Assembly: GCA_964596395.1 (NCBI GenBank)
Contig: CAZQSY010000001.1
Location: 108,091-172,090 of the forward strand
Direction: 5' to 3'
From: an uncultured Candidatus Saccharibacteria bacterium
Lineage (GTDB): Bacteria > Patescibacteriota > Minisyncoccia > Phycocordibacterales > UBA9973
DNA length: 64,000 bases
Notes under the pieces: generated by a model
What the model was told of the DNA's origin: nothing
Database searches by the model: none
What the model saw: the letters and a program-made list of their open reading frames with translations, nothing else
Made by a program: the position numbers and the translations under genes
Shown here: in pieces, positions 1-64,000 of the stretch
How positions within the stretch are numbered: the stretch's first letter is position 1
How the letters are laid out: each line of letters begins with the position of its first letter

Positions 1-1448
1 CTGATCTGGGCCATAATGGTAGCTCCAGCTGTAAGCGGAGAACCGTCAACAGCCAAGAGATCAACCAAGATGCGACCTTCAACTTTGTCGCCTGCCTTGA
101 GGGTAAAGTCAACATCATCGAAGAGAACCGCCTCAGTCGTACCTACATCACCGTCGGTATCCTCAGTATAAGAGGTGTCGCCGGCGCCGCCGTAAGTAGC
201 TGTACCATACTTGTCACCATCAAGTTCGAGGTAAATCGCCGGAGTAGCACCACCAGCAATTATGTCATCGATATGTGATTCGACAGTTGCAGTAAGGAAT
301 ACAGGGAACTTTTGGATCTTAAGATCTGAATCACCATCAGCTTCAAGTGTGAAGTTCAAAATGGCAACATCATCAGTGGTGGTAGAAGCTGCACCGTCAA
401 GCATGTGGCCAACGTTGGCATCTTCATCGTCACTAGATTCCGAGATCTTAAGTTCCGCGTCAGTTGCAGTAGCAAAGTTCTGGAAGGTAAAGGTGCGAGT
501 TGCGGTGCTCGGATCTTCCGAGGTGCTTGCGCCCTGCGCATCTTCATAACGAACTGAACGGAAATCTACCGTCCAAGAATCGTTGGCATCGTTGGTATCA
601 AGGTTGGAAATACCAGATACAGCTACGGTTAGCTCGCCGGTATCACCTTCCTTAATCACGCCACCGTCCAATGTAACGGTTGCAATCCAGTTGTTGTCAT
701 CGTTGAATTCATTAGCATCTACGCGGCCGATCTCTTTACCATCGAGCCATACGGATACTTCTGTTGCATAATCTTCGAAGTCACTTCCTGCCGTGCCTTC
801 GTCAAAGACGAGACGAACTGCAGTAAGCTTTAGATCAGAACCGTTGGCTTCAATTTCAAGACCCGCAACCTCAACATCTTCCTCATCCTCACCAACTTGC
901 TCGTTGGAAAGAGAAGACATCAGTGTGTAGTCGGCAGATCCTGCTCCACCTTCCAATCCTGTTGAGGGAGTTGAAGGGGTGCTGGAACCATCACATTTCT
1001 GACCAGTCGTTACGCTGTACATGTAGCCGGGCATGCATCCTGCTGGAAGATTGCCAGAGGACATGCTGTCGCACTTAACACCGCTGACCGGGCTGTAGCC
1101 TGAAGTCGAGGTGCATCCTGCCGGAAGATTGCCGGAAGACGGAGGCGTGTAAGTCGGCGTATAACCTGCCGAAAGCTTCGCGCCAGTCATCGGGCCAACC
1201 ACTCCGTCAGCTACGAGGCCATTCGCGGCCTGGTAAGACATAACCGCGGCCTTTGTGAGCGAACCGAAGTATCCAGTAGACGGGGTAACACCCAGGGTCT
1301 GCTGAAGGCTCAACACTTGTGAACCGCTCATTCCTTGCTTCAGAGTAACGGTGTGCATGTAAGCGGCGTTAGCTGTACCAGCCAAAACCACTAGAGCTAA
1401 AACCATGACTCCAAAAACAAAGAGTTTTGATTTCAATAATTTACTCAT
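1..1448 (-). CDS. Secreted repeat protein with peptidoglycan-binding-like domain (partial, C-terminus beyond window start)
   Basis: Manual minus-strand translation from ATG at 1446-1448: MSKLLKSKLFVFGVMVLALVVLAGTANA signal peptide; LKQGMSGSQVLSLQQTLG...GLVADGVVGPMTGAKL resembles PG_binding_1; two SSGNLPAGC repeats; long acidic D/T/E-rich repeat region; frame stays open to position 1 so it is absent from the ORF track. Confidence 0.6.
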   Translation of the reverse strand, partial: MSKLLKSKLFVFGVMVLALVVLAGTANAAYMHTVTLKQGMSGSQVLSLQQTLGVTPSTGYFGSLTKAAVMSYQAANGLVADGVVGPMTGAKLSAGYTPTYTPPSSGNLPAGCTSTSGYSPVSGVKCDSMSSGNLPAGCMPGYMYSVTTGQKCDGSSTPSTPSTGLEGGAGSADYTLMSSLSNEQVGEDEEDVEVAGLEIEANGSDLKLTAVRLVFDEGTAGSDFEDYATEVSVWLDGKEIGRVDANEFNDDNNWIATVTLDGGVIKEGDTGELTVAVSGISNLDTNDANDSWTVDFRSVRYEDAQGASTSEDPSTATRTFTFQNFATATDAELKISESSDDEDANVGHMLDGAASTTTDDVAILNFTLEADGDSDLKIQKFPVFLTATVESHIDDIIAGGATPAIYLELDGDKYGTATYGGAGDTSYTEDTDGDVGTTEAVLFDDVDFTLKAGDKVEGRILVDLLAVDGSPLTAGATIMAQI

Positions 1449-1970
1449 AATTTTTTCTACGCCATTAATTAGTTTCGACTAAACCAAGGGCGTATTTTTC
1501 TATCACTGCTCTCGCCCGCTCGAATAATTTTTAAAACTTATAATGGAGCGCGCGACAAACAATGAACAGATATCTAACTAAACTTGAAAATAAAATGTTA
1601 ACTTATTTTATTTTCAATGACCTTTCTTTTGCCCGAAACATTTTTTGACCTGTCTCGGGTTCATCCTCATTCGCGATTTTTTCGACGAAATCACGAACGA
1701 AAACAAATGCAAACTTATGCGAATACAGAATAAACCTTGCGGCTTCATTCTGTAAGCACACGAAGTATTATAATATAAGGCCCGAAAGCTGAGCAATATA
1801 TTATGTGGATAACTATCGAGTTACAGAAAACTCTTGCTCTTCAAAGAGCCGGATAGATTGCCCACAGGGCTAATTGTCACACAATTTTAAAGAAAAAGCA
1901 AATCGAGACAGAAACCCAAAATCAATATAAAGCGCTGTCAATCCCGCTTTTGATACCCCGATTTAATCCT

Positions 1971-2945
1971 TTATAAAAGGGGGCTGTTTTCCCGGGGCGT
2001 TTGCTGCTTTGACACTGCCGTCTCGGGCGCCGCCTGCGGAGAAACTAGGAAATACTGGCTCCATCTTTTTGACCCTGTCCGATAGAGAATTCTATCGGAC
2101 ACCATAGACACCAGTTCTCTTTGTAGTGTCTTTTCACTACATGAAACAAGCGTGTCCTTTGCATTATTTTTTATGTCCGTTATCGTCAAACCGACGGAAA
2201 CACCTCCGGTAATATTTTTTGATTTTATAATTGAAGTTATTTCTTCACGTCTTTTATTTTTTAAAGCATCAAAATTGTCGGCTTTTTCTTTAAGGACATG
2301 ACCTCCACGGTTTGAATTATTCAAATGAGAAGAAAGGTTATCGGACATCCTGACGCTCTTCAGAGCATTCACCAAAGTACTTCCCTTTTGGACACCAATA
2401 CTAGTTCCATGTCCTTTACCGGAAAATCCACCAATCGGAGGTACAACTCTGTCTATCATTCTAGAAACCGGCGACGCGGGCGATTTAAAATCTATTTCTA
2501 CCGAAGGCGCCGTAGTTAGAAAATCTTTCAGCCAAAGGTTGCTTTGTACAAAGTTTTTTTGTATCGATTCTCTCAAGGAAGAAAATTCTTTGGAGAGAAT
2601 TCCCGCGTTCATTTCGGATATCATTCCGACATCACGGCCTATGTCTAATAGAAACAAAACTTCCGTTATTCCGCTCTCAAAGTCCTTTAAATGCTCTCTG
2701 GAGCCAGACACTATGTCCGATAAAATTTTTATACCTAATTCTCTTAATTTTGTCCTTAATGGTTCATCGTAACGCATCATGTCCGTTACCATATATAACG
2801 CCGTAATAAGCTTGTTTGTTCTTATATAGTAGGCAGAGTAATCTGTCCGATACGGCATCAGGGAAACGGAAGAATTTGATGTGTCCTTTATAGAATCCTG
2901 AGGAGTGTCTTTTAGGTTTTTTTCCTCTGGTAACATTGTGTCCAT
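1971..2945 (-). CDS. Hypothetical protein
   Basis: ORF track 1971..3023; start moved to internal Met (MDTMLPEE...) at 2945 because the upstream 78 nt run into repeat element copy A; no recognisable motif. Confidence 0.4.
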   Translation of the reverse strand: MDTMLPEEKNLKDTPQDSIKDTSNSSVSLMPYRTDYSAYYIRTNKLITALYMVTDMMRYDEPLRTKLRELGIKILSDIVSGSREHLKDFESGITEVLFLLDIGRDVGMISEMNAGILSKEFSSLRESIQKNFVQSNLWLKDFLTTAPSVEIDFKSPASPVSRMIDRVVPPIGGFSGKGHGTSIGVQKGSTLVNALKSVRMSDNLSSHLNNSNRGGHVLKEKADNFDALKNKRREEITSIIKSKNITGGVSVGLTITDIKNNAKDTLVSCSEKTLQRELVSMVSDRILYRTGSKRWSQYFLVSPQAAPETAVSKQQTPRENSPLL

Positions 2946-2975
2946 TATATATAGGACAGCGAAAAACGCAAGCTG

Positions 2976-3089
2976 GGGGTTCCGCGAAGTTTGTGTTTTT
3001 TGAGCTGGTCTGGTTGAGCCCACACCTTTTAAAAATTACTGTGTGGGCGACCCGAGGACCCGAGAAAAATACAAACTTCGCGGAACCCC
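2976..3089. repeat. Nested inverted-repeat element, copy A (outer 19-bp perfect IR ggggttccgcgaagtttgt / acaaacttcgcggaacccc enclosing core gagctggtctggttgag-hairpin-cgacccgaggacccgagaaaaat)
   Basis: Outer IR 2976-2994 and 3071-3089 are exact reverse complements; core 3002-3070 has an internal hairpin cccacac...gtgtggg; the same termini recur at 5694-5779 and 21642-21734. Confidence 0.7.
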
Positions 3090-3110
3090 AAAGTGTGCTA
3101 AAATACGCGC

Positions 3111-5354
3111 ATGGCGAAAAAAATCTCGAAGTCCCTGGCTAAATCTTTCATGCCGGCAAGCAAGCTGAGAACCGAAACCAAACACGGAATTTTGGCAATT
3201 CTTTTTTTTGTTTTGGCTTTATTCCTTTTCATGTCTATGTTTGACTTCGGAGGCATCGCGGGAAAAAATATTTACGAATTTCTGGATTATTTTTTTGGCG
3301 TGGGGTACATCCTTCTGCCGACGGTTCTCATGCTGCTCGGCTACTCTTTCTTGAAATCCGAAACCCCCGACATCGGCTTGACCCGCGCGACAAGCGGAGT
3401 GCTCTTCATACTGTCGAGCTTGGGTCTGATAGACCTCGTGTCGCAAACGCATGCCGGCGGATTCTTAGGCAGAATACTTTCGGGTCCTCTATTTTATTTG
3501 TTTGACGTTTACGCCAGCATAATTTTTCTCGGCGCGCTTCTGCTCATTTCGATTTTCATGATGTTTGACGCCAAGCCCGATCTAGCGGGCATCGGCAGAA
3601 AAATCTGGGCCGCCCTGAAGGGCGAAAAACAGAAACCGCTGCCTCTGCCCGAAGAAGAACCGGCCGAGTATGAAACCGAAGAAGAATATGAAACAGAAGA
3701 AACAAAACCGGAAAAAGACAAAAACGGCATGAAGGAAAAAATAAAAAAAGCTCTGGCGATAAAAAGCGGCGACGAAGAGCCCGCCCGCCATGCTTCGCAA
3801 GGCGATGCGGGCGGGGAAGAAGACCTGCCGATAAAAAAAAGAAAAACAGTTTTCGGTTCGACCTATGTACCCCCTTCGCTCTCGCTCCTTGAAGAGGACC
3901 AGGGCAAGCCAAACACCGGCGACATCAAAGCAAACGCAAACATAATCAAACGCACACTGCAGAACTTCGGCATTGAGGTAGAGATGGATGAAATAACCAT
4001 CGGTCCCACCGTCACCCGCTACGCGCTGAAACCGGCCGAGGGAGTAAAACTCTCGCGCATCGTCGGCTTGCAAAATGACCTGGCGCTAGCGCTGGCCGCA
4101 CATCCTATTAGAATAGAAGCGCCGATACCGGGCAAATCGCTGGTGGGCATAGAGATACCGAACAAATCAAAATCCATAGTCGGGCTGGCCACGCTTCTCG
4201 CAGACGGCAAATTCCAAAATTCGCAGAAACCGCTCACGATGGCCCTGGGCCGAGGCATCTCGGGCAAGGCGATGTTCGGCAATCTGGCCAAGATGCCGCA
4301 CTGCCTGGTAGCCGGCACCACCGGTAGCGGAAAATCGGTAACGATTCATTCTATGATTACTTCCCTGCTCTACCGCAACGGACCGGATGACCTGAAATTC
4401 ATATTAATAGACCCGAAACGGGTGGAGCTGACTCTTTATAACAACATCCCGCATCTCCTGACTCCGGTCATAACCGACGCCAAGAAAACAATCCTGGCCC
4501 TGAAGTGGGCCGCCAAAGAAATGGACCGCCGCTATGACATACTTGAGGCCGAATCAGTACGGGATATAGAGTCGTACCATAGCAACGTCTTGGGCAAAAG
4601 CCCGAAGAAAACAAAAACCGACGAAAACGGCGAAGAGGTCACGGTGGATGCCGACCGCCTGCCCTACATAGTCATCGTCATTGACGAACTGGCGGATATA
4701 ATGAGCGCGTATCCGCGCGAACTCGAAGCGGCAATCGTGCGTTTGGCGCAAATGTCGCGCGCGGTGGGTATACACCTGGTGCTTTCTACCCAGCGCCCCG
4801 AAGTAAACGTCATTACCGGCCTCATCAAAGCAAACATACCGGCCCGGGTAGCACTGAAAGTTTCTTCACAAGTTGACTCGCGCACCATACTAGATGCCGG
4901 CGGCGCAGAGAAACTCTTGGGAGCCGGAGACATGCTGTACTCTTCGGGGGACGCCCAGCCCGAACGCCTGCAGAGTGCGTTTATTTCGGAACCGGAAGTG
5001 AAAAAAGTCGTAAAGTACCTGGTGGATTCGTACAAAGACGAACTCATGGATGAAATTTCTCTCACCTCCGGTTCAATATCCGCCGACAAAAGTATCTTTG
5101 AAAGCACTCTGGATGATGAAGATATCGACGGAGACAACGATGAAATGTACGAAGAAGCGAGGGCCTGCGTAATCGAGGCGGGCAAGGCCTCGACTTCGTA
5201 CCTGCAGAGAAAGTTGAAATTGGGCTACGCGCGCGCCGCCCGGCTTATGGATAAACTCGAAGAACGCGGGGTCATCGGCCCCGGCGAAGGAGCCAAGCCC
5301 AGAGAAGTGCTCGAAAAAATAACGCATGACGAAAACGGCGGCAATGTGATATGA
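3111..5354 (+). CDS. ftsK: DNA translocase FtsK/SpoIIIE
   Basis: N-terminal TM helices, acidic linker, Walker A GTTGSGKS, Walker B VIVIDELAD, C-terminal gamma winged-helix (KASTSYLQRKLKLGYARAARLMDKLEERGVIGP). Confidence 0.95.
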   Translation: MAKKISKSLAKSFMPASKLRTETKHGILAILFFVLALFLFMSMFDFGGIAGKNIYEFLDYFFGVGYILLPTVLMLLGYSFLKSETPDIGLTRATSGVLFILSSLGLIDLVSQTHAGGFLGRILSGPLFYLFDVYASIIFLGALLLISIFMMFDAKPDLAGIGRKIWAALKGEKQKPLPLPEEEPAEYETEEEYETEETKPEKDKNGMKEKIKKALAIKSGDEEPARHASQGDAGGEEDLPIKKRKTVFGSTYVPPSLSLLEEDQGKPNTGDIKANANIIKRTLQNFGIEVEMDEITIGPTVTRYALKPAEGVKLSRIVGLQNDLALALAAHPIRIEAPIPGKSLVGIEIPNKSKSIVGLATLLADGKFQNSQKPLTMALGRGISGKAMFGNLAKMPHCLVAGTTGSGKSVTIHSMITSLLYRNGPDDLKFILIDPKRVELTLYNNIPHLLTPVITDAKKTILALKWAAKEMDRRYDILEAESVRDIESYHSNVLGKSPKKTKTDENGEEVTVDADRLPYIVIVIDELADIMSAYPRELEAAIVRLAQMSRAVGIHLVLSTQRPEVNVITGLIKANIPARVALKVSSQVDSRTILDAGGAEKLLGAGDMLYSSGDAQPERLQSAFISEPEVKKVVKYLVDSYKDELMDEISLTSGSISADKSIFESTLDDEDIDGDNDEMYEEARACVIEAGKASTSYLQRKLKLGYARAARLMDKLEERGVIGPGEGAKPREVLEKITHDENGGNVI

Positions 5355-5704
5355 CCTTAAACGCGAAAAAGCTGCTAAAAATTGTTTCCTTCTCAGTGCT
5401 TATTCTCTTTGTGGCTATCTACGCTTTCTACCGCTCCAGAGACCTCGTCTTTGGAGTCAAAATAAAAAATGTGAACATAACCGACGGCGCAACAGTCATT
5501 GAAAAAGTCCTGCCGGTCGAAGGGAACGCCAGAAACGCCGTTTTGCTCGCGCTTGACGGCAGGGCCGTATCAATAGACGAAGAAGGCAATTTTAAAGAAG
5601 AAATCGCGCTCTTTTCGGGTTATAATGTAGTGAGTATAAAAGCGGTAGACAAGTTCGGCAATAGCGACGAAAAAAATTATAAGTTAGTGTTTATTCCGCG
5701 ATAA
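5351..5704 (+). CDS. Small membrane-anchored hypothetical protein (ATGA overlap with ftsK stop)
   Basis: 117 aa, one N-terminal TM helix (IVSFSVLILFVAIYAFY); the last codons FIPR plus the stop lie inside the outer IR of repeat copy B. Confidence 0.5.
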   Translation: MTLNAKKLLKIVSFSVLILFVAIYAFYRSRDLVFGVKIKNVNITDGATVIEKVLPVEGNARNAVLLALDGRAVSIDEEGNFKEEIALFSGYNVVSIKAVDKFGNSDEKNYKLVFIPR

Positions 5705-5779
5705 TTATATTTTTCTCGGGTCCTCGGGTCGGCCTCTCGGCCTCAACCAGACCAGCTCGAAAAACACAATTATCGTGGA
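5694..5779. repeat. Nested inverted-repeat element, copy B (inverted relative to copy A)
   Basis: Core atttttctcgggtcctcgggtcg-gcctctcggcc-tcaaccagaccagctc is the reverse complement of the copy-A termini; outer imperfect IR ttccgcgataattat (5694-5708) / acaattatcgtggaa (5765-5779). Confidence 0.65.
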
Positions 5780-5791
5780 ATCAGTAAAAAC

Positions 5792-6832
5792 ATGATTAAG
5801 AAAAAAGAAAAGGAAGAAAAAAAGAGCAATGATAGTTCTATGCTGGATGATACTTTGAAAGCCATTCAGGCCAAATTCGGAGAAGGGGCAATTATGAAAC
5901 TCGGCGAAACCCCGAAAGTCGACGTGAATACCATACCGACCGGCTCTATCGGTCTCGACATGGCGCTCGGCGTAGGCGGCATACCGCGTGGCAGAATCAT
6001 TGAAATCTTCGGACCGGAATCCTCGGGCAAAACCACCCTTTCGCTTCACATCGTGGCCGAAGCGCAAAAGCGCGGCGGAGTTTGCGCCTACATCGACGCC
6101 GAACACGCCATGGACCCTGAATACACTAAGAAGCTCGGAGTAAACATCGACCAGCTCTTGATTTCCCAGCCGGACACCGGAGAACAAGCGCTTGAAATTA
6201 CCGAAAGCTTGGTGCGCACCGGAAAAATCGACGTAATCGTGGTTGACTCGGTGGCAGCGCTGACACCCAAAGACGAAATCGAGGGAGACATGGGCGCATA
6301 TCATGTAGGCAAACAGGCCCGACTGATGTCTCAAGCGCTCCGTAAACTCACGGCCATCGTTGCGAGAAGTAAAACGGTAGTGATTTTCATAAACCAAATC
6401 CGCATGCAAATCGGCGTGATGTTCGGCAACCCCGAAACTACGCCGGGCGGCAAAGCGCTGAAATTCTATACTTCGGTTCGGTTAGACATTCGCAAAATCG
6501 CGCAGATTAAGAAGGGTGAAGATGTAGTCGGCAGCCGCACGCGCGTGAAAGTGGTGAAAAACAAAGTCGCCGCGCCGTTCAAACAGACAGAATTTGATAT
6601 TATTTACAATGAAGGCATTTCTAAAGAGGGTGAAATGATGGCCCTAGGAGAAAAATTCAAAATCATAGAAAAAACCGGGAACTCCTATTCATACAAACCC
6701 GAGAACGGGGAAAAAGTGAAGCTGGGGGTCGGCTACGACTCTACCCGCACCTTTCTCAAAGCCAAAGAAAACGCAAAGCTGGCCGAGCAAATCCTGAAAG
6801 ACATCCGCAAAAAATTCGCGGAAGAAGCGTAA
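5792..6832 (+). CDS. recA: Recombinase RecA
   Basis: [21 protein letters not shown] Walker [10 protein letters not shown]2-loop region; Lys-rich N-terminal extension, true start may be Met at about 5840. Confidence 0.95.
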
Positions 6833-6850
6833 TCTTTAGAATATTTTAGA

Positions 6851-6878
6851 TTGACAGCAAAATTTTATTTGCTAGTAT
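6851..6878 (+). promoter_or_regulatory. Sigma70-like promoter for efp (TTGACA-16 nt-TAGTAT)
   Basis: ttgaca at 6851-6856, tagtat at 6873-6878, ATG at 6886. Confidence 0.4.
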
Positions 6879-6885
6879 ATTCGCC

Positions 6886-7464
6886 ATGTCACAACTGCAA
6901 TATAATGAAATTCGCGAGAAGAAAATAATTATCTATGATGACGAGCCGTATGAAGTGGTGGATTCGCACGTGGCCCGCACCCAGCAGAGAAAACCGCAGA
7001 ACCAGGTGAAATTGCGAAGCTTAATCTCTGGGAAGACCATCGCCGCTACTTTTCACGTTTCTGACACGGCCGAAGAGGCGGAAATAGAAAAAAAAGAAGT
7101 TAAATTTTTATACCACAACCGGGGCGAGTACTGGTTCTCTGAACCCGAGAATCCGAAAAACAGGTTTAAACTGGATGCGACACTTCTCGGCAACACGGCG
7201 AAATTTTTGAGGGAAAACAGCTTAGCAACCGCTCTGGTCTGGGGTGAAGACGAAGAGGCGAAAATTATCGGGCTCAAACTGCCGATAAAAATGGAATTCA
7301 AGGTAAAAGAAGCCCCGCCGGCCGTGCGCGGCGATACCTCAAAGAGCGGCACCAAGACCATAACACTTGAAAATGGTGCCACCCTTTCCGCCCCTATGTT
7401 CATCGAAGAAGGAGACGTAATTCGCGTCAACACCGAAACCGGAGAATACACCGAGAGGGTATAG
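6886..7464 (+). CDS. efp: Elongation factor P (divergent loop: KPGKG replaced by ARTQQRKPQNQ)
   Basis: Three-domain EF-P layout; C-terminus ITLENGATLSAPMFIEEGDVIRVNTETGEYTERV matches the EF-P C-terminal OB domain. Confidence 0.85.
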   Translation: MSQLQYNEIREKKIIIYDDEPYEVVDSHVARTQQRKPQNQVKLRSLISGKTIAATFHVSDTAEEAEIEKKEVKFLYHNRGEYWFSEPENPKNRFKLDATLLGNTAKFLRENSLATALVWGEDEEAKIIGLKLPIKMEFKVKEAPPAVRGDTSKSGTKTITLENGATLSAPMFIEEGDVIRVNTETGEYTERV

Positions 7465-7636
7465 GCGCGAAACCCTTTCTTGGCATATTTTTTATAAAGC
7501 AATCTGTCTGGCCAAGCTTGGCCAGCGAACTGCTCGTCACTCAAGAAAAACAATAGCCGGAGTACCGGCTTTGTTTTCTAAGCTCCTGCGCAAGGCTTTC
7601 TAAAAAATACGCCTGCGACCGGGTTTCGCAAACAAA

Positions 7637-7837
7637 TTATTTCGCCACGAAAGGAAGCAGGCCTAGGAAGCGAGCGTTTTTGATGGCGGTGGCGAGTTTG
7701 CGCTGGTTCTTGGCCGTCACGCCGGTGCGCCTGCGGCTCATGATTTTGCCGCTGGGATTGATAAAGCGCTTTAAGATTTCAACGTCTTTGTAATCGATAT
7801 ATTTTATGTTGTTGGCTGAAAAATAATCTTGTCGCAT
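7637..7837 (-). CDS. rpsR: 30S ribosomal protein bS18
   Basis: [14 protein letters not shown]...[29 protein letters not shown]. Confidence 0.9.
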
Positions 7838-7843
7838 AATTGA

Positions 7844-8290
7844 TTAAAATGGTATATCTTCGGGATTAATGTCTTCTTCGGGATACTCTATCGCGTCGGT
7901 CTCTTCGGCGCCTTTCGCCTCCCCTGTCTTTGCGGGGCTGCTGCCTTGCCCGCCTCCGCTTCCTTTGGGCCCGAATTGCACTCTCTCGGCCACGATTTCG
8001 GTGCGGTATTTTTTCTCGCCGCTGTTTTTGTCTTCCCAGCTCCGGGTCTGCATCCTGCCTTCTACCAGCAAAGAACTTCCTTTCTTCAAATACTGCGCGA
8101 CCGTTTCTGCCTGGCGGCCGAATACTACTATGTTGTGAAATTCGGCTGATTCCTGGCGCGCGCCGTTTTTGTCTTTCCAAACGCGGTTGGTGGCGACTCC
8201 CAGCGTGCAAACCTTTACCCCCGACGGCAGGGAGCGAAGCTCGGGGTCGCGAGTGAGGTTGCCTATTACAATCGCTTTGTTTAGATACAT
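7844..8290 (-). CDS. ssb: Single-stranded DNA-binding protein
   Basis: OB fold (AIVIGNLTRDPELR...), Gly-rich linker, acidic C-terminal tail ending DIPF. Confidence 0.9.
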   Translation of the reverse strand: MYLNKAIVIGNLTRDPELRSLPSGVKVCTLGVATNRVWKDKNGARQESAEFHNIVVFGRQAETVAQYLKKGSSLLVEGRMQTRSWEDKNSGEKKYRTEIVAERVQFGPKGSGGGQGSSPAKTGEAKGAEETDAIEYPEEDINPEDIPF

Positions 8291-8328
8291 GTTGTCAATT
8301 GTTAGTTGATAAAAAAATTAATTGACAA

Positions 8329-8841
8329 TTAATTTGCCACCATTGCTTCGATTTCCTTGTCGATTTCTTCCTTGTCTATCGGGGCAGCCGCTTCGTCTTC
8401 TTTGCCGGGGACCGAAATTTTCTTCCTTATATCTCTTTGCACGAACCTCTTTGAAGCAATCGTGTTTTCCCGAAGGGTTTTAACGGTGAGAAATCTTATA
8501 ACATCCGGCTCGTCTTTAAACTTTTTCTCTATGGCCGAAATTTTCTCCGGCTCGGCTTCAAACTTAAACCAGCCGAAATAAGCGTCGTCGAAATTTTTGC
8601 GCGCGTTTTGTAAAACCTTGGATATGGTGTAGGCGAGGCGCACTTCTTTGGGCATTTCATCCGAAATAATTGCCCCACCGGTGCTCGCGACAAGCTCTTT
8701 CAGATTGCCGTATACAGCCGGCACGTTTTCGGGCGCGACAGAGGGCGCCAAAAGATAACCGATTTCGTAAATCCGGTTGTCTGTACCTTCGGTTTCCTCG
8801 GCGGAAGTGGCCGCTGCGTCTTGGTTTTCTGCTTCTGACAT
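8329..8841 (-). CDS. rpsF: 30S ribosomal protein bS6 with acidic C-terminal extension
   Basis: RIYEIGYLLAPSV... bS6 core; conserved rpsF-ssb-rpsR order; start taken at internal Met (MSEAEN), ORF track begins at 8889. Confidence 0.8.
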   Translation of the reverse strand: MSEAENQDAAATSAEETEGTDNRIYEIGYLLAPSVAPENVPAVYGNLKELVASTGGAIISDEMPKEVRLAYTISKVLQNARKNFDDAYFGWFKFEAEPEKISAIEKKFKDEPDVIRFLTVKTLRENTIASKRFVQRDIRKKISVPGKEDEAAAPIDKEEIDKEIEAMVAN

Positions 8842-9009
8842 GAGCCCTATACTAGCAAAAAGGGTAAAATAAGTAAAGATGAAAGGCAAAACCCTTCGCA
8901 GGCGTACTTTTTGGAAGGCCTCGCGCAGGCCGGCGGGCCGAGCAGTTCGCTCCGCAAGCTTGCGGAGATAGATTGCCTTACAAAAAGTATGCCAAGAACA
9001 GGGTTTTGC

Positions 9010-9870
9010 CTATATCTGAAAAATCTTTTTGGCGTTTGCCAAAATACCCCTGGCGACATTTTCCTCGGGCAGGTTTTTTATCTGGGCAATTCTTTTTACT
9101 ACTTCCCTTACATAGACCGGCTCGTTCCTCTTGCCTCGGTAAGGTGCCGGCGCGAGGTACGGCGAATCAGTGTCGGTCAAAATCATATCAAGCGGAATTT
9201 CTTTCAAAATTTTCTCGTAATCGCAATTCCGGCCTGTTTTGCGCAGCGGGTAAGTAATCACGCCGGTAAAAGAAACCATAAAACCTAGAGAAACGAAATT
9301 GAGCGCGTCCTCTATGTCACCCTCGAAAAAATGCACCACACCTTTCACCTTTGCGTATTTTTCTAAAATATCCAGTGTGTCTTTATACGCGTTCCTGTCT
9401 TTTTTTTCGTAGTCGTTCCTGATATGAAGCATTAATGCCTTCCCTGTTTCGTTTGCTAATTCGATTTGTTCAATAAATGATTTAGCTTGTTTTTCAATAA
9501 GCCCCGGGTCAGTGCGGTAATAATCCAAACCGCACTCGCCAATCGCCACCGCTTTCGGGCTTTTCAGAATTTCGCGGTAAACATTTTTATCAAAGACCTC
9601 TCCGCGGGAAGTAAATTCTTTACCTCCCTCACCCAGTTCTTTTTCATCATGATATGAAGCGCTGGTATGTATTGGGTGGAGCCCAACAGCGGCATACACG
9701 CCCTCGCCGTATTTCTCGGCAAGCTCCACCGCTTTTCTTGAGGTGTCCGCCTGCGTGCCGACATTTATCATCCAGGTATCATTCTCAAGCGCTCTTTTTA
9801 TGACTTCTTCCCTGTCCGCCTCAAAAGCGCTGAAATTCACGTGGCAATGTATATCGATGTACTTAGACAT
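9010..9870 (-). CDS. tatD: TatD-family metal-dependent DNase/hydrolase
   Basis: IDIHCHVN, AIGECGLDY, HIRN, DTDSPYL motifs; conserved position downstream of metG. Confidence 0.9.
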   Translation of the reverse strand: MSKYIDIHCHVNFSAFEADREEVIKRALENDTWMINVGTQADTSRKAVELAEKYGEGVYAAVGLHPIHTSASYHDEKELGEGGKEFTSRGEVFDKNVYREILKSPKAVAIGECGLDYYRTDPGLIEKQAKSFIEQIELANETGKALMLHIRNDYEKKDRNAYKDTLDILEKYAKVKGVVHFFEGDIEDALNFVSLGFMVSFTGVITYPLRKTGRNCDYEKILKEIPLDMILTDTDSPYLAPAPYRGKRNEPVYVREVVKRIAQIKNLPEENVARGILANAKKIFQI

Positions 9871-9872
9871 AA

Positions 9873-11354
9873 TTATTCTTTCCTGAGAAAAAGCGGGGTT
9901 TCTGGTTTTTTGTTTTCTTTGATAAGGTTTTTAATTTTTTCCGATGTCTCCGGCAGAAACGGTAAAAGCTCATCTGCTATAGCGGAGATACCCAAAACCA
10001 ATTCTTTTATCATTCCCTTTCCTTTTTCTTCGTCCATTTTTATAACCTTGAAGGGTTCTTCTACTTGGATTTTTTTGTCTAAATTCTGCACCTGGTTCCA
10101 AATGTGCTCCATCGCTTTCTGCAAATCAAACTTTTCAAAATGTTCAGAAAATTCTTCCGGCAATTCTACTGAATTTACAGGCAAGGCCTGTAAATATTTT
10201 CCCGAGAGAGTCAAAACCCGTGAAACCAAATTCCCCAACCCATTCGCCAAGCCCGAATTGTACGCGTCTTTGAACCGCTCCAAGGTAAACGGACTGTCTT
10301 CGAAACTGCTGACTTCCTTCAGCAAAAAATACCGCAGGGCGTCCGTACCGTATTCTTTTACGATGTCCCTCGGGTCAACACCATTACCCAATGTTTTTGA
10401 CATCCTGATTCCACCCTCGCCTGTAATGAAACCGTTAACGACAATCTGGCGCGAATTCGGCAAGCCCGCCGCCATGAGCATCGCCTGCCACATCGCCCCT
10501 TGAAAACGGGTATTGTCTTTGCCGCAGTATTGCGTCGGATTGCCGTTCACCCAATATTTTTCAAAATTGCCGCTAGAACTCTCATCGGGCCCGCCTGCAA
10601 CGCTATGCGTAGCATTGCGGGCAGGCCAGCCAAGGGTAGAAATATAATTCGTCAGCGCGTCAAACCACACATACATCACATGCTCCGAGTCGCCCGGCAC
10701 AGGAACGCCCCAGGGCATTTTCGTTCTAAGGCGGGAAATTGAAAAATCCTGAAGCCCGGCTCTGACGAAGCTTTTGAGTTCGTTGAAGCGAAAATCTGGC
10801 ACGACGAAATCTGGATTCTTTTCATAGAATTGCAGAAGTTTCTCTTGAAACGCAGAATACTTGAAAAAATAATTTTCTTCTTTGATTGTCTCTAATTTTT
10901 TACCGGGATGCACCGGGCATTCGCCGTTTTCATCTAATTCCGATTCGGTTTTCTCGCTTTCACAACCCACGCAGTATTTTGTTTCGTAATCCTTTTTGTA
11001 TATATACCCGTTCTTCTCGACTCTCTGCCAAAATTCCTGCGCCGCCGCCTCATGCGGTTTATCGGTGGTGCGCACGAAATGCACATCCTCGCTTACTCCA
11101 AACATTTTGAGCTGTTCTTTAAATGTCTCGAACCCGCGGTCTACAAATTCCTGCGGCGGCAAGCCGGCTTCTTTCGCCTTTTCATAAATTTTCATCCCAT
11201 GCTCGTCGGTGCCGGTATTAAAGTACACGTCATAGCCAGAAAGTTTTTTGTAGCGGGCAATCGCGTCTGCCCGCACGAATTCAAGCGCGTGCCCCATGTG
11301 AAGCGGCGCGTTGACGTAGGGCAAAGTGGTTGTAATATAAAAACTTTTTATCAC
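9873..11354 (-). CDS. metG: Methionyl-tRNA synthetase
   Basis: HMGH (HIGH-type) motif, KMSKT motif (IRMSKTLGNGVDP), zinc knuckle CVGCESEK...CPVHPGK. Confidence 0.95.
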   Translation of the reverse strand: MIKSFYITTTLPYVNAPLHMGHALEFVRADAIARYKKLSGYDVYFNTGTDEHGMKIYEKAKEAGLPPQEFVDRGFETFKEQLKMFGVSEDVHFVRTTDKPHEAAAQEFWQRVEKNGYIYKKDYETKYCVGCESEKTESELDENGECPVHPGKKLETIKEENYFFKYSAFQEKLLQFYEKNPDFVVPDFRFNELKSFVRAGLQDFSISRLRTKMPWGVPVPGDSEHVMYVWFDALTNYISTLGWPARNATHSVAGGPDESSSGNFEKYWVNGNPTQYCGKDNTRFQGAMWQAMLMAAGLPNSRQIVVNGFITGEGGIRMSKTLGNGVDPRDIVKEYGTDALRYFLLKEVSSFEDSPFTLERFKDAYNSGLANGLGNLVSRVLTLSGKYLQALPVNSVELPEEFSEHFEKFDLQKAMEHIWNQVQNLDKKIQVEEPFKVIKMDEEKGKGMIKELVLGISAIADELLPFLPETSEKIKNLIKENKKPETPLFLRKE

Positions 11355-12436
11355 TTTTCTTTAGAAGCAATCTTTTTCTTCTCCATATCGCTCATCAGCT
11401 CCATAATAAACACCGACACCGGTATGGCAAGCACTAATCCCCAAAAACCGCCGAGCTCAAAACCAATGAGGGCGGAAATAATAACCACTAGGGGCGAAAG
11501 ACCAACAACGCTTTTTATAATGAGGGGGGCAAACAAGAAATTCTCAAACTGCTGAAGTATTACATATGCGCCGGTCACCATAAGCGCGCTAGGCACTCCG
11601 CCCGACAAAAACGCGAAATATAAAGCCGGCACTAAAGAGACAAAAAAGCCGTAAGGTATGAATTCGAGCGCGCCGGCTATGATAGAAAGAAGCAGAGCGT
11701 ACGGTATGCCCATCACTGAAAGCATCAGATAGGTGAGCACCGCCATTAAGATAGCCAGAAGCAGCTGGCCCTTCATCCAAAGTGCTATCTTCTTTCTAGA
11801 CCTTTCCCATAAATCAACTACATACTCTTCATGCTCGGGAGGCAATATGATTCTTAAGAATTTTTCTATTCCCTTTTCCTGTATAGCGAGATAGAAGGAT
11901 ATCAAAACTATGAGTATGACATTGAAAATACTGCCGAAAGCTACCGAAAGCGCTTCAAAGAAACCGCTTGAGAGTTTAGTAATAAATGCGTTTGAAGTAG
12001 AGACAAGCGTAGAAAAAGACAAGCCGTGCGAGAGATTACCGATTACATCCTTCGCGCCTGAGAAAGCATCGTTCTTGAAGTAATTTATCAGGGGCGAATT
12101 CGGAACGTATTCCGAAATAAAGACGGAAAGGTTATAAACCTCGGTGATAAGAAGCGGAGCAAAAAGGTAAAACAGAAAAGCCATCAGAAGAATGATAAGA
12201 ATATAAAGTATCACTACCCCAAAAACCCTGTTTAGTTTCCACTTTTTGAAATGAGGCGCCGCCGACTCTACGAAAGAAGCTATTATCACCGCGGTCAAGA
12301 TAACCAGAAGGAGGTCTCGCAAAAACCAAATCATGAAAAAACCGATGGCCACCAGGAAAAACCGCACAATCGTGCCGGTAGAAAGGACTATTGGAGTTGT
12401 ATTGTCCCGTCCGGGCATACGGACATCATAACACAA
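11351..12436 (-). CDS. AI-2E family (PerM/UPF0118-like) membrane transporter
   Basis: 8 predicted TM helices; pattern typical of the AI-2E family. Confidence 0.6.
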   Translation of the reverse strand: MCYDVRMPGRDNTTPIVLSTGTIVRFFLVAIGFFMIWFLRDLLLVILTAVIIASFVESAAPHFKKWKLNRVFGVVILYILIILLMAFLFYLFAPLLITEVYNLSVFISEYVPNSPLINYFKNDAFSGAKDVIGNLSHGLSFSTLVSTSNAFITKLSSGFFEALSVAFGSIFNVILIVLISFYLAIQEKGIEKFLRIILPPEHEEYVVDLWERSRKKIALWMKGQLLLAILMAVLTYLMLSVMGIPYALLLSIIAGALEFIPYGFFVSLVPALYFAFLSGGVPSALMVTGAYVILQQFENFLFAPLIIKSVVGLSPLVVIISALIGFELGGFWGLVLAIPVSVFIMELMSDMEKKKIASKEK

Positions 12437-12456
12437 CAGCGCCGCGCGGAAAAATT

Positions 12457-13725
12457 TTAAAGTTTGAGTATTTCCAGAAATCTGCCCCTATCTTTAAACG
12501 GCCCGATGAGGGCTAGATTAAGTTTTTCGTTTCTAAAAATCTTTCTGGCCATATTTCGCACCTCCTCGGCCGTGACTTTCCTTATTTCTTCGGCCTTTTC
12601 TTCGGATGTTTTTATTTCTTTCTTCAAAAGCTCCTGCCCGCCGTAAAAATTCGCTATGTCGTCGCTAGATTCGAGTGAGAGCTCCATATTGCCCACCAGA
12701 CACTCCTTCGTTCTTTCTAGTTCGCCCTCCGGAATTTTCTCTTCTTTTAATTTATTAAATTCAGCCAGAATAACTTTTATAACCTCTTCTATCCTTTGAT
12801 TATTCACGCCGGCCGAGACCTGAAAAAATCCGTGGTCGGTGTAGGCATCGTCGTAAGCGCGCACGTAGTACCCCACCCCCATTTCTTCGCGCAGTTTCTG
12901 AAAAAGGCGCGAGCTCATACTCCCACCCAAAACCCCGGCCAAAACTTGAAGCGCCGCGTTCCGCTTGTCAAAAAGTCCGAAACTTCGCACGCCGAGCACG
13001 AAATGCGTTTGGTCGGTTTCCTTAAATTTCAAAAGAACGGCCGGTTTCTTTTGCGTTTCTTTCGTTTTCACTTTGCCTGCCTTCTTGCCTCGAGAAACCT
13101 TACCGAAGGTTCTTTCGACTTCCTTACGAACTTCATTTTCTTCCACCCTGCCCGCCACGACCACCAGCGTCGCTTCGGGTAAATAATGAACTTTCTTGTA
13201 CTTAACGAAGTCGTCCCGCCTCATCGCCAAAATATTCTTCTTCTCGCCGGCAATGTTCCACCCGGCCGGCTGGTCACCGTACAAGAGCTTCATTACGAGG
13301 TCCTGCACGTGCCGCTGGGGCATGTCTTCGTACATATTTATCTCTTCGACAATCACGCCTTTTTCTTTTTCCATTTCCGTCTCCGGAAAAGTGGAATTAA
13401 GATAAACATCCGAAACCACGTCGAAAATTTTCCTAAAATGTCTCGCGTCGGCTTTGGCGTAGTAGCCCGTGTATTCTTGCGCGGTGAAAGCGTTGTATTG
13501 GCTGCCGATAGCGTCGAGCTCTTTCGAAATATCTATCGCTTTTGGCCTTTTTTCTGTACCCTTGAAACACATATGCTCCAAAAAATGTGAAATACCATTT
13601 ACTTTTTTCGTCTCGTATTTCGAACCGGCTTCTACCAAGACCAGCACCGTAACCGTCGGGTTGTCCTTCATCGGCACGGTGATTAACTTCAGCCCATTTT
13701 TTAAAACTTTTTTTGAGAATTTCAT
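12457..13725 (-). CDS. M16-family zinc peptidase (insulinase/pitrilysin-like)
   Basis: Inverted zincin motif HFLEHMCFKGT (HxxEH) near the N-terminus, about 420 aa. Confidence 0.85.
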   Translation of the reverse strand: MKFSKKVLKNGLKLITVPMKDNPTVTVLVLVEAGSKYETKKVNGISHFLEHMCFKGTEKRPKAIDISKELDAIGSQYNAFTAQEYTGYYAKADARHFRKIFDVVSDVYLNSTFPETEMEKEKGVIVEEINMYEDMPQRHVQDLVMKLLYGDQPAGWNIAGEKKNILAMRRDDFVKYKKVHYLPEATLVVVAGRVEENEVRKEVERTFGKVSRGKKAGKVKTKETQKKPAVLLKFKETDQTHFVLGVRSFGLFDKRNAALQVLAGVLGGSMSSRLFQKLREEMGVGYYVRAYDDAYTDHGFFQVSAGVNNQRIEEVIKVILAEFNKLKEEKIPEGELERTKECLVGNMELSLESSDDIANFYGGQELLKKEIKTSEEKAEEIRKVTAEEVRNMARKIFRNEKLNLALIGPFKDRGRFLEILKL

Positions 13726-13730
13726 GTTTT

Positions 13731-14171
13731 TTATTTTGGCAATTTGTCTTTAAATCTTTCTAAAATAATTGGGGTACTTGAATGGAGGGGATCTGGAAGG
13801 TTATTTAAGTTGAACCACCCGATGTCTTCAAAACTATCAAAGTCATTGTCATTATTAATAACTTTAGACGGGTCAAGAAGAACAAGAAACACTAAAAGAA
13901 CCCAGTGAGTATTTGTATCTCCCATACTGCGAAAAAGATCCATAAAACCTAAAAATTCATAACTTATTGGTTCTGCGTTATTTTCTTCTTTCAGCTCTCT
14001 CCTTAAACAATCTTCAACTTTCTCGTGCATATCAAGCGTCCCGCCGCCGAATTCCCATGCACCGTGTTCATCACGGCAACGTATACCTCTTTTTTTCATC
14101 AAAAATTTGCCACTGCCGTCATGACAAATATGAGTAATAGAGATGCCAATGCAATCTATTCCTTGTTTCAT
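13731..14171 (-). CDS. NUDIX hydrolase
   Basis: Nudix box GGGTLDMHEKVEDCLRRELKEENN. Confidence 0.8.
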   Translation of the reverse strand: MKQGIDCIGISITHICHDGSGKFLMKKRGIRCRDEHGAWEFGGGTLDMHEKVEDCLRRELKEENNAEPISYEFLGFMDLFRSMGDTNTHWVLLVFLVLLDPSKVINNDNDFDSFEDIGWFNLNNLPDPLHSSTPIILERFKDKLPK

Positions 14172-14172
14172 A

Positions 14173-15558
14173 CTAAATTTTTCCTTTTATAAAATTTATC
14201 AACCCCGCCACTTTCACTCTCTCCTGTTGCCCTGTATCTCTGTCGCGGACGGTGACTGTGTCGTCGGTGAGTGTGTCGAAGTCTATGGTAATGCAAAAAG
14301 GCGTGCCGATTTCGTCCTGCCTTCGATAGCGCTTGCCTATATTGCCGTTATCGTCCCACATCACTCGGCCAAATTCCACCTTGAGCGGGGCAAAAACTTT
14401 TTCACTAGCATAGTTCACCAACTCGGGCTTGTTTTTAAGCAAAGGTGAGACAGCGCAAATTACCGGCGCGATAGCAGGGTTAAATTTCAAAAAGGCGCGT
14501 GCTTCGTCTCCTTTCTCGTCTTCCGAATAAGCGGAGAGAAGCAAGGCCAGAATCGCACGGTCAAGCCCGAAAGACGGCTCAATTACATGTGGCACTATTT
14601 TTTGCTTGGTTTCCTCGTCCATATATTCAAGCCCGTGATTTTTTAAATCAAAATCGGTACGATAAGCCAAACCGAAAAGTTCTTTACGGCCGAAAGGATA
14701 GTCAAATTCAAAATCAATAGTTCTTTTTGAGTAATGCGCTCTGTCTTCGTCTGGTACTTCTAGCTCGTGCACCTTGCCCATATCAATTCCCACTTCTTCC
14801 ATCCATTCATTCATTTCGTCCTTCCAGTATTCAAAATATTTTTCCCATTCTTCCGGCCTGATAAAGTATTCTATTTCCATCTGTTCAAACTCTCGCAGAC
14901 GGAAAATAAAATCCCGCGGAGTGATTTCGTTCCTAAACGCTTTCCCGATTTGCGCCGTACCGAATGGAAGCTTTGGATGGTAAGCATCGACAACATTTTT
15001 AAAATTCACAAACATTCCTTGCGCGGTCTCGGGGCGGAGGTACGAAATCGCAGAAGAGTCGTCTGAAGCGCCGACTTTTGTCTGAAACATCATGTTAAAT
15101 TGTTTCGGTAATTCAAGCGTTTTACCGAGAATCCATTTTTCGCCACATTTCGGACACTTTGTCCCCGAATCCATTTTAATGTGTTTTCCTTTCATGCCAT
15201 TTTCTAAATTTTCTTCAGAATAGCTAAGTCCTGAAACCTGATCCGCTCGAAATTTTTCTTTGCATTTTTTACATTCAATCATCGGGTCGGCGAAATTCGC
15301 CACATGTCCTGTCGCCTGCCAAACTTCCTGCCGCATTAAAATAGCCGCATCCACGCCATACATATCCTGCCTTCCGTCGACGAACTTTTTCCACCAGGAG
15401 TTTTTGATATTATTTTTCAGCGCCACACCGAAGTGTCCCCAGTCGTAAGCGCCGCCGAGACCGCCGTAAATCTCCGAGCCGGAAAAAACAAACCCCCGCC
15501 GTTTGCAGAGCGAGACAATTTTATCCATCAAGTTGTTTTCTTTGTCAGAATTTTTCAT
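14173..15558 (-). CDS. glyQS: Glycyl-tRNA synthetase, alpha2 (class II) type
   Basis: About 460 aa single-chain GlyRS; RGFVFSGSEIYGGLGGAYDWGHFG; class II motifs and anticodon-binding C-terminus. Confidence 0.9.
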   Translation of the reverse strand: MKNSDKENNLMDKIVSLCKRRGFVFSGSEIYGGLGGAYDWGHFGVALKNNIKNSWWKKFVDGRQDMYGVDAAILMRQEVWQATGHVANFADPMIECKKCKEKFRADQVSGLSYSEENLENGMKGKHIKMDSGTKCPKCGEKWILGKTLELPKQFNMMFQTKVGASDDSSAISYLRPETAQGMFVNFKNVVDAYHPKLPFGTAQIGKAFRNEITPRDFIFRLREFEQMEIEYFIRPEEWEKYFEYWKDEMNEWMEEVGIDMGKVHELEVPDEDRAHYSKRTIDFEFDYPFGRKELFGLAYRTDFDLKNHGLEYMDEETKQKIVPHVIEPSFGLDRAILALLLSAYSEDEKGDEARAFLKFNPAIAPVICAVSPLLKNKPELVNYASEKVFAPLKVEFGRVMWDDNGNIGKRYRRQDEIGTPFCITIDFDTLTDDTVTVRDRDTGQQERVKVAGLINFIKGKI

Positions 15559-15585
15559 CAGGATTTTTAAAACCGCGGCCGGCCG

Positions 15586-17517
15586 TTACTCGGAAACCCT
15601 TCCCCCGTCAAACGGAAAGCCGGGGTCGTTCAACAATTTCGTGTCTAACCCCGTTCTTTTCACCTTTATGTCCACATTAGCAAAATCATCGTGCCCGGTC
15701 AAAACGGATTCATTGATAATGAGAGGGGTCGAACCGGTCTGAGACAGCGAGGGGATAAACTCAATCTGGAAAGAAACTTCTTTCCCCGCCGCGACAATGC
15801 CTGCGCCCTTGGGCACAGTACCGACGGTCCACAAGACCTCACGGGTAGAAGAATTATAAACCAAGTTTTCTCCGGACGGGACGGGAGAGCCGACCATTTT
15901 GACCCAAGGGGGTAAACTGGCGCGAACCGATACCTTAGAGACGCTGTTTGAAGTGTTGGTCAAAGACCAGGAGACGGTATAAGTCGTCTTCGATCCGGCT
16001 CGGGGTGGTATCGGGCCGGTATTCGTAAAAGGCCCCGAGTAGTAAAAAGCTTTGGTTGAAAGACCAACATCTGATTTAATCCTAATTATCCCTTTTTCAC
16101 TCCCGCTAAGTTCGGTAACCGAATCGCCAATATCAGGCCTTATACCGGTCGTAAAGACCTCTATCGAAATCTCGGGCGAAGATATTACCCCGCCCGAAGC
16201 GCTGTATAGAGGCAGAGCGTAGAAAGAAAAAGATACGTTACCTGCTTCGCCGGGCGAAACTTCGGCAAATTTGTTCCGCGAATTTTTATCCCAGATTATC
16301 ACGTCCTGCGACGAATCGTAGAAACCTTCGTTGGCCGAGATAGTCCTCTTGTCTAAAGCATTGCCGGATATTTTCGCCTTGATTTGCATATTTTTGATTT
16401 TCGTATCCAAATTGTTCTCCCATTGAATCTGCCCGACCACGCTGGTCCTAGAATCTACTGCGTATTCCCTGCTTGAGACGCCGTTCACGAATAAAACTGT
16501 CTCTACCGACGGCTTTTGTACCAGCAAGCTGTGTTCCGAGGAATTGAAGAAGGTGCCTATAGAGTACTTATCTCTCGGAGAGGGCGCACCGCTCGAAACC
16601 CGGAAAATTTTTTCTTCCCCTTCAAAGACATCCGTCATCCGGCCTGATATTTTTACTTCCCTTTCCACACCCGGTGCGAGATCCCCCAAAACCCAAACAT
16701 TGTTGCCAAAAGACGGAGCGGGATTTGCCTCAATAAACTGGAAACCGATAGGGTAATCAACCCGAAGCAATACGTCGGGAACACCTTTGCCGGAATTCAA
16801 GGAGGCCTTGATGTTGAGGTCTATATCCTGATTGGGAGTGGCCTCCCGCGGAGCGTCAACGAGCAAATTGACAGGGGTGGAATTTATGAAAATGTCAAAA
16901 AGTTTTTCTTTGACAAAAATCGCGTTTGACCCCTCCACTCGGTACTCTAATGTTATTTTTACTTCCCTCTTGCTTCCTTGTTCGCCGTACAAAATCAGCT
17001 TCACACTTTCGTTTTTCACTCCGCTGGCCGGTATGGTACCGAGTGACACGCGCACGCGTTCTTTGTCGTCGCTTCCGGACACTGCGGAATTTTTCGAATA
17101 TTCAAACACTACGTCCGCTAATTCAAGCGGGGTGTTGTTTTTGTTTGATACCTGCAAAAGAAGCGAGTACTCTTCACCGCCTTCGGTGAAGGCCGCGCTT
17201 TTCACCGAAATGTCTATATTCTCGTTCGATACGGTATTGCTCTCAGCGAAAAACATGTACGCCGCGTATCCCAAGGCTAAGGTAAAAAATATCAGCGAAA
17301 AAACAAAAAATTTTTTGAACATGGATGTCTGCATGAAAAATTGTTCCTTCACCTCGGGCTCACGAAGCCCTTCTTTCTGCCAAGAATCCGGCACTTCTTT
17401 GTTTTGAAAATGAGGAAAACTGTCGCGGTGCTCTACTCTCGTCTGGTAATTCTTGTTGAAAAGCTTAGCTTTAAGCTGTTCTATTTTATTCAGCTTGTCT
17501 TCGCTTAAAGGCGGCAT
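15586..17517 (-). CDS. Hypothetical membrane-anchored surface protein (large extracytoplasmic beta-rich domain)
   Basis: 643 aa; about 70-aa cytoplasmic N-terminus, one TM helix (FFVFSLIFFTLALGYAAYMFF), then Ig/CARDB-like repetitive extracellular region; no catalytic motif recognised. Confidence 0.5.
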   Translation of the reverse strand: MPPLSEDKLNKIEQLKAKLFNKNYQTRVEHRDSFPHFQNKEVPDSWQKEGLREPEVKEQFFMQTSMFKKFFVFSLIFFTLALGYAAYMFFAESNTVSNENIDISVKSAAFTEGGEEYSLLLQVSNKNNTPLELADVVFEYSKNSAVSGSDDKERVRVSLGTIPASGVKNESVKLILYGEQGSKREVKITLEYRVEGSNAIFVKEKLFDIFINSTPVNLLVDAPREATPNQDIDLNIKASLNSGKGVPDVLLRVDYPIGFQFIEANPAPSFGNNVWVLGDLAPGVEREVKISGRMTDVFEGEEKIFRVSSGAPSPRDKYSIGTFFNSSEHSLLVQKPSVETVLFVNGVSSREYAVDSRTSVVGQIQWENNLDTKIKNMQIKAKISGNALDKRTISANEGFYDSSQDVIIWDKNSRNKFAEVSPGEAGNVSFSFYALPLYSASGGVISSPEISIEVFTTGIRPDIGDSVTELSGSEKGIIRIKSDVGLSTKAFYYSGPFTNTGPIPPRAGSKTTYTVSWSLTNTSNSVSKVSVRASLPPWVKMVGSPVPSGENLVYNSSTREVLWTVGTVPKGAGIVAAGKEVSFQIEFIPSLSQTGSTPLIINESVLTGHDDFANVDIKVKRTGLDTKLLNDPGFPFDGGRVSE

Positions 17518-17536
17518 TACCCAATTGTAGCATACT

Positions 17537-18118
17537 CTAAAGATGTGTTTCTTTCAGAGCGCTGTTTATTTCGCGAAGTATCCGCGCCCTGTTCTTCGAG
17601 GCCTCAAAAATCAAATTCTCTTCAAACGGCGACTCGGTGAGGTTGCCGATGGCCTCATTGCCTCCGCCTATGTACCCCAGCTTGTGTAAAATACGCAGCA
17701 CTATCACCGCTTCGACGCTGCCTGTTTCTTGCGGCATCGCCGATTTTTCCAAAACGCGCAACCCGCTCAAAATATCTCCGAACAAAGCCGGGTTCGGGTC
17801 CTCACCCGGCAAGAGCCGTATCAAAAGCTTCGCGATGTTCCCCATTGTCGGCAAAATTTCGGGCGCGAGCAGGCCGCAAAGCTCGTTCGTCTTTGAAGCA
17901 CTGCCTATGCGCCAGAAATCTTTCCCTTTTACCAGGTCAATCTTCACATAAGAGAAATCCTGAAGCACATAACGCAATTTTGAAGACATTTTGCGCACGC
18001 CCGAGGCCGTAGCCAAGACCAACCCCAAATCGCGGGTGCACAAGCGGTAATATTTGCCGGTCTCGCCAAAATTTCTGCTCCCCAAAACTATGCCCTCGGT
18101 GTGATAAATGTGATGCAT
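17537..18118 (-). CDS. recO: DNA repair protein RecO (short form)
   Basis: N-terminal OB-fold region EGIVLGSRNFGETGKYYRLCTRDLGLV resembles RecO; 193 aa. Confidence 0.6.
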   Translation of the reverse strand: MHHIYHTEGIVLGSRNFGETGKYYRLCTRDLGLVLATASGVRKMSSKLRYVLQDFSYVKIDLVKGKDFWRIGSASKTNELCGLLAPEILPTMGNIAKLLIRLLPGEDPNPALFGDILSGLRVLEKSAMPQETGSVEAVIVLRILHKLGYIGGGNEAIGNLTESPFEENLIFEASKNRARILREINSALKETHL

Positions 18119-18121
18119 GCG

Positions 18122-18153
18122 TTACATAATCTATTACGTAATAGATTATGTAA
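18122..18153. promoter_or_regulatory. 32-bp perfect palindrome ttacataatctattacg|cgtaatagattatgtaa, 4 bp upstream of the recO start codon
   Basis: Exact self-complementarity checked base by base; sits in the 39-bp gap between the HD-domain gene and recO. Confidence 0.5.
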
Positions 18154-18157
18154 CTAA

Positions 18158-18817
18158 TTATATAACGAAATCCCGGAGTTCTTCTATTATTGGCTTGACT
18201 GTCTCGTCGTTTATATCTTCCGGCTTGATTTTGCACTTCGCGAAAATTTGCTTTTCAATGTTTCTCAGCGACTCACACAGGGGCTCAAAATTATCTGTCG
18301 CGATGGCGTGATTCAATTCTTTTATTCTTGCCAAGTATCTCTTTCTGCCTTCCTGAATACGCTCTCCCATAGAAACCACGCCGTGCGGGCTAACCCTCAT
18401 ATCTGAATAATTGGTAATTTTCTCCGCGAAAGACCCGCTTTGTTCAACCTCCGCGGCCTTAGAAAACCCCAGATTTTCAAGAAACATTCCGATCCCTCCC
18501 GAGACCCCCATCTCTTCAGCTATTAGTTTCGTGGCCAGATACTCGTCCGCGCCATATTTTCTCACATATTCATCTTTAACCTTTTGCCAATGTTCCAGCC
18601 CTTCCGGCTCCAGGAACTCCGGGAAGGCATTTAGATTGAACTTGATTATATTTCCCATATCATGAAGCAAACATGCCGTAACAATTTCCTGTCTTGGTAA
18701 GACCTCATCGAAATTTTCGCAAACCAAATACGCCACCGCCGCCACACGTAGCATGTGCTCCTGCAAACTAGGCATAATCTTATACTCTTCGTAAATTTCA
18801 GTGATTTTTCTTGCCAC
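18158..18817 (-). CDS. HD-domain phosphohydrolase
   Basis: H...HD signature (LQEHMLRVA ... LLHDMGNIIKF). Confidence 0.6.
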   Translation of the reverse strand: MARKITEIYEEYKIMPSLQEHMLRVAAVAYLVCENFDEVLPRQEIVTACLLHDMGNIIKFNLNAFPEFLEPEGLEHWQKVKDEYVRKYGADEYLATKLIAEEMGVSGGIGMFLENLGFSKAAEVEQSGSFAEKITNYSDMRVSPHGVVSMGERIQEGRKRYLARIKELNHAIATDNFEPLCESLRNIEKQIFAKCKIKPEDINDETVKPIIEELRDFVI

Positions 18818-21800
18818 TTATTTATTTTGGAGAATTTTTACCTTAAAAGCAAGGTCGCCTGCTTTTACTTCCTGGCCATCGTTTTTCTCCAGTTTCAAAT
18901 TTGACACAAGAACGGTCTTCAGCAGTTCCGGCTCAAATTTTTTCACCAGTTCTTCCCCATTCTTTTCTGTCTCAATATAAAGCGTTATCGAATCTTTCGG
19001 CGTAAGTCCCATATCTTTGCGCATGTCCTGCAAAGCCCGCACAAGCTCGCGAAAATCGCCTTCGGCTTTGAGTTCCGGAGTAATTTCCGTCCAGAGCAAG
19101 ATATTTTCGTCAATGTTGGTGCCCTCAACAACCTCTTTCACATTAAGTTCGTCTTTGACTAAATCAAGATATTCGCCGTCCAACTTTGAATCTTTCCATA
19201 TCTCTATTTTAGCTAACGGCTGCCTAACTTTTATTTTTTCATACTGCCGGCGCTCTAATCCGAGAGTGACTATCTTGCGAACTGTTTTCATTTTTTCCAA
19301 GACCTCTTTATCGCCAAACCGGAAAAACTTAAAACCTGCCTTAGGCCACTCGGCTAGATGCACACTTTCAGCTTCTTTTTCGTTTTTCAATTTCTGCCAG
19401 ATATCTTCAGCTGTAAACGGCGCGAAGGGAGCCAAGAGCTTCACTAAATTTTTCAAGACAAGATACAAGGTCTGTTTTGCTTCTTTGTCGCCTTCTTTCA
19501 TCCTATCCCTTGAGCGACGCAAATACCAAGTAGAAAGGTCTTCAATAAAATCCCGAACGCCCCGCACCGGCTCAAGTAATCTGTAATTTTCCAAACTTCG
19601 GGTAACAAGCTCGGTCAACTCGTCCATTCTCGCTAAAATCCATTTATCCAAAACATCGCCCGATTTCGGCTGGCTGTTTTTCTCGACCGAAGTGTCGCGG
19701 TAAAGTTCGTAGAACGCGAGAATATTGTAAAGCAGTCCGAAGACCTGCTGATGCAAGAGACGCACGGTTTTCTCGTCAAAATTTTTGGATTCGCCCGGCT
19801 GGTTGACTGAATACATCCATAGGCGAAGCGTATCAGCGCCGTATTTTTCTATCATTTCCCACGGGTCGACAATGTTGCCCAATGACTTCGACATTTTTTT
19901 GCCCTGCGCGTCGAGCAAATGCCCGAGGCAAATCACGTTTTTGTACGCCTTACCTCGGCCCATTAAAATCCCGACTGCGTGCAATGTGTAAAACCACCCG
20001 CGCGTCTGGTCTATGGCTTCAGAAATGTAATCGGCCGGGTATCCGGCACCTTCTACCCATTTCTTGCTTTCGAACGGGTAATGGTCCTGCGCGAAAGGCA
20101 TGGCACCCGAATCAAACCACACGTCCATCACTTCTTTCACTCGCTTTAAATCGCCCCCGCACTCGCAGACAACTTCCGTTTCGTCAATGTACGGTCTATG
20201 AAAATCAAGTTCGAAATCTTTATTGTGCGGAAGCGGAACAAAAGGAAACTCGGTAAATTCAGAGAATCCCACAGGCGGAATTGACGCTTCAAGTTCTCTG
20301 ATGGTTTCCTCGTCATTTAACCCAAGTGCACCAGCGACAATCAGTCTGCGTGGACCTTCGTGGGTAACGATGAGTATGTTTTCATTCTTGTATTTTTTGT
20401 CTATGTCGTAGAGAAAATTGGAAACTCTAAGTTTTACATCTCTCTGCGTTTCACTTCCATCCGTATCAAGAAAATATCTTTTTTCTCCGGTTTTATCCCC
20501 CCAAAATTCCCGCCATGTTCTACCCTTGAAACTGCCGGTGAATATCTCACGCAAACGTTTATCAAAAACAAGTTTGTCCTGCGGTAAGTCAAGCTCTTTC
20601 AAAATTATTTCCGCCGTCTCTTTGGTTCTCAAAAAATCTGAAGATATCATAAGAGTGATATCTTCTTTCCTCAGTTTCCGAGCCGAATCGAGTGCCTGCT
20701 TTTTACCCTCTTCGGTCAAATGGTCGTTGTCGCTTTCAATTTTGTTGCTTATGAGCCCCTTCAAATTCGCCTCGGCTTGCGCGTGTCGTATCGCGAAGTA
20801 TTTATTGCCGGATTTTTTGGTTTTTTCTTTCAGTTCTTCCAAACTGCCGATGACTTCTCTCTTATGGCATTTCTCGCATTCCCATACCGGAAGGGGCGTA
20901 CCCCAGTACCGCTCGCGCGAAATTGCCCAATCTTTAATCTCTCTTAGCCATTCGCCGAAGCGTCCTTCGCGTATGTGCGCCGGCTCCCAATTTATTTTCT
21001 CGTTTTCTTTTATGAGCTCATCCCTCAACTTTGACATTCCGATATACCAGGAATCGCGGGCGTAATATATGAGCGCGGTCTTACATCGCCAGCAGTACGG
21101 GTATGAGTGCTCGTATTTTTCTTTTTTCAAAAGTAGACCCCGGTGCGCCAAATCTTTGATAATCTCAACCGCGGTTTCTTCATCTCGGGTAAAACGCCCT
21201 TCCAGGAATCCTGTCCCCGACAGAAACTTTCCATCCAAACCTACCAGGTGATGCTTCGGCAGACCGATTTTCGTACCCAGCTCAAAGTCATCTTGGCCGT
21301 ACATCACGGCGGTATGCACCACACCGGTACCGTCTTCGGTCGTCACGAAATCAGCAGGATACACCTTGTATGCTTTTTCTAATTTAGGTTTCTCGCTTTC
21401 GGATATAACATTTTGCAAAAACGGATAAAGCGGCTCGTACTCAAGGCCGATTAAATTTTTTCCCTTTAGTTTTTCCAAAACCTGATACTCGCCTTGAATT
21501 TCCTGCAATCTTTTTTCCGCCAGTATTAAAACTTCATTTTCTTTTTTAATTTTTACGTAATCAATATCTTCCCCCACCGCGAGCGCGACGTTGCCCGGCA
21601 ACGTCCATGGTGTCGTCGTCCAAGCAAGAATGTAAAGCGGAGCCGCGGAATGATTTTCGAGTGTCTGGTTGAGGCCGTTCTTTGCCGAACTTTCTGCACG
21701 GCCGACCCGAGGACCGAGAAAATCATTCCGCGGCGAAGCGATAATTTTAAACTTTACGTAGACCGACAAGTCCTTCACATCCTGGTACCCCTGCGCGAGC

Positions 21801-22384
21801 TCGTGCGAAGAAAGAGCCGTGCCGCAACGCGGGCACCAGGGCACCACTTTGTAGTCCTTGTATAAAAGTCCCCGTTCGTTTACTTTCTTTACGATGTTCC
21901 AAAGCGATTCAATGTAGTCATTGTGATAAGTAACGTACGGATTCTCCTGGTCAACCCAATAGCCAATACGCTCGGTAAACTTGTTCCAGAATTCCAGATA
22001 CTCCCAAACGCTTTCTTTGCATTGCTGATTAAATTTCGCGATGCCATACTCCTCGATTGCTTTTTTTGAATCAAGCCCGAGCTTTTTCTCAACCTGCAGT
22101 TCCACCGGCAAGCCGTGCGTGTCCCACCCGCCTTTTCGGCGCACATGGCATCCGCGCATGGTCTTGTACCGAGGGATGGCATCTTTGAAAGCGCGAGCTT
22201 CGAGGTGGTGAATACCCGGCTTGCCATTGGCTGTCGGCGGGCCTTCATAAAAAACGAACTCCTTTCTGCCCTCGGTTTGCTTTACCGATTTTTCAAAAAT
22301 TTTATTCTCTTTCCAAAATTCCAAAATCCGTTCTTCACGTATCGTCGCTTCACATTTTTCGATTTTTTTGCTTTCCTCGTTCAT
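18818..22384 (-). CDS. ileS: Isoleucyl-tRNA synthetase with two insertions (31-aa repeat-element-derived segment; about 190-aa histidine phosphatase domain)
   Basis: HIGH-type motif PTANGKPGIHHLEAR, WTTTPWTLPGN (CP1 start), KMSKSLGNIVDP; 1188 aa, oversized because of the insertions. Confidence 0.95.
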   Translation of the reverse strand: MNEESKKIEKCEATIREERILEFWKENKIFEKSVKQTEGRKEFVFYEGPPTANGKPGIHHLEARAFKDAIPRYKTMRGCHVRRKGGWDTHGLPVELQVEKKLGLDSKKAIEEYGIAKFNQQCKESVWEYLEFWNKFTERIGYWVDQENPYVTYHNDYIESLWNIVKKVNERGLLYKDYKVVPWCPRCGTALSSHELAQGYQDVKDLSVYVKFKIIASPRNDFLGPRVGRAESSAKNGLNQTLENHSAAPLYILAWTTTPWTLPGNVALAVGEDIDYVKIKKENEVLILAEKRLQEIQGEYQVLEKLKGKNLIGLEYEPLYPFLQNVISESEKPKLEKAYKVYPADFVTTEDGTGVVHTAVMYGQDDFELGTKIGLPKHHLVGLDGKFLSGTGFLEGRFTRDEETAVEIIKDLAHRGLLLKKEKYEHSYPYCWRCKTALIYYARDSWYIGMSKLRDELIKENEKINWEPAHIREGRFGEWLREIKDWAISRERYWGTPLPVWECEKCHKREVIGSLEELKEKTKKSGNKYFAIRHAQAEANLKGLISNKIESDNDHLTEEGKKQALDSARKLRKEDITLMISSDFLRTKETAEIILKELDLPQDKLVFDKRLREIFTGSFKGRTWREFWGDKTGEKRYFLDTDGSETQRDVKLRVSNFLYDIDKKYKNENILIVTHEGPRRLIVAGALGLNDEETIRELEASIPPVGFSEFTEFPFVPLPHNKDFELDFHRPYIDETEVVCECGGDLKRVKEVMDVWFDSGAMPFAQDHYPFESKKWVEGAGYPADYISEAIDQTRGWFYTLHAVGILMGRGKAYKNVICLGHLLDAQGKKMSKSLGNIVDPWEMIEKYGADTLRLWMYSVNQPGESKNFDEKTVRLLHQQVFGLLYNILAFYELYRDTSVEKNSQPKSGDVLDKWILARMDELTELVTRSLENYRLLEPVRGVRDFIEDLSTWYLRRSRDRMKEGDKEAKQTLYLVLKNLVKLLAPFAPFTAEDIWQKLKNEKEAESVHLAEWPKAGFKFFRFGDKEVLEKMKTVRKIVTLGLERRQYEKIKVRQPLAKIEIWKDSKLDGEYLDLVKDELNVKEVVEGTNIDENILLWTEITPELKAEGDFRELVRALQDMRKDMGLTPKDSITLYIETEKNGEELVKKFEPELLKTVLVSNLKLEKNDGQEVKAGDLAFKVKILQNK
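21642..21734. repeat. Nested inverted-repeat element, copy C, inserted in frame (93 nt) in ileS
   Basis: Perfect 16-bp outer IR gccgcggaatgatttt (21642-21657) / aaaatcattccgcggc (21719-21734); core gagtgtctggttgag ... ggccgacccgaggaccgagaaaat matches the copy-A termini; on the minus strand it encodes SPRNDFLGPRVGRAESSAKNGLNQTLENHSAA. Confidence 0.65.
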
Positions 22385-22436
22385 GACTTTCTATTCTAAA
22401 ATTCTATAGAATATTAGAATACTTTTAGTGCTAAAA

Positions 22437-22600
22437 TTAAAAAACTCGTCCTCAAATTACAAAATAAATTTATAATTCAAGGACGAGTTTCCCCGTGGTA
22501 CCACCTTGTTTACTTCTCATTTTCCCGGGTTCTACTCTCCGAAAGGCAAGGCCTTTCGGGTTTCTTCCCGTAGCTCCAGAGTGATTACTCCTTCAACGCT
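22437..22600 (-). promoter_or_regulatory. T-box riboswitch leader (putative Ile specifier AUC) with intrinsic terminator, upstream of ileS
   Basis: Minus-strand RNA contains AACAAGGUGGUACCACGGGGAAA (T-box consensus GGUGGUACC), then the hairpin CUCGUCC...GGACGAG plus UUUUUU; a Stem-I-like region GGAGUAAUCACUCUGG has AUC followed by A; extended -10 TGTTATACT at about 22606-22614. Confidence 0.7.
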
Positions 22601-22620
22601 TGAAGAAAGTATAACACAAT

Positions 22621-24249
22621 TCACATCTTTTCCAATACCGGAATGCCCAAAACAGTAAGCCCGTTTTTCATAACGGTGGCAAAAGCATGGCTTAGGGCAA
22701 CTTTGTAGGGAGAGGACGGGTCTTCTGAATTAACGATTTGCTCTTTGCCGTAAAAGCTATTATACGCACGGGCAAGTTCTACCAAGTAACTAGCTATATA
22801 GTGGGGCGCGAATTCTTCCCCGGCTCTTAAGACAACCTCGGGAAAACGGTAAAGCAATCTTTCAACTTCCATCACCTGCCAATCTTGCGGAAGTCCGACT
22901 TCCGCAGAAATTTTATTTTCTTTCGCTTTTTCCAAAATAGAATTCGCGCGAGCGTAAGAGTACTGCAAATACACGCCCGAGTCGCCCTCGGTAGAAACCG
23001 ATTTTTCAATATCAAAAATTATATCCCCGCCCACGGCTTGTCGCAGAATCATGTACTTGATTGCGCCGATGGCCACCCGCTCGTCCCCTTTTACTTTTTC
23101 TTTGAGAAGATTAATCAAACTCTCGGCGGTAATAACATCGCCGGTGCGGGAACTCATCTTTCCCGTAGGTAGGCGAAGCATGCCGTGGGAAAGATGTTTT
23201 AGTTTTCCTTTGAGTTCTGGAAAAACCTCCCCGATGGCAACTTCGGTAACATCAAAAAAAGCATCCTGTTCGTTCGCGGTTATAGTTATTGACTGGTCGT
23301 AGGCGAATAAGTCCTTTTTGATTTTTGCCAGCCCGACTTCTTTGGCTTCGTAAGTGGGAAGTTTTTCGGAATTAAGAAATACTCTCGTATGCAAACCAAA
23401 TTTTTCACCCTCAAAAACAACAGCCCCTTCCGATTCTTTAAATACTTTACCTAGATTTTCTAAAACTAGTTTCTGTCCTATTTCCCCCGCTTCGCTTTCT
23501 AAAAAGTGGTGGTCGAAATGACTGTCTAGTTTTTTATAAATAGACTCAAAATATTCAAAAGAGGATTCCCTGCCAGCTTCAAATAAAAGGTTGATTTGTG
23601 AATCTGTGCCATCATAGATTTTTTTATTAATCTCAATGATTTCTTTCCTCGCACTTTCATCTTCCTCGTAAGCTTTATGACCATTGGCATACGCTACTAT
23701 AAAATTACCCGAGTGTTTCAAGAGATACCACACTGCTTTGGCCACATGCAAACCCTTGTCGCCATGATATGTGGCCGCCTTGACCTCCCCGCCACAAACT
23801 TTCACCAACCTCACTACCGCTTCGCCGATAGCATTGTTCATTAAATGCCCGATATGAAATTCTTTAAACGGGTTGGGCTGGGTGTGCTCTATAAAAAATT
23901 TCCTTCCGGAAAAAATATCACTCGCCCCAAAATTTCCATTTTCTGTAATTTTCTTTACGCTATCGGCAAAAAATTCTTTAGACAGATGAAAATTTATGAA
24001 CCCCGGCCCGGCAACTTGAATTTCCTGAATTTCGGGAAATCCACCCTGAGCTTGCCGAAGGGTCATTACGATTTTTTCCGCCAACTCTTTCGGATTCGTT
24101 TCTAGCTTTTTTGCCAGAACCATCGCTACGTTACTAGAGTAATCGCCGTTTTTGATATCTTCAGGGTGTTCAATGGCAAAATCCACATCTTCTTTTATTC
24201 CAAGATTTTTTAAAGCACTTTGTATTATTTCTTTTATCTTATCCTGCAT
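22621..24249 (-). CDS. argS: Arginyl-tRNA synthetase
   Basis: HIGH-type motif in FIEHTQPNPFKEFHIGHLMN; ArgRS N-terminal add-on and DALR-type anticodon-binding C-terminus; ORF track start 24273 overlaps dut, internal Met at 24249 chosen. Confidence 0.9.
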   Translation of the reverse strand: MQDKIKEIIQSALKNLGIKEDVDFAIEHPEDIKNGDYSSNVAMVLAKKLETNPKELAEKIVMTLRQAQGGFPEIQEIQVAGPGFINFHLSKEFFADSVKKITENGNFGASDIFSGRKFFIEHTQPNPFKEFHIGHLMNNAIGEAVVRLVKVCGGEVKAATYHGDKGLHVAKAVWYLLKHSGNFIVAYANGHKAYEEDESARKEIIEINKKIYDGTDSQINLLFEAGRESSFEYFESIYKKLDSHFDHHFLESEAGEIGQKLVLENLGKVFKESEGAVVFEGEKFGLHTRVFLNSEKLPTYEAKEVGLAKIKKDLFAYDQSITITANEQDAFFDVTEVAIGEVFPELKGKLKHLSHGMLRLPTGKMSSRTGDVITAESLINLLKEKVKGDERVAIGAIKYMILRQAVGGDIIFDIEKSVSTEGDSGVYLQYSYARANSILEKAKENKISAEVGLPQDWQVMEVERLLYRFPEVVLRAGEEFAPHYIASYLVELARAYNSFYGKEQIVNSEDPSSPYKVALSHAFATVMKNGLTVLGIPVLEKM

Positions 24250-24250
24250 T

Positions 24251-24673
24251 TCATTTTCTTCCGGTTGAACCAAACGCGCTCAAACCGCGAGAAGAATCTG
24301 AAAGTTCATCCGCTTCTTCAAGCTCGACAATTTCAACCGGATAAATTATCAACTGAGCCACTTTGTCTCCTATCTCGACAGTATAAGGCTTGTCGGATAA
24401 ATTAACTAGGTGAGTGTTGTACTCACCCCGAAACCCGGCATCGAAAACGCCGCCCATGGTGTGCAGTCCAGCTTTGGAAATACTGCTTTTATCTTTCACC
24501 ACAGCCGCGTAACCAGCCGGAAATTCAAGGGCGAAACCGTGGAAAAATCGATGGTGCCCCATCGGGGGGATGGTAACTTCTTCCATCGCATACATATCCA
24601 TACCTACATCTCCCGGATGGGCATATTTGGGCAACTTCGCGTCTTTATGCAATTTTTTTACTTTGATTTTCAT
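24251..24673 (-). CDS. dut: dUTP diphosphatase
   Basis: dUTPase motifs: AGYAAVVKDKSSISKAGL, GVFDAGFRGE, C-terminal RGLSAFGSTG. Confidence 0.85.
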   Translation of the reverse strand: MKIKVKKLHKDAKLPKYAHPGDVGMDMYAMEEVTIPPMGHHRFFHGFALEFPAGYAAVVKDKSSISKAGLHTMGGVFDAGFRGEYNTHLVNLSDKPYTVEIGDKVAQLIIYPVEIVELEEADELSDSSRGLSAFGSTGRK

Positions 24674-25149
24674 TTAAAAAATTCTTCGGGATAAAATTTG
24701 AAACTGGGTATAAATATTTCCGGTTTTTCTTTCAGTAGCTTCTTAAACTCTTCCACAGAAAACCATTTTACCTGTTCAACTTCGTCATCTTTTTTTACGA
24801 AGGGATAATCATGAGCGACTTTGGCGAAAAACCACTGTGCAAAGTATTCGTGGCCGGCCGATATCCTGACTTTTGAGCCAAGGGTAAATTTCACTCCAGT
24901 CAAACCTATTTCTTCTTTCGCTTCTTTTATTATATTAGATTCATATGTCTCACCTTCCTCCACAGTACCGGCAACCGCAGGCCCCCAGAGACCCGGGTCA
25001 TGTTTCTTGTTGAAAGCCCTTTGCGCAAGCAAAACATTCCCCTCATGGTCGGCAAGCCACAAACCACTAACACGAGAAACACCTTTCTTGTCTTTTCTAT
25101 CTTTGTACCCTATTATTTCATCCTGCTCGTTTACAATCGGAATTTTCAT
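24670..25149 (-). CDS. NUDIX hydrolase
   Basis: Nudix box GTVEEGETYESNIIKEAKEEIGL; start set at internal Met (MKIPIVNEQ) to avoid an 86-nt overlap with tmk. Confidence 0.75.
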   Translation of the reverse strand: MKIPIVNEQDEIIGYKDRKDKKGVSRVSGLWLADHEGNVLLAQRAFNKKHDPGLWGPAVAGTVEEGETYESNIIKEAKEEIGLTGVKFTLGSKVRISAGHEYFAQWFFAKVAHDYPFVKKDDEVEQVKWFSVEEFKKLLKEKPEIFIPSFKFYPEEFFK

Positions 25150-25153
25150 AAAG

Positions 25154-25858
25154 CTATTTAAGTACTTTCTTGACTTTTGCGTAGACTTTTTCGTGCACTT
25201 CTTCACGGGATAAAATCTTTCCTCCCTTGGAGCATTCAACTTTCACAAAATTCGGGATTTGTTTTGAAAGCCATAGCGCGCTATTGCGGGAATTTACCAA
25301 ATGACTTACATCTGCTTCGTGTACATCTTTTTTCTTTTTCAAGTACGCTCTTTTCATCTTACTACTTTCTCTGTCTTTCAAAAGCTGCAAAACTATTTTT
25401 ATCGGGAGTGACAAGTAAAGCGTAATATCCGGCCTGGGAATTTTGAAAACTTCATATTCCATTTTATCCAGCCAATTCAGAAAATCATTCCTCTTTTTCG
25501 CGCTTTTTATTTTTCCTCCCTGATGAATTTGATTGGCCGAAACATATCTGTTGGCGATAACGACATATCCCTCCTGGAGCCATTTTTTAATCCCTTCACC
25601 TGATTCCCAGCGGTCAGCCGCGTACAAAACCGAAGCAATTTTGGGGTGCACGTGCAAGAATTTGTAATACTGCTCCGACAAACAATGCCCGATAAAAGCG
25701 CCGAAGAAATTTTTGTAATACTCGGGAAAATCCACAATTTTCACCATGTGTCCTTCCCGTTTCAGACGCCCGGAAAGCAAAGTGACCTGCGTATGCTTCC
25801 CGCTTCCGTCAGTGCCGTCTATGACTATCAATTTTCCTTTAGTCTTTTTCTTTGCCAC
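25154..25858 (-). CDS. tmk: Thymidylate kinase
   Basis: P-loop IVIDGTDGSGKHTQ, DRW/LID region. Confidence 0.9.
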   Translation of the reverse strand: MAKKKTKGKLIVIDGTDGSGKHTQVTLLSGRLKREGHMVKIVDFPEYYKNFFGAFIGHCLSEQYYKFLHVHPKIASVLYAADRWESGEGIKKWLQEGYVVIANRYVSANQIHQGGKIKSAKKRNDFLNWLDKMEYEVFKIPRPDITLYLSLPIKIVLQLLKDRESSKMKRAYLKKKKDVHEADVSHLVNSRNSALWLSKQIPNFVKVECSKGGKILSREEVHEKVYAKVKKVLK

Positions 25859-25902
25859 AAGAGAAATATAGCAGAAATAGATTCAAATTAAAAACGCAAT
25901 TT

Positions 25903-26517
25903 TTACACGGTAATTTTTTCCAAAACTTTCCTACAAGAACAACTGTATCCCAGTTGACAAATCGCTATTTCGTTAACAGATACCCGGATTGGAAATTCAA
26001 TTTTTAGATGCTCCGTATTTCCGTTCCCTAAAGTGATGTGTGGGTAAAAGTTGTCGCCGACTCGAGCATTTCTAAAATTTCTCACGTATTCTATGGAGCC
26101 GTCAGTTACCTCTGGCTCCACAAACATTTCTCGCACCGCGTCTTGACCTAAATTTACAGATTTCATCACTTCATAATGCAGTGCAAATAAACCACCTGTT
26201 TTCTCTACCGTCAAAATTGGAAATTTTAAACTGGTGTCAATTCCTGTTATGTGTACCTCCAGTGGTAAATATTTTTTTACTATCGGTTCAATTTTTTCCT
26301 TGACGGAAAAAATATTGTCTCTTTCGATAGTTCCCATAAGAAGAGAGACGTGAGAAAAATATACCTTATTATCTATAATATAGGGTTTCATATTATTAGT
26401 GCGAATCAAGCTAGCACTTAAGTCACACACAAACGCGCCAATTTTCTCCGGCAAAAATAGAGCTATATCTATGGCAACTTTGGTGCTCATTTTGTTATTG
26501 GCTTTGTATTTTAGCAT
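25903..26517 (-). CDS. 2H-phosphoesterase (LigT/ThpR-like) family protein
   Basis: Two H-x-T/S-x motifs (HVSLL and HITLG) at the spacing typical of 2',5'-RNA ligase-type 2H enzymes. Confidence 0.55.
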   Translation of the reverse strand: MLKYKANNKMSTKVAIDIALFLPEKIGAFVCDLSASLIRTNNMKPYIIDNKVYFSHVSLLMGTIERDNIFSVKEKIEPIVKKYLPLEVHITGIDTSLKFPILTVEKTGGLFALHYEVMKSVNLGQDAVREMFVEPEVTDGSIEYVRNFRNARVGDNFYPHITLGNGNTEHLKIEFPIRVSVNEIAICQLGYSCSCRKVLEKITV

Positions 26518-26550
26518 ATTTCTGACCGATTGTTATGTTTTTCAAATTGG

Positions 26551-26578
26551 GACATTCTCTGCCATGGCAGAATTTGTC
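26551..26578. promoter_or_regulatory. Composite palindrome gacattc-TCTGCCATGGCAGA-atttgtc upstream of PaaX-like regulator gene 1
   Basis: 14-bp perfect palindrome 26559-26572 with partially complementary flanks; lies in the divergent promoter region between the ligT-like gene and 26609..27088. Confidence 0.45.
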
Positions 26579-26608
26579 CTATTGTTGCTTTTTGGCTATA
26601 ATCAAACT

Positions 26609-27088
26609 ATGCCCATCGCAAGCGAAATACTAAAAGAACTGTGGAACACAGAGCTAAAATGCAAAGGAGCACCTGTGAACATTTTTGGCATTCCACGTTT
26701 TGGGAAATACCCTGTCGGGAGCATCCGAAGAACTATAGACCGTTTGAAGGAAAGAGGTGTGTTGGAAAAAGAATTAGGTGGGATTGTACTATCAAGACAC
26801 GGAATAAAATACGCGAGAAAAAAAATTGATTCACTGAAACAGTTTGAAAAACCGAAAGGGATTTCAAAAGAGAGAACTCTGCTTCTGATGTTTGATATAC
26901 CCACGGGAAAGAAAGGAGAAAGGGAGTGGTTGCGGTGGCACTTGAAAAAATTCAATTACACGATGGTTCAGAAAAGCGTCTGGGTTGGGCCATGGCCGTT
27001 ACCGAAAGATTTCAAGGAGTATTTGGCAAAAATAAAGCTGGACAAACACATTAAAATTTTCAAACTGGCCAAATCGTATGTAAAATGA
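26609..27088 (+). CDS. Small PaaX-like regulator (N-terminal wHTH-like region + C-terminal Cas2-fold-like/PaaX_C-like region), paralog 1
   Basis: Start set at MPIASEILKELW by alignment to paralog 34384..34866; shared motifs PVNIFGIPRF, MFDIPTGKKGEREWLRWHLKKFNYTMVQKSVWVGPWPLPKDF; C-terminal pattern resembles the PaaX C-terminal domain. Confidence 0.55.
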   Translation: MPIASEILKELWNTELKCKGAPVNIFGIPRFGKYPVGSIRRTIDRLKERGVLEKELGGIVLSRHGIKYARKKIDSLKQFEKPKGISKERTLLLMFDIPTGKKGEREWLRWHLKKFNYTMVQKSVWVGPWPLPKDFKEYLAKIKLDKHIKIFKLAKSYVK

Positions 27089-27118
27089 GACACTTTCTGC
27101 CATAGCAGAAAGTGTCTC
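27087..27118 (+). terminator. 14-bp perfect stem / 4-nt loop hairpin gagacactttctgc-cata-gcagaaagtgtctc followed by a U-run; related in sequence to the 26551-26578 palindrome
   Basis: Arms are exact reverse complements; starts at the stop codon of 26609..27088; followed by gtgtatttttta. Confidence 0.6.
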
Positions 27119-27131
27119 GGTGTATTTTTTA

Positions 27132-27605
27132 TTACTTCCCGGCCAGTTCTTCCAGCGCTTGAGTTGCGTAAAACAAAACATTCGGCCTCAAATCCATACT
27201 CTTTAATTCTTCCCGGGTCACCCAGCGAATTTCTGTGCGTTCATGTGCGTTTTGTGGCTCAGAAACTTTATCAGTATCCGAAGTGGCAAAATACACTAAA
27301 ACCACATGCTGGTGCGTGTCGTTCACATGATGAATATCCATATAACGCGGCGCAAAAAGGTGTCTGTATTTAAATTTATCATTAATCTCATCCGGCATAG
27401 GTTTAGAACCAGTTATTTTTATATCCAATCCCACCTCCTCTTTTGCCTCTCTTGATACCGCTTGGTTGGGTTCTTCGTCAAGCTCTACGTGGCCACCCAC
27501 AGAAAGCCAGATTTTATATTTATCGTGCTTGCGCAATAAAACTTTGTTTTTATGGACAATAAAAACTTCTACCGTAAAATCTATTTTTTCATGGATGTGG
27601 GGCAT
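27132..27605 (-). CDS. NUDIX hydrolase
   Basis: Nudix box GGHVELDEEPNQAVSREAKEEVGL. Confidence 0.8.
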   Translation of the reverse strand: MPHIHEKIDFTVEVFIVHKNKVLLRKHDKYKIWLSVGGHVELDEEPNQAVSREAKEEVGLDIKITGSKPMPDEINDKFKYRHLFAPRYMDIHHVNDTHQHVVLVYFATSDTDKVSEPQNAHERTEIRWVTREELKSMDLRPNVLFYATQALEELAGK

Positions 27606-27628
27606 GATCTCTTAATATTTCCTATTTC

Positions 27629-28090
27629 CTACCTTGCTAAGAATTTTGAGTAAAATTCATAATTTTTTAAGAAAATTTCCAACGCAGGTCGTTCGTCCCA
27701 AACTATATCCAAATCTAAAATGTTTTTTATGCTAACCCAGTGACTTTCCAAAGTCGTCTCTAACTCCTCTTTCGCTGAATTGATATCTCCGCTTACATAG
27801 TCACAGATTCTCGCTATTGCATTGATTTGTATCTGGTCGTTATCTTTAGCGTATTCCCAGTTCCAACAATAAATCGGCGTTCCCGGTCTGCATACTATCC
27901 CTGTTTCCTCTTTAACTTCCTCCATAATAGATTCGTCGGGGGTTTGCCCAAACTCTATTTTCCCTCCAGACAACCCATACTTTCCTACTACTTTCGTGGC
28001 AGTATATTTGGAACTTGAATACTTAATCAGCAAAACTTCACCAAGCTTATTCAGCACTATGGCTTTTTGCGCAAATTTCTGTATGTGCAT
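27629..28090 (-). CDS. NUDIX hydrolase
   Basis: Nudix box SGGKIEFGQTPDESIMEEVKEETGI. Confidence 0.75.
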   Translation of the reverse strand: MHIQKFAQKAIVLNKLGEVLLIKYSSSKYTATKVVGKYGLSGGKIEFGQTPDESIMEEVKEETGIVCRPGTPIYCWNWEYAKDNDQIQINAIARICDYVSGDINSAKEELETTLESHWVSIKNILDLDIVWDERPALEIFLKNYEFYSKFLAR

Positions 28091-28123
28091 AAATTTTCAC
28101 CCCGACCTGGAGTTCCATAAATT

Positions 28124-28852
28124 TTATTTTCCAGATATTGAATACCCGCCATCCACTAAAATCGTCTGCCCTGTTATAAAACTGGCTCTATCACTCGCCA
28201 AGAATAAAATTGCTTCAGCAATTTCTTTTGGTTGACCTACTCTACCAAGTAAAGCACTTTTCACTTGTTTCCAAACCTGTTCGTCCCAAATCTTAGACAT
28301 GGGTGTTTCAGTAAAACCGGGAGCAACCGCTTTCACGGCAATAGTTGGAGCAAAGTCTTTTGCTAAGGTAGATGTTAGATTTACTATTGCCGCTTTCGAG
28401 GCAGAATACGCAGGGCGACCTGAAGTGTTTTCGTAAGCTCGAATTGAAGCCACGTTTACTATTCGTCCGTATTTTTTCTTCTGCATCTTTGGTATAACCG
28501 CCTGACAGAAATGAACTGTCCCTAAAACGTTAATCTTGAAAAGGTTTAGCCAGGATTCATCTGTCGATTCAAGTAATCTTTCCCTACTAGCGGTGCCTGC
28601 GCAATTCACTAAAGCGTCTATTTTTTTAACTTTCTTCAATATCTCGGCAATAGCTCTGTCGACAGCTTCTTTTTCCGACACATCGCAAAAAATATAATCA
28701 CTCTTAAGCTCTTTTGCTAATTTTTTAAGTTTTTCGCTTTCAGTCCTGCCGTGCAAAATTACTTTTGCACCATACTTTTTTGCCAACCTAGCAGTAGCCA
28801 TGCCAATCCCAGAAGATGAACCGGTTATCAAGATGATTTTGCCTTTTAACAT
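28124..28852 (-). CDS. Short-chain dehydrogenase/reductase (SDR) family oxidoreductase
   Basis: TGSSSGIG cofactor-binding motif, catalytic YSASKAA. Confidence 0.85.
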   Translation of the reverse strand: MLKGKIILITGSSSGIGMATARLAKKYGAKVILHGRTESEKLKKLAKELKSDYIFCDVSEKEAVDRAIAEILKKVKKIDALVNCAGTASRERLLESTDESWLNLFKINVLGTVHFCQAVIPKMQKKKYGRIVNVASIRAYENTSGRPAYSASKAAIVNLTSTLAKDFAPTIAVKAVAPGFTETPMSKIWDEQVWKQVKSALLGRVGQPKEIAEAILFLASDRASFITGQTILVDGGYSISGK

Positions 28853-28900
28853 GTTTTTCGCTTTAGTTAAGTAAAGTGGGTAATAGAAACGAAATCATTT

Positions 28901-30145
28901 TTACACAAATTTTTTCGGAATCGGGAATTTTTGGGCTAATTTTTTGATTTCTTTATGCACGGATTCTTTTACTCTTTTGTTATCTTTGTTCTTAAGCGCC
29001 TCAATCATAAGCTCGGCTACGAGCGCGCAATCTTTTTCTTTAAAACCTCTAGTGGTTATCGCCGGCGTGCCGAAACGTATGCCCGAAGGGTCCATCGGCT
29101 TCCTCGGGTCATCGGCAATCATATTCATGTTGAGCGTTATGCCCACTTCATCGAGCACCGTCTGCGCCTCTTTACCGGTAACGCCCAGCGAGCCATATAC
29201 ATCAGCCAAAATTAGGTGATTATCCGTCCCGCCGCCGATCATTCTGATTTTGTGCTTATGCAAAACTTTCTCCATGGCCTTTGCGTTCTTCAAAATCTGC
29301 AGAGCATACTTTTTGAATTTAGGTGTGAGCGCTTCGCCAAAAGCGACGGCTTTCGCGGCAATGGTATGCATATGCGGACCACCCTGTATGCCGGGAAAAA
29401 TGGCTTTATCTATTTTCTTCGCGATTTCTTCGTTTTCGCGTACCAGAATCATCCCTCCTCTCGGGCCCCTCAGTGTCTTGTGAGTGGTGGTGGTAATTAT
29501 GTCAAAACCGTCGCTAAACGGATTGCGTAATGCCCCGGCGGCAATCAGCCCGGCGATATGCGCCATGTCGGCCATGGTAATGGCGCCGACTTCGTGCGCA
29601 ATTGCGACAAATTTTTTGTAATTAAGCGTGCGCGAGTAGGCGGAAAAGCCGGCCAAAATTATTTTTGGTTTCTTTTCTATAGCTACGCGGCGCAGGTCAG
29701 CGTAGTCAATTTCTCCCGTTTTGGTATTTTTCATCTTATACCTGACGAAATTGTAAATTTTCGCCGGGAGCGTCATTGGATGGCCGTGTGTCAAGTGTCC
29801 GCCGTGCGACAAATCCATGCCTAAGACGGTATCCCCCGGCTCGAGCAAAGCCGAATACACGGCCAGATTGGCCGGCGCTCCGGAGTGCGGTTGCACGTTC
29901 GCAAATTTGCATTTGAAAAGTTTGCAAGCCCGCTCGATTGCCAGATTTTCCACGGCATCAGTAAAATCCTGGCCGCCGTAATACCGCCGGCCGGGATAAC
30001 CCTCGGAGTATTTATTGGTAAAAACCGAACCGTTGGCCTTTAAAACATCTTCGGAAACATAGTTCTCGGAAGGTATCAGTTCTAAACCTTCGGCTTGCCT
30101 CTTTTCTTCCCCTTTTATGAGTTTTTCGAGTTTTTTATCTCGCAT
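28901..30145 (-). CDS. glyA: Serine hydroxymethyltransferase
   Basis: LELIPSENYVS, PLP-lysine region TTTTHKTLRGPRGG. Confidence 0.95.
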   Translation of the reverse strand: MRDKKLEKLIKGEEKRQAEGLELIPSENYVSEDVLKANGSVFTNKYSEGYPGRRYYGGQDFTDAVENLAIERACKLFKCKFANVQPHSGAPANLAVYSALLEPGDTVLGMDLSHGGHLTHGHPMTLPAKIYNFVRYKMKNTKTGEIDYADLRRVAIEKKPKIILAGFSAYSRTLNYKKFVAIAHEVGAITMADMAHIAGLIAAGALRNPFSDGFDIITTTTHKTLRGPRGGMILVRENEEIAKKIDKAIFPGIQGGPHMHTIAAKAVAFGEALTPKFKKYALQILKNAKAMEKVLHKHKIRMIGGGTDNHLILADVYGSLGVTGKEAQTVLDEVGITLNMNMIADDPRKPMDPSGIRFGTPAITTRGFKEKDCALVAELMIEALKNKDNKRVKESVHKEIKKLAQKFPIPKKFV

Positions 30146-30993
30146 CCTGCGATTATATCACACCTGAAAATTATCGTACCCATAGTGTCTGTGCGCAGTA
30201 TTTTGGCTCCGAACACGGTCAAAATATCCAGTACATCCTGATGCGGGTGGCCGTACTTGTTTTCCTTGCCGGATGAAATCAAGGCGTACGCCGGAGAAAC
30301 CGCTTTGACAAAATTCCCCGAAGTCGAAGTGCGCGAGCCATGATGACCGGTCTTTAAAATATCACTGTCAATTTTTGGCAAAGGGTTCCTAGTGAGAACA
30401 ATTTCTTCGGTTTTCTTCGTAGCATCCCCGGTAAACATTATGGAGGTCTTGCCGTAAGAAAGCCGGGCCACCACCGAGCCGTCATTCGGCGCCCAGTACG
30501 AAACGTCCCGGTCGGGAAAAAGAATCTCTATAACCGCCCCGCCGCCGATATCGAGTTTCATACCCTTTCGGGCGAGAATATCCGGAATATTTTTTCTTTT
30601 TATCTCGTCCTTCAAGTTTTGAAAAACTTTTGAGTCGTTAAAAGTCCCGGGTTCGAACACCGCGCCAATTTCATAATTCTTCAAAACATCCGAGAAGCCC
30701 GCGATATGGTCTTGGTCGGGGTTGGTAATAACCAACGCGTCAATGCGTCTGTCAAAAGGAGATATCGCACGCGCGAGCTCCCCTAGGATTCTTCCATTCG
30801 GGCCTCCGTCGAAAAGAATTTGCGTTCCGGTTGGAGATTCTATGAAAAACGCGTCGCCTTGGCCGACATCAAGCATAGCTAGAGTAAGCGCCCCCTGAGA
30901 ACCGCGCCAATCAAGATAAAGTACAAAGGCGTCGAATACAATAAGGAAAAAAAGTATGAGGAGAAGCCAATGTTTTTTAGAGGAGGAAGACAT
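30115..30993 (-). CDS. Membrane-anchored metallo-beta-lactamase-fold protein (ComEC C-terminal domain-like)
   Basis: N-terminal TM helix, then LDVGQGDAFFIESPTG..ILFDGG, ITNPDQDHIAG, GHHGS motifs typical of the ComEC/Rec2 MBL domain. Confidence 0.75.
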   Translation of the reverse strand: MSSSSKKHWLLLILFFLIVFDAFVLYLDWRGSQGALTLAMLDVGQGDAFFIESPTGTQILFDGGPNGRILGELARAISPFDRRIDALVITNPDQDHIAGFSDVLKNYEIGAVFEPGTFNDSKVFQNLKDEIKRKNIPDILARKGMKLDIGGGAVIEILFPDRDVSYWAPNDGSVVARLSYGKTSIMFTGDATKKTEEIVLTRNPLPKIDSDILKTGHHGSRTSTSGNFVKAVSPAYALISSGKENKYGHPHQDVLDILTVFGAKILRTDTMGTIIFRCDIIAGCEIKNSKNS

Positions 30994-31031
30994 GCTACAA
31001 TTTTAACATTACTATTAAAACAATCAGAGCC

Positions 31032-31625
31032 ATGAAAAAATTTGAAGAAGCAAAATTTGAAATCGGCGAGCTCGCGGGTATTTCGAAGAAAAATATAGAA
31101 GAGCATTTGAAACTTTACTCGGGGTATGTGAAAAATGCCAACTTAATACTGGAGAAAATAGTGGAGCTAGCGCAAGATTCAGAAAAAAACGCTTACGCTT
31201 TGGGGGAAATTCAAAGAAGGTTTGGTTTTGAATACAACGGCATGCGAAACCACGAAGTTTATTTTGATTCTCTTTCCGACGGAGCGCAGTCCCTCGGAGA
31301 AAATAGCGAACTCAAGAAAGCAATCGTAGAAGAGTGGGGCTCGTTTGACGTGTGGCTTGCCCGATTCAAAGCTGTGGCGCTCACGCGCGGCATCGGCTGG
31401 GCCATGCTTTACTACGACAAAAAAGACGGAAGATTGCTTACGACTTGGGTGGATGAACAGCACTTGGGGCAACTCCAGGATTGCGCCCTGATACTGGGAC
31501 TCGACATGTGGGAACACGCATACGTCTATGATTACCCGACCTCGGAGAAGAAAAAATACGTGGAGGCATTTTTTGAAAATCTGAATTGGGAGAGCGCGGA
31601 GAAAAATTTCCTAAATGTAAAATAA
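31032..31625 (+). CDS. Fe/Mn superoxide dismutase-like protein
   Basis: DMWEHAYV (D/H metal ligands), NHEVYF (His ligand), N-terminal helical hairpin with a single His (IEEHLKLY) where HHxKHH is usual. Confidence 0.8.
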   Translation: MKKFEEAKFEIGELAGISKKNIEEHLKLYSGYVKNANLILEKIVELAQDSEKNAYALGEIQRRFGFEYNGMRNHEVYFDSLSDGAQSLGENSELKKAIVEEWGSFDVWLARFKAVALTRGIGWAMLYYDKKDGRLLTTWVDEQHLGQLQDCALILGLDMWEHAYVYDYPTSEKKKYVEAFFENLNWESAEKNFLNVK

Positions 31626-31635
31626 AAAATCGAGA

Positions 31636-31712
31636 AAAGGTTTTTAAGGGGTTTGGCGAGCGACGGCGAGCCAATTTCAGGAATTTTTAAGCTTCAAAAA
31701 TTCCGTACCGAC
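31636..31712. repeat. GC-rich palindromic intergenic module (host form, no nested inserts)
   Basis: ggggtttggcgagcgacggcgagccaatttcaggaatttttaagcttcaaaaattccgtacc; 9-bp stem ggaattttt/aaaaattcc; the same scaffold recurs at 56736-56862 with two inserted palindromes; outer IR atcgagaaaaggttttt / aaaaaccttattctcgat. Confidence 0.5.
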
Positions 31713-31719
31713 AAAAACC

Positions 31720-33246
31720 TTATTCTCGATTTTTTATCTCAAGGAGAAAGCTTTTCGCATTTCCCCCAAAAAGCTTGTAAGCAAACCAAGCGTATACGGC
31801 CATTGTCAGCACTAGAGGAAATTCTGGAATAGAGAGCGAAGCGAAAGGAACTCGCGCGAAAAAATTTACTACGGACATTTCGTAATGAAGTAAGAGATAC
31901 GACATGAAACCGAAAGGAACGGAAGCAAAATACCAAATTAACCCGGCGAATCCGGCAATAAAACCAAAACCCATGGTGAAAGGAATGAGCGGCAAAATCA
32001 AGACGTTGGCCGGCAATGCCACCAGCGAAAGGCTGCCCATTTTGTAAAGTATGAAAGGCAGAACAAAAATATAAACGGCAGTAGTAATAGAGAAAATTTC
32101 CCGCAGGCCGAAATAGGGCGTGACCCACTCAAAATATTTTTCAACTTTCGGAGCAAAAAATATCACCGCGACAGTGGCTAAGAAGGAAAGCTGAAAAGAT
32201 ACGTCAAAACGCAAAATGAAAGGGTTCCAGAGTACCATGACGATGCCTGCCAGAAGAAGCGCCCGGCCGGCATCATAGCCCCTGCCTGAAACTTTCGCGA
32301 AAAGAGAAATTACCGCCATCACCCCCGCTCGCACCGCGGTAGAAGGAGCGCCGGTCATGAGCACGAACAAAAATATGGAAAACATGCCGGCCCCCGCCGC
32401 CCATCCCATAGGCAAAAAAGAGAAAAATTTCATGAACCACTTGGCGACAATCATGATGTTGTAGCCGGAAAGAGCGACAATGTGTATCGTACCTGTTGAG
32501 ACGAGATTCTCCCGAAAAGATTCTTCAAACGAGGCCTTTTCACCTAAAATAAGGCCGGCCATGAGCAGAGATTCTGGTTCTCGAATGGCTTGATTTATTT
32601 TTTCGGAAAATTTTTCTTTGACGGAAAATAAAATTTCTTTCACCTTGTTCCCATCCCCACGCGAAATTATTTCAGCATCCGGATACTTCATCAGGTAAAA
32701 AATCCCGTCCTTGCGCAAGTAATTCACATAATCAAATTCTTTACCTTGGTCGGTTATGAAATTTTCCGGCTTTTTTAAAACTCCTTTTATATCCAATTTA
32801 TCTCCGTACTTAGAATTATTTTCCAGCCCTACTGTAACTAAAATTCTTGTTTTGAAACCTTTTTCTTCGGCTTCCACGATAAATTTCTGATTATTTTCGG
32901 CCACGTTCGGCTCATCGGCAATTTCACCGGTCAAAGAAACTCTCTGGCCTACTTTTGATTCGAAAAACTCCGGCACAGGCCTATCCGCAACGCTAAATCT
33001 CCAAATCCCAAAACAGAAAAGCAGAACAAAAACCGAAATTAAAACCCCTATTTTATTCTTGGAAACAAAAGTAAAAAACAAGAGCAGTGCAAAAGCTAAG
33101 ACCCCAAATAAAATAACAACGTGTAAATTCACAAAAACACCTGCCTCGCCGGCACCTGCCTGTCCGGTAGGCAGGGGCAGGAAAGAGCGCACAAGCACTC
33201 CCAGGATAAAACCCGCGCAAGCCGAGTAAAAAATTTTATCTTGCAT
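31720..33246 (-). CDS. comEC: ComEC/Rec2 competence channel protein (N-terminal OB/DUF4131 + competence domain, no MBL domain)
   Basis: Polytopic membrane protein; HIVALSGYNIMIV competence-domain signature; ends before any MBL motifs. Confidence 0.85.
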   Translation of the reverse strand: MQDKIFYSACAGFILGVLVRSFLPLPTGQAGAGEAGVFVNLHVVILFGVLAFALLLFFTFVSKNKIGVLISVFVLLFCFGIWRFSVADRPVPEFFESKVGQRVSLTGEIADEPNVAENNQKFIVEAEEKGFKTRILVTVGLENNSKYGDKLDIKGVLKKPENFITDQGKEFDYVNYLRKDGIFYLMKYPDAEIISRGDGNKVKEILFSVKEKFSEKINQAIREPESLLMAGLILGEKASFEESFRENLVSTGTIHIVALSGYNIMIVAKWFMKFFSFLPMGWAAGAGMFSIFLFVLMTGAPSTAVRAGVMAVISLFAKVSGRGYDAGRALLLAGIVMVLWNPFILRFDVSFQLSFLATVAVIFFAPKVEKYFEWVTPYFGLREIFSITTAVYIFVLPFILYKMGSLSLVALPANVLILPLIPFTMGFGFIAGFAGLIWYFASVPFGFMSYLLLHYEMSVVNFFARVPFASLSIPEFPLVLTMAVYAWFAYKLFGGNAKSFLLEIKNRE

Positions 33247-33265
33247 CTAAGAAAGAAGCAAAAAA

Positions 33266-33745
33266 TTATTTTCTAAGTTCTACCGGAACATTGTCCGCGA
33301 AACTGGCGGCGATTTCATCCGCCCGCTCGTTCCACCGGTCGCCATTGTGACCTTCGACATAACTCCATCTTGGTTTTAATTCCTCCGCGAGTTTATGCAG
33401 TTCTTCCCAAAGTTCACGATTGAGTACCGGTTTTTTATTGGCGTTTCTCCAATTATTTTTCTGCCAGTTGTGTATCCATTCGGTAATTCCCAAAATCACG
33501 TATTTGGAATCCGAAAAAATTTCCGCCTGATCAATGTCAAAGGTGCCCTTTGACATGCATGCTTTAACGTACTTCAGTGCCTCTATCGCCGCGGTAAGCT
33601 CCATCTGGTTATTGGTGGCGTGCTCGCTTCTCCCGCCGATTTCAAAAACATTGTCGCCTGCCAAAAAAATCGCCGCCCAGCCGGCTTTCCCCGGGTTCCC
33701 CCTCGCCGCCCCGTCAGTATAGATTGTGATTTTATCTTTTTGCAT
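33266..33745 (-). CDS. rnhA: Ribonuclease HI
   Basis: IYTDGAARGNPGKAGWAAI, NNQMELTAAIEAL, SDSKYV, VEGHNGDRWNERAD; start set at internal Met (MQKDKITIYTDG), ORF track start 33793. Confidence 0.85.
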   Translation of the reverse strand: MQKDKITIYTDGAARGNPGKAGWAAIFLAGDNVFEIGGRSEHATNNQMELTAAIEALKYVKACMSKGTFDIDQAEIFSDSKYVILGITEWIHNWQKNNWRNANKKPVLNRELWEELHKLAEELKPRWSYVEGHNGDRWNERADEIAASFADNVPVELRK

Positions 33746-33807
33746 CCGGTTTTTCAGAACTAATCTCAAGAAAAGAATCAATATATTCGTCAATTATGGC
33801 AATCGTC

Positions 33808-34281
33808 TTAATCTTTTTGTTTTCCAGAGATTTTATCGCGTTTTTTATCTCTGACACATCTTCTATAATTATGTATGTCTGACATGGAATCAACAAATGG
33901 GTGAATCCAGTCTTCTACCAACTTGCCACAGAAAAGCAGGTTTGGCCTTCTATGATAACTGTCTTTAGGTAAAACAGTTATCACTGGTTTCCTGAAATAT
34001 TTCGCTATCACAAACTCCATAGCGGTACCGGCACCAATACCGCGGTCTTTTTCCTCAGCGTTTACTATGATCAAGTCGTTTTGTCTAATATGCAAGCAAT
34101 CCGCACCAAAAACAAGTTTTGGATTTCCTTCTAAGGAATTAAGGTAAAAATTATTCGGGTCAAACAGCTCAAAGTCGCCAGAAATTTTGGAAATCACTTC
34201 GGAATATCTTTTACGCCAGTCTACTAGCTTTTTGGCTTCATTGTCTCCCTTCGGCACCGAACCTGCCAGATAAATTTTCAT
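33808..34281 (-). CDS. Nucleoside 2-deoxyribosyltransferase-like (LOG/YtoQ-like Rossmann) protein
   Basis: MKIYLAGS start and GADCLHIRQNDLIIVN...GAGTAMEFVIAKYFRKPVITV pattern of the nucleoside deoxyribosyltransferase-like superfamily. Confidence 0.5.
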   Translation of the reverse strand: MKIYLAGSVPKGDNEAKKLVDWRKRYSEVISKISGDFELFDPNNFYLNSLEGNPKLVFGADCLHIRQNDLIIVNAEEKDRGIGAGTAMEFVIAKYFRKPVITVLPKDSYHRRPNLLFCGKLVEDWIHPFVDSMSDIHNYRRCVRDKKRDKISGKQKD

Positions 34282-34316
34282 GCTCGCGATTATAGCAAAA
34301 AAACATCACGTACGCC

Positions 34317-34358
34317 AACGTCAATATACTCTGCGATAGCAGAAAAAATTGACACTGA
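34317..34358. promoter_or_regulatory. 42-bp composite palindrome aacgtcaat-atac-tctgcgatagcaga-aaaa-attgacact upstream of PaaX-like regulator gene 2
   Basis: Outer IR gtcaat/attgac enclosing inner tctgc-gata-gcaga; direct repeat of 34869-34910. Confidence 0.4.
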
Positions 34359-34383
34359 TAAGAACAAAGAATATAATACAAAC

Positions 34384-34866
34384 ATGTCTCTCGCACGAGA
34401 AATTATAAAAGAACTCTTAAAACCTACCCTGAATTATAAAGGTATGCCAGTGAATATATTTGGCATACCGAGATTCAGGAAACATTCCTTTGGTTCACTT
34501 AGAACAACTGTCTGGGAAATGAAAAGAAAAGGATTGATAGAAAAGCGAGGAAGCGGGTGGTATTCCACACCCGCTGGGAAAAAATTCGTGCAGAGGAAAT
34601 ACGAGTCACTCGAACAATTCTCAAATAGCTTTGCGAAAGGCACGCCAAAAAACCTTTTAGTTATGTACGATATACCTGAATATAAAAAAGCAGAAAGAGA
34701 ATGGTTTCGCTGGCATTTGAAAAAATTCGGCTATCTGATGATTCAAAGAAGTGTATGGATTGGTCCTTCTCCTTTGCCGAAAGATTTTTTAGACTACGTG
34801 GAAAAAATAAAACTGAAAAGAAACATAAAAACTTTTAGGCTGGCAAAACCGTATAAGGCAAAATAA
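34384..34866 (+). CDS. Small PaaX-like regulator, paralog 2
   Basis: 160 aa; clear paralog of 26609..27088 (MPVNIFGIPRF, LLVMYDIPEYKKAEREWFRWHLKKFGYLMIQRSVWIGPSPLPKDF). Confidence 0.55.
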   Translation: MSLAREIIKELLKPTLNYKGMPVNIFGIPRFRKHSFGSLRTTVWEMKRKGLIEKRGSGWYSTPAGKKFVQRKYESLEQFSNSFAKGTPKNLLVMYDIPEYKKAEREWFRWHLKKFGYLMIQRSVWIGPSPLPKDFLDYVEKIKLKRNIKTFRLAKPYKAK

Positions 34867-34868
34867 AC

Positions 34869-34910
34869 AAACGTCAATGAATCTTGCTATCGCGTAAAAT
34901 ATTGACACTC
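34869..34910. repeat. 42-bp composite palindrome aacgtcaat-gaa-tcttgctatcgcg-taaaat-attgacact downstream of regulator gene 2
   Basis: Same outer IR gtcaat/attgac as 34317-34358; inner part is a degenerate, inverted version of gcgatagca. Confidence 0.4.
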
Positions 34911-34951
34911 AAACATTCTTCTTAAACATCCTCGGAAAATAGTTAGGGGGC

Positions 34952-36610
34952 TTACAAAATATCTATCACCCGAAGCCGTAATTCTTCCCTGCCGCCGAAG
35001 CGGGATAGGTCGAGAGAGGCCAAAAGGTTCACTCGCGAGCCGAGAGTGACGGGGGTCTTGAAAGAATCGCCGTTTGAAAAAAAGGAAACAGCTTTTACTC
35101 CGCTTTTGCCCGAACCGGAGAAAGTTATCTCTAGATGTTCCCCGCCGTTCTTGCCGAATTTTTTTATATTTTCCACTTTCACGCCTTCAAAAAGAAAAAC
35201 CGGCTTGGGGTTACCCAGACCGAAGGGAGCGAGCTTGGATATCTCTTTCCAGTTTTTCATATTCACCGCCTCCAGGCCGGATTTTATGTCGTACGGAACT
35301 CCTTCTTCCTTCTTTTCCCGTTTAACTTTCGTAAAAGAGAAGCAAAGCGCTTCTTCCAAAGAATGGATTTTCTCGCTTCGCACTGTAAAACCGCCGGCCA
35401 GCTCGTGCCCGCCGAATTCCGAAAAAAATTCTCTCGTTTCCTGCATCAGTTCAACAACTGAAACCGAGCCGTCGCTCCGGCAGGATCCTTTGATTAAATC
35501 ATTCTCGTCCCGCCCCCACACAAAAACCGGCTTCTTGTATTGGTCTTTCATCTTGCCCGCCACCAACCCCAAAACCCCTACCCGCCACACGGGGTTACCG
35601 ATTACGAGCACTTCTTTCAAATTTTCTGCTTCCCTTGCCTCAAGTTTCTTGTGGACTTCGCGAACAATGCTCGTGACAACTGTTTTTCTGTCGTCATTTA
35701 TTTTGGACAAACGAGCCGCGAGCGCGCCCGCTTCTCCATCGTCTGAAGTGGCCAAAAGTTCGTAGGCAAGACGGGGACTATCCATGCGGGAAGCGGCATT
35801 CAACCGCGGGGTGAGCATAAAGCCGATGTCGTCTTCGCTAACATGTCTCTGTTCGATGTAAAGCTTCGAAAAAATTTTTTGTAAACCGGGACGTGGGGAT
35901 TTTCTTAGAACCTTCATACCGAAATAAGCAATAGCTCTGTTTTCTCCGGTGAGCGGGACCTGGTCGGAAAGCGTAGCGAGGCCCGCCATATCCAAGAGCC
36001 ATTTTTCCCACCCTTCGCCTATTTTATAGAATTCGCCGTATTTTTTTATGAATCCCTGAATAAACTTGAAAACAACGCCGGCGCCGCACAGCATCTTTTC
36101 GGGATAACCGTCGACTTTCGGATTCAGAATCGCGCAAGCTCTAGGTAACTCGGCGGGCGGTATATGGTGATCGGTGACTATCGTGTCGATATTTAAAACC
36201 TTCGCCTGCGCAATTTCGGAAACGGCTGTGGTGCCCAAATCAACGGTTATTATGAGCCGGGCTCCTTTACCCGCGAATTCTTTAATGGCGGCGAGGTTTA
36301 AACCGTATCCTTCGGAATTTCTCTCGGGGATATACACTTCGTAATTTTCAAAGCCGATTCTTTTAAAAAGGTCCCTCAACATCACCGCTCCGGGAATGCC
36401 GTCGCAATCATAATCGGCGTATATTATGATTTTTTCCTTGGCCTCAACCGCCTCGAAAAGCCGTACGCAGGCATGCTCCATATCCCTCATTAAAAAAGGG
36501 TCGTGAATGTCGCGCCTGTATTCGGGGTTCAAAAAGGCCTCGGCTTCCGCCTCGGCAGTAATTCCCCTTCTCGCAAGCAATTCGCCGAGCAACTCCCCGT
36601 ATTTTTGCAT
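34952..36610 (-). CDS. recJ: Single-stranded-DNA-specific exonuclease RecJ
   Basis: DHH motifs ([19 protein letters not shown]), DHHA1 region, C-terminal OB-like domain. Confidence 0.9.
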
Positions 36611-36667
36611 AAAAGAATTCTATCACACGCGGCTTGTTTTCTCTTTGGCTGCTGGTATAATCAAGGC

Positions 36668-37021
36668 ATGCAAGAATGCGTTTTCTGTAAAATCGCAAGA
36701 AAAGAAATTCCGGCCGAAGTAATTTATGAGGATGATGATTTTATCGCGTTTTTGGACATAAAGCCGCTCGGGCCCGGACACGCCCAAGTGATACCGAAAA
36801 AGCATTACCGATGGGTCTGGGATGTGCCGAACGCGGGAAAATATTTTGAAGTGGTAAAAAGAATCGCGCTGGCGCAGAAAAAAGTGTTCAAGGCGGACAT
36901 CGCCCGTTCGCAAATTTACGGCGAAGAAATTCCCCACGCCCATATCTGGGTTTGGCCGGAAACAGTGGGAGACGCGACAGACCTGAAAGCGAACGCCAAA
37001 AGAATTACCTCAATACTTTAA
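36668..37021 (+). CDS. HIT-family (histidine triad) nucleotide hydrolase
   Basis: CVFCKI zinc-finger-like start, HIT motif PHAHIWVWP; start set at MQECVFCKI (ORF track 36503); TGGTATAAT extended -10 at about 36651-36659. Confidence 0.8.
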
Positions 37022-38060
37022 TACCCGGCAAAGTTCCTTTGGCCAGGAATTCCAGAGTGGCGCCGCCGCCGGTGGAAACGAAAGAAAACTTTTTCTCCAT
37101 TTTCATTTCTGAAATAATCTGCACCGTGTCGCCCCCGCCGATTATAGAGACGGCGGCGGCGCCCCCCACCATCTTGAGAACTTTTTTGGTAGCGCCGGAA
37201 TCTTTGCCGAGCGGGCCGTTCCACAGGATGAGCTTAGATTTTTTTATGTAGGGCGCGAGTTCTTGAACCGACTCTTTGCCGATATCCACAATGAAATCGC
37301 CTTTAGCTACTTCGCTTATTTTCTTGTTTTCGAGAACGCCGTCTTTCTCTACCAAAACATCAACTGGTAAAATCAGTTTTTTGTTCGCGAGAATTTTTTT
37401 CAAATCAAAACCAGGAGCTTCGTATAAAGACCTGCCTATCTCATAACCCTTGGCCCTAAGCAAGACATTTAAAATCGCTCCGCCCACAAAAACGTAATCG
37501 GCCAGTTTCAAATATTTTTTGATTAGCGGAACCTTGGTGGAAAATTTTGCCCCGCCCAGAATGAAAAGAAACGGATGTTTCGGGTTCTTGAAGGCCTTGG
37601 ATAAATTTTTCACTTCTTCTTCGAGCTGAAAACCGGCGTAAGCGGGCAGAAATTTTGGCACGGAAACAATCGAGGCGTGCGCGCGGTGCGAAACCGAAAA
37701 AGCCTCGTTCACGTAAATATCCGCCATGGCCGACATTTGCCTAGCAAAAGACGGATTGTTTTCGGACTCGCCCGGAAACTTTCTGACGTTCTCAAAAAAT
37801 TCTATTTTTGACTTTGGCCCGCGGAAAATTTCAAAAAAACGCTTTTCTACGGGCGTCAAACTTTCTGAGCCGTCCTTGCCGAGGTGAGTCACCAGAATTA
37901 TTTTCCCGGGATTTTTTTTCAAAAGAAACTCTATGGTCGGCAGGGCTTTGCGAATCCTGAAATCATCTTCTACCCTCCCGTCTTTCACCGGCACGTTGAA
38001 ATCAACCCGCACTAGAATTTTCTTTCCTCTCAAATTTTTTAATTTTCGGATGCTTCGCAT
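37005..38060 (-). CDS. pgk: Phosphoglycerate kinase (compact form)
   Basis: [13 protein letters not shown]-terminal signature; C-terminal GGGDT...STGGGA nucleotide-binding motifs. Confidence 0.9.
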
Positions 38061-38824
38061 GCGTTTACTATGTTAGAAAATTTTCCGGCATCCAAGCTTG
38101 CCCGGCCTACCAGAAACCCGTCTACTTCTCCGTTGTTCAGGAATTCAGCCACGTTTCTCTCGTCCACCGAGCCGCCATAAATTATTTTCACGCGCTCGGC
38201 CGAGGACAGACCGAATTTATCGGACAAAACTTTCCTGGCGAAAATTACCATCTCTCGGCATTCTTCGGCGGTGGCGGCCGTCGCGCCTTTGCCGATGGCC
38301 CAAATCGGCTCGTAAGCGACAATTATCTTCGAAAGCGCTTCTTTGGGAATTCCGGACAAGCATTCCTCGATTTCTTTCCTGATAAAATTAAGATACTGGT
38401 GTTCTTCATCGCGGGACGGCTCGCCGAAACAAAGCACGGGCGAAAACCCGATTGCGAGAGAAGCTTTCAGTTTTTTGTTCACTGTCTCGTTTGTATCGCC
38501 GCCGCCCGAAGAATGGTCGCGGCGTTCCGAATGGCCGAGAATGACATATTTCGCTCCGGCCTCGCGAAGCTGTAAAGCGGAGACCTGACCCGTAAAAGCG
38601 CCTTCTTCCTTCCAAAAAGCGTCTTGCGCGCCAATGTAAATTTTCTTTGCCGAGCGGCCGGAAAGCTTTTTTATTTTTTCCAAATATAAAACAGGGGGGC
38701 AAATTACGATTTCGGTTTTCTTAAGGCCAGATGCCGCTTTCGCGGTATTCTTGAAAAGAATTTCTGCTTCTTTGGAAGAAGCCGGATTCATCTTCCAGTT
38801 GGCTATGCATATTTTCCTAGACAT
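38039..38824 (-). CDS. tpiA: Triosephosphate isomerase
   Basis: ICIANWKMN, ILGHSERR, AYEPIWAIGKGATA. Confidence 0.9.
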   Translation of the reverse strand: MSRKICIANWKMNPASSKEAEILFKNTAKAASGLKKTEIVICPPVLYLEKIKKLSGRSAKKIYIGAQDAFWKEEGAFTGQVSALQLREAGAKYVILGHSERRDHSSGGGDTNETVNKKLKASLAIGFSPVLCFGEPSRDEEHQYLNFIRKEIEECLSGIPKEALSKIIVAYEPIWAIGKGATAATAEECREMVIFARKVLSDKFGLSSAERVKIIYGGSVDERNVAEFLNNGEVDGFLVGRASLDAGKFSNIVNACEASEN

Positions 38825-38849
38825 GGGGGAAATTGTAGCACAAAAAGAC

Positions 38850-40595
38850 CTATTCGGTTTCCTTCCAGGAAGAAATGCTCCACCCGCCGGACGGACCGTT
38901 CACGAAATTCAAATCCGCCAGACCGGTCTCGTAAGTCACAACCGAATTGTTGTTAAGTTCTATCCATTTCCCGTTCAGCGCTTTGGCGGTGGCGTTGTTC
39001 TCGAGCTCCACTTCCCCATAGGCGGCGTATAGTATCACCGCGCCGCCGTTGTTGTGCAGTTCAATAGCCGAAGTAGAAGGCCAGGTGGAGAGAGCCATAA
39101 TGTAACTGCCGGGCACGCCGGAACCGCTAAAGGTTGTGTTGTTGTCTATCAGTATTTTGCCGTCGGCGATTATCAACCCCTCGGAAGAAGAGTAACTGGC
39201 GGAAAGATTTACGGTTGAATTATTTTTTATGGTTATGGTGCCTGTAACCCACAAAGTGCCCGTTATGGTTAAATGACCTCCGTTATCAACCAGCAAATTG
39301 CCAACCACTTTTTGCGGACCAAGAGACATAGACTCACCATTGGCGATGGTATAGTCGCCCGTGTGCGTCCCGCCCGCTTCGGCTTCGCTTTTCCAATCCA
39401 ATACGTTCTGGTCGGAAATCGGCATCGGCGTCTGCACCGGGTCGGCCAAACTGGTATCGCAGGATTTATTGTTGCCGGTTCCCGTTTGGCAATAATTTGT
39501 ACCGGCAATATTTGAATTATTCACCGTGTGCGCGTAAGCATTGCCTACGCCGCCGGAACCCACCGTTATGCCGTCGATTAACCCGGTCACGCCTCCCAAG
39601 TACAATCTGAAAAACCCATCCAGTCCCGACGGGGAAGTGTTGTTCCAAGTACCCGAATATTGCCCGACCTTGCCGAGCCCGCTCGGATAGCCATTACTGT
39701 TTCCACCTATTGTGTAATATTTTGAGGAATTCGTCGCTCCGTCAAGCACAAGCCAGTAAGTAACACCGGCCGTAAGTTCCGGATTAGAAGAAAAAGGCAA
39801 ACTCACCCAGTTGTAAGTGGCAGAAACCAATGAAGCGGACAAAGAGCGGGAGGTTATGGTAGTCGTACCGGGATTGCCCGACGCGTCATTTACAATACGA
39901 ACCGTCAAGTTCGAAGGAGTGCTGACCTTTTTCAAATACAGTTCAACTTTGTTGATTTGTCCCGTACTGCTCACCTGAAAACTTTGGGCAAAATCCTGGG
40001 AACCGCTTGCGTTCCCAAAAGTCACATCATAAGCGGGGGGCAGTATGTCGTTCGTCTGGTCGGCGGTGAGGGAAGCGGAATTGGCGGACGTGGCACTGCC
40101 GGTAATAGTGCCGGTGCCGGTGATGATACCGTTTGAATAAACGCTTCCGTTAATTACCGAATTGCTTCTCAAGTCGATGCCGCCGGTGCCCGATTGAACT
40201 CCGAAATTAAACGATGCCCCGGTGCCTGTGTTTAGCACCAGCTGAGTTGTCCTCTGCCTGTTCGACACGTCGCCGACAGCCGATACTGTTTTTTGGTTGT
40301 AGCCGGAATCAGCGATAGTGGCCGAACCCGAATTGCCGTTAAGCTCAATAATGTTTGTTCCTCCGATATCCTTTCCGGTCTTTAGGCGAAAATACGCGTC
40401 TTCCACCGCCGACTCGGCCAAGTACAAACTCTGGCTTGATTTAACCTGATTGTCCGCGCTTTTGAATCCGCGAACGGATGGCGAAACGAGACCGGAAGTA
40501 ACAGCCAAAGAAAGAAACAGGAAAAAAACCACTGACACGAGCATCGCCGCTCCGCCCTGCCTGTCTAAATTTTTAATTTCTTTAAGGTAGTACAT
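38850..40595 (-). CDS. Large pilus-associated protein (PilX/PilY1-like minor pilin or tip protein candidate)
   Basis: N-terminal hydrophobic pilin-like segment (GGAAMLVSVVFFLFLSLAV), then 550 aa of Gly/Ser/Thr/Asn-rich beta-type sequence; last gene of the pilus operon. Confidence 0.5.
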   Translation of the reverse strand: MYYLKEIKNLDRQGGAAMLVSVVFFLFLSLAVTSGLVSPSVRGFKSADNQVKSSQSLYLAESAVEDAYFRLKTGKDIGGTNIIELNGNSGSATIADSGYNQKTVSAVGDVSNRQRTTQLVLNTGTGASFNFGVQSGTGGIDLRSNSVINGSVYSNGIITGTGTITGSATSANSASLTADQTNDILPPAYDVTFGNASGSQDFAQSFQVSSTGQINKVELYLKKVSTPSNLTVRIVNDASGNPGTTTITSRSLSASLVSATYNWVSLPFSSNPELTAGVTYWLVLDGATNSSKYYTIGGNSNGYPSGLGKVGQYSGTWNNTSPSGLDGFFRLYLGGVTGLIDGITVGSGGVGNAYAHTVNNSNIAGTNYCQTGTGNNKSCDTSLADPVQTPMPISDQNVLDWKSEAEAGGTHTGDYTIANGESMSLGPQKVVGNLLVDNGGHLTITGTLWVTGTITIKNNSTVNLSASYSSSEGLIIADGKILIDNNTTFSGSGVPGSYIMALSTWPSTSAIELHNNGGAVILYAAYGEVELENNATAKALNGKWIELNNNSVVTYETGLADLNFVNGPSGGWSISSWKETE

Positions 40596-40598
40596 ATC

Positions 40599-41099
40599 TT
40601 AATAATCGCCGCGCAAAACCACCGTATCGTAAAAATCCGCCGTGCGACCTGCCGGGTCACGCTCGGATGAAACACTCACGAAAATTTTTACCGCCGTGCC
40701 CATGTTGGTATTTATTTGTGTGAAAGAAACGGAAGAAATCAGAGTATTGGGCGAATTTAAATTGTCGGTAAATACGTCGTTCTCTAAAAACCTCAGGGCC
40801 GAGCCGGAACGGGAGAATTCAACCGTCTTATTCGCCCCGTCATGGTCGACGGTGTTGATTTTGAGGTTGGTGCCGGTTATGGCGGCAATGCTTTTTGAAT
40901 TTTTTACTTCTCTGGAAATTCTTTCCATTATGACACCCCCCTGCGCGAGGTCCCTGTATATCGCCGCCTCTTTGAAAGACTTGGTCATCACCGCCAAGGA
41001 ATTGATAATGGCTATGGAAAAAATGGCGAAAAGGGAAACGTAAAAAACGGCCTCCAGAAGCGCGTATCCTTGATTATTTTTAAAGCCGTTTAGGTTCAT
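40599..41099 (-). CDS. Prepilin-type (class III signal) minor pilin/pseudopilin
   Basis: QG|YALLEAVFYVSLFAIFSIAI: Gly at -1, Glu at +5, hydrophobic helix. Confidence 0.6.
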   Translation of the reverse strand: MNLNGFKNNQGYALLEAVFYVSLFAIFSIAIINSLAVMTKSFKEAAIYRDLAQGGVIMERISREVKNSKSIAAITGTNLKINTVDHDGANKTVEFSRSGSALRFLENDVFTDNLNSPNTLISSVSFTQINTNMGTAVKIFVSVSSERDPAGRTADFYDTVVLRGDY

Positions 41100-41104
41100 A
41101 AATT

Positions 41105-41584
41105 TCAGCTGAATATGTCCATAACGTAAAATTGCAAATTTTTTGAAATGCTCTGCCCGCCTTCATTCCAGGAAATCGTGACTGTTACCAGTTTGGTGCC
41201 GGGGTCATCATCGCCAGAGTCGGCAATATCGTCGGTGGCGGGGTCGCGATTGACCGGCGAGATGCTTACCGTTCGCGTAAAAATACCCACCGTGCTCGGG
41301 GTGTCGGAGAGCGTCCAAGTGCCCGAGAAAGCCGGGTAGTACGGGGTCTCTTCGGAGAGGGCGGAAATGTTTCCCCAAGAATTATCGCGCAAAATGCGCA
41401 CGGCTTCGGCACCTTCCTCTAAAAGAAAACTCGCCTGGATATCGTGAAGCGCCTGGCGCGACACGGAAACCGATTTTCCCGCCACCGACATGGCGCCCAA
41501 CACCGAAGCGACGATGATTGATACCGCCACCAGTACTTCAACCATCATGAAGCCGCCGATTTTGATTTTTGGAAATTTTTTCAT
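41105..41584 (-). CDS. Prepilin-type minor pilin/pseudopilin
   Basis: GG|FMMVEVLVAVSIIVASVLGA: class III signal with Glu +5. Confidence 0.65.
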   Translation of the reverse strand: MKKFPKIKIGGFMMVEVLVAVSIIVASVLGAMSVAGKSVSVSRQALHDIQASFLLEEGAEAVRILRDNSWGNISALSEETPYYPAFSGTWTLSDTPSTVGIFTRTVSISPVNRDPATDDIADSGDDDPGTKLVTVTISWNEGGQSISKNLQFYVMDIFS

Positions 41585-41589
41585 GCTGA

Positions 41590-42057
41590 CTAATCAATGC
41601 CAACCGAGCCGGTGGCAAAAATGGTAATCGTTTTCTCTGAAGAAGGCGTGGCCACGGTCACGACACCGGTTTTGCTGGGAGCTCCGGACAATTTCTCGAA
41701 ATACAGCTCGCCGCTTGAGGCACTAACCCCCGCTAGGGTGACATCGGTGATATTCGCCGGAGAAATAATATCGATTATTTGATTATCCGAAGCGACTTCA
41801 GAAAAAACTTTGCCTTTGAAAATTATAACCCGGTCGGATTCGAAACGCACACCGTATTCAGACGAATCCAGAGAAGCCAAGCTCTTTGACTGAGCGTCGC
41901 GTAGGGCGGAGGCCGCATCTTCCAGCGCGTTTTTCAAAACCTGGTTTTCTTTTATATCTGAAAACTGGGCCAGCACCACCGAGACCAGAAAAATCAGAAT
42001 AGCCAAAACCACGAGTATCTCCATAAGTGTTATTCCTTTTTGGCGAAAATTTTTCAT
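41590..42057 (-). CDS. Type IV pilin (major pilin candidate)
   Basis: KG|ITLMEILVVLAILIFLVSVVLA: canonical prepilin peptidase site with Glu +5. Confidence 0.75.
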   Translation of the reverse strand: MKNFRQKGITLMEILVVLAILIFLVSVVLAQFSDIKENQVLKNALEDAASALRDAQSKSLASLDSSEYGVRFESDRVIIFKGKVFSEVASDNQIIDIISPANITDVTLAGVSASSGELYFEKLSGAPSKTGVVTVATPSSEKTITIFATGSVGID

Positions 42058-42107
42058 AAGGTTAAACCTTTTTTAAATTCCCAAGGTTTAACCTTGGGAC
42101 AAATGGC

Positions 42108-43325
42108 TCAGTTTATGTTATCCAGCACGGAATACAGGGGCGAAATCATGGATACGGCGAAAAAGCCGACAGCCCCGCCGATAATCACCATTAGCACCGG
42201 CTCGATAATCGTGGAAAGATTTTTGGTTTTGTTTTCTATCTCCGTTTCGTAAAAAGAAGCGATTTGCGAAAGCATTTCCGACAGCTTGCCGGTTTCTTCC
42301 CCGACTTGCGTCATTTCTTCCATCATTATCGGATAAAAATTCGTGTTTTCCTCGAACGCCTTCGAGAAAGGCGAACCCTTCTCTATGTATTCTTTCGCTT
42401 GCTCCAAAATTTTCTTGTAGTAAATATTTTGAACCACGTCTCCTGTTATTTCTATCGCCCGGGTAATAGACACGCCCGAAGACAAAAGCGAAGACATGGT
42501 GCGCGCCGTTCGCGCCGAATTGAGCTCCTTGGTCATGCTGCCGATAATCGGCAGCTTAATCAACGCGAAGTGCGTGTATTTCCGCATAAAGGGTGCCTTG
42601 AGGAGGTATACCGTTCCCGCCGCCGTGCCGATTATCAAAGTAAAAGAAATGAGCAGGTGCTCCGAGAAAAAGTTTCCGAGGGCGATAATAAATTTAGTGG
42701 AAGCAGGAAGGTCCACATTTAACTCCTTGAAGGTGGAGGCCAGCGTCGGCACCACAAAAGCAAACATCAGCACGCCAATCAGCACCATGGCCGAGAGAAT
42801 CACGCTCGGATAGATAAGCGCTCCCTTAACTTTCCTACTCAAAGAATACGCTTTTTCCAAATTCGCGCCCACTTCGGATAACGCGCCCGAGAGATTGCCC
42901 GATTCTTCGCCGGCCTTCGTCATGGAAACGAAAAGATTCGAAAAAACATTCGGAAATTTCGCGAAACCCGAAGAAAGCGTGCCGCCCGCGTCAATTTCTC
43001 CGGCCAGCGCGGTCAAAACATTCACGAAGCCGGGATTTTTCGTCTGCTTTTTCAAAACCGAAAGGGCTCTGGAAAGCGAAAGCCCGGCCTTGAGCATCCC
43101 GCTCAAATTTTTGGTGAAAATAATAAGTTCGCCAAGCCCCACCCTAGAAAGAAAGCGCGCGGTCAAGTTGGATAAATCGAACGGACTCGATTTTCCTTCT
43201 TTTATGGAAATCGGGAGGTCTCCCTTGTCGCGCAATTCGCGAGACAAGGTAAAACGGTCGGCCGCCTCCATCGTGCCTTCAAAAATTTGCCCGTTTTTCA
43301 ATTTTGCTTTGTAGGTAAAAAGCAT
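42108..43325 (-). CDS. pilC: Type IV pilus assembly platform protein PilC (GspF family)
   Basis: Two T2SS_F repeats, three TM segments, about 400 aa. Confidence 0.85.
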   Translation of the reverse strand: MLFTYKAKLKNGQIFEGTMEAADRFTLSRELRDKGDLPISIKEGKSSPFDLSNLTARFLSRVGLGELIIFTKNLSGMLKAGLSLSRALSVLKKQTKNPGFVNVLTALAGEIDAGGTLSSGFAKFPNVFSNLFVSMTKAGEESGNLSGALSEVGANLEKAYSLSRKVKGALIYPSVILSAMVLIGVLMFAFVVPTLASTFKELNVDLPASTKFIIALGNFFSEHLLISFTLIIGTAAGTVYLLKAPFMRKYTHFALIKLPIIGSMTKELNSARTARTMSSLLSSGVSITRAIEITGDVVQNIYYKKILEQAKEYIEKGSPFSKAFEENTNFYPIMMEEMTQVGEETGKLSEMLSQIASFYETEIENKTKNLSTIIEPVLMVIIGGAVGFFAVSMISPLYSVLDNIN

Positions 43326-43326
43326 A

Positions 43327-45078
43327 CTACTCTGAAACGACGCGAAAGACCTCCTCTAAAGAAGTATTGCCCAAAACCGCCTGGAAAACTCCGTCTTCGA
43401 GAATCGTCATCATGCCTTCGGTTTTCGCCTGCTTTTCTATTTCGTCCGAAGAAGCGCCACGCAAAACCATTTCTTTCACGGCCGGAGAAACCTTCAGGAC
43501 TTCGTGAATCCCCACGCGGCTCTGGTATCCGTCGGCCGACTCCTGACTCTTGGCCGGCTTGTAAAAAGGAACTTTGCTCCAGTCCTCCTTCGGCCCGACG
43601 AGCTTTTCGTTTTTTAGAAGCTCAAGCATCCGCTCTAAATTCACAACTTTCCCCAGATTTTTCAATTCATCCGCCGAGAGAAAATATTTTTCCCTGCTCG
43701 GCGTGAGCTTGCGCACCAGACGCTGGGCGATAATCGTCTTTACCGTTGAAACTATCAGAAACGGCAGAGCGCCCATGTCGATGAGACGGGGTATCGCTCC
43801 GGCCGCGGAATTGGTATGTATTGTAGAAAGCACCAGGTGGCCGGTCAGCGCGGCGTTTATCGCGAGACCGGCCGTCTCGCTGTCGCGGATTTCGCCCACC
43901 ATTATTATGTTCGGGTCTTGGCGCAGAAGCGAACGCAAGCCGCCCGCGAAAGTAAGCCCAATTTCGGGTTTTACCTGCACTTGGTTCACTCTGGGCATCT
44001 GATATTCTATCGGGTCTTCGACGGTGGAAATATTAACTTCCGGCCGGTTCAGCATCTCGAGCATGGTGTAAAGGGTAGTGGTCTTTCCGCTGCCGGTAGG
44101 GCCGGTGGCCAGCACCATGCCAATTTTTTGTTTCAGCGAATCGTGAATTCTCTCGAGCGCTTCCCCGTGAAAACCCAAGCCCTCCAGGGTAAAGCCGTGG
44201 GCGTTTTCTTTGAGTATTCTTATGACCGTTTTTTCTCCGTAAAAAATAGGCAGAGTAGAAACGCGAAAGGAAACTTTTTCTCCATTTTGCTCTATTTTGA
44301 ATCGTCCATCCTGCGGCAATCTTTTTTCGTCAAGCTTCAGGTTGGCCAGTACCTTGATGCGGGTGGTTATGCCGGGCGCCGCAGCTTTTTCCAAAACCAT
44401 GGCATCGTGCAGGATTCCATCTATCCTGTACCGCACAATCAAATCGCTCTCCCCGGGCTCTATGTGTATGTCCGAAGCGTTCTGAAGTATGGCGTGAAAA
44501 ATCAGAGAGTCCACGATTTTTACGACCGGCAAGTCCTCGGCCATGGCCTTGAGTTCCGCTTCCGTTTTTTCGGTATCCTTGGCGTCAACTTTCAGAGAAG
44601 CCGCTTCTTTTTTTATGATACTGTCAAAGTCGGCCTGCAAACTTTTTCGATACTGCACTAACGCTGATTTTATCGATAGAGAATCAGTCAGCCGGGGAAG
44701 AATTTTTTCTCCCGCCTTTTTCTTGATGAAATCAATCATCGGCAAATCGTCCACGTCGAGCATCGCCACCTCCAATCCCGATTTTGAATTTTGATAAGCG
44801 ATGATGTTGTGATTTCTGGCAATCGGTTCGGGAATCAAGGAGAGAACCGAAGAATCTATTTTTTTCTTGGTCAGGTCAACGAAGGGAATGCCCAGCACGA
44901 AGGCCTCCATGCGCTTCAAGTCGGTTTCGGACATTTTTTCTTCCGAAATCAAGAGGTCTCCCAGTTTTTGTTTTTTTGCCTCGGCTTTTTTCGCCAGCTC
45001 TTCCAAGTCGCTTTTCGCGATGACTCCCGATTGCAAGACCGCTTTCTTGAATTGCTCTTCGTTGATTTGCATTACCAA
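43327..45078 (-). CDS. pilB: Type IV pilus assembly ATPase PilB (GspE family)
   Basis: N-terminal GSPII_E_N domain, Walker A GPTGSGKTTTLY, Asp box, Walker B, His box. Confidence 0.9.
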   Translation of the reverse strand: MVMQINEEQFKKAVLQSGVIAKSDLEELAKKAEAKKQKLGDLLISEEKMSETDLKRMEAFVLGIPFVDLTKKKIDSSVLSLIPEPIARNHNIIAYQNSKSGLEVAMLDVDDLPMIDFIKKKAGEKILPRLTDSLSIKSALVQYRKSLQADFDSIIKKEAASLKVDAKDTEKTEAELKAMAEDLPVVKIVDSLIFHAILQNASDIHIEPGESDLIVRYRIDGILHDAMVLEKAAAPGITTRIKVLANLKLDEKRLPQDGRFKIEQNGEKVSFRVSTLPIFYGEKTVIRILKENAHGFTLEGLGFHGEALERIHDSLKQKIGMVLATGPTGSGKTTTLYTMLEMLNRPEVNISTVEDPIEYQMPRVNQVQVKPEIGLTFAGGLRSLLRQDPNIIMVGEIRDSETAGLAINAALTGHLVLSTIHTNSAAGAIPRLIDMGALPFLIVSTVKTIIAQRLVRKLTPSREKYFLSADELKNLGKVVNLERMLELLKNEKLVGPKEDWSKVPFYKPAKSQESADGYQSRVGIHEVLKVSPAVKEMVLRGASSDEIEKQAKTEGMMTILEDGVFQAVLGNTSLEEVFRVVSE

Positions 45079-45090
45079 TCATTTTATAAC

Positions 45091-45165
45091 AGAAAACTAA
45101 AAAAGCATATCTCTAGAAATTCGTACCCTAGAAAAGATATGCTTTTTAGTTTTCTGTTGAGTTAG
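45091..45165 (-). other. Long near-perfect hairpin (about 28-bp arms) between the giant surface protein gene and pilB
   Basis: aacagaaaactaaaaaagcatatctctag ... ctagaaaagatatgctttttagttttctgtt; arms complementary except for a 1-nt indel and 2 mismatches; loop aaattcgtacc. Confidence 0.55.
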
Positions 45166-48100
45166 TTTTCTATAAACACCGGTTTCTTGCCGCCGGTAGA
45201 TACGTACACCCACAATTCGTCGGGGGCCTGGCCGCCTGGGCCGGTGCAGGTGATTGAATATTTCGTGCTGCGCGAAGGCCCCGGGCTGACTAAAACACTT
45301 CCCTCAGTATCGCCGCCGGTCGTAATCGCGCCACCTTCGTAAATAATATTAGAGCAAGACGTGGTGTTGGTAGATGTCCATTCCAGAGTAAACGGCTCGC
45401 CAGAAGATATCGGGTTCTTTGAATCCGCCGAAAGCGAAAGGTTAGCGTTCGGAGAAGCCACTGTATCTGTGCAGATGCTCCCGTTCCAGAAAGTTGCAGA
45501 CGCGCAGTCAGCGAAAGCGGTAGCGCGAGCGAGCTCAATCCCGTCATTGTACAAGAAAAAAGTCCTCGGGCTTGAATCGTATGGAACCGGCAAACCTACG
45601 TTGTTCCCGAAATTTCCGGCCATAACAGTAGTTTTTGCTTCTGGATAGTTTGAGGTTATTGCCGAGTCCCCTGCCGGGTTTATGGTGGTCCAATCAAAGT
45701 GAACATCACAGCTACTGTTGCCCGAAAGTATCTCGCAAGGGCTGTCTAGGGGGGTCAAACTTCCAGTCGGAGCTTCGCCGCAAGCCGGCGCCTGGCAGGA
45801 TTGCGTGGGACTTCCTACACAATCAGCCCCGCCGTTGGCTGGAGCAGGGTTGGTGCATGTGCGTGTCTGCACGCCGGACTCTCCGCACATTGTCGCGCTA
45901 CAGGCGCCCCACTGCGACCATCCGCCGTCCACCGGGTCGCTGGTCACGGTCACATCCACCCATGCGCCGCAGTTATTGTTTTCGTTCGACTCGGTCACGA
46001 CGCCGGTAAAGGTCGGGTCATTGTCGGCGCAGGCGCGAACCGAATATGTGCCTGGAGCGATAAAGGTGTACGAGGGAGAGAAAGTTGTGTTATTTCCTCC
46101 GGCGGAAAGCGCTGGCATCAGGGTTGCGTTCAGCGATTCTATCGTGCCGAAACCGCCGGTACTTGAAGCCACCTGGAAAAAGTTCGGGAACGAAGTCGGG
46201 GTCGCGGCAGTGCCGGAGTTTGAGATGGTAGCCGAGAAAGTTACAGCTTCATTCGCGTTGACTTCTGTCGGCGAAGAACTGGAAGCAGTCAGTTCGGGTA
46301 AGGACGCGCCCGGGGTGGCAAAAGTGGCATCCGGAGAGTAGCCGGTGAGTCCCGCCGAGTTCGTGGCGTAACCTCGGTAGTAGTATACTGTTCCACCCGA
46401 CAAGCCGGTCCTTACGTGGGAATAGGCGACATTTACAGAAATACCGCCTTCGGCGCTGCAGTTTGAAGAAGGATTCGGCGCTGTTCCGAGACACGTGCCG
46501 CGGGCGGTGATAGTCGCCGGGATTCCGGCTGAAGTTACAGTCGCTCCGAGTGTCGCCTTATAGGTAGAACCGTCGAGAGAGATGTCCGACGAAGTGGGGC
46601 TCGCGACGGTCGGCGGGGTATTCCCCGAAGCGGCGAAGGTCGCGCTGAATGTCTGGTTTGAAGTTATGTTTGTGAAGGTGTAAGAAGTCGCGCTGGTAGT
46701 AGTCGGAGTACCGTTTACTATGTGCGAGGCAACTACATATCCGTTGCTTGGAGTGAGAGTAAGAGTAGTTGAATTCGTACCGTAAATCACCGAAGTGGTC
46801 CCCGCCGGAGAGATAGTTCCGTTTAACGCCTGAGTAACGGCGATAGTCGGTTTTGCTCTGCACTGCCCGCTTACCCAATCGCTGCCGGAAGCACACGTCG
46901 CAGTGGCGCTGCTTTGGTCGAGCAACACACCGTTGTTGTACAGATAAAATGTTTTTGTCCCGTCAGATATTTGATAATTAAGGGGCGATGTGTTGTTTCT
47001 AGAATCCGCCACCACTATTTGTGGCGGAGTAGTCACTTGAGAATAACTTGCAGGATTGTTTACGCTCCAGGAAATACTCGAGTTACAGGCGCTGGAACCT
47101 ATCGGAATAGTACAATCGGTAGAGGAGACATTGCCCGACATTTGCCCGGCTATCGCCGAGAAAGAAGCAGTAACCGTACAAGCCGAAGTTACCGGACCCG
47201 TGGTGTAAATACTTCCCGCAAGTGAGCCGCCGCAGCCGGTAACAGTATTTATCTCATAACCGCTGTTCGGAGAAATGGTGAAAGAACCAGTGGAATTGTA
47301 GTTCACATTCCTGGAAGACGGGGTGATGGTCCCGCCGACCCCTCCACTAACTGAAGTGCCGACCGTGTATGAATTTAGAGAGAACGAAGCAGATACGTTG
47401 CACCCCGAAGTAATCGCACCAGTCGTATAAGTCGTACCCGAAAGCGAGCCGTTGCAACCGGAAGCGGAAGCGGTGTAACCGGCAGTCGGGGTAACAGTAA
47501 ATGTTGTGGTAAGGCCATGATTCACTGTCCTAGTTGAAGGAGTAATTGAACCGCCGGCCCCACTACCACTTGAGGTTACCGTGTACGAATTTTGCGAGAA
47601 AGTCGCGCTAACTGTACAGTTCGCGGTAATAGAGTTTGTCGTGTAAATATTTCCGGCAAGAGATCCGCCGCAGGTGCCGCCGACCGAAGCGGTGTAGCCG
47701 GTATTCGGAGTAACGGTGAAGGAAGTGTTGTCGCCCGATGCTACGGTTTGAGCAGTATTTGGAGATATGGAACCACCAGCGCCGGCGCTGGGAGTAACTG
47801 TATAGGTATTAGAAGCCACGGTAATATTCTTCCAGGGACCGCAGTTGTTGCTCTCGTTTGATTCAGTGATGGTGCCAGCGTTTGACGAACTGGTCTTGTC
47901 AGCACAAACGCGGATGGAATACGTGCCAGCCGGGCTGAAAGTAATTGATGGGGAGGTAGCCGTATCCATTCCCCCGGCGGTAACCGCAGGCATGGTACCG
48001 CTTGGCGTTCTGTCGGCGGGTGTCCCGCACCCGCCTCCCGTATTGCATGTCTGGAAAAAATAACTGAACGAAGCGCCGGTCGAAGCATTGCCACCGTTGG

Positions 48101-51100
48101 AAATAACAGCGGTGTAAGTCCTGGCGACACCGGTGGTGGCGGCTGAAGGGCTCGCAAGGCCAGCAGTCAAGTCGGGTAAGGGTTTGTCTTCGGAACAAGA
48201 GGCGCTGCTCCCGCCGTTTGAACCCGCGCAGGTCCATGTCCAGGCGGTTGCTCCGTTCACGTTGCTGGTACTGGTACCCGAAGAACAATTGTAGTGAGCG
48301 GGGGCGCAGGAGCCATTGACCGGAGACACGACGGATGAGAATGAAGCTGTTACGGTACAGTTTGAATTTATTGAACCGGTCGTATAAGTGTAGTTCGGAG
48401 CAGTACCCGAAAGCGAGCCGCTGCAGCCAGAGGCGGAAGCGGTGTAGCCGGAGTTTGAAGTCACGGTGAAGGTAGTGGTAGTACCCGCGTTAACCACTAC
48501 CGAACTCGGGGTTATATTCCCATTCGGAGAACCGTTATCTGTGGCTGTCACGGTATAAGTCACAGCAGTTGTCCCACAAACACTTCCGTTCCAAGTGGTA
48601 CCAGCAGAACAAGAAGTCGTGGCCGTAGCAGAATCCAACTCTTGCCCGTTGTTGTATAGATAGAAAGTTCTTGAGCCGTAGTGTACCGAATATGTCGCCG
48701 AACCAGAGTTTCCCGAGCCCACAGTTATATTTGTCGGAGTGGTTACCGCCGAAGTTGAAACCGGATTGGTCGTACTCCAGCTTATGCTTGAACTACAACT
48801 ACTTTGTCCGGATGGAATCGTGCAATTCGAAGCGCTGATTGTTCCAGACATACCGCCGGCCGAAGCCGCAAACGTTGCCGTCACGCTTTTAGCCGAGTTC
48901 ATGGTGAAACTGCAAGTTCCGGTGCCGGTACACGCGCCCGACCAGCCAGAGAATGTATAACCGGAAGAAGGAGCAGCGGTGAGAGAGACGCTAGTACCGC
49001 TGCTTACGTTTGCAGAACAAGTAGTGCCACAATTTATGCCGTTGCCGGTTACGGTGCCGCTGCCGGATTTAGTTACAGAAAGAATGTATGTTGTCGGACT
49101 AAACGTCGCCGTCACGCTTTTGTTTGCGTTCATAGTGAAACTGCAAGTTCCGGTGCCGGTGCAGGCACCCGACCAGCCAGAGAATGTATAACCAGAAGAA
49201 GGAGTAGCGGCGAGAGAAACGTTTGCTCCAGTTATGATATTAACCGTACAGGGGTAAGAACTGCAACCAGACAGAATGTTGCCAGCAGAACCAGACGCGG
49301 TACCGCTCAGAGTGCCGCTGCCGCTTTTGTTTACCGTAAGCGCGCTAGTTTGAACTGAATTGAAAGTAAACGTCACCGTGCAGTTTGTGGTTATGGCGTT
49401 CGTCGTGTAAGTGGTACCGTTTAATGTTCCCCCACAAGTGCCGCCGACCGAAGCGGTGTAGCCCGAGTTGGGGATAACATTAAAGGAAATAATCCCGCCG
49501 TGCGAAACATAATAATTATCCCCCGAAGAAGACCAAGTAGAAGTCTGTTGAGATACACTCCCATTCGCGCCAGCGGTAACCGTAACACTATGGAAAAAGA
49601 AAGCTATAAGCGAGCAATTTTGGGTGATGGGCTCGGTTGTGTAAATAACTGAACCGCTCCCCAGAACTTCGACCTGGCTACCACACCCTGAAACCGCACC
49701 TAGATAGCCGGAATTCGCCGTTACGGTGAAAGTAGTAGTCTGACCGGATTGCACAGTTCTGAATGAGGGAGTGATAGACCCACCGGAACCATCTACCGAG
49801 GCAGACACAGTATAGCTAGGTGTTGTTTGGCTAAACGTAGCTGAAACGGTACAATTCGCGGTTATCACATTTGTAGTGTAAGTAGTGCCACTTAAAGTTC
49901 CCCCGCAAGTACCACCCACCGAAGATATATATCCAGAATTCGGTGACACGGTGAAAGACATGGTATACCCGTAGGTTATTGATTGGGAAGTGCTCGGAGA
50001 AATTGAACCGCCGGAGCCAGCGCTCGGCGTCACCGTCAAGACCGCTTTGTTGAATGTCGCAGTAACACTCTTGTTTGAATTCATAACGAAACTGCATACA
50101 GAACTCGCTCCAGTGCAAGCGCCCGACCAGCCCGAGAAAGTAGAACCAGTTGAGGGTGTGGCAACCAAATCAATGAGATCATTTGGATAAAAACTCGCGG
50201 AACATGTGGTCCCACAGCTGATACCGCTCGGAGAAGAGGTAATTGTTCCTGAACCAGTACCAGCTTTACTTACGGTCAGAGTGTACGGGGCTAAGCTGAA
50301 CGTCGCCGTCACGCTTTTGTTTGAATTCATGGTGAAATTGCAGGTTCCTGTGCCAGTGCAGGCGCCCGACCAATTCGAGAATACATAGCCCGCAGACGGG
50401 CTCGCGGTGAGGGACACACTCGCACCGCTTGAAACATTAACTGTGCATGGGTATGAAGAGCAGCCGGAGAGAATGTTGCCGGCAGTGCCGGAGGCAGTGC
50501 CGGATATAGTGCCACTGCCGGTCTTGCTGACAGTGAGAGCGTAGTTCTGATAAGAAGTTGTAAAAGAAACATCAGAACCATAGCTTGTGCCCGCTCCGTT
50601 TGTGGCATACGCGCGCACATGATACGTAGTACCCTGAGAAAGACCGGTGATATAACTTATCCATGGACTGCTCGCGCTACTTGTTCCATCGGCAGTTTTG
50701 CCTAGATAAGAAGAAACCGTAGGATTTGAAGAAAGCCCCCACACTATTCCGCTTGCTGAAATGGGTGAGCCATTCACGGATGTGATTTGTCCCCCACTCT
50801 GTGCGGAAGTTGGAGATATGTTTGAAACGTTGCTGGTCGTAACTGTCGGCGCCTCGGCCGGGGTCACAAATGAGGAAGTGGAAGAGTACCCCGTGAGATA
50901 GGCCGAGTTGGTGGCATATCCCTTGAAATAATAAGTTGTGCCCGGATTTAGATTTGTCAAAGAAAGAGAAAAAGGGTTAGTGGAAGAACCAGACAAGCAG
51001 GTGTTTAAACTAGAAGAAGAAGTTCCGTAACAAAAACCTCTGCTGTTTATAGTAGAAGGACTACCGAAATTTGATATGGTGTCAGACAAAGTTACACTTC

Positions 51101-52007
51101 GCGAAGCCAGATTGGAATAAGAAGGGTTGGCGAGTGTGGGAGCGGTGTTGTTCTGCGCGTAGCTTATGCTCACCGTGCAGTTGCCGGTAACCGCACCTGT
51201 GGTATATGTATAGGAAGAACTTTGCGATGAAGTAGGGCTCCCGCTGCATCCCGAAGCCGAAGCGGTATAGCCTGATGCCGGAGCTATGACGAAAGAAGTG
51301 TTAGAACCATGCGTAACATTTTTAGAAACAGAGTTTGAGGTGGAACCGTCTATTGTGCCGTTTGCAGAGTTGTCTGTTGCCGTAACAACGTAAGAGTTCA
51401 GGGCAAACGTCGCCGTCACGCTTTTGGCCGAGTTCATGGTGAAACTGCATGTTCCGGTGCCGGTGCAAGCGCCCGACCAACCAGAGAATGTCGACCCGAA
51501 ACTCGGAGAAGCACTAAGGGTAACGCTGGTACCGCTAGAATAACTTGCGCTGCAGGTGGCCCCGCAGGAGATTCCCGCCGGAGTCGAAGTAATCGTACCT
51601 GCGCCCGTGCCTGCTTTGCCCACCGTTAAAGCATAGCTTGATGCCACAGTTACGGTCACCGACTTAGAGACATCGTACATTTCACCCTGAGCATTTACAC
51701 AATAAAGGGTGTAAGTAGCGGTGGACGAAGGAGAAACACTCTGACTTCCGATGATATGTGTTGTCGCGTCGGGGTAAATGATGCCGGAGAAGCCGCTGCC
51801 TCCGGTGCTGCTTTTATAACACTCCACGGCATCATAAACAATCCAACTTAAAGTGGAAGAGCCGCCGGGCTGTATAGTAGTCGGGGAAGCGGTAAAATCT
51901 ATGCTCGTCGCCGGTCCGACAGCTGAAACAATGTTTTGTTTTAAAGCCGCAAAAAACAAAAACGCGGCTAGAACCGAAGCGAGGGTGAGAAAAATTTTCT
52001 TGAACAT
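45162..52007 (-). CDS. Giant secreted surface protein (2281 aa): InlB-B-repeat (GW-SGAC-TG-C-FTMN-N-SVTATF) modules, Ig-like repeats, one thrombospondin type-1-like module
   Basis: Signal peptide MFKKIFLTLASVLAAFLFFAAL; at least 8 copies of the G(Y/S)(T/V)FSGWSGACTG(T/A)GTCxFTMNSNKSVTATF motif; DGGWSQWGACSATMCGESGVQTRTCTNPAPANGGADC at about 45775-45930; Ser/Thr/Gly-rich; first gene of the pilB-pilC-pilin operon; extended -10 TGTATAAT on the minus strand at about 52077-52090. Confidence 0.85.
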   Translation of the reverse strand: MFKKIFLTLASVLAAFLFFAALKQNIVSAVGPATSIDFTASPTTIQPGGSSTLSWIVYDAVECYKSSTGGSGFSGIIYPDATTHIIGSQSVSPSSTATYTLYCVNAQGEMYDVSKSVTVTVASSYALTVGKAGTGAGTITSTPAGISCGATCSASYSSGTSVTLSASPSFGSTFSGWSGACTGTGTCSFTMNSAKSVTATFALNSYVVTATDNSANGTIDGSTSNSVSKNVTHGSNTSFVIAPASGYTASASGCSGSPTSSQSSSYTYTTGAVTGNCTVSISYAQNNTAPTLANPSYSNLASRSVTLSDTISNFGSPSTINSRGFCYGTSSSSLNTCLSGSSTNPFSLSLTNLNPGTTYYFKGYATNSAYLTGYSSTSSFVTPAEAPTVTTSNVSNISPTSAQSGGQITSVNGSPISASGIVWGLSSNPTVSSYLGKTADGTSSASSPWISYITGLSQGTTYHVRAYATNGAGTSYGSDVSFTTSYQNYALTVSKTGSGTISGTASGTAGNILSGCSSYPCTVNVSSGASVSLTASPSAGYVFSNWSGACTGTGTCNFTMNSNKSVTATFSLAPYTLTVSKAGTGSGTITSSPSGISCGTTCSASFYPNDLIDLVATPSTGSTFSGWSGACTGASSVCSFVMNSNKSVTATFNKAVLTVTPSAGSGGSISPSTSQSITYGYTMSFTVSPNSGYISSVGGTCGGTLSGTTYTTNVITANCTVSATFSQTTPSYTVSASVDGSGGSITPSFRTVQSGQTTTFTVTANSGYLGAVSGCGSQVEVLGSGSVIYTTEPITQNCSLIAFFFHSVTVTAGANGSVSQQTSTWSSSGDNYYVSHGGIISFNVIPNSGYTASVGGTCGGTLNGTTYTTNAITTNCTVTFTFNSVQTSALTVNKSGSGTLSGTASGSAGNILSGCSSYPCTVNIITGANVSLAATPSSGYTFSGWSGACTGTGTCSFTMNANKSVTATFSPTTYILSVTKSGSGTVTGNGINCGTTCSANVSSGTSVSLTAAPSSGYTFSGWSGACTGTGTCSFTMNSAKSVTATFAASAGGMSGTISASNCTIPSGQSSCSSSISWSTTNPVSTSAVTTPTNITVGSGNSGSATYSVHYGSRTFYLYNNGQELDSATATTSCSAGTTWNGSVCGTTAVTYTVTATDNGSPNGNITPSSVVVNAGTTTTFTVTSNSGYTASASGCSGSLSGTAPNYTYTTGSINSNCTVTASFSSVVSPVNGSCAPAHYNCSSGTSTSNVNGATAWTWTCAGSNGGSSASCSEDKPLPDLTAGLASPSAATTGVARTYTAVISNGGNASTGASFSYFFQTCNTGGGCGTPADRTPSGTMPAVTAGGMDTATSPSITFSPAGTYSIRVCADKTSSSNAGTITESNESNNCGPWKNITVASNTYTVTPSAGAGGSISPNTAQTVASGDNTSFTVTPNTGYTASVGGTCGGSLAGNIYTTNSITANCTVSATFSQNSYTVTSSGSGAGGSITPSTRTVNHGLTTTFTVTPTAGYTASASGCNGSLSGTTYTTGAITSGCNVSASFSLNSYTVGTSVSGGVGGTITPSSRNVNYNSTGSFTISPNSGYEINTVTGCGGSLAGSIYTTGPVTSACTVTASFSAIAGQMSGNVSSTDCTIPIGSSACNSSISWSVNNPASYSQVTTPPQIVVADSRNNTSPLNYQISDGTKTFYLYNNGVLLDQSSATATCASGSDWVSGQCRAKPTIAVTQALNGTISPAGTTSVIYGTNSTTLTLTPSNGYVVASHIVNGTPTTTSATSYTFTNITSNQTFSATFAASGNTPPTVASPTSSDISLDGSTYKATLGATVTSAGIPATITARGTCLGTAPNPSSNCSAEGGISVNVAYSHVRTGLSGGTVYYYRGYATNSAGLTGYSPDATFATPGASLPELTASSSSPTEVNANEAVTFSATISNSGTAATPTSFPNFFQVASSTGGFGTIESLNATLMPALSAGGNNTTFSPSYTFIAPGTYSVRACADNDPTFTGVVTESNENNNCGAWVDVTVTSDPVDGGWSQWGACSATMCGESGVQTRTCTNPAPANGGADCVGSPTQSCQAPACGEAPTGSLTPLDSPCEILSGNSSCDVHFDWTTINPAGDSAITSNYPEAKTTVMAGNFGNNVGLPVPYDSSPRTFFLYNDGIELARATAFADCASATFWNGSICTDTVASPNANLSLSADSKNPISSGEPFTLEWTSTNTTSCSNIIYEGGAITTGGDTEGSVLVSPGPSRSTKYSITCTGPGGQAPDELWVYVSTGGKKPVFIEN

Positions 52008-52162
52008 ATTTATATAATATTAGCTTTTAAACACGTAAAAATGGGATTTTATTTTTTTGAACACACGACAATCCTAATATTATACAATATAAAGAAACCG
52101 ATACCGTGTATCTTTTTAGAAAAACATGTTAATAACTTTAATTAATTAGAACTACCCTAAAT

Positions 52163-52191
52163 TTGCACCTAAAGACGCGCTGTGGTATCAT
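52163..52191 (+). promoter_or_regulatory. Sigma70-like promoter for nusA (TTGCAC-17 nt-TATCAT, TG-extended)
   Basis: ttgcac 52163-52168, tatcat 52186-52191 preceded by tgtgg. Confidence 0.45.
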
Positions 52192-52248
52192 GCGGGAATA
52201 CAAGTCCTGTCTCAAGCGGGGCTTTTTTATTTAAATAAACAAACAATT

Positions 52249-53418
52249 ATGCTAGACATCAAGACATTAAGGTCAGCCCTGGAACAGCTAGAAGAAGAAA
52301 AAAAGATTCCGAAAGAAAAAATTCTGGAAGCCATCGAGCAAGCCATGGCCGCCGCCTACAAAAAGGATTACGGCAAGAAGGGGCAGATTATCCGCGCCAA
52401 GTTTGACTTGGAAACCGGCAAGACGGATTTCTACCAGGTGAAAATTGTAGTGGACGAAACAATCATCCGCTTTGAAGACGAACCGATTGACGAGAACGAC
52501 GAGCGGGCGCGCTTCAACGAAGAGCATCACATCATGCTCGAGGACGCGCGCAAAATAAAAAAGAACGTCGAATTAAACGATGAAATAATTTTCCCGCTCG
52601 AAGCTAAAGACGATTACGGACGCATCGCGGCCCAAACCGCCAAACAGGTAATTATCCAAAGAATCCGCGAGGCCGAGAGAAGCTCAATCATGGATGAATA
52701 CGGCACTCGCGAAGGAGAAGTGGTGAGCGGCATCGTGCAAAAAATAGAAAGGGGAAATGTTTACGTCGATTTCAGTCGGGCGACCGGCGTTTTGCCGGCC
52801 GAAGAGCAGATTCCAGGAGAATTTTTTCAGCGGGGGCAAAGAATCCGGGCTTACCTGTATTCGGTAGAAGACACTCCGCGGGGAATCAACTTGCGCCTGT
52901 CCCGCACGCATCCCAAATTTTTGGAGAAGCTTTTTGCCGTGGAAGCTCCAGAGGTAGAGAATGGCGTGGTAGAAATAAAATCAGTGGCCCGGGAAGCCGG
53001 TGCCCGCTCAAAAATCGCCGTTTTCTCGAACGACGAACATATTGACCCGGTCGGTTCCTGCGTCGGCCCGAAGGGCACGCGGGTAAACACCATCACCTCG
53101 GAACTGGCGGGAGAAAAAATCGACATCATTCCGTGGTCTGCCGACCCGAAGACATTCGTCTCTAATTCTCTGTCTCCAGCCAAAGTAATCTCCGTCGAGA
53201 TTGAAGAAAGCGAACACAAAGCCGTGGTAGAGGTGACCGAAGACCAGTTGTCGCTCGCCATCGGAAAAGGCGGACAAAACGTGCGCCTGGCGGCCAAACT
53301 CACCGGATGGAAAATAGACATCAAGGGTGACGAGAAGGAAAAGCCGGAAGAAGCGAAAGAAGAAGATGGGGATGCCTTAGACCAGTCCGCGCCGGAAGAA
53401 AAGAGCGACGAGGAGTAA
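52249..53418 (+). CDS. nusA: Transcription termination/antitermination factor NusA
   Basis: N-terminal RNAP-binding domain, S1 domain, two KH domains (LAIGKGGQNVRLAAKLTGWKIDI), acidic C-terminal tail. Confidence 0.9.
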   Translation: MLDIKTLRSALEQLEEEKKIPKEKILEAIEQAMAAAYKKDYGKKGQIIRAKFDLETGKTDFYQVKIVVDETIIRFEDEPIDENDERARFNEEHHIMLEDARKIKKNVELNDEIIFPLEAKDDYGRIAAQTAKQVIIQRIREAERSSIMDEYGTREGEVVSGIVQKIERGNVYVDFSRATGVLPAEEQIPGEFFQRGQRIRAYLYSVEDTPRGINLRLSRTHPKFLEKLFAVEAPEVENGVVEIKSVAREAGARSKIAVFSNDEHIDPVGSCVGPKGTRVNTITSELAGEKIDIIPWSADPKTFVSNSLSPAKVISVEIEESEHKAVVEVTEDQLSLAIGKGGQNVRLAAKLTGWKIDIKGDEKEKPEEAKEEDGDALDQSAPEEKSDEE

Positions 53419-53498
53419 GAGGCGGTAAATTAAATTTTTTTGTTAATATTAAAAGCATTACAAATTAATTTTTTTCGTAAAGAAAAAAGAATAAAATC

Positions 53499-55499
53499 AT
53501 GAATTCGTATCTTTTGTTTGCGATTGTCTGTTCTTTGGTTGGCATCTTTTACGGGCTTTTCCTTGCCCGGACGATTCTCCGGAAAAGTCCCGGCAATGAA
53601 AAAATGCAGTCCATCGCGAATGCGATTGCCGAAGGAGCGAAAGCGTACCTGAACAGGCAATACAAAACCATCGGCGCCATTGCCGTCATTTTGTTTTTCG
53701 TGCTTTGGTTCGGTTTGGGTATTTATTCAGCGGTAGGATTCATCGTCGGCGCGTTTTTGTCTGCTCTGGCCGGCTACGTCGGCATGAACGTTTCCGTGCG
53801 GGCGAATGTGCGCACAACTGAAGCGGCCAAAGAAGGGTTGAGCAAAGCCCTGGGTCTCGCTTTCAGAGGAGGCACGGTTACCGGCCTCTTGGTAGTAGGA
53901 CTGGCTCTATTGGGAGTAGCGGTAATTTACCTCGCTACCGGCGACATGAAAGCGCTGGTCGGCTTGGGCTTCGGCGCTTCGCTTATTTCCGTTTTCGCCC
54001 GGCTTGGCGGAGGAATTTTCACCAAAGCGGCCGATGTGGGCGCCGACTTGGTCGGAAAAGTTGAAGCCGGCATTCCAGAAGACGACCCGAGAAATCCGGC
54101 TGTTATCGCGGATAATGTCGGCGATAATGTCGGCGACTGCGCGGGTATGGCGGCCGATTTGTTCGAGACATACACAGTCACTTCAGTCGCTACTATGCTT
54201 TTGGGTTCGCTTCTTTTCACAAATTTTGAAAACGCGCTTCTGTATCCGCTCGCTATCGGCGGGGCGGCGATTCTTTGTTCAATCATCGGAACCTGGTTCG
54301 TAAAACTCGGAAAAAACAAAAACATCATGGGCGCCCTTTACAAGGGGCTGATTGCCTCGGGAGTTTTGGCCGCGGCCTCTTTCTATCCGCTCACCAAAAT
54401 GCTGATGAGTGAAAATCCCGGAAACTACACAGTGGGGGGGCTTTTCGCGAGCGCAATCACGGGACTAGTAGTGACGGGATTGCTCGTCGTGATTACCGAA
54501 TATTTCACTTCTACTCAATACTCGCCGGTCAAATCCATTGCCGAGGCCTCTATCTCGGGACACGGTACGAATGTGATTCAGGGCCTGGCCGTCTCGATGA
54601 AATCAACAGCCCTTCCCCTCTTAACAATTATCATGGGAATTTTGGTTACTTACCATTTCGGCGGACTTTACGGCATAGCGGTAGCAGCCATGGCCATGCT
54701 TTCAATGACCGGGATAATCGTGGCGATTGACGCTTACGGCCCGATTACCGACAACGCCGGCGGAATCGCCGAGATGGCCGAACTTCCTGATTCGGTTCGC
54801 GATGTCACCGACCCGCTCGATGCCGTGGGTAATACTACTAAAGCGGTTACCAAGGGCTACGCTATCGGTTCGGCCGGGCTCGCAGCGCTGGTGCTTTTCT
54901 CGGCTTACACCGAAGAAATCAAGGTGGTGGCCGGCGAAGTTATGAAATTTGATTTAAGTGACCCGAAGGTAATCGTGGGTCTTTTCATCGGCGGACTTTT
55001 GCCTTATTACTTCGGCGCTTTGTGCATGGAAGCGGTGGGAAAAACCGCCGGCAAGGTTGTCGAAGAAGTGCGCCGACAGTTCAGAGAAATCAAAGGAATT
55101 ATGGAAGGCAAAGCCAAGCCCGAATACGGCAAATGCGTAGACATAGTTACAGGAAGCGCAATTAAGCAAATGATCGTTCCAGCTCTTATCCCCGTGCTTG
55201 CCCCGCTCTTGGTAGGATTCCTCTTAGGGCCGGTGGCGCTCGGCGGACTTTTGGTCGGCTCGATCATCACCGGGCTCTTTGTCGCAATTTCAATGACCTC
55301 CGGCGGTGGCGCTTGGGATAACGCCAAAAAACACATTGAAAAAGGACATCACGGGGGCAAGGGCTCGGACGCACACAAAGCGGCCGTCACCGGCGACACT
55401 GTGGGCGACCCATACAAAGATACCGCCGGCCCGGCCATTAACCCGATGATAAAAATACTAAACATCGTGGCACTCCTCATCGTCGGGCTTTTGTTCTAG
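53499..55499 (+). CDS. hppA: Membrane-bound proton/sodium-translocating pyrophosphatase
   Basis: About 16 TM helices; [20 protein letters not shown] and [19 protein letters not shown] signatures of H+-PPases. Confidence 0.9.
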
Positions 55500-55580
55500 T
55501 GTTCTCTGAAGTTAAATGGTAAAATTATTAGGTCTTCAAAGTAAGGCAAAATTTATCATTTAACTAAAAAAATAATTGTC

Positions 55581-56384
55581 ATGAAAAAATATTTAGGTTT
55601 GTTTTTGGGAGGCGCGCTTCTTCTAACTGGAGCCGTAGCCCTAGCAGAATCAGAAAACTCCGGCTCTGGTTCGCTTAATGCAGGTATGGGGCTCCGCCTC
55701 GGCGTGCCGGTCGAGGTGAAAGCGCGGCAGGACGCCATTAAAGCCAAAATTGAAGAGATGCGGCAGGAGCGCCAAGAAATGATGGCCGAGCTTGGCGAAA
55801 AAAGAGAAGAGAACAAGAAAGAGCTTTTGGAAATGCGGGAAGAAGTGAAAGCCGAACGCGAAGCTATAAAAGCTGAACTCGAAACAGATCGCGAAGCGGT
55901 AAAGGCAAAGTTCGAGGCCCTGAAGGAAAAGGTAAAGACTGAAAGAGACGCGGCCAAAGCGAAAATTTTAGAGGTGCGGCTCTCTGGCCGCGAGAAGGCC
56001 CTGCAGATTTTTGATTTGGTGGTAGAAAAACTCGGCGCTTTGAAAGACAGAGTAAATGCGCATATAGAAAAACTTGATGCGAAAGGAGTCGATGTTTCAG
56101 CCGCCGAGGAATTCGTGGCCGTCGCAGAAGTGAAGCTGGATGAAGCAAAGGTGAAAATAACCGAAGTGAACACACTCTTGGCCGATTCAGAGGAAGAACT
56201 ATCGGTCGAAGAGAAAACAAAACTCAGAACATTGCGTACCGAAGCGCAGACGCTCGTGCGCGAAGCGCATCAGGCGCTGAAGGATGCGATTAAATCACTA
56301 CGCGAGAGCGTACGGGTAAAGATAGAAGCCCAGGCAAAAGTTGAGGCCGAAAACGAGACAGAAACCGAAAGCGAAAGCGAATAG
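55581..56384 (+). CDS. Secreted Lys/Glu-rich coiled-coil protein
   Basis: Signal peptide MKKYLGLFLGGALLLTGAVALA, then heptad-like KE-rich sequence ending ETETESESE; the antisense ORF 55556..56173 is a codon-mirror artefact. Confidence 0.55.
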   Translation: MKKYLGLFLGGALLLTGAVALAESENSGSGSLNAGMGLRLGVPVEVKARQDAIKAKIEEMRQERQEMMAELGEKREENKKELLEMREEVKAEREAIKAELETDREAVKAKFEALKEKVKTERDAAKAKILEVRLSGREKALQIFDLVVEKLGALKDRVNAHIEKLDAKGVDVSAAEEFVAVAEVKLDEAKVKITEVNTLLADSEEELSVEEKTKLRTLRTEAQTLVREAHQALKDAIKSLRESVRVKIEAQAKVEAENETETESESE

Positions 56385-56424
56385 GTACAGGGTAAACTTT
56401 TATAAAATCTAAAAATAAAAAAAC

Positions 56425-56655
56425 ATGGAACCAGAAAAAAAATCCAACGGCGCGCTTATCGGGGTGATAGTCATAATCCTCATCCTCGTGCTCGGCGGCA
56501 TATATATATGGCAGTCCAAGGTGGCCAAGGCGCCAAGCGACACTCTCACCGAGGAACCCACGACCGAGGACTCAAACGAGCTTCAGAACCTGGAACAGGA
56601 ACTCAACACCACCGATGTTGAAATCGGGGCCAGCGTAATAGAGAGCGTGCAGTAA
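56425..56655 (+). CDS. Small single-pass membrane protein
   Basis: 76 aa, TM helix LIGVIVIILILVLGGIYIW, acidic C-terminal tail; followed by a strong terminator. Confidence 0.4.
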   Translation: MEPEKKSNGALIGVIVIILILVLGGIYIWQSKVAKAPSDTLTEEPTTEDSNELQNLEQELNTTDVEIGASVIESVQ

Positions 56656-56670
56656 AAAATACCAGAATAC

Positions 56671-56703
56671 AAAATCCCCCGCTTAAGGCGGGGGATTTTG
56701 TAT
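56671..56703 (+). terminator. Rho-independent terminator aaatcccccgc-ttaag-gcgggggattt + U-run
   Basis: 11-bp perfect stem, 5-nt loop, then tgtattt. Confidence 0.7.
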
Positions 56704-56735
56704 TTAGACGAAACTCGTTGAGGCATAGCTTAAAA

Positions 56736-56862
56736 AGGGGGTTTGCCGAGCCCTGCCTGCCGGCAGGCAGGGACGGCGAGGCAACTTCAGGAATTTTTAA
56801 GCCTGCCCGCAATGCTTTCAGCATAGCTGATGCAGGCGGGCTTCAAAAATTCCGTACCCTTT
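56736..56862. repeat. Composite GC-rich palindromic module: the 31636-31712 scaffold carrying two nested palindromic inserts
   Basis: gggggtttgccgagc-[ccctgcctgccggcaggcaggg]-acggcgaggcaacttcaggaatttttaagc-[ctgcccgcaatgctttcagcatagctgatgcaggcggg]-cttcaaaaattccgtacc; insert 1 recurs at 62413-62434, insert 2 at 63463-63500. Confidence 0.5.
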
Positions 56863-56936
56863 TTAAGCTATGCCGATGAAGAGTTTCGTAGATTAAGATT
56901 TTTGACAAAAAACAGTGATAAATATAGTATGGGCTT

Positions 56937-58049
56937 ATGTTAAAAACCAATATCAAAAAACTGCCCGGAAGCGAAGTTGAAATAGAGGGAGAACTGGAAG
57001 CGGATGTTTTTGAAAAATATTTTTCGGTAGCGGTGAAAAAAATCGGCGAGAATCTGGAAATTGACGGATTCCGCAAAGGCAAGGTTCCCGAGAGCGTCTT
57101 GCTTTCGAAAGTTCCCGAATCGCGAATATTAAACGAAATGGCTGAGCTCGCGCTTTCCGAGTATTACCCGAAAATCCTAGAGGAAAACAAAATAGACGCC
57201 ATTGGCCGGCCCGAAATAACCATCACCAAGCTCGCCCGCAAAAATCCGCTCGGCTTCAAAATAAAAACCGCGGCGCTTCCCGAAGTGAAGCTTCCCGATT
57301 ACAAAGAAATAGCCAAAAAAATAATTGCGGGTATTACCGACGCGGAGAAAAATTTTGAAGCGACGGAGAAAGAAATAGAAGACACCATCTTGGATATCCG
57401 CAAATCGCGCGCGCCAAAAATTCACATGGCGGATGCGGTAAAGAGCGACGGAGAAAAGACGGAAGCAACGCTTCCTTCTGAAGACAAAATTTCTGCCGAG
57501 AAGGGTGAAAACAAGCCGGCTGAACCCGAGCTCCCCGAATTGAGCGACGACTTCGTGCGCTCGCTGGGGCCCTTCAAAGATATCGCCGACTTCAGAGACA
57601 GATTGAAAGAGAACATCAAACTCGAAAAACAAAACAATCTAAAAGAAAAGACCCGTCTGAAAATCGTGGAAAAAATCATAGAAGAAATGCGGGTAGACCT
57701 GCCCGGCGTTTTAGTTCATGCCGAACTAGACAAAATCCTGTACCGCATGGAATCCGACATCACCGCGATGGGAATGAATTTTGAAGATTATCTGAAGCAC
57801 ATCAAAAAAACACCCGAAGACCTGCGCAAAGAATTTCGCCCTGACGCCGAGAAAAAGGCAAAGCTCGAGCTCGCCATACACGGCATCGCCGAAGCGGAAA
57901 ATATTTCCGCCGACCCCGAACGGGTGGCTCAAGAAGTGTCGGCAATTTTGGAACATTATAAAGACGCCGACCCCGAACGCGCCCGCATGCACGCTGAGAA
58001 CGTGCTGACGAACGAAAAGGTGTTTGAGTTTTTGGAGGGACAAGGATAA
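56937..58049 (+). CDS. tig: Trigger factor lacking the FKBP-type PPIase domain
   Basis: N-terminal ribosome-binding signature [12 protein letters not shown]; C-terminal chaperone arm present; the middle PPIase domain is replaced by a low-complexity acidic linker. Confidence 0.8.
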
Positions 58050-58096
58050 AAATTCCCCTATTAAACAAACTCATCAAAAAGGTATATAATCAAAGT

Positions 58097-58696
58097 ATGT
58101 TAATACCAACTGTTATTGAAAAAAGTCAGTTCGGCGAGAGGGCCTATGATATTTACTCGCGGCTCTTGAGGGAGCGGATTGTCTTTTTGGCCGGGCCGAT
58201 AGACGACAATGTGGCAAATATAGTAATCGCCCAACTTCTTTTTCTAGAATCCGAAGACCAGAAGAAAGATATCTCGCTTTACATCAATTCCCCCGGCGGG
58301 TCGGTTTCGGCCACGCTCGCCATAGTTGATACCATGTCTCATATCAGACCCGATGTTTCCACTTTCTGCGTAGGCCTAGCCGCTTCCGGCGCGGCGCTCA
58401 TTCTTTCGGCCGGAAAGAAGGGTAAGCGTTTCATTCTGCCAAACGCCGAGGTAATGATTCATCAGCCCTTGGGCGGCGTGGAAGGCCAGGCGACGGACAT
58501 CGCGATTACCGCCAAGCATATTTTAAAAACGAAAGACAGCTTGAACAAAATTCTGGCGAAAAATACCGGCAAACCCCTCACACAAATCGAAAAAGACGTG
58601 GAGCGCGATTTCTTCATGGATGCCGAAGAAGCAAAAAAATACGGCATTATCGATGAGATAGTAGTGAAATCCAAAACGCCGGAGAAAAAAGAGTAG
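58097..58696 (+). CDS. clpP: ATP-dependent Clp protease proteolytic subunit
   Basis: Ser-His-Asp triad context ([19 protein letters not shown]), about 200 aa; conserved tig-clpP order. Confidence 0.9.
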
Positions 58697-58698
58697 GT

Positions 58699-60594
58699 CT
58701 ATAAAATTTTCATCACCCCTCCCTGATTTCCCGCCAAGACGTACTCGGCCACTTTGTTTTCCACGATTTCCTCCATTGCCCTTTTTATCGGCCTCGCGCC
58801 GAATTCAGGGTCGAACCCCGCCCCGGCGACTTTGTCTACGAGCGCATCGGTAATTTCCAATTTTATTTTTTTATCTTCAAATAAGCGTCCAGCAAAATCA
58901 TCCAGCATCAAAATTGTTATCTTTCTCGCCTCGGCGCTATCGAGCGGTTGAAAGAGAATGATATCGTTGAATCTGTTCATAAATTCAGGAGAAAATATTT
59001 GTTCGGAAATTAAATGATTAACCAGTTCTTTTTTGCCGATACCCGGGTTCCTGACAATTTCGGCGCTGCCGGCGTTGGAAGTGGCAATAATAAGCGACTC
59101 TCTGAAACTTGCCTCACGTCCCGAACTTCTGGTAAGCCGGCCCTCATCGAGCACCTGCAAAAGCAAGTGGTGTATCGCGGTGTGTGCCTTTTCCAACTCG
59201 TCGAAAAACACCAGCGACAAGGGAGATTCTTCGATTTCCGCGCACAACCTCTCGGTAAAGACCTCTACCGAAGAAGGCATAGAAAATTCGCTCATATCAA
59301 AGCGGAGCATCGCGTTCTTCCGGCCGAAATAGATTTCGGCCAGAATTTTCGCTGTGTGTGTCTTGCCCACCCCGGTTGGCCCGAGAAAAAGAAAACTCCC
59401 CGCCGGCTTGCTCGGGTCACTTATGCCGGTGCGAAGACGCTTGAGCGCCGCAGATACTTCTCTCACTGCTTCATCCTGGCCGATTATTTTTTTCTTCATG
59501 TTTTCCTCTAAACCCGCCAGCGCCTGCCTCTCGCCAGCGCCCAAGTCGCCGACCGGAATATTCGTCTTGTCCGAAATAATCCGTCGCGCGTCTTCGACAG
59601 TTATTTTTTTATCGAGCGTCTGCAGTTCTTCGAGAATAGACAGCGATTTTTCCGGCTCCCGTTCGTTGCCGATTAGCCGCCCCGCGAGCCGTATGATTTC
59701 CGTTACCGCTTCATCCTCTATCCTTATGCCTTTTGCTCGCGCGTTTTCTTTCAAAATGGCCGCAGTGTCGGCCTCGTTCGTTTCGGCCAAATCGACTTTC
59801 TCGAATTTAGAAAGAAACTCCGGATATTTTTTCAGAACCTGGTCGTAGTTCGCGAAATCGGTAGTGACGATAATACCCAGCCGCGGGGTCGAAAGATAAG
59901 GCATAAGCCGCTCGTACAGACCTTCGTACAGATGAATGTTTTCTATTACGGCAATCACGTTCCCGGCTGAAGCGGTTTCTTTGAGGCACGCATCAAAGTC
60001 GGGTATTGAAATACCTTCCACAAAAAGCTCTACCACTCTGTGGTTCCGAATGCCGGCGAAAGAAAGCCCCGAGCGGCCTAGCCGGCCGAGGTGCGAAAGC
60101 AGGGCCGATTTGCCGACGCCGGTGTCCCCCACCACAAGCACGTTGCGCGTTCCATCTTTCGAAAGTCCGCGCTCTATCATTCTAAGCGCGCGCTCCTTGC
60201 CGTAGATTTTCTGCGAACGAGCCGACACGAGGTCGCGACTGTGTTTGCGCAAAACATACGTGTCCATGTATGAAAGCGAGGCGCCGACGCTTCCCAAACC
60301 CTGCAGACCTTCACGGTTTATGTTAACAGGAAAAATCAAAAAAAACGGGAGCGAGATAATGACAACAAGAGTAAAGCCGAGGCCTAAAATTATCAGAAAA
60401 CTGCGAGCGATGAAACCCAAAAGCCGCGAGAGTACAAAAAAAGCGAATTTTTCGACAAACGTATAGCTCTCCCTTGTGATAGTATCCATTTTCCACGGAC
60501 GAAAGAGGGTTTTAAAAAGAAGCGGAGTGGAAAAGGCGTGAAAAGCGTAGTTCACCAAGTTCCTCCAAGACACAAGCCCTTTATGCATGGGCAT
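58699..60594 (-). CDS. Membrane-anchored Clp/Hsp100-family double AAA+ ATPase (ClpA/B-like D1+D2, N-domain replaced by TM segments)
   Basis: Two TM helices in the first 90 aa; D1 Walker A VVGDTGVGKSAL; D2 QDEAVREVSAALKRLRTGISDPSKPAGSFLFLGPTGVGKTHTA, LRFDMSEF, LVFFDELEKAH, LQVLDEGRLT closely matching ClpA/ClpB D2. Confidence 0.65.
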   Translation of the reverse strand: MPMHKGLVSWRNLVNYAFHAFSTPLLFKTLFRPWKMDTITRESYTFVEKFAFFVLSRLLGFIARSFLIILGLGFTLVVIISLPFFLIFPVNINREGLQGLGSVGASLSYMDTYVLRKHSRDLVSARSQKIYGKERALRMIERGLSKDGTRNVLVVGDTGVGKSALLSHLGRLGRSGLSFAGIRNHRVVELFVEGISIPDFDACLKETASAGNVIAVIENIHLYEGLYERLMPYLSTPRLGIIVTTDFANYDQVLKKYPEFLSKFEKVDLAETNEADTAAILKENARAKGIRIEDEAVTEIIRLAGRLIGNEREPEKSLSILEELQTLDKKITVEDARRIISDKTNIPVGDLGAGERQALAGLEENMKKKIIGQDEAVREVSAALKRLRTGISDPSKPAGSFLFLGPTGVGKTHTAKILAEIYFGRKNAMLRFDMSEFSMPSSVEVFTERLCAEIEESPLSLVFFDELEKAHTAIHHLLLQVLDEGRLTRSSGREASFRESLIIATSNAGSAEIVRNPGIGKKELVNHLISEQIFSPEFMNRFNDIILFQPLDSAEARKITILMLDDFAGRLFEDKKIKLEITDALVDKVAGAGFDPEFGARPIKRAMEEIVENKVAEYVLAGNQGGVMKIL

Positions 60595-60790
60595 ATTCTA
60601 CCATAAGATTGACTTAAGCGCGGCATGCTGTTATATTGTAACAGTCAAATTTTTACAAATTATTTTGAAATTGGTTTATAGGAATATCCATATTTTATGT
60701 TGTCGCAAAGAAAAATTTTTCTAGAAACAGTATTACTGGAAGAGTAATACCCCAACATAGTGGCTGTTTTTATAAGCCGGGAAAAGGCTT

Positions 60791-62323
60791 ATGAGTTCTA
60801 CCTTAATAATAATTCTCATTGGGGCATTAGTGCTCCTTTTGGGCGTTTCCATCGGCTACTACCTGCGCGTAATTGTTGCCCTGGGAAAAAGAAAATCGAT
60901 TGAAATCGACATCAAGCAGATGCTTGTCTCGGCTAAAGAAGAAGCGCAGAAAATCACCGACGACGCCAAGGCGAAAGCCGACAAAAAGCTCGCCGAGCTG
61001 AAGGACGAGGAAAAAAAGAAAGAGGAAGAGTTTAAAGAAACAGAGAAACGCCTTATCAAGAAAGACGAGTTTTTGGACGCCCGCCAGGTGGAAATAGACA
61101 AGGAAGTTGAAAATATTAAAACAAAAGTCGAAGAGATCAAAAAAATCCAGGAGAAAGTCCTCTCGCTGGAAGCCGAGAAACGAACGGCGCTGGAAAGGGT
61201 CTCAAAACTTTCGGAGCTCGACGCCAAAGAAGAGCTCATGCGGGACATAGAAAAGAAATATGAAGAAGACCTGCTGGTAAGAATTCAGAAACTCGAAAAT
61301 TCGAGCGATGAGAAGCTCGATAAGCGGGCCAAGGAAATTCTAGCCACTTCAATTCAGCGATTGGCTTCTTCTACCGCCGCCGAACTCATGACCACCACGG
61401 TCACCATTCCGAACAACGAAATCAAAGGAAAAATCATCGGCAAAGAAGGCCGAAACATCCGCGCCTTCGAACGGGCTGCCGGCGTCGAATTGATTGTCGA
61501 CGACACTCCGGGCTCAATTATCATTTCTTCCTTCGACCCGATTCGCCGGCAAGTGGCTCGACTGGCGCTTGAAAATCTAATACTCGACGGCCGTATTCAG
61601 CCCGCCAAGATTGAAGAGTTGGTAGAAAAAGCGCGCGAAGAAATCAACAAAATAATCAAAGAAAAAGGCGAACAGGCGGTGTATGAATGCGGAATATTCA
61701 ACTTCGACCCGCGCATTGTAGCTATTCTGGGACGCCTGTACTTCCGCACCAGTTACGGCCAAAATGTTTTGCAGCATTCTATTGAAATGGCGCACATTGC
61801 CGGCATGATTGCCGAAGAACTCGGCGCCGACGTGGCCATCGCCAAAGCCGGCGCCCTGGTGCACGACATCGGCAAGGCCCTAGACCATGAGGTGCAGGGC
61901 ACGCACGTGGAAATCGGTATCAGAATCCTCCAAAAATTCGGGGCGGACGAAAGAATAATTACCTCCATGAAATCCCACCATGAGGACTACCCGTACGAAA
62001 CGGTAGAAGCGGTAATCGTGCAAACAGCCGACGCCATATCCGGCGGCCGCCCGGGCGCGCGCCGCGACTCGGTAGAGAATTATCTGAAGCGCTTGCAGGA
62101 GCTTGAAGCGCTGGTAAACGCCTTTGAAGGAGTTGAAAAATCTTATGCCCTGCAAGCTGGCCGGGAAATTCGCATCTTCGTTACGCCCGACAAAATTTCA
62201 GACGCCGAAGCGAAAATCATGGCCCGCGACATTGCCACCAAAATCGAGCAGGAGCTCAAATACCCCGGTGAAATCAAAGTAACAATCATCCGCGAAACGA
62301 GAGTTATCGAGTATGCCAGGTAG
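60791..62323 (+). CDS. rny: Ribonuclease Y
   Basis: N-terminal TM helix, coiled coil, KH domain (GKIIGKEGRNIRAFE), HD domain (HSIEMAHIAGMIAEELG...LVHDIGKA); promoter-like TTGACT-17 nt-TATATT at 60607-60635. Confidence 0.9.
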   Translation: MSSTLIIILIGALVLLLGVSIGYYLRVIVALGKRKSIEIDIKQMLVSAKEEAQKITDDAKAKADKKLAELKDEEKKKEEEFKETEKRLIKKDEFLDARQVEIDKEVENIKTKVEEIKKIQEKVLSLEAEKRTALERVSKLSELDAKEELMRDIEKKYEEDLLVRIQKLENSSDEKLDKRAKEILATSIQRLASSTAAELMTTTVTIPNNEIKGKIIGKEGRNIRAFERAAGVELIVDDTPGSIIISSFDPIRRQVARLALENLILDGRIQPAKIEELVEKAREEINKIIKEKGEQAVYECGIFNFDPRIVAILGRLYFRTSYGQNVLQHSIEMAHIAGMIAEELGADVAIAKAGALVHDIGKALDHEVQGTHVEIGIRILQKFGADERIITSMKSHHEDYPYETVEAVIVQTADAISGGRPGARRDSVENYLKRLQELEALVNAFEGVEKSYALQAGREIRIFVTPDKISDAEAKIMARDIATKIEQELKYPGEIKVTIIRETRVIEYAR

Positions 62324-62556
62324 AAAATTTAAATTTTAATGGCTCAAATGGCAGGATTTGAGCCGTTGGGTCTTATGTTTGACAACTTTTTGACAAAATA
62401 GTCAAAGTGCCTGCCTACCGGCAGGCAGGTTCGCTTCTATTGCGTTAAAAAACCCTTGTTATATAATGTATAAGCACTTTTAAAAGTAACTTGGTCGACA
62501 AGAATCCCGTTAGGGGTCAAACTAACGGAAAAATTATAAGCTTGATTTTAAGTTCT

Positions 62557-62829
62557 ATGAATAAACAAGCATTAGCTGACTGGGTATATGGAAAAATCGG
62601 CGGCACGAAAGTGCAGGCCGAAGAGGTCGTAGATGGTCTTTTTAACGCCATCACCGACACTATGAAGAAAGGAGGTGAGGTTTCTATCGCCGGTTTCGGT
62701 ATTTTCTCGGTAAAAGCTCGCGCCGCTCGCATGGCCCGCAACCCCAAGACCGGGGAGCAGGTCAAAGTGGCCGCCAAGAAAGTTCCGAAATTCCGCCCCG
62801 CCAAAGCCCTGAAGGACGCGGTAGAATAA
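62557..62829 (+). CDS. hup: DNA-binding protein HU
   Basis: MNKQALADWV...GFGIFSVKARAARMARNPKTGEQVKVAAKKVPKFRPAKALKDAV; start at internal Met; -10 TATAAT at 62467-62472. Confidence 0.85.
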   Translation: MNKQALADWVYGKIGGTKVQAEEVVDGLFNAITDTMKKGGEVSIAGFGIFSVKARAARMARNPKTGEQVKVAAKKVPKFRPAKALKDAVE

Positions 62830-62848
62830 ATTTTCTAGGAACCAAATT

Positions 62849-62873
62849 AAAAAGCCCCGCAAGGGGTTTTTTA
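62849..62873. terminator. Bidirectional intrinsic terminator aaaagcccc-gcaa-ggggtttt between hup and lexA
   Basis: GC stem with A-run upstream and U-run downstream; serves convergent genes. Confidence 0.65.
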
Positions 62874-62883
62874 ATTTCTAATT

Positions 62884-63453
62884 CTAGTATTTTCTTATCA
62901 CCGCTTTCAGGACGGCGACAATTTTTAGGCTGTGGATGGGATAAATCGGCTCATAATTTTTGTTGGCCGGTTCGAGCCAGGCCTTGCCTCCCCGCTTGCG
63001 CAGGTACTTCATAGTAAACTCCCCGTCCACTTCGGCAATCACAATTTCGCCGTCTTCGGCGTGGTCACGTTTTTCCACCAGCACCATATCCCCCGGCTCG
63101 ATGTGCGCGTCTATCATAGAATCGCCGTCAACTTCAAGAAGATACGAAAGCGATTTGTTTTTTATTAAAAGAGAATCCAAGTTCACCGTATCGGCCAATT
63201 CTTCTTCGACAGAAGCCGGGAAGCCGGCGGTCACAAAACCGAGCTTCTTAATTTCACCGAAGGTATTCGAAGGCACCAACCTCCCCAGATGGTCTTTGGC
63301 CACTATCCCCGCCTCAATCAATTTGTTCACAATTTTAAAAACGGCGTTCTTTGACTTGAAACCGAAGAGCCCTGCCATCTCTCTATACGTCGGCATGCGC
63401 TTGTTCTTCTCGTAAAAGCTCTCTAGTTTTGTTTGGTAAAAATTCCTCACCAT
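62884..63453 (-). CDS. lexA: LexA repressor
   Basis: N-terminal wHTH, cleavage-site region VTAGFPAS (Ala-Gly), S24 peptidase Ser (VDGDSM) and Lys (FTMKYL). Confidence 0.9.
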   Translation of the reverse strand: MVRNFYQTKLESFYEKNKRMPTYREMAGLFGFKSKNAVFKIVNKLIEAGIVAKDHLGRLVPSNTFGEIKKLGFVTAGFPASVEEELADTVNLDSLLIKNKSLSYLLEVDGDSMIDAHIEPGDMVLVEKRDHAEDGEIVIAEVDGEFTMKYLRKRGGKAWLEPANKNYEPIYPIHSLKIVAVLKAVIRKY

Positions 63454-63474
63454 AAAAAAATCCTGCCCGCAATG

Positions 63475-63672
63475 CTAGGCAAAGCGCAGCAGGCGGGGAA
63501 AAATCTTTCTGAAAAAATTCTGCCGGTTGTGAAAGCGGATTTTTTTAAGCAAGAGCTTGTGGTCTCTCGCTTCCCTCTTGTACTCTTCCCCGCGCAAGAT
63601 TTTGAAGTCAATTATTCTGTTAATCCTATTGATTTCTTTTTCTATGGTTTGTAAATATTGTTTTTGCGACAT
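63475..63672 (-). CDS. Small basic protein co-transcribed upstream of lexA from an SOS-box promoter
   Basis: 66 aa from Met at 63672 (MSQKQYLQTIEKEINRINRIIDFKILRGEEYKREARDHKLLLKKIRFHNRQNFFRKIFPRLLRFA); the ATG is 7 nt after the -10; ORF track lists 63475..63708. Confidence 0.45.
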   Translation of the reverse strand: MSQKQYLQTIEKEINRINRIIDFKILRGEEYKREARDHKLLLKKIRFHNRQNFFRKIFPRLLRFA

Positions 63673-63678
63673 GCAAAT

Positions 63679-63708
63679 AGTATAAGTGAACGAGCGTTCA
63701 CCTGTCAA
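63679..63708 (-). promoter_or_regulatory. LexA-regulated promoter: TTGACA - spacer containing SOS box GAACGCTCGTTC (GAAC-N4-GTTC) - TATACT
   Basis: Minus strand reads TTGACAggtGAACgctcGTTCacTTATACTatttgcATG; plus-strand box at 63688-63699. Confidence 0.6.
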
Positions 63709-63725
63709 ATGTAAGGTGTGGATAA

Positions 63726-63968
63726 CTAAAGTGGCTCAAATAGTTCTTCCAGTTCTTTTCTTTTCTCCGGATTAATTTTCGCGCTGAAAAATTCAGACAA
63801 CAATTCGGGTTCGTAGAAAGTTATGGGTTTTTCAGCCGCCATATTTATCAATTCATCCAAAGTCATAGGCGTGAATTCTATTTTTTCTCCTCCATCCAAT
63901 TCAGGAAGGGCTACTTTTTTCAACTTTCTGCCTATAAATACGTAAACCGCCCATTCGACTTTAGCCAA
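63726..63968 (-). CDS. Hypothetical small acidic protein
   Basis: 80-aa ORF, no recognisable motif. Confidence 0.3.
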   Translation of the reverse strand: MAKVEWAVYVFIGRKLKKVALPELDGGEKIEFTPMTLDELINMAAEKPITFYEPELLSEFFSAKINPEKRKELEELFEPL

Positions 63969-64000
63969 TGGCTGGAGAGCCTTCCATAAAACTAAATCAC

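Follow-up and report, generated by a model that had tools for sequence, protein, structure and literature searches.

Patescibacteria have very small genomes and are thought to carry little mobile DNA. Small repeats with hairpin structure have been described from other prokaryotes, and several of these are relevant here. MITEs are characterised by conserved terminal inverted repeats; target-site duplications are usually seen as well, as is an insertion sequence from which the MITE is derived. REPINs are REP doublets which are mobilised by RAYT tyrosine transposases of the Y1 HUH type, and the cognate RAYT is usually flanked by repeats. The attC sites of integrons are imperfect palindromes that are recognised as a folded single strand, in which extrahelical bases set the choice of strand and the stem is closed at its base by the R''/R' core sites (RYYYAAC / GTTRRRY). 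The RPEs of Rickettsia are not known to have an associated transposase. RPEs are found between genes and also, with unusual frequency, in frame in unrelated housekeeping genes, where the protein gains a peptide at a position that tolerates it, and each RPE family has one conserved peptide and is read in one frame (PMC10969869). For Correia elements, either orientation is possible (PMC10969869). REPINs have two short conserved sequences in inverted orientation, separated by a variable spacer; they are predicted to fold into a hairpin as ssDNA or RNA, and are non-autonomous, multi-copy and lineage-specific (PMC3116915).

The window, i.e. the whole 64-kb stretch of DNA that was analysed, contains three copies (A, B and C, Table 1) of a nested hairpin repeat. 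Copy A is located in the divergent spacer between a gene coding for 324 aa (reverse strand, start codon at 2945) and ftsK (forward strand, ATG at 3111), and copy B is found between a small ORF and recA. According to a preliminary description, two inverted copies with different central stems bracket ftsK and the small ORF. This was borne out by sequence comparison, with boundaries shifted slightly, so that the ATG of recA (5792) is found 10 nt past the end of copy B (13 nt with the earlier end point). The last codons (FIPR) and the stop codon of the small ORF had been placed inside copy B; I-P-R and TAA are indeed inside, while the F codon is just outside.

Table 1. Coordinates of the hairpin elements and of associated features in the window.
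Feature	Position	Strand	Remarks
Copy A, whole nested hairpin	2976-3089	+	114 nt; 100.9 bits with model R1
Copy A, 5' arm	2976-3001	+	paired with 3064-3089 in the minimum-free-energy structure; inverted repeat I3
Copy A, conserved core, 5' half GAG-CTGGTCTGGTTGAG	3002-3018	+	same sequence in copy B
Copy A, variable apical hairpin	3019-3047	+	CCCACAC / 15-nt loop / GTGTGGG; covaries family-wide
Copy A, conserved core, 3' half CGACCCGAGGACC-CGA	3048-3063	+	
Copy A, 3' arm	3064-3089	+	from repeat search and folding
Extended -10 box of ftsK, TGcTAAAAT, native	3096-3104	+	ends 6 nt before the ATG; outside the element
Copy B, whole nested hairpin	5693-5781	-	89 nt; 95.8 bits; orientation opposite to copy A
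Last three codons (I-P-R) and TAA stop of the small ORF (5351-5704)	5693-5704	+	from copy B
Copy C, diverged family member	21642-21734	+	covariance model, 72 bits; next match in the window 19 bits

The asymmetric core is the same in copies A and B and reads TTTTYGAG-CTGGTCTGGTTGAG-(variable hairpin)-CGACCCGAGGACC-CGAGAAAA. The core halves GAGCTGGTCTGGTTGAG and CGACCCGAGGACCCGAGAA each occur exactly twice in the window, with 0.03 and 0.01 occurrences expected. The central stems are unlike (CCCACAC...GTGTGGG in copy A, GCC-GAGA-GGC in copy B). The core is enclosed by long arms which differ in sequence, pairing being kept via compensatory changes. In copy A, the outer inverted repeat is 25 nt long and 96% complementary. 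Folding results in -67.7 kcal/mol (z = -10.9) for copy A and -44.0 kcal/mol (z = -7.4) for copy B. A repeat search detected inverted arm pairs between A and B of 42 nt (86%) and 41 nt (88%). Among 76 copies, the arms of A and B are mutual best matches (26 of 34 positions), and the next-best matches (19-20 positions) come from copies that lie upstream of ftsK at the orthologous site. As the arms are mutual best matches, copy B has most probably been copied from copy A, or the reverse. Arms which are common to A and B also indicate that arms travel with the element, and on this basis an origin of the arms from the target by inverted duplication was rejected, for which the alignment at the recJ site was ambiguous.

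The core pattern was found at 32 loci in 24 species-representative genomes (185,579 species genomes scanned) and in 67 metagenome contigs/loci, with several copies per genome or contig; some of these copies are orthologous, and the counts are not independent. Groundwater sites (Hainich, Rifle) are among the sources of the contigs. None of the viral contigs matched. Nearly all of the genomes with matches are labelled as Patescibacteria, Nomurabacteria or Paceibacterota. The elements have a length of 80-159 bp (median 108 bp) with arms of 17-49 nt. Copies A, B and C belong to a lineage-specific, non-coding family of nested-hairpin repeats of Patescibacteria (Paceibacteria/Nomurabacteria). A literature search revealed no description of such an element for CPR/Patescibacteria, and this family of hairpin repeats of about 100 bp is seemingly undescribed.

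Part of the core, CTGGTCTGGTTGA, is identical in all 75 distinct copies, which is partly imposed by the method as the genome and metagenome searches required an exact core; CTGGTCTGGTTGA was fixed in the pattern, apart from two positions which could be either pyrimidine (Y) in the metagenomes. Unconstrained bases flanking this part are also near-invariant (GAG in 73 of 75 copies, the final G in 75 of 75). The two core halves are imperfectly complementary and enclose the variable apical hairpin; their pairing contains fixed wobbles and bulges as well as a tandem G·A mismatch. A kink-turn at the tandem G·A loop was considered and rejected, as a canonical k-turn would need a longer bulge or a bulge on the other strand. 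In a search against Rfam 15, nothing reached the gathering score in the whole window, and noise alone was seen at E = 10 or below for positions 2900-5900; SRP RNA, riboswitches and other Rfam families were rejected for lack of a match. Upon folding, a single common fold was obtained for all copies, with compensatory changes at 23 of the 34 consensus pairs. In L023, the isolated pair of the core has changed from G-C to A-U. For the polA site, where 18 distinct copies were folded, there are compensatory changes at 24 of 41 pairs. Even at this site, which is shared by many species, the core shows 100% conservation, and about 90% of the arm pairs are of the Watson-Crick type. In decaying selfish relics the level of conservation is usually lower, and such high conservation could be due to gene conversion that is still going on or to a function for the host.

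The element also has a strand signature. Pairs of the G·T type are more frequent than pairs of the A·C type both in the arms (63 vs 21) and in the apical stems (34 vs 8), as counted from a strand-symmetric arm alignment. The excess of G·T wobbles over A·C mismatches, about 3:1, is on one fixed strand whatever the direction of the neighbouring gene (16:5 for copies in sense to genes, 45:18 for antisense copies, 28:6 for others). The second T of GGTT, a wobble position, was fixed as T in the genome scan; in the metagenome scan, where either pyrimidine (Y) was allowed, no copy has C. We infer from these sequence patterns that it is a single strand of the element which folds, and that a structure-specific enzyme recognises the element via the asymmetric core. 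As the favoured strand is independent of the direction of host transcription, ssDNA is more likely than RNA.

Long ORFs contain 29 of the 75 distinct copies (39%); the frame is kept in all 29 cases and none introduces a stop codon. The affected genes are polA, ligA, recJ, uvrD, leuS, mnmA and rsmA and, for copy C, ileS, with PolA, LigA, RecJ, MnmA and RsmA having been confirmed by Pfam. At least four frame/orientation combinations occur within genes, so that the core is translated as RVLGSP...QPDQL, LGSSGRP...LNQTS, GPRVA...LNQTS or AGLVEP...TRGP. Copies outside of genes fill short intergenic spacers. No gene was found to be split by the element, and the ORFs beside ten sampled intergenic copies are complete and distinct. 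RNA-level excision as an intron-like hairpin was also considered and rejected, as all in-gene copies are in frame and stop-free and no split gene was found.

Copy C has the core GAG-TGTCTGGTTGAG ... CGACCCGAGGAC-CGAG. It is in frame within ileS (18818-22384, reverse strand), where it encodes about residues 215-251, and the stretch encoded by it corresponds to a gap between two aligned blocks in the comparison with IleRS from T. thermophilus (1ile). In the IleRS from the window, a predicted peptide is IASPRNDFLGPRVGR. Other examples of predicted element-encoded peptides are FSRVLGSPAQ and GLNQTSS. A protein-database search with element-encoded peptides gave no candidate with three shared 5-residue words and was uninformative.

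The element resembles RPEs and REPINs, but it does not qualify as a MITE in the strict sense, nor as a REP, RPE or attC site. With RPEs it has in common that palindromic repeats of about 100-150 bp occur in a reduced genome, both between genes and in frame within ORFs. This likeness is one of description and concerns a different phylum. In addition, the core from Patescibacteria is read in several frames and orientations and yields no single peptide, and conservation is confined to the asymmetric core in the centre, with arms that vary and covary. As in REPINs, the core halves represent imperfect inverted copies around a variable apical hairpin, and the strand-specific wobbles would agree with a folded single strand being recognised. 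However, REPINs are extragenic while 39% of the copies from Patescibacteria are in ORFs, REPs form the ends while here variable arms of 17-49 nt are found outside the conserved halves, and no RAYT/Y1_Tnp domain was detected within the 64-kb window.

The preliminary description had suggested that the elements may be MITE-like insertions. This fits in so far as the element is small, non-coding, multi-copy and present or absent at orthologous sites, as are Correia elements and other bacterial MITEs such as ERIC, BOX and QMITE, with which it also shares that copies can lie beside gene starts, supply gene ends or make in-frame fusions. It does not fit with respect to conserved termini and to a parent element, which was not found in 816 kb of loci: the termini are the least conserved part and differ completely, while the conserved part is central. 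With attC sites the element shares an imperfect palindrome with a variable apical part. In this case the layout was found to be wrong by inspection, and an integron attC was rejected: the base of the stem varies, GTTGAGC, which is similar to GTTRRRY, is near the apex without a matching inverse box, long variable arms are found below, and there is neither a cassette array nor an integrase nearby.

Empty sites were found in the closest relatives for copy B, and in the window itself for recJ. The site of copy B is empty in L034, L036, the P0025 contig and L038, with gene order unchanged; in these relatives the small ORF overlaps recA or is 2-36 nt apart from it, and the ORF ends differ. RecJ from the window is devoid of a 36-aa insert which is present in RecJ from L023 (64% identical). 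In the ftsK - small ORF - recA region, elements are found at different junctions in different genomes. The polA site is occupied in either orientation, and in relatives the site upstream of ftsK can hold an element of a different family. Neither direct repeats nor a target-site duplication are visible at A, B or the 75 copies; the empty sites, with about 63% protein identity, are too diverged for exact breakpoints. Among the copies analysed, none was caught in mid-transposition and no near-identical pair was seen at distant loci. According to the preliminary description, absence of further copies and of empty sites would point to a conserved regulatory structure rather than a mobile repeat. 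Both exist, as the repeat is dispersed and empty sites occur, and this favours a mobile repeat.

We consider it rather likely that A, B and C represent a mobile, lineage-specific family of nested hairpins which is copied as a whole and survives in spacers and as in-frame linkers or loops. The unit copied to new places would be the whole hairpin including its arms. Copies would persist where they are harmless, which may be in short intergenic spacers or, if the frame is kept and the copy can be translated through, in linkers and loops of proteins. A copy in a spacer may replace the last codons and the stop codon of a gene, as copy B does. Copy B has most probably originated from copy A (or the reverse), 2.7 kb apart and inverted, and this event would have separated the small ORF from recA. 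More tentatively, the hairpins may be more than selfish DNA in decay and may constitute a hairpin system not recognised before, either a new type of mobile DNA, moved as a folded single strand by an enzyme that reads the asymmetric core, or a nucleic-acid signal of the host, in which the structure is actively maintained even within polA, ligA, ileS, leuS and recJ.

The functions initially suggested for A and B around ftsK were not upheld. The motif TAAAAT, attributed to copy A, is present at 3099-3104, but this is 10 nt outside of the copy. The extended -10 box TGcTAAAAT is conserved in L034, L036 and L038, all without a type-1 element at that site, and the box is native to ftsK rather than a promoter donated by copy A. 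A donated terminator is contradicted by a scan of both strands, which detected no terminator-like site or U tract at A or B, and no donated promoter either; the sequences flanking the stems are AAAGTG and TAAACA. It is highly improbable that A and B delimit a segment of 2.7 kb which is inverted by recombination between the two copies, so as to flip ftsK and the small ORF as a switch. The copies are inverted and have perfect runs of 17 nt and 24 nt in common inside their arm matches (86-88%), but gene order and orientation of the window are ancestral, being found in four relatives without the pair; ftsK and the small ORF keep their orientation with respect to their flanks in relatives without elements. 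The only independent assembly of the copy-B junction, from a separate read set, agrees with the window. Inversion would separate ftsK from its conserved native promoter, and in other genomes the two elements either point the same way or are located at other junctions. There is thus no sign of an inversion; if A and B recombine at all, they may do so only rarely.

Two further alternatives invoke a host function. We consider it unlikely that the element is a DNA cruciform or hairpin that serves the host and is bound by a chromosomal protein, for example in nucleoid organisation, as a recombination/repair hotspot or in DNA uptake, with copies being selected in place and mobility being secondary or extinct. 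This would fit with the invariant core and with the pairing kept across many species at an orthologous site (polA), but the apparent conservation is inflated by the exact-core search, the polA site accepts either orientation, and the site upstream of ftsK accepts a different family. Close relatives differ in that some sites are occupied and some are empty. The wobble position, on the other hand, has never turned into a stronger C-G pair, and the window codes for competence proteins, ComEC and type IV pilus components. Many hosts or neighbours function in genome maintenance (polA, ligA, recJ, uvrD, recA, ruvA, xerC, xth, ftsK), which may represent an enrichment relative to the gene content of these very small genomes. 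Quite unlikely is also a structured RNA, either an sRNA or a cis-acting mRNA element, which is bound by an RNA-binding protein or RNase from Patescibacteria, with the internal loops (tandem G·A, G·U pairs) being recognised and the variable arms representing closing helices. Of the 55 copies scored for orientation, 40 have the favoured strand antisense to the surrounding genes; this holds for 25 of the 29 in-gene copies and, in co-directional spacers, for 15 copies vs 11 sense copies. Some sense copies are in operon spacers such as dnaK-dnaJ and rpsB-tsf. An excess of G·U on one strand would be consistent with RNA, but the wobble bias is equal in both orientations. Conserved internal loops between covarying helices are typical of functional RNAs and the apical loop GAGA of copy B is of the GNRA type; however, there is no Rfam family even at E = 10 or below, arms and flanks vary so that there is no conserved promoter, and there is no terminator. 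Moreover, cis regulation leaves the in-frame copies in unrelated essential genes unexplained.

If the family is mobile, as we prefer, an enzyme has to be sought. No transposase domain was detected in the 55 ORFs from the window that were scanned, and tblastn of the examined loci with an approximate IS200 TnpA query gave no match, which is a weak test. One weak match to Y1_Tnp was seen in a gene at the edge of the relative L034. An autonomous parent was not found in 816 kb of loci, where the core halves are always within 80 nt; the few orphan matches to a core half in these loci are in tRNA genes or due to chance. Orientation with respect to replication or transcription shows no clear bias that would fit a transposase acting on the lagging-strand template. 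The three copies from the window are oriented +, - and + within one apparent replichore, from which we drew no inference.

The family would represent a second, independent case of what is seen with RPEs in Rickettsia, again in a reduced genome. Its spread through intergenic spacers and genes would add 30-40 residues to essential enzymes and give rise to lineage-specific inserts in proteins. What is unusual about the layout is that the asymmetric core is invariant, the arms covary freely and one fixed strand is favoured; this layout provides a concrete sequence for finding the recognising protein. For annotation, the element explains odd gene ends, spacers and unaligned inserts in proteins from Patescibacteria, and it can be searched for as a lineage marker. 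A second, unrelated core family has the same layout, with a variable outer stem around a conserved centre. It is found in the window (31617-31742) and also upstream of ftsK in relatives, and it may point to a general mechanism in these genomes.

Copy A and copy B, the two repeats around ftsK, had been recognized in the preliminary description as one element in opposite orientation, and this holds. The repeat finder pairs their arms (the outer stem strands) in inverted orientation over 42 nt at 86% and 41 nt at 88%, and copy A has an outer inverted repeat of its own of 25 nt (96% complementary). Read in one orientation, both copies have an exactly identical core, the conserved asymmetric centre with two halves enclosing an apical hairpin. 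The core halves GAGCTGGTCTGGTTGAG and CGACCCGAGGACCCGAGAA have 2 exact matches each in the 64 kb, with chance expectations of 0.03 and 0.01. Differences within the arms are compensatory changes, and the apical hairpins are distinct, as had been described (CCCACAC/15-nt loop/GTGTGGG in copy A, GCC-GAGA-GGC in copy B). Each copy folds into one long hairpin (copy A: -67.7 kcal/mol, z = -10.9; copy B: -44.0 kcal/mol, z = -7.4; versus shuffled controls), and because of G·U pairs in the core the strand reading GAGCUGGUCUGGUUGAG is more stable than its complement by 9-10 kcal/mol in both. The small ORF indeed ends inside copy B, which contains its last three codons and stop (5693-5704), and the recA ATG (5792) follows 10 nt beyond copy B.

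A census had been called for, and scans across species revealed further copies. The pattern CTGGTCTGGTTGA-N6-36-GACCCGAGGACC was run against 185,579 species, each represented by a single genome, resulting in 32 loci from 24 genomes. Almost all of these carry the label Patescibacteria, Nomurabacteria or Paceibacterota, and several of the genomes hold multiple copies. Another 67 loci were obtained from metagenomes with two core positions left free, one of them a wobble position, and viral contigs gave no match to the core pattern. Once duplicates were removed, 75 distinct copies remained whose flanks are complete. With 36 copies as input, a covariance model detected a third copy in the window, copy C in ileS; the runner-up in the window scores 19 bits.

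All copies have a common fold, with arms of 17-49 nt and a total length of 80-159 nt (median 108). From the arms inward, the core consists of a tandem G·A/A·G mismatch, one G-C pair, a CU bulge, a helix GGUCU/GGACC including a U·G pair, a CGA bulge, a helix GGUU/GACC again including a U·G pair, and a GA bulge, followed by the variable apical hairpin. Compensatory double changes occur at 23 of the 34 pairs of the consensus structure, and in L023, one of the compared loci, the isolated core G-C pair has become A-U. At the wobble position freed for the metagenome scan, the second T in GGTT, no metagenome copy has C, which would give the stronger pair. In several loci the covariance model also picks up a variant core, called type-2 (TGAATGGTCTGGCCGGG...CCCGGAGAACCGAGGACCTGA). 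It retains GGTCTGG and CCGAGGACC, and its reverse complement has GGTCCTCGGTTC in common with the T-arm region of one tRNA gene (present in L010, L029 and L055), which may be a coincidence or a hint about origin. No tRNA genes are found in the window.

Coordinates of repeats, genes and hairpins in the window and in compared loci (L-numbers)
Feature	Location	Position	Strand	Remark
Gene of unknown function	window	1971-2945	-	324 aa
Copy A	window	2976-3089	+	
ftsK	window	3111-5354	+
Small ORF	window	5351-5704	+	117 aa; weak Glucodextran_B-like domain
Copy B	window	5693-5781	-	same element as copy A, opposite strand
recA	window	5792-6832	+
efp, ssb, rpsF	window	downstream of recA
ileS	window	18818-22384	-	1188 aa
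Copy C	window	21628-21748		covariance model, 72 bits
Type-2 core	L003	3183-3289
Type-2 core	L020	3616-3721
Type-2 core	L038	5896-6002
Type-2 core, in uvrD	L031	6970-7075
Type-1 element (family of copies A and B), in uvrD	L031	6067-6181
Weak match, in uvrD	L031	4785-4895
Second family	window	31617-31742		between convergent sodA and comEC
Second family	L036	3655-3800
Second family	L038	3500-3600
Hairpin	window	18107-18168		z = -4.6
Hairpin	window	45082-45164		z = -9.5
Hairpin	window	56655-56715		z = -8.3

Long ORFs contain 29 of the 75 copies, with the frame kept, 25 antisense and 4 sense to the gene. Hosts are PolA, LeuRS, LigA, RecJ, UvrD, MnmA and RsmA (Pfam-confirmed for PolA, LigA, RecJ, MnmA and RsmA). 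At PolA the site is the linker that follows the 5' nuclease domain, with both orientations represented. Copy C encodes IleRS residues ~215-251 (IASPRNDFLGPRVGRAESSAKNGLNQTLENHSAAPLY), which are exactly the unaligned gap in the match to T. thermophilus IleRS (query 16-214 and 252-524 versus chain residues 13-211 and 224-482). The same protein has a His_Phos_1 histidine-phosphatase domain (residues 531-693) inserted within the synthetase, and in L031 a single uvrD gene apparently has as many as three in-frame family members. At least four frame/orientation combinations are used in translating the core (RVLGSP...QPDQL, LGSSGRP...LNQTS, GPRVA...LNQTS, AGLVEP...TRGP), and thus it is the nucleic acid that is conserved, not a peptide. 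The antisense strand of the core is free of stop codons in all frames, which partly explains the antisense excess; the sense strand has TGA in one or two frames. As no gene split by an element was found, it appears that in-gene copies are translated, not removed. The remaining 46 copies are in short spacers between complete and distinct genes, usually 0-20 nt from each neighbour (e.g. dnaK|dnaJ, rpsB|tsf, rodA|folD, ruvA|rpsT, xerC|xth, ftsK|small ORF|recA).

The closest relatives, found via the small ORF (63-64% identity), retain the order (-)gene | ftsK | small ORF | recA | efp, and they provide empty sites. At the junction between small ORF and recA, where the window has 87 nt due to copy B, the two genes overlap in L034 and are separated by 2 nt in L036, 5 nt in the related contig P0025 and 36 nt in L038, all unoccupied. 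Family members do occur at this junction in L008, L020 and L027, and between ftsK and the small ORF in L020, L038 and L041. Upstream of ftsK there is no hairpin in L034, while the hairpin in L036 and L038 (in opposite orientations) belongs to another family; L041, L098 and L103 have both a member of that other family and a type-1 element. The window RecJ, 64% identical to that of L023, is without exactly the 36 residues added there by the element. This mosaic looks like gain and loss of an insert. L004 and L008 (JAMPXW01) are ~270-kb contigs labelled as a Burkholderiales MAG that carry the element in a Patescibacteria-type context (recA plus small ORF); this bin is probably mislabelled or contaminated.

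The proposal that the copies donate promoter or terminator functions finds no support. A scan of copies A and B detected nothing promoter-like or terminator-like, and the TAAAAT at 3099-3104 belongs to an extended -10 box (TGcTAAAAT, 3096-3104) which is kept in L034, L036 and L038, none with a type-1 element there, and is thus native. With 6 nt between the end of this box and the ftsK ATG, the ftsK mRNA is probably leaderless; a Shine-Dalgarno sequence is absent from 3096-3113. In the relatives, where small ORF and recA abut or overlap, the two are presumably co-transcribed; copy B now parts them with no new promoter or terminator signature. A candidate operator or promoter element is the palindrome TGTCC-ATTATATATA-GGACA (2939-2958), which shares positions with the start codon of the divergent gene (324 aa) and is likewise kept in L034 and L036.

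We consider it probable that the family is a non-autonomous hairpin repeat that would move as a whole by duplication and would be tolerated in spacers and protein linkers. When the arms of all copies were compared, leaving out the T/A run adjoining the core, those of copies A and B were reciprocal best matches (26 of 34 positions), followed by copies upstream of ftsK, at the orthologous site, in other genomes (19-20). Arms thus travel together with the core, and by this ranking the orthologous copy A probably predates copy B, which in turn is probably a local duplicate of it, inserted 2.7 kb away and inverted. The same arms are combined with different apical modules also in other genomes, which, together with the differing apices of A and B, suggests exchange between copies via the identical core halves. 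That copies A and B instead serve as recombination substrates for inversion of the ftsK segment is very improbable: ftsK and small ORF are in the ancestral orientation, as judged from the relatives, an independent assembly of SRR15237813 shows the identical copy-B junction, and inversion would part ftsK from its conserved promoter.

A purely selfish nature is disfavoured by the invariant core, with the reservation that exact-core searches inflate apparent core conservation, and by arms that remain ~90% Watson-Crick paired; both hold even for polA, a site that many species have in common, where 24 of 41 pairs covary. These data speak for a host-functional DNA site, which we nevertheless regard as unlikely; pairing could possibly be upheld by host-function selection, by repeated re-invasion or by template-switch correction of quasi-palindromes. 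A structured RNA is improbable, as Rfam gave no match (whole window at gathering score; 2900-5900 at E <= 10) and there is no conserved promoter. Wobble pairs were counted using an arm alignment scored alike for both strands. G·T-type pairs exceed A·C-type pairs in arms (63 vs 21) and apical stems (34 vs 8), and in copies sense (16 vs 5) or antisense (45 vs 18) to neighbouring genes or in other contexts (28 vs 6); by element, 38 copies show a G·T-type and 10 an A·C-type excess, counts that include orthologues and are thus not independent. With the bias alike in every context, it is the core, rather than host transcription, that determines the favoured strand, which argues against mRNA selection and transcription-linked mutation bias. 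This fits folding of one particular single strand, either ssDNA or RNA made independently of host genes, with ssDNA being likelier as there is no conserved promoter. RAYT on REP sequences and TnpA on IS200/IS605 ends recognize a folded single strand in a structure-specific manner. Tentatively, a comparable enzyme might read the hairpin repeat through its asymmetric core; no candidate was encountered among the window ORFs scanned or by crude tblastn.

In behaviour, the hairpin repeat most resembles the palindromic elements of Rickettsia, whose insertions into unrelated housekeeping genes are in frame (PMC10969869), but it has no single reading frame. Structurally, REPINs come closest, with two conserved sequences in inverted orientation that enclose a spacer and form a hairpin in ssDNA or RNA (PMC3116915), but the hairpin repeat is not confined to extragenic space. 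The suggested MITE-like nature is borne out with respect to multiple copies and their gain and loss at orthologous sites, but termini are not conserved and no target duplication is visible. Unlike attC, the stem base is without R boxes. The repeat thus departs in a defining trait from each of MITEs, REP/REPINs, Rickettsia palindromic elements and attC sites and matches no Rfam family, and we found no description of such an element in the literature on CPR/Patescibacteria.

A second, unrelated nested-hairpin family has a variable outer stem around two inner hairpins that are conserved: one is GAGCGCGACGGCGCGAG, which reads GGCGAGCGACGGCGAGCC in the window, the other GGAATTTTT-AGC-AAAAATTCC. Its exact motif occurs in 14 compared loci, often directly 5' of ftsK and in either orientation; besides those tabulated, members are found in L018, L019, L027, L041, L098, L100 and L103. 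Three further intergenic hairpins are long and near-perfect: that at 56655-56715 resembles a terminator of the classical G+C-rich type, and the remaining two are palindromes rich in A+T. The minimum of the cumulative GC skew, at ~44-46 kb, and a switch in gene orientation at ~52 kb suggest a replication origin near 45-52 kb of the window.

What the first reader, a model, noticed from the sequence alone, without database searches (positions are those of the whole stretch)
21642..21734. RPE-like event: a 93-nt nested-IR repeat element inserted in frame inside ileS
A 93-nt segment of ileS (minus strand) has the same architecture and termini as two intergenic repeats at 2976-3089 and 5694-5779: an outer 16-19-bp IR built around TTCCGCG/CGCGGAA, conserved core ends (tctggttgag ... 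cgacccgaggacc-gagaaaat) and a variable central stem. In ileS it is exactly 93 nt (31 codons) with no stop. It encodes SPRNDFLGPRVGRAESSAKNGLNQTLENHSAA just before the conserved WTTTPWTLPGN block, where editing-domain insertions are tolerated. In-frame palindromic-element insertions into essential genes are best known from Rickettsia (RPEs); here the same phenomenon appears with an unrelated element.
Basis: seen in the sequence. Interest (0 to 1): 0.8.

Follow-up and report, generated by a model that had tools for sequence, protein, structure and literature searches.

The report
Hairpin mobile element inside ileS
A 93-base hairpin-forming mobile DNA element sits in frame inside the essential isoleucyl-tRNA synthetase gene of an ultra-small (Patescibacteria) bacterium. 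It belongs to a large, apparently undescribed family that is written into many housekeeping proteins of this phylum, much as the palindromic elements of Rickettsia are.

Summary
Window 21642-21734 is one of three copies in the window of a hairpin repeat; the others are 2976-3089 (+) and 5693-5781 (-). The copies share an identical core, GTCTGGTTGAG...CGACCCGAGGACC. A covariance model built only from copies in other genomes finds exactly these three (E 4e-14 to 4e-10).

The host is a Paceibacterota bacterium. Of the 125 copies analysed (122 from those loci plus the 3 in the window), 61 lie inside long ORFs with the frame open. Hosts include IleS, a LeuS-like synthetase, PheT, LigA, PolA, UvrC, UvrD, RecG, Tgt, Dus and the CCA-adding enzyme.

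The arms differ completely between subfamilies but stay paired (93% against 47% with shuffled partners), while the asymmetric core is invariant. An AT-rich intergenic subfamily carries 7-bp target-site duplications (11 of 35 perfect; null 0.1%).

The ileS site, the tip of the beta-hairpin before WTTTPW, is a hot spot. It is occupied in 56 of 120 homologues, by several different insert types; three other types checked are also hairpins.

Verdict: a Rickettsia-palindromic-element-like, MITE-like element that is translated through. I found no description of it in Rfam or the searchable literature. The mobilising enzyme is unknown.

The parts
21642..21734 (+). Copy C of the hairpin element, given in the orientation of its conserved core. 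It is embedded in frame in ileS, which is read on the minus strand, so the core is antisense to the mRNA.
   Evidence: best covariance-model hit, 59.2 bits, E 4.4e-14.
21642..21658 (+). 5' arm of C, GCCGCGGAATGATTTTC.
   Evidence: 17/17 complementary to 21718-21734.
21659..21662 (+). 5' junction GAGT. Predicted mostly unpaired, opposite GA at 21716-21717.
   Evidence: Fold. The junction type GAGT/GA is seen in 8 family members.
21663..21673 (+). Core 5' half, GTCTGGTTGAG.
   Evidence: Identical in all 125 copies analysed.
21674..21702 (+). Apical hairpin of the long form, GCCGTTCTTTGCCGAACTTTCTGCACGGC.
   Evidence: It resembles the apical hairpins of L012, L073 and L069.
21703..21715 (+). Core 3' half, CGACCCGAGGACC. 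CGACC pairs with GGTTG, CGA is a 3-nt bulge, and GGAC pairs with GTCT.
   Evidence: RNAalifold consensus.
21718..21734 (+). 3' arm of C, GAAAATCATTCCGCGGC.
18818..22384 (-). ileS, 1188 aa, the host gene. The element adds about 30 residues (aa 219-250) between beta-strands VYVKFKII and LYILAWT, just before the CP1 editing-domain motif WTTTPWTLPGN.
2976..3089 (+). Copy A, intergenic, long form. It has 25-bp arms; core halves are at 3008-3018 and 3048-3060.
   Evidence: (-67.7 kcal/mol, z -10.9).
5693..5781 (-). Copy B, intergenic, short apical hairpin (GGCCGAGAGGCC). Core halves are at 5742-5752 and 5719-5731 on the minus strand.

Best explanation
Window 21642-21734 is a copy of a non-autonomous, hairpin-forming (foldback, MITE-like) mobile DNA element that is widespread in Patescibacteria, mainly Paceibacterota.

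Anatomy. The element has two long arms whose sequence is free but which must pair, and a short junction. Its core is nearly invariant and asymmetric. Helix GUCU/GGAC and helix GGUUG/CGACC are separated by a 3-nt CGA bulge. Each helix contains one G-U pair on the 'sense' strand. The tip is either a 4-10-nt loop or a semi-conserved apical hairpin.

Shown. The family is multicopy within and between genomes. One subfamily is flanked by 7-bp target-site duplications, so it moves as DNA into a staggered cut. Copies inside genes always keep the frame open.

Inferred. The core is the site recognised by an unidentified enzyme acting in trans. Recognition probably happens on a folded single strand. This would explain why arm pairing, rather than arm sequence, is conserved, and why wobble pairs favour one strand.

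Copies that land in frame and without stops in permissive surface loops of essential proteins are not purged, and are translated as an extra loop of about 16-39 residues.

In this ileS the copy landed at the tip of the beta-hairpin that leads into the CP1 editing domain. It adds about 30 residues that are probably disordered. That position is a hot spot in the clade, most simply because it is a tolerant turn.
For: Significance in the window: 3 matches against 0 in shuffles; covariance model built from foreign copies gives E 4e-14 to 4e-10.

Architecture and covariation:
- 92 distinct arm types share one identical 24-nt core.
- Arm positions are 93% paired, against 47% with shuffled partners.
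- RNAalifold on 20 copies finds compensatory changes at 15 of 15 arm pairs and invariant core helices with the CGA bulge.

Strand polarity: G.T 80 against A.C 40 in the arms under symmetric scoring. The sense strand folds better in all three window copies.

Mobility: 11 of 35 copies of the AT-rich subfamily have perfect 7-bp flanking direct repeats (null 0.1%), and 4 more have 6 of 7. Across all intergenic copies, 12 of 61 have exact repeats of 7 bp or more (null about 1.6%).

Read-through:
- 61 of 125 copies lie in ORFs with at least 40 open codons on both sides.
- All three antisense frames and two sense frames are used.
- I found no clear class of gene-splitting copies; six had long ORFs on both sides in other frames.
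- Hosts are housekeeping genes by Pfam.

ileS: 64 of 120 homologues have only a 3-residue turn. PDB 8c8w has 6 residues against 36 here. The model has strands 207-214 and 250-256 flanking a segment (219-246) with pLDDT below 50.

Decay in place: degenerate versions of the frame-b peptide (VLGR.., ALGS.., SLGSS..) occur in other IleS homologues.
Against: - No transposase or autonomous partner was found in the roughly 875 kb held, so the enzyme is unknown.
- The three window copies and the commonest ORF-embedded subfamily show no convincing target-site duplication. Only 4 of 61 embedded copies have 7 bp or more. The 7-bp staggered-cut mechanism is therefore shown for one subfamily only.
- The conserved centre with variable ends is the reverse of a classical MITE, whose transposase binds the terminal repeats.
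- At orthologous sites in different genomes the outer arms are unrelated yet perfectly paired. Neither simple vertical decay nor a fixed mobile unit fully explains this.
- All family statistics rest on copies chosen for an exact core, so conservation of the core is partly a result of how copies were found.
- Translation of the insert is inferred from open frames, not observed.
- The structure model is poor overall (mean pLDDT 64.6).
Confidence: 0.82

Rival explanations
1. The core is a functional structured RNA (a small RNA, a protein-binding motif or a ribozyme) carried on a hairpin. The family is kept by selection for that RNA function, not by selfish transposition. Copies inside genes would be antisense RNA genes or regulatory modules.
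For: The 24-nt asymmetric core is identical across at least 67 assemblies while the arms covary freely. G-U polarity marks one functional strand. There is an orientation bias relative to genes: 49:12 in ORFs and 22:9 between co-directional genes.
Against: Rfam gives no match at gathering score, and only spurious miRNA hairpin hits in E-value mode. The 7-bp target-site duplications are a DNA-insertion signature. Copies sit at scattered positions in unrelated genes and in both orientations. Degenerate copies in IleS homologues suggest no local selection. An RNA role and mobility are not mutually exclusive.
Confidence: 0.1
2. The element is targeted to specific sites (homing-like). The ileS beta-hairpin and the LeuS-like site are hit repeatedly because the insertion machinery recognises them, not merely because they tolerate insertions.
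For: At the ileS site, 56 of 120 homologues carry an insert, of several peptide types. The window copy and three other types checked at DNA level are hairpins. This family alone appears there in frames a/a, b/b and c/b in five genomes. A LeuS-like site carries it in three different frame combinations. Elsewhere in about 1150 aligned IleS positions only a few rare inserts occur. All inserts checked at the site have the same orientation of the better-folding strand.
Against: Both sites are known variable turns or linkers, so filtering by selection would give the same pattern. Duplicated targets in the AT-rich subfamily are merely AT-rich 7-mers with no shared motif beyond a leading T. Hosts and positions are otherwise diverse. 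The IleS tree is too star-like to count independent gains.
Confidence: 0.15
3. The 93 nt is an intervening sequence removed from the mRNA, or the peptide is removed from the protein (a mini-intron or intein-like element), so that IleRS is not altered.
For: Long perfect hairpins are plausible RNA-processing substrates. The insert sits in an essential enzyme next to the editing active-site motif.
Against: Every gene-embedded copy keeps an open, stop-free frame, and I found no clear class of gene-splitting copies. Splicing would not require that. The stop-rich AT-rich subfamily is found only between genes. On the mRNA strand the core has C.A mismatches and a single bulge, not a bulge-helix-bulge motif (sequence). 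The 31 residues show no sequence features I recognise as intein splicing motifs; this was judged by eye, with no search run.
Confidence: 0.03
4. The segment is an ordinary, fast-evolving IleS loop, and its similarity to the intergenic repeats is chance.
For: Loop length at this position varies widely among homologues.
Against: 0 of 100 shuffles give even the three pattern matches. The covariance-model E-value is 4e-14. The DNA core is identical to more than 120 copies elsewhere. The loop DNA has a perfect 17-bp inverted repeat.
Confidence: 0.01

Closest known systems
Rickettsia palindromic elements (RPE; Ogata et al. 2000, 2002, as summarised in PMC10969869)
   Same: Short palindromic repeats that form hairpins. 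They occur both between genes and in frame inside many unrelated housekeeping genes, are translated as extra peptide segments, have several families per genome, and have no known mobilising enzyme.
   Different: The host is a different phylum (Patescibacteria, not Alphaproteobacteria). This element is shorter (about 60-130 bp against about 100-150 bp). Its defining feature is an invariant asymmetric 24-nt centre with freely covarying arms. One subfamily shows 7-bp target-site duplications. The same protein sites are hit recurrently. I could not test sequence relatedness to RPE-1 to RPE-10.
Bacterial MITEs (for example Correia/NEMIS, Coxiella QMITE, cyanobacterial MITEs; review PMC10969869)
   Same: Small size, no coding capacity of its own, inverted-repeat arms, many copies, target-site duplication (in one subfamily), and occasional in-frame fusions with host ORFs.
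   Different: Classical MITEs keep their terminal repeats, which are the transposase binding sites, and let the centre drift. Here the termini differ between subfamilies and the centre is fixed. Arm pairing is maintained by covariation, which duplex-DNA recognition does not require. No parent insertion sequence was found.
Coding palindromes in Nematomorpha mitochondrial genes (PMC6649704)
   Same: Long, near-perfect inverted repeats maintained inside translated protein-coding sequence.
   Different: Per that abstract, both arms there encode conserved regions of the host protein. It does not describe a repeat family with a shared core. Here both arms are extra sequence added to the protein.
REP/BIME elements with RAYT transposases, and other single-strand hairpin substrates (IS200/IS605 ends, integron attC sites) - from general knowledge plus PMC3733652
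   Same: Recognition of a folded, imperfect hairpin on one DNA strand, with bulged bases and strand polarity, is the kind of mechanism the covariation and G.T bias suggest. attC sites also combine a conserved stem with a variable terminal structure.
   Different: REPs are 20-40 bp with GTAG or CGTC heads, which are absent here. To my knowledge none of these systems makes 7-bp target duplications. No Y1 or tyrosine recombinase was linked to the element here.

Membership tests
Rickettsia palindromic elements (RPE) | A repeated palindromic element of roughly 100-150 bp that folds into a stable hairpin. | tested here: met
   Copies are 93-114 nt, with fold z-scores of -5.9 to -10.9. Arm covariation is seen. 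The elements are somewhat shorter than RPEs.
Rickettsia palindromic elements (RPE) | In-frame insertion in many unrelated housekeeping ORFs. | tested here: met
   61 of 125 copies lie in open frames. Hosts are IleS, a LeuS-like synthetase, PheT, LigA, PolA, UvrC, UvrD, RecG, Tgt, Dus and the CCA-adding enzyme.
Rickettsia palindromic elements (RPE) | Sequence homology to the RPE-1 to RPE-10 consensus sequences, and occurrence in Rickettsia. | not testable with these tools
   No RPE sequence library was available. The host is Paceibacterota, so I treat this as analogous to RPEs, not as a member.
MITE | Small, multicopy, with no transposase ORF. | tested here: met
   Copies are 60-130 bp. There are 125 or more copies, with several per genome, for example in GW2011_GWA1_40_21 and Campbellbacteria RIFCSPLOWO2_02_35_12.
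MITE | Terminal inverted repeats conserved across the family. | tested here: not met
   Arms are inverted repeats within each copy, but 92 different arm types share the same core. The conserved part is central.
MITE | Target-site duplication. | tested here: met
   In the AT-rich subfamily, 11 of 35 copies have perfect 7-bp duplications (null 0.1%). Not detected for window copies A, B and C or for most ORF-embedded copies.
MITE | A related autonomous insertion sequence with matching ends. | tested here: inconclusive
   No split cores or solitary arms flanking an ORF were found in about 875 kb of loci. Whole genomes were not searched.
REP/BIME (RAYT-associated) | A 20-40-bp palindrome with a GTAG or CGTC head. 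| tested here: not met
   The elements are 60-130 bp and no such head is visible at the ends of the listed copies. Definition from PMC3733652.
Any Rfam RNA family (ribozymes, small RNAs, cis-regulatory elements) | A covariance-model match at the gathering score. | tested here: not met
   0 matches in the window. E-value mode on copy A gives only sub-threshold miRNA hairpin hits.
Intron or intein | The sequence is removed from the RNA or protein, so there is no constraint to keep the frame open. | tested here: not met
   All embedded copies are open and in frame, with no clear class of gene-splitting copies. Removal itself cannot be tested from sequence.

The most novel reading that the evidence does not exclude
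The family may move by a mechanism not yet described. A trans-acting enzyme would recognise the folded asymmetric core on single-stranded DNA and insert the whole foldback with a 7-bp staggered cut. The arms would be regenerated or homogenised by snap-back synthesis or intrastrand template switching. That would explain why arm sequences at orthologous sites are unrelated yet perfectly paired. Insertion would be biased towards particular strand contexts and sites, such as the IleS CP1 beta-hairpin. If so, Patescibacteria would carry a structure-guided hairpin transposon system that continually remodels the surface loops of their essential proteins.
Probability: 0.15. Interest if true: 0.85.

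Novelty: new variant of a known kind. Interest (0 to 1): 0.64.

Why it matters
- In-frame 'coding palindromes' are treated as an unusually frequent feature of Rickettsia (PMC10969869). This finding shows the same phenomenon, apparently on a larger phylogenetic scale, in the Patescibacteria. Their reduced genomes are usually described as streamlined.
- It gives a concrete source for the many short, lineage-specific insertions in their conserved proteins.
- It warns annotators and phylogeneticists that such loops are mobile DNA, not homologous protein characters.
- It provides a sharply defined 24-nt motif and a covariance model for censusing the elements and for finding the enzyme that moves them.
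- The inverted logic of the element (fixed centre, free but paired arms, strand polarity, 7-bp duplication) points to recognition of a folded single strand. That is mechanistically interesting for transposition.

Tried and rejected
- **Rfam.** The whole window at gathering score and copy A in E-value mode gave nothing meaningful.
- **Viral contigs.** An exact-core scan gave 0 hits, so there is no sign of a phage vector.
- **Bulge-helix-bulge intron on the mRNA strand.** Rejected from the sequence and fold: one 3-nt bulge plus C.A mismatches, not two bulges 4 bp apart.
- **K-turn, group II intron domain V and tRNA T-arm resemblances of the core.** Considered by eye. The GAGC junction is absent in 40 copies that have only 'TG', and the tRNA-like match was a single one-mismatch hit. 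All dropped.
- **Autonomous partner.** I looked for core halves separated by a gene and for arms without cores, and found none.
- **Target-site duplications around window copies A, B and C.** Only a 5-bp AAGCG repeat near C, which is within chance (null).
- **Counting independent gains.** A neighbour-joining tree of 120 IleS N-termini was too star-like to use.
- **Arms derived from host flanks.** Not supported at ileS: the arms do not duplicate the flanking KFKI or NTYILAW codons.
- **GC skew and replication direction.** The skew simply follows gene orientation.
- **AlphaFold2 model of IleS.** Low overall confidence (pLDDT 64.6), so I used it only for the local strand-loop-strand picture.
- **Not run.** I did not run the metagenome scan.
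Full report
**1. The observation**

- They share GTCTGGTTGAG and CGACCCGAGGACC exactly. The composite pattern occurs three times in the window and never in 100 dinucleotide shuffles.
- Copy C (21642-21734) is 93 nt long. It consists of a perfect 17-bp outer inverted repeat, junctions GAGT and GA, the two core halves, and a 29-nt apical hairpin.
- C lies in the 1188-aa ileS ORF on the minus strand. It is read as SPRNDFLGPRVGRAESSAKNGLNQTLENHSAA, immediately before LYILAWTTTPWTLPGN.
- All copies fold much better than shuffles. Each folds better on the strand that reads GTCTGG...GGACC (the 'sense' strand) than on its complement: -67.7 against -59.0, -44.0 against -34.6, and -51.7 against -47.0 kcal/mol. 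In ileS the sense strand is antisense to the mRNA.
- A covariance model built from 20 copies from other genomes finds exactly these three places in the window (E 4.4e-14, 4.8e-11 and 4.2e-10) and nothing else.

**2. The organism and the family**

The IleS protein places the window in Patescibacteria/Paceibacterota (Nomurabacteria-like). The nearest relatives are only about 68-71% identical.

These come from at least 67 assemblies. Nearly all are titled Paceibacterota, Nomurabacteria, Campbellbacteria, Adlerbacteria, Zambryskibacteria, Minisyncoccia, Parcubacteria, 'uncultured Saccharibacteria' or simply 'bacterium'. One is titled Burkholderiales. There were no hits in viral contigs. Rfam holds nothing like it. 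Six literature searches found no description of such elements in this phylum.

**3. Anatomy across 125 copies**

From outside to inside:

- **Arms.** These are about 14-35 bp. Their sequence differs completely between subfamilies (92 distinct arm types), but they pair in every copy: 93% of the first 12 arm positions are paired, against 47% when partners are shuffled. RNAalifold finds compensatory changes at all 15 arm pairs.
- **Junction.** Most often this is just 'TG' on the 5' side. Otherwise it is GAGCTG/CGA, GAATG/TGA or GAGT/GA.
- **Core.** Helix GUCU/GGAC, a 3-nt CGA bulge, and helix GGUUG/CGACC. Each helix has one G-U pair on the sense strand.
- **Tip.** Either a 4-10-nt loop or a semi-conserved apical hairpin (about CCYGCTCTTTTAAAGAATCCTGYGCRGG).

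In the arms, non-Watson-Crick positions are G.T twice as often as A.C under symmetric scoring (80 against 40). This points to the same polarity as the core.

Allowing two mismatches per core half added only 10 variants to the 125 exact copies in the held loci. That figure is conditioned on how the loci were chosen.

**4. Evidence that it moves as DNA**

In an AT-rich, purely intergenic subfamily (arms ...GAATTACGAAATGCAAAAATTTATG), 11 of 35 copies are flanked by perfect 7-bp direct repeats. Examples are TCAATAA, TTTATAT, TATCTTT and TTAAGAA. Four more copies match at 6 of 7 positions. Flanks paired at random give 0.1% and 3%. Across all intergenic copies, 12 of 61 have exact repeats of 7 bp or more, against about 1.6%.

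The duplication abuts the base of the hairpin, so the whole foldback is the mobile unit.

ORF-embedded copies rarely show such duplications (4 of 61). The window copies show none. The mechanism is therefore demonstrated for one subfamily and extended to the rest by inference.

No autonomous partner was found in about 875 kb.

**5. Copies inside genes**

- Sixty-one of the 125 copies lie within ORFs that stay open for at least 40 codons on both sides. In 49 the ORF is antisense to the core and in 12 it is sense.
- All three antisense frames are used. Frame b/b (...VLGS...QPDHS...) accounts for 34 copies. Frame a/a (...GPRV...LNQT..., as in this window) accounts for 7, and mixed frames for 8. 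Sense copies read ...NGLVE..TRGP... or ...VWL..RPED....
- The hairpin spans 16-39 codons, with a median of 27.
- Hosts confirmed by Pfam are the CCA-adding enzyme, Tgt, LigA, DNA polymerase I, Dus, UvrC, UvrD/PcrA, PheT, RecG and an FAD oxidase. IleS and a LeuS-like synthetase are also hosts.
- Among the 64 copies not embedded in ORFs, I found no clear class of gene-splitting copies. Six had long ORFs on both sides in other frames; window copy B lies between two tandem genes, and L056 may be a frameshifted gene. The stop-rich AT-rich subfamily is found only between genes. This is the pattern expected if embedded copies are translated through, not spliced out.
- The antisense bias is partly explained by stop codons. 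The sense core contains TGA in one frame and many junctions add another. However, intergenic copies between co-directional genes are also biased (22 antisense against 9 sense). Some intrinsic or selective strand preference therefore exists.

**6. The ileS site**

- Of 120 homologues, 64 have only a short turn (typically K-GQE-NTY) between the strands VYVKFK and YILAWTTTPW. The other 56 carry inserts of about 3 to 42 extra residues at that same position. The inserts fall into several recurrent peptide types, with 18 left unclassified.
- Eight homologues carry this same element family in frame b (VLGS...PDHS), some visibly degenerate. The window is the only one in frame a.
- Four further copies with the exact core sit at this site in genome loci L017, L041, L042 and L080. 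Their arms and frames differ.
- Three other insert types were examined at the DNA level: X1 in L112, X2 in L113 and X3 in L114. Each is a long hairpin with a different centre. Each also folds better on the strand antisense to ileS.
- X1 is homologous to two intergenic palindromes in this window, 7482-7613 and 8901-8993.
- Elsewhere in the roughly 1150 aligned IleS positions only a few rare inserts occur.
- A solved IleRS (8c8w) has 6 residues where the window protein has 36.
- The AlphaFold2 model is weak overall. It puts beta-strands at 207-214 and 250-256, with residues 219-246 below pLDDT 50.

The simplest reading is that this is a tolerant beta-hairpin tip that keeps whatever lands in it. 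Targeted insertion cannot be excluded.

**7. An unexplained feature**

At orthologous sites in different genomes, such as the site in DNA polymerase I (L030, L060, L061, L073), the inner 15-17 nt of the arms are alike. The outer 15 nt or so are unrelated between genomes, yet perfectly paired within each copy. Element and flanking coding DNA are about equally diverged.

Two explanations are possible. Different subfamily members may have entered the same site independently. Alternatively, the arms may evolve in concert, for example by intrastrand template switching that copies one arm from the other. I could not decide between these.

**8. Relation to the other window copies**

A, B and C share an outer-arm signature, YCCRCG(G)A(A/T). 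Beyond that their arms are diverged, so none is a recent copy of another. By peptide and DNA, C most resembles the copy in LigA of locus L012 (NDFLGPRV.R...LNQTLEN.S).

**9. Comparison with known systems and verdict**

The element behaves like a Rickettsia palindromic element and, in one subfamily, like a MITE. It is not a demonstrable member of either. Homology to Rickettsia elements could not be tested and the host phylum differs. The MITE criterion of conserved termini is not met, because the conserved part is central.

It is not a REP, not an Rfam RNA, and not an intron or intein by the tests available.

I rate it a new variant of a known kind, of moderate to high interest. The main unknown is the enzyme and the form of nucleic acid it recognises.

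Noticed in passing
window 7482-7613 and 8901-8993: This is a second palindromic repeat family, in opposite orientations. The two copies share ..CGCAGG..GCCGAGCAGTTCGCT[stem-AAGCTT-stem]AGAYAGATTGC.., and the inner stem covaries (CCGC/GCGG against GGCC/GGCC). The family is homologous to the 'AGSLSPSADGALPLGSSACETP' insert that occupies the same ileS hot spot in 10 of 120 IleS homologues (for example L112, about 10640-10760).
   Followed up: partly
window 18818-22384 (IleS, roughly residues 520-700): IleS carries an inserted histidine-phosphatase domain (Pfam PF00300). The domain is present in all 120 best homologues of this clade. A few homologues (P0028, P0049, P0079) also have a C-terminal HD domain (PF01966). 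I do not know whether this fusion has been described.
   Followed up: no
IleS homologues P0063 (about aa 281), P0038 (about aa 1003) and P0114 (about aa 1170): A 12-residue insert, PARPH(E/D)(G/S)SGAGG or PASPHSVSGAGW, appears at three different positions in three different IleS proteins. This suggests yet another tiny in-frame mobile element (about 36 nt) in these genomes.
   Followed up: no
L113 10001-13552 and L114 4346-7954 (ileS of other Paceibacterota): The inserts at the same ileS position (peptides SAQKNPSALLHP... and ASLLQISSRFTRQNP...) are further, different long hairpins. Each is more stable on the strand antisense to ileS. The L114 insert shares the terminal GGCCGAG...CGAGGC and the junction CTGAGT/GAAG style with the family studied here, but has a different centre.
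   Followed up: partly
window 31622-31737 and 45088-45158: Two more intergenic hairpins, with 24-nt arms (88% complementary) and 16-nt arms (100% complementary). They do not match the core studied here. Their family membership is unknown.
   Followed up: no
window 45162-52007 (minus strand): A very large ORF of 2281 aa. I did not examine it.
   Followed up: no
L069 (JBBUAC010000003.1), L084 (CAZFSV010000007.1), L015 (LBYO01000010.1): Single 8-kb stretches carry two or three copies of the element. L084 has two copies in one UvrC gene and a third in another ORF, which shows how densely some genomes are colonised.
   Followed up: partly

What the first reader, a model, noticed from the sequence alone, without database searches (positions are those of the whole stretch)
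20240..20812. About 190-aa histidine-phosphatase (PGAM-fold) domain inserted into the catalytic core of IleS
In IleS residues about 525-715, between the conserved RERYWGTPLPVWECEKC block and the HRPYIDE..CECGG..VWFDSG block, the sequence reads KYFAIRHAQAEANLKG...HLTEEGKKQA...SSDFLRTKETA...ILIVTHEGPRRLIV. It carries the RHG-type catalytic His motif (RHA here), the LTxxGxxQA loop and the second His motif of phosphoglycerate-mutase/SixA/CobC-type histidine phosphatases. Canonical IleS has only about 50-60 aa here. A phosphatase module embedded in an aminoacyl-tRNA synthetase is not a described architecture and could act on a phosphorylated small molecule or a nucleotide in cis.
Basis: partly seen in the sequence, partly recalled or inferred. 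Interest (0 to 1): 0.75.

Follow-up and report, generated by a model that had tools for sequence, protein, structure and literature searches.

The report
Active phosphatase domain built into IleRS
The isoleucyl-tRNA synthetase of this candidate-phyla-radiation bacterium carries a complete, apparently active histidine-phosphatase domain spliced into its catalytic core; sister lineages encode the same phosphatase as a separate gene abutting ileS, so the two enzymes are probably functional partners, and I found no paper describing this.

Summary
Confirmed. Window 18818-22384 (-) encodes one 1188-aa type-2 IleRS. Residues 521-719 (nt 20228-20824) are an extra ~200 aa where P. megaterium IleRS2 has ~3, at the tip of the CxxC...CxC zinc-knuckle hairpin. 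The segment is a His_Phos_1 domain (Pfam E=9.5e-30), modelled at pLDDT 93, closest to PspA/PhoE/CobC-type phosphatases, not mutases.

It is a lineage trait, not an artefact. All 120 best full-length homologues and 80 of 80 fetched species genomes (Patescibacteria, mostly Paceibacteria/Nomurabacteria) have it. R533, H534, R586 and H675 are invariant in 151 divergent copies.

New here:
- The same domain occurs at three different IleRS sites, in old tandem duplicates, and at least four times in one ValRS fragment.
- The closest free-standing homologues lie directly upstream of an insert-less ileS (8 of 9 confirmed; the ninth is cut by a contig end), in the window's synteny. No insert-bearing locus has a separate copy.

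Best reading: an active phosphomonoesterase selected to work with IleRS. The substrate is unknown; a phosphorylated tRNA 3' end or adenine nucleotide is my leading, weakly supported guess. No paper describing it was found. New variant of a known kind; interest about 0.68.

The parts
18818..22384 (-). ileS: 1188-aa type-2 isoleucyl-tRNA synthetase carrying the embedded phosphatase
   Evidence: Single ORF. NCBIfam TIGR00392 ileS 889 bits against cut-off 621. Best solved relatives are P. megaterium IleRS2 8c8w and T. thermophilus 1ile, E about 1e-241. It is the only ileS in the window.
20228..20824 (-). Inserted segment, aa 521-719: phosphatase domain plus both linkers
   Evidence: Query 520->720 aligns with 8c8w residues 476->480. 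In insert-less relatives, window 518->723 corresponds to 478->481 (L089) and 520->727 to 489->497 (L082). GC is 0.425 here against 0.465 for the rest of the gene.
20306..20794 (-). His_Phos_1 (PF00300) envelope, aa 531-693
   Evidence: Pfam E=9.5e-30. AF2 insert-only model has pLDDT 93.3 and pTM 0.89. Foldseek best hits are 4ij6/4ij5 PspA, 4pz9 GpgP, 9mmh HFP, 1h2e PhoE and 6e4b CobC, with TM up to 0.70/0.77.
20780..20788 (-). R533-H534-A535: the 'RHG' motif with the nucleophilic histidine
   Evidence: Aligned to RHAESEWN of PspA 4ij5. R and H are conserved in 151 of 151 divergent copies; position 535 is G in 134 and A in 15.
20627..20629 (-). R586, second phosphate-pocket arginine (SSDFLRTKET)
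   Evidence: Aligned to SSPLKRT of 4ij5. Conserved in 151 of 151; the neighbouring S582 is also 151 of 151.
20546..20548 (-). E613, predicted general acid (RLREI)
   Evidence: E in 130 and D in 20 of 151 copies. 98% E in 69 full-length orthologues.
20360..20362 (-). H675, second catalytic histidine (IVTHEG)
   Evidence: Aligned to VVSH of 4ij5. Conserved in 151 of 151.
20867..20878 (-). C503-E-K-C506, first half of the zinc knuckle that hosts the insert
   Evidence: Sequence. Both Cys are invariant in 63 close homologues. C506 is at 72% in the broader set of 69.
20153..20167 (-). C740-E-C742-G-G, second half of the zinc knuckle
   Evidence: Sequence. Both Cys are invariant in 63 close homologues. 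It aligns with CPVC of 8c8w.
22205..22216 (-). G57-I-H-H60: non-canonical GXHH form of the class I HIGH motif
   Evidence: Sequence. It aligns with PGVHH of the 8c8w chain. The motif's meaning is taken from Brkic et al., 10.1101/2023.01.31.526100.
19883..19897 (-). KMSKS motif, aa 830-834; together with the intact CP1 motif WTTTPWT (aa 255-261, nt 21602-21622) it shows the synthetase is complete
   Evidence: Sequence. Invariant columns.
18158..18817 (-). HD-domain gene starting at the ileS stop codon; a possible second phosphohydrolase partner in one subclade only
   Evidence: TAA of ileS is followed directly by GTG. Pfam HD scores 28.1 bits against cut-off 22. It is present downstream of ileS in 10 of 80 loci and fused to the IleS C-terminus in L040, L042, P0148 and P0199 (Pfam-confirmed); P0169 also carries PF01966 in its precomputed domain list.

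Best explanation
The segment is a catalytically competent histidine phosphatase of the short PhoE/PspA/CobC class. It has become a built-in module of a fully functional type-2 IleRS.

Chemistry, inferred from the family: H534 attacks a terminal phosphoryl group held by R533, R586, N540 and H675. E613 protonates the leaving group. The phospho-histidine intermediate is then hydrolysed.

The module is the covalent equivalent of a small phosphatase that sister lineages encode as a separate, translationally coupled gene immediately upstream of ileS. So the phosphatase works together with IleRS and is not merely lodged in it.

Substrate (weakest step): most likely a phosphorylated ligand of the IleRS catalytic domain. 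My leading candidate is a 2'/3'-phosphorylated or pyrophosphorylated A76 of tRNA-Ile, or a 3'-phosphorylated adenine nucleotide. The module would then restore a chargeable 3' end or clear an inhibitory nucleotide. I put roughly 0.8 on 'active phosphatase functionally partnered with IleRS' and only about 0.15-0.2 on this particular substrate.
For: SHOWN - fold and identity: Pfam E=9.5e-30; model pLDDT 93.3. The best fold matches are phosphatases at TM 0.70/0.77 and rmsd 2.4-3.2. Mutases rank lower at rmsd 7-9.

SHOWN - selection on catalysis: R533, H534, S582, R586 and H675 are conserved in 151 of 151 copies from clusters at 50% identity or less, and position 613 is E or D in 150 of 151. Meanwhile the domain as a whole is the least conserved part of the protein, 0.54 against 0.82 for the core.

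SHOWN - the host enzyme is intact: GXHH, KMSKS, the CP1 motif, the anticodon domain and DUF5915 are all present. It is the only ileS in the window.

SHOWN - lineage trait: 120 of 120 best full-length homologues and 80 of 80 fetched species genomes carry the domain.

SHOWN - repeated association:
- Three distinct insertion sites in IleRS.
- Tandem copies whose first and second copies pair across two lineages at 88-89% bootstrap.
- A ValRS fragment with at least four copies.
- All copies are catalytically intact.

SHOWN - Rosetta stone: nine free-standing homologues were examined. Eight lie directly upstream of ileS; seven of these are within a 4-nt overlap to a 4-nt gap of it, and in L088 a small called gene lies between. 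All four ileS genes I aligned lack the insert. The ninth follows argS and precedes a gene cut by the contig end. The synteny matches the window. None of the 80 insert-bearing loci has a separate copy within 4 kb.

INFERRED - coupling to the active site: sites A and B flank the DVWFDSG strand of the Rossmann core (using the topology described).

PRECEDENT for the substrate guess: toxSAS enzymes pyrophosphorylate the tRNA CCA end and block charging, and HD-type hydrolases reverse this. FaRel2 is specific for particular tRNAs (abstract of PMC11245113). In one subclade an HD-domain protein abuts or is fused to the same IleRS.
Against: No substrate evidence of any kind exists.

The nearest characterised relatives all act on small metabolites. 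The insert reaches no curated NCBIfam cut-off.

Variable insertion sites and copy numbers argue against a precise channelling geometry.

The cap region that usually sets specificity (aa 614-645) is poorly conserved.

The HD neighbour occurs in only 10 of 80 loci. It matches the generic HD profile, not an RSH-hydrolase profile, and has no PDB or NCBIfam match.

No defence-system model matches the insert.

The free-standing gene also always follows argS, so adjacency alone does not single out IleRS.

The inter-domain geometry could not be assessed. The full-length model has pTM 0.51 with a poorly modelled core, and no coordinates are returned.
Confidence: 0.6

Rival explanations
1. Hitchhiking housekeeping phosphatase. 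The domain performs an unrelated metabolic dephosphorylation and sits in ileS only for co-expression. A gene that happened to lie next to ileS was copied into tolerant surface loops.
For: The closest solved relatives are small-metabolite phosphatases. The insertion site and copy number vary. The source gene lies directly upstream, which raises the supply of such rearrangements. The specificity cap is poorly conserved.
Against: The argS-phosphatase-ileS adjacency is kept across IleS lineages only 40-56% identical to each other, with HYGH, GVHH and GIHH motifs. Three separate insertion sites, anciently retained tandem copies and a ValRS case would all have to be neutral events in the core of an essential enzyme. 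The free-standing and inserted states are strictly complementary. The other three aaRS genes in the window have no such domain.
Confidence: 0.22
2. Self-protection module. The phosphatase inactivates a phosphorylated inhibitor aimed at IleRS/ValRS, or reverses an inhibitory phosphorylation of the synthetase itself, for example by a HipA-like kinase.
For: This would explain why IleRS is the host. The enzyme already carries the GXHH motif that Brkic et al. tie to mupirocin hyper-resistance, which indicates inhibitor pressure on this lineage. NCBIfam records another IleS variant with a GNAT domain, NF040702. From my own knowledge, GNAT enzymes such as MccE detoxify aminoacyl-nucleotide antibiotics, and HipA/HipT kinases phosphorylate GluRS/TrpRS; neither point was checked here.
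Against: I know of no phosphorylated natural IleRS inhibitor. Aminoacyl-adenylate mimics carry an internal, not a terminal, phosphorus, which this fold does not attack. There is no kinase or toxin gene in the conserved neighbourhood. There is no PADLOC match.
Confidence: 0.08
3. It is the cell's cofactor-dependent phosphoglycerate mutase, or another glycolytic PGAM-type mutase, fused to IleRS.
For: The top NCBIfam hit is dPGM_arch. One source labels a relative K15634 gpmB.
Against: The score is 84.5 bits against a cut-off of 225. The domain is about 170 aa, without the extra segment and C-terminal tail of the 230-250-aa mutases. Mutase structures superpose poorly, at rmsd 7-9 against 2.4-3.2 for phosphatases.
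Confidence: 0.04
4. Product removal: the domain hydrolyses the PPi or AMP released by IleRS to pull aminoacylation forward.
For: It lies close to the catalytic core. From my own knowledge, PhoE-type enzymes are promiscuous and can hydrolyse AMP.
Against: The same window encodes a membrane H+-pyrophosphatase at 913 bits. All aaRS face the same need, yet MetRS, ArgRS and GlyRS in the window lack the domain. PPi is not a typical branch-1 substrate.
Confidence: 0.04
5. A catalytically dead structural or regulatory spacer, an intein-like mobile insertion, or an assembly or frameshift artefact.
For: GC is slightly lower in the insert, 0.425 against 0.465.
Against: The catalytic residues are invariant in 151 copies. 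No Hint or endonuclease domain is found. The reading frame is continuous. An identical protein occurs on a 200-kb public contig, and orthologues occur in hundreds of independent assemblies.
Confidence: 0.02

Closest known systems
Short branch-1 histidine phosphatases: PspA/iPSP1 of Hydrogenobacter thermophilus (4ij5/4ij6), PhoE of G. stearothermophilus (1h2e), CobC (6e4b, 6nru), GpgP Rv2419c (4pz9), riboflavin-pathway HFP (9mmh)
   Same: Same fold and size of about 170-200 aa, and the same catalytic set RH...R...E...H. The best sequence match is E=2.4e-10 and the best structure matches reach TM 0.70/0.77.
   Different: Those are free-standing enzymes with known small-metabolite substrates. This one is embedded in, or operon-coupled to, an aminoacyl-tRNA synthetase. 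It shares only 22-27% identity with them and reaches none of their curated family cut-offs.
Type-2 IleRS with the GXHH signature motif (Brkic et al., 10.1101/2023.01.31.526100; structures 8c8u-8c9d; T. thermophilus 1ile)
   Same: The host enzyme aligns end to end at E about 1e-241 and has the GXHH motif, KMSKS, the CP1 editing domain, the zinc knuckle and the DUF5915 C-terminus.
   Different: About 200 extra residues form a second catalytic domain at the tip of the zinc-knuckle hairpin, where 8c8w has about 3 residues. There is also a lineage-specific, low-confidence segment of about 27 aa at residues 224-251.
Bifunctional RNase H / acid phosphatase (NCBIfam NF005567, PRK07238; Rv2228c/SCO2299 type)
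   Same: It is a CobC-like His_Phos domain covalently joined to an enzyme that acts on nucleic acid. The insert matches this model at 64.7 bits.
   Different: That is an end-to-end fusion of two domains, not an insertion into the partner's catalytic fold. The score is far below the cut-off of 326. The partner enzyme is unrelated.
IleS with an N-acetyltransferase domain (NCBIfam NF040702, ileS_w_GNAT)
   Same: It is a precedent, recorded in a curated library, for an IleRS that carries an additional catalytic domain.
   Different: The extra domain is different (GNAT, not a phosphatase). The window protein scores 337 bits against a cut-off of 1999, so it is not a member. I could not determine where the GNAT sits.
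HD-type small alarmone hydrolases that remove the 3'-pyrophosphate put on tRNA by toxSAS toxins (Kurata et al., 10.1101/2021.04.30.441581)
   Same: The parallel is one of logic only: a phosphohydrolase restores the chargeability of a tRNA 3' end. This is the precedent for my substrate guess.
   Different: The fold is different (HD, not His_Phos). Those are free-standing antitoxins, and no homology is shown. The window's HD neighbour matches only the generic HD profile.

Membership tests
Histidine phosphatase superfamily, branch 1 (Pfam PF00300) | Profile match above the curated gathering score | tested here: met
   104.1 bits against cut-off 21.7, E=9.5e-30, aa 531-693, profile positions 3-165 of 194.
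Histidine phosphatase superfamily, branch 1 (Pfam PF00300) | Catalytic core: RHG-motif Arg and nucleophilic His, second Arg, second His, acidic proton donor | tested here: met
   R533, H534, R586, H675 and E613 align with the corresponding residues of PspA 4ij5. All are conserved in 151 of 151 copies, except E613, which is E or D in 150 of 151. The window has A535 where 134 of 151 copies have G.
Histidine phosphatase superfamily, branch 1 (Pfam PF00300) | PGAM-like alpha/beta fold | tested here: met
   AF2 pLDDT 93.3, pTM 0.89. Foldseek probability 1.00 and TM 0.70/0.77 to 4ij6, with 273 PDB matches at E<=0.001, the 50 best listed all being His_Phos-family enzymes.
Histidine phosphatase superfamily, branch 1 (Pfam PF00300) | Phosphoryl transfer through a phospho-histidine intermediate (enzyme activity) | not testable with these tools
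   Needs a biochemical assay of wild type against H534A.
Cofactor-dependent phosphoglycerate mutase (dPGM; NCBIfam NF038349, TIGR01258) | Curated family score; mutase-specific length of about 230-250 aa with the extra segment and C-terminal tail | tested here: not met
   84.5 bits against 225 and 19.5 bits against 81.7. The domain is about 170 aa. Mutase structures align at rmsd 7-9.
PspA phosphoserine phosphatase / CobC alpha-ribazole phosphatase / SixA (NCBIfam NF045917, TIGR03162, TIGR00249) | Curated equivalog score | tested here: not met
   59.8 against 350, 75.6 against 162.9 and 23.8 against 74.5 bits. The free-standing homologue P0387 also stays below all cut-offs.
Isoleucyl-tRNA synthetase, type 2 (TIGR00392; IleRS2) | Curated equivalog score and complete domain set: Rossmann core, CP1 editing, anticodon-binding domain, DUF5915 C-terminus | tested here: met
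   889.3 bits against 621.4. tRNA-synt_1, Anticodon_1 and DUF5915 are all found. The best solved relatives are IleRS2 structures.
Isoleucyl-tRNA synthetase, type 2 (TIGR00392; IleRS2) | Class I signature motifs HIGH (or its GXHH variant) and KMSKS | tested here: met
   GIHH at aa 57-60 and KMSKS at aa 830-834. GXHH is documented as a functional IleRS2 variant.
Isoleucyl-tRNA synthetase, type 2 (TIGR00392; IleRS2) | Isoleucine-specific aminoacylation activity | not testable with these tools
   Inferred only: it is the sole ileS in the window and the motifs are conserved.
IleS with N-acetyltransferase domain (NF040702) | Curated score; presence of a GNAT domain | tested here: not met
   336.9 bits against cut-off 1999. 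No acetyltransferase Pfam hit.
Intein or other mobile protein insertion | Hint/splicing domain or homing endonuclease; splice-junction residues | tested here: not met
   Pfam finds only synthetase domains and His_Phos_1. The insert flanks are conserved linkers, not splice junctions.
Known anti-phage defence components (PADLOC-DB) | Match to any defence-system protein model | tested here: not met
   There are no hits for the insert or for the free-standing homologue. The HD neighbour gives only weak hits to the Cas3 HD region, E about 1e-3.

The most novel reading that the evidence does not exclude
The IleRS-bound phosphatase is a tRNA 3'-end repair activity. It removes a 2'/3'-phosphate or pyrophosphate from A76 of tRNA-Ile (and tRNA-Val in the ValRS case), so that the synthetase can recharge tRNAs inactivated by toxSAS-like or RNase toxins. 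In one subclade the abutting or fused HD-domain protein would help. That would be a new class of synthetase-coupled tRNA healing, and a built-in counter-measure to tRNA-targeting conflict systems in episymbiotic CPR bacteria.
Probability: 0.15. Interest if true: 0.9.

Novelty: new variant of a known kind. Interest (0 to 1): 0.68.

Why it matters
Aminoacyl-tRNA synthetases are among the best-studied enzymes, and their accessory domains usually turn out to have a function, such as editing, tRNA binding or signalling.

Here a second, intact catalytic centre of a different enzyme class sits inside the Rossmann core of an essential synthetase. It is conserved across a large part of the candidate phyla radiation. 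It has been acquired at three sites, duplicated and kept. In sister lineages it is mirrored by a translationally coupled stand-alone gene. This is the classic signature of a real functional partnership, yet no known step of isoleucyl-tRNA synthesis needs a phosphatase.

Working out the substrate would either reveal an unrecognised phosphorylated intermediate or damage state in tRNA charging, or show how streamlined genomes pack unrelated enzymes into essential genes.

The system is directly testable. The protein is one polypeptide with a single-residue knock-out (H534A). Natural split versions (L082, L089, L090) provide ready controls.

Tried and rejected
**Literature.** I ran these term combinations:
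- 'isoleucyl-tRNA synthetase' + 'histidine phosphatase': 0 papers.
- aaRS + CPR + insertion.
- IleRS + phosphoglycerate mutase.
- 'histidine phosphatase' + aaRS.
- Parcubacteria + isoleucyl-tRNA.
- A targeted read of the 2026 IleRS-evolution preprint.

None mentions the architecture.

**Structure.**
- The afdb50 fold library was not available.
- The full-length AF2 model had a poorly predicted synthetase core (pTM 0.51, shallow MSA of 62-70% identical sequences), and no coordinates are returned. So the distance and orientation between H534 and the aminoacylation site could not be measured.

**Phylogeny.**
- A Biopython bootstrap run timed out.
- The numpy NJ tree did not resolve whether site B and C copies derive from site A copies or from free-standing genes. 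The direction of evolution (insertion or fission) is therefore left open.

**HD neighbour.** There is no PDB or NCBIfam match, and it is present in only 10 of 80 loci. I treat it as a subclade feature and not as part of the core system.

**Other negative searches.**
- PADLOC: no match for the insert.
- Rfam: no T-box or other RNA element in the window.
- tRNA scan: none in the window.

**Readings rejected.** The artefact, intein, dead-domain and dPGM readings were considered and rejected for the reasons given under the rival explanations.

Full report
**1.
Window 18818-22384 (minus strand) is one uninterrupted ORF of 1188 aa. It is an isoleucyl-tRNA synthetase: NCBIfam TIGR00392 scores 889 bits against a cut-off of 621. 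It is most similar to type-2 IleRS structures, P. megaterium IleRS2 8c8w and T. thermophilus 1ile, at E about 1e-241.

Pfam finds His_Phos_1 at aa 531-693 (E=9.5e-30, 104 bits against a cut-off of 21.7), interrupting the tRNA-synt_1 match. The excised segment alone scores E=4.5e-31.

An identical protein (P0121) is on record from a 200,395-bp public contig. It is the only ileS and the only His_Phos sequence in the window.

**2. Anatomy.**
In the alignment to 8c8w, query residue 520 pairs with chain residue 476 and query 720 with chain 480. So aa 521-719 (nt 20228-20824) are extra. The segment sits between C503-x-x-C506 and C740-x-C742, at the tip of the zinc-knuckle hairpin just upstream of the DVWFDSG element of the Rossmann core. 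All four cysteines are invariant in 63 close homologues.

The host enzyme is otherwise complete. It has a GIHH signature motif (the GXHH variant), KMSKS, the CP1 motif WTTTPWT, the anticodon-binding domain and the DUF5915 C-terminus.

An insert-centred AF2 model is very confident (pLDDT 93.3, pTM 0.89). In the full-length model the insert is the best-predicted region, with most 10-residue blocks between aa 511 and 710 at about 84-94, while the synthetase core suffers from a shallow alignment.

Foldseek places the domain with the short branch-1 phosphatases: PspA/iPSP1 4ij6 and 4ij5, GpgP 4pz9, HFP 9mmh, PhoE 1h2e and CobC 6e4b. TM reaches 0.70/0.77 at rmsd 2.4-3.2. The phosphoglycerate mutases rank lower, at rmsd 7-9. 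No curated NCBIfam subfamily cut-off is reached. It is therefore an uncharacterised subfamily of the phosphatase type, not a mutase.

**3. The domain is under selection as an enzyme.**
In 69 full-length orthologues taken from species genomes:
- R533, H534, N540, G560, S582, R586 and H675 are at 100%.
- E613 and R653 are at 98%.
- Mean column conservation of the insert is only 0.54, against 0.82 for the synthetase core.

Across 151 near-complete copies from clusters at 50% identity or less, R533, H534, S582, R586 and H675 are conserved in 151 of 151. Position 613 is E or D in 150 of 151.

The residues align with the catalytic residues of PspA. A variable scaffold with an invariant catalytic set is what an active enzyme looks like. 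It is not what a spacer looks like.

**4. It is a lineage trait of candidate-phyla-radiation bacteria.**
- All 120 best full-length homologues (1138-1365 aa, 62-69% identical, apart from the identical P0121) list PF00133 plus PF00300.
- A scan of one genome per species found 388 relatives. The 80 fetched cover all or nearly all of the query, insert included, at 50-66% identity. Every one contains the domain.
- Record titles name Nomurabacteria, Paceibacterota, Minisyncoccia, Campbellbacteria and Taylorbacteria.
- Fragments name Uhrbacteria, Magasanikbacteria, Niyogibacteria, Nealsonbacteria and Kaiserbacteria, and Peribacteria.
- These entries are labelled only 'class I tRNA ligase family protein' or 'isoleucine--tRNA ligase'.

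**5. The association with the synthetase arose more than once.**
An exhaustive search with the insert alone gave 760 cluster representatives at E<=1e-10. Of the best 150, 90 are embedded in class Ia synthetases, 55 are 260 aa or shorter, and 5 are other.

Aligning unusual members shows three insertion sites:
- **Site A:** the zinc-knuckle hairpin. This is the window's site and the majority type.
- **Site B:** after D(V/C)WF(D/E)SG.MP.A and before FPADFI.EG.DQTRGWF. P0329 and copy 1 of P0372 have this, and both lack anything at site A.
- **Site C:** just before the anticodon-binding domain, near window aa 905. Copy 2 of P0372 and copy 2 of P0293 have this.

P0364 and P0315 (Peribacteria) carry two tandem copies at site A. 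Copy 1 pairs with copy 1 and copy 2 with copy 2 at 88-89% bootstrap, so the duplication is old and both copies have been kept.

The P0372 cluster has six members, on contigs up to 1.06 Mb, so these forms are not assembly noise.

P0241 is a ValRS N-terminal fragment (NF004349 411 bits, against 199 for ileS) followed by at least four tandem copies.

Every one of these copies keeps the core R-H...R...E...H set.

**6. Rosetta-stone evidence.**
The closest free-standing homologues are 180-204 aa and 39-45% identical. I looked up nine of them.
- Eight are encoded directly upstream of ileS: P0392, P0387, P0396, P0393, P0389, P0397, P0255 and P0282.
- Seven of the eight lie between a 4-nt overlap and a 4-nt gap from ileS. 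The exception is P0389 in L088, where a small called gene on the other strand sits in between.
- The ninth, P0252, follows argS and precedes a gene cut by the contig end.
- Where the upstream gene is visible and annotated, the phosphatase lies between argS and ileS. The order is argS - phosphatase - ileS - recO - DUF11/CLIPPER protein - class II aaRS.
- The window reads ArgRS - IleRS(phosphatase) - HD - RecO - DUF11 - GlyRS.

The ileS genes in these loci lack the insert. Four were aligned (L082, L086, L088, L089). Window 518->723 maps to 478->481 in L089 and 520->727 to 489->497 in L082, with a normal short zinc-knuckle hairpin. The complete ileS products in the other loci are 923-941 aa, a length that fits an insert-less enzyme.

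They are diverse, 40-56% identical to the window enzyme, and carry HYGH, GVHH or GIHH motifs. The stop and start codons overlap as ATGA.

Conversely, none of the 80 insert-bearing loci has a separate His_Phos ORF within 4 kb.

The two states are complementary. So the inserted domain and the stand-alone protein are best read as the same functional partner of IleRS.

**7. Mechanism.**
Shown:
- An intact PhoE/PspA/CobC-class active site.
- An intact synthetase.
- Strong, repeated selection for physical or genetic coupling of the two.

Inferred from the family's established chemistry: H534 takes the phosphoryl group from a phosphomonoester-type substrate bound by R533, R586, N540 and H675. E613 acts as the acid. 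The phospho-enzyme is then hydrolysed.

The substrate is unknown. I favour a phosphorylated ligand of the catalytic domain, for these reasons:
- Sites A and B flank the DVWFDSG strand of the Rossmann core. The topology is as described; this step is an inference.
- The hosts are IleRS and its paralogue ValRS, and not MetRS, ArgRS or GlyRS in the same window.
- A concrete precedent exists. toxSAS toxins pyrophosphorylate the tRNA CCA end and block charging. Some do this tRNA-specifically. Phosphohydrolases reverse it.
- In 10 of 80 loci an HD-domain gene abuts ileS or lies just downstream of it, and it is fused to the IleRS C-terminus in L040, L042, P0148 and P0199, and by its precomputed domain list in P0169.

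Against this:
- The nearest characterised relatives act on metabolites.
- The specificity cap (aa 614-645) is poorly conserved.
- Site and copy number vary.
- The HD partner is sporadic, matches only the generic HD profile and has no PDB or NCBIfam match.
- No defence-system model matches the insert or the free-standing protein.

PPi removal is unlikely, because the window encodes an H+-pyrophosphatase. A mutase role is unlikely on score, size and fold.

I put about 0.8 on 'active phosphatase functionally partnered with IleRS', 0.15-0.2 on the tRNA 3'-end or nucleotide substrate, and about 0.2 on pure hitchhiking.

**8. Comparison with what is known, and novelty.**
The parts are known: an IleRS2 with the GXHH motif, and a branch-1 histidine phosphatase. 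Fusions of CobC-like phosphatases to nucleic-acid enzymes exist (NF005567, RNase H/acid phosphatase), as does an IleS carrying a GNAT domain (NF040702).

I found no description of a histidine phosphatase inserted into, or operon-coupled with, an aminoacyl-tRNA synthetase. The sequences themselves have been public for years, for example P0128 from Nomurabacteria GW2011.

I class it as a new variant of a known kind. The surprise for a specialist is a second intact catalytic centre inside the synthetase core, with convergent insertions and a split-gene counterpart. It is directly testable with a single point mutant and natural split controls. Interest 0.68.

Noticed in passing
window 18158-18817 (-); L040, L042; P0148, P0169, P0199: An HD-domain gene (219 aa; Pfam HD 28 bits) starts at the ileS stop codon, with TAA followed directly by GTG. 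A homologue lies downstream of ileS in 10 of 80 related loci: 6 abutting, 2 about 0.5 kb away, and 2 fused. It is fused to the IleRS C-terminus in L040, L042, P0148 and P0199 (Pfam-confirmed), and P0169 lists PF01966 in its precomputed domains. That gives IleRS proteins of 1317-1365 aa (P hits) with two different phosphohydrolase domains. It has no PDB or NCBIfam match.
   Followed up: partly
window 22205-22216 (-), IleS aa 57-60: The class I HIGH motif reads G-I-H-H. This is the GXHH swap that Brkic et al. (10.1101/2023.01.31.526100) showed gives IleRS2 up to 1000-fold higher mupirocin resistance. Relatives with the stand-alone phosphatase carry GIHH (L089), GVHH (L086) or canonical HYGH (L082).
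   Followed up: partly
P0241 (ENA, contigs of 3.9 kb or less): A ValRS N-terminal 417 aa is followed by at least four tandem His_Phos domains, and the contig end cuts the protein. The three complete copies keep R, H, R, E and H, and the cut fourth keeps those it reaches. The break in the tRNA-synt_1 profile (position 198) comes earlier than in IleS (position 275), so this is probably yet another insertion site.
   Followed up: partly
P0372/P0329 (site B), P0372/P0293 (site C), P0364/P0315 (tandem at site A): These are IleRS proteins of 1217-1468 aa (P0315 is a 1025-aa partial) with the phosphatase at other positions or in two copies. The P0372 cluster recurs on six contigs of up to 1.06 Mb. 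Copies within one protein are 36% identical or less, so they are not recent duplicates.
   Followed up: yes
window 53499-55499 (+): A membrane H+-translocating inorganic pyrophosphatase (Pfam H_PPase 913 bits). It is relevant because it makes a PPi-clearing role for the insert unnecessary.
   Followed up: no
window IleS aa 224-251 (about nt 21632-21715, -): A second lineage-specific segment of about 27 aa (PRVGRAESSAKNGLNQTLENHSAAP...) lies at the entry to the CP1 editing domain. It has no counterpart in 8c8w and is modelled at pLDDT below 50, so it is probably a disordered loop.
   Followed up: no
IleS C506, C740, C742 across L001-L080: The zinc-knuckle cysteines that flank the insert are invariant in the 63 closest homologues. 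They are present in only about 72% of the 69 species-level orthologues. So some lineages keep the phosphatase but have apparently lost the zinc site.
   Followed up: no
window 9873-11354 (-), 14173-15558 (-), 22621-24273 (-): Three further aaRS genes (MetRS, GlyRS and ArgRS) cluster within 15 kb of ileS, and none has a phosphatase domain. The order argS-ileS-recO-DUF11-glyS is conserved in distant relatives (L081, L082, L090).
   Followed up: partly
window 45162-52007 (-), 43327-45078 (-), 31720-33246 (-): A 2281-aa predicted surface protein carries five divergent InlB B-repeat domains and a CARDB domain. It sits next to a type II/IV secretion ATPase, with ComEC further along. This is the typical pilus/competence and adhesin equipment of episymbiotic CPR bacteria.
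   Followed up: no
window 1-64000: There are no tRNA genes (ARAGORN) and no Rfam family at gathering score in 64 kb. In particular, there is no T-box leader upstream of ileS, argS, metG or glyS.
   Followed up: no
P0140, P0023, P0024: Insert-bearing IleS proteins are deposited under Burkholderiales, Sedimentisphaerales and Nanoarchaeota names. At 40-67% identity to Patescibacteria proteins, these look like binning or labelling errors and not real occurrences outside the CPR.
   Followed up: no
L081, L085 (sample ERZ25039515): In these contigs argS (L081 only) and ileS are broken into several short called genes. This is most likely frameshift errors of a long-read assembly and not genuine split synthetases.
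   Followed up: no
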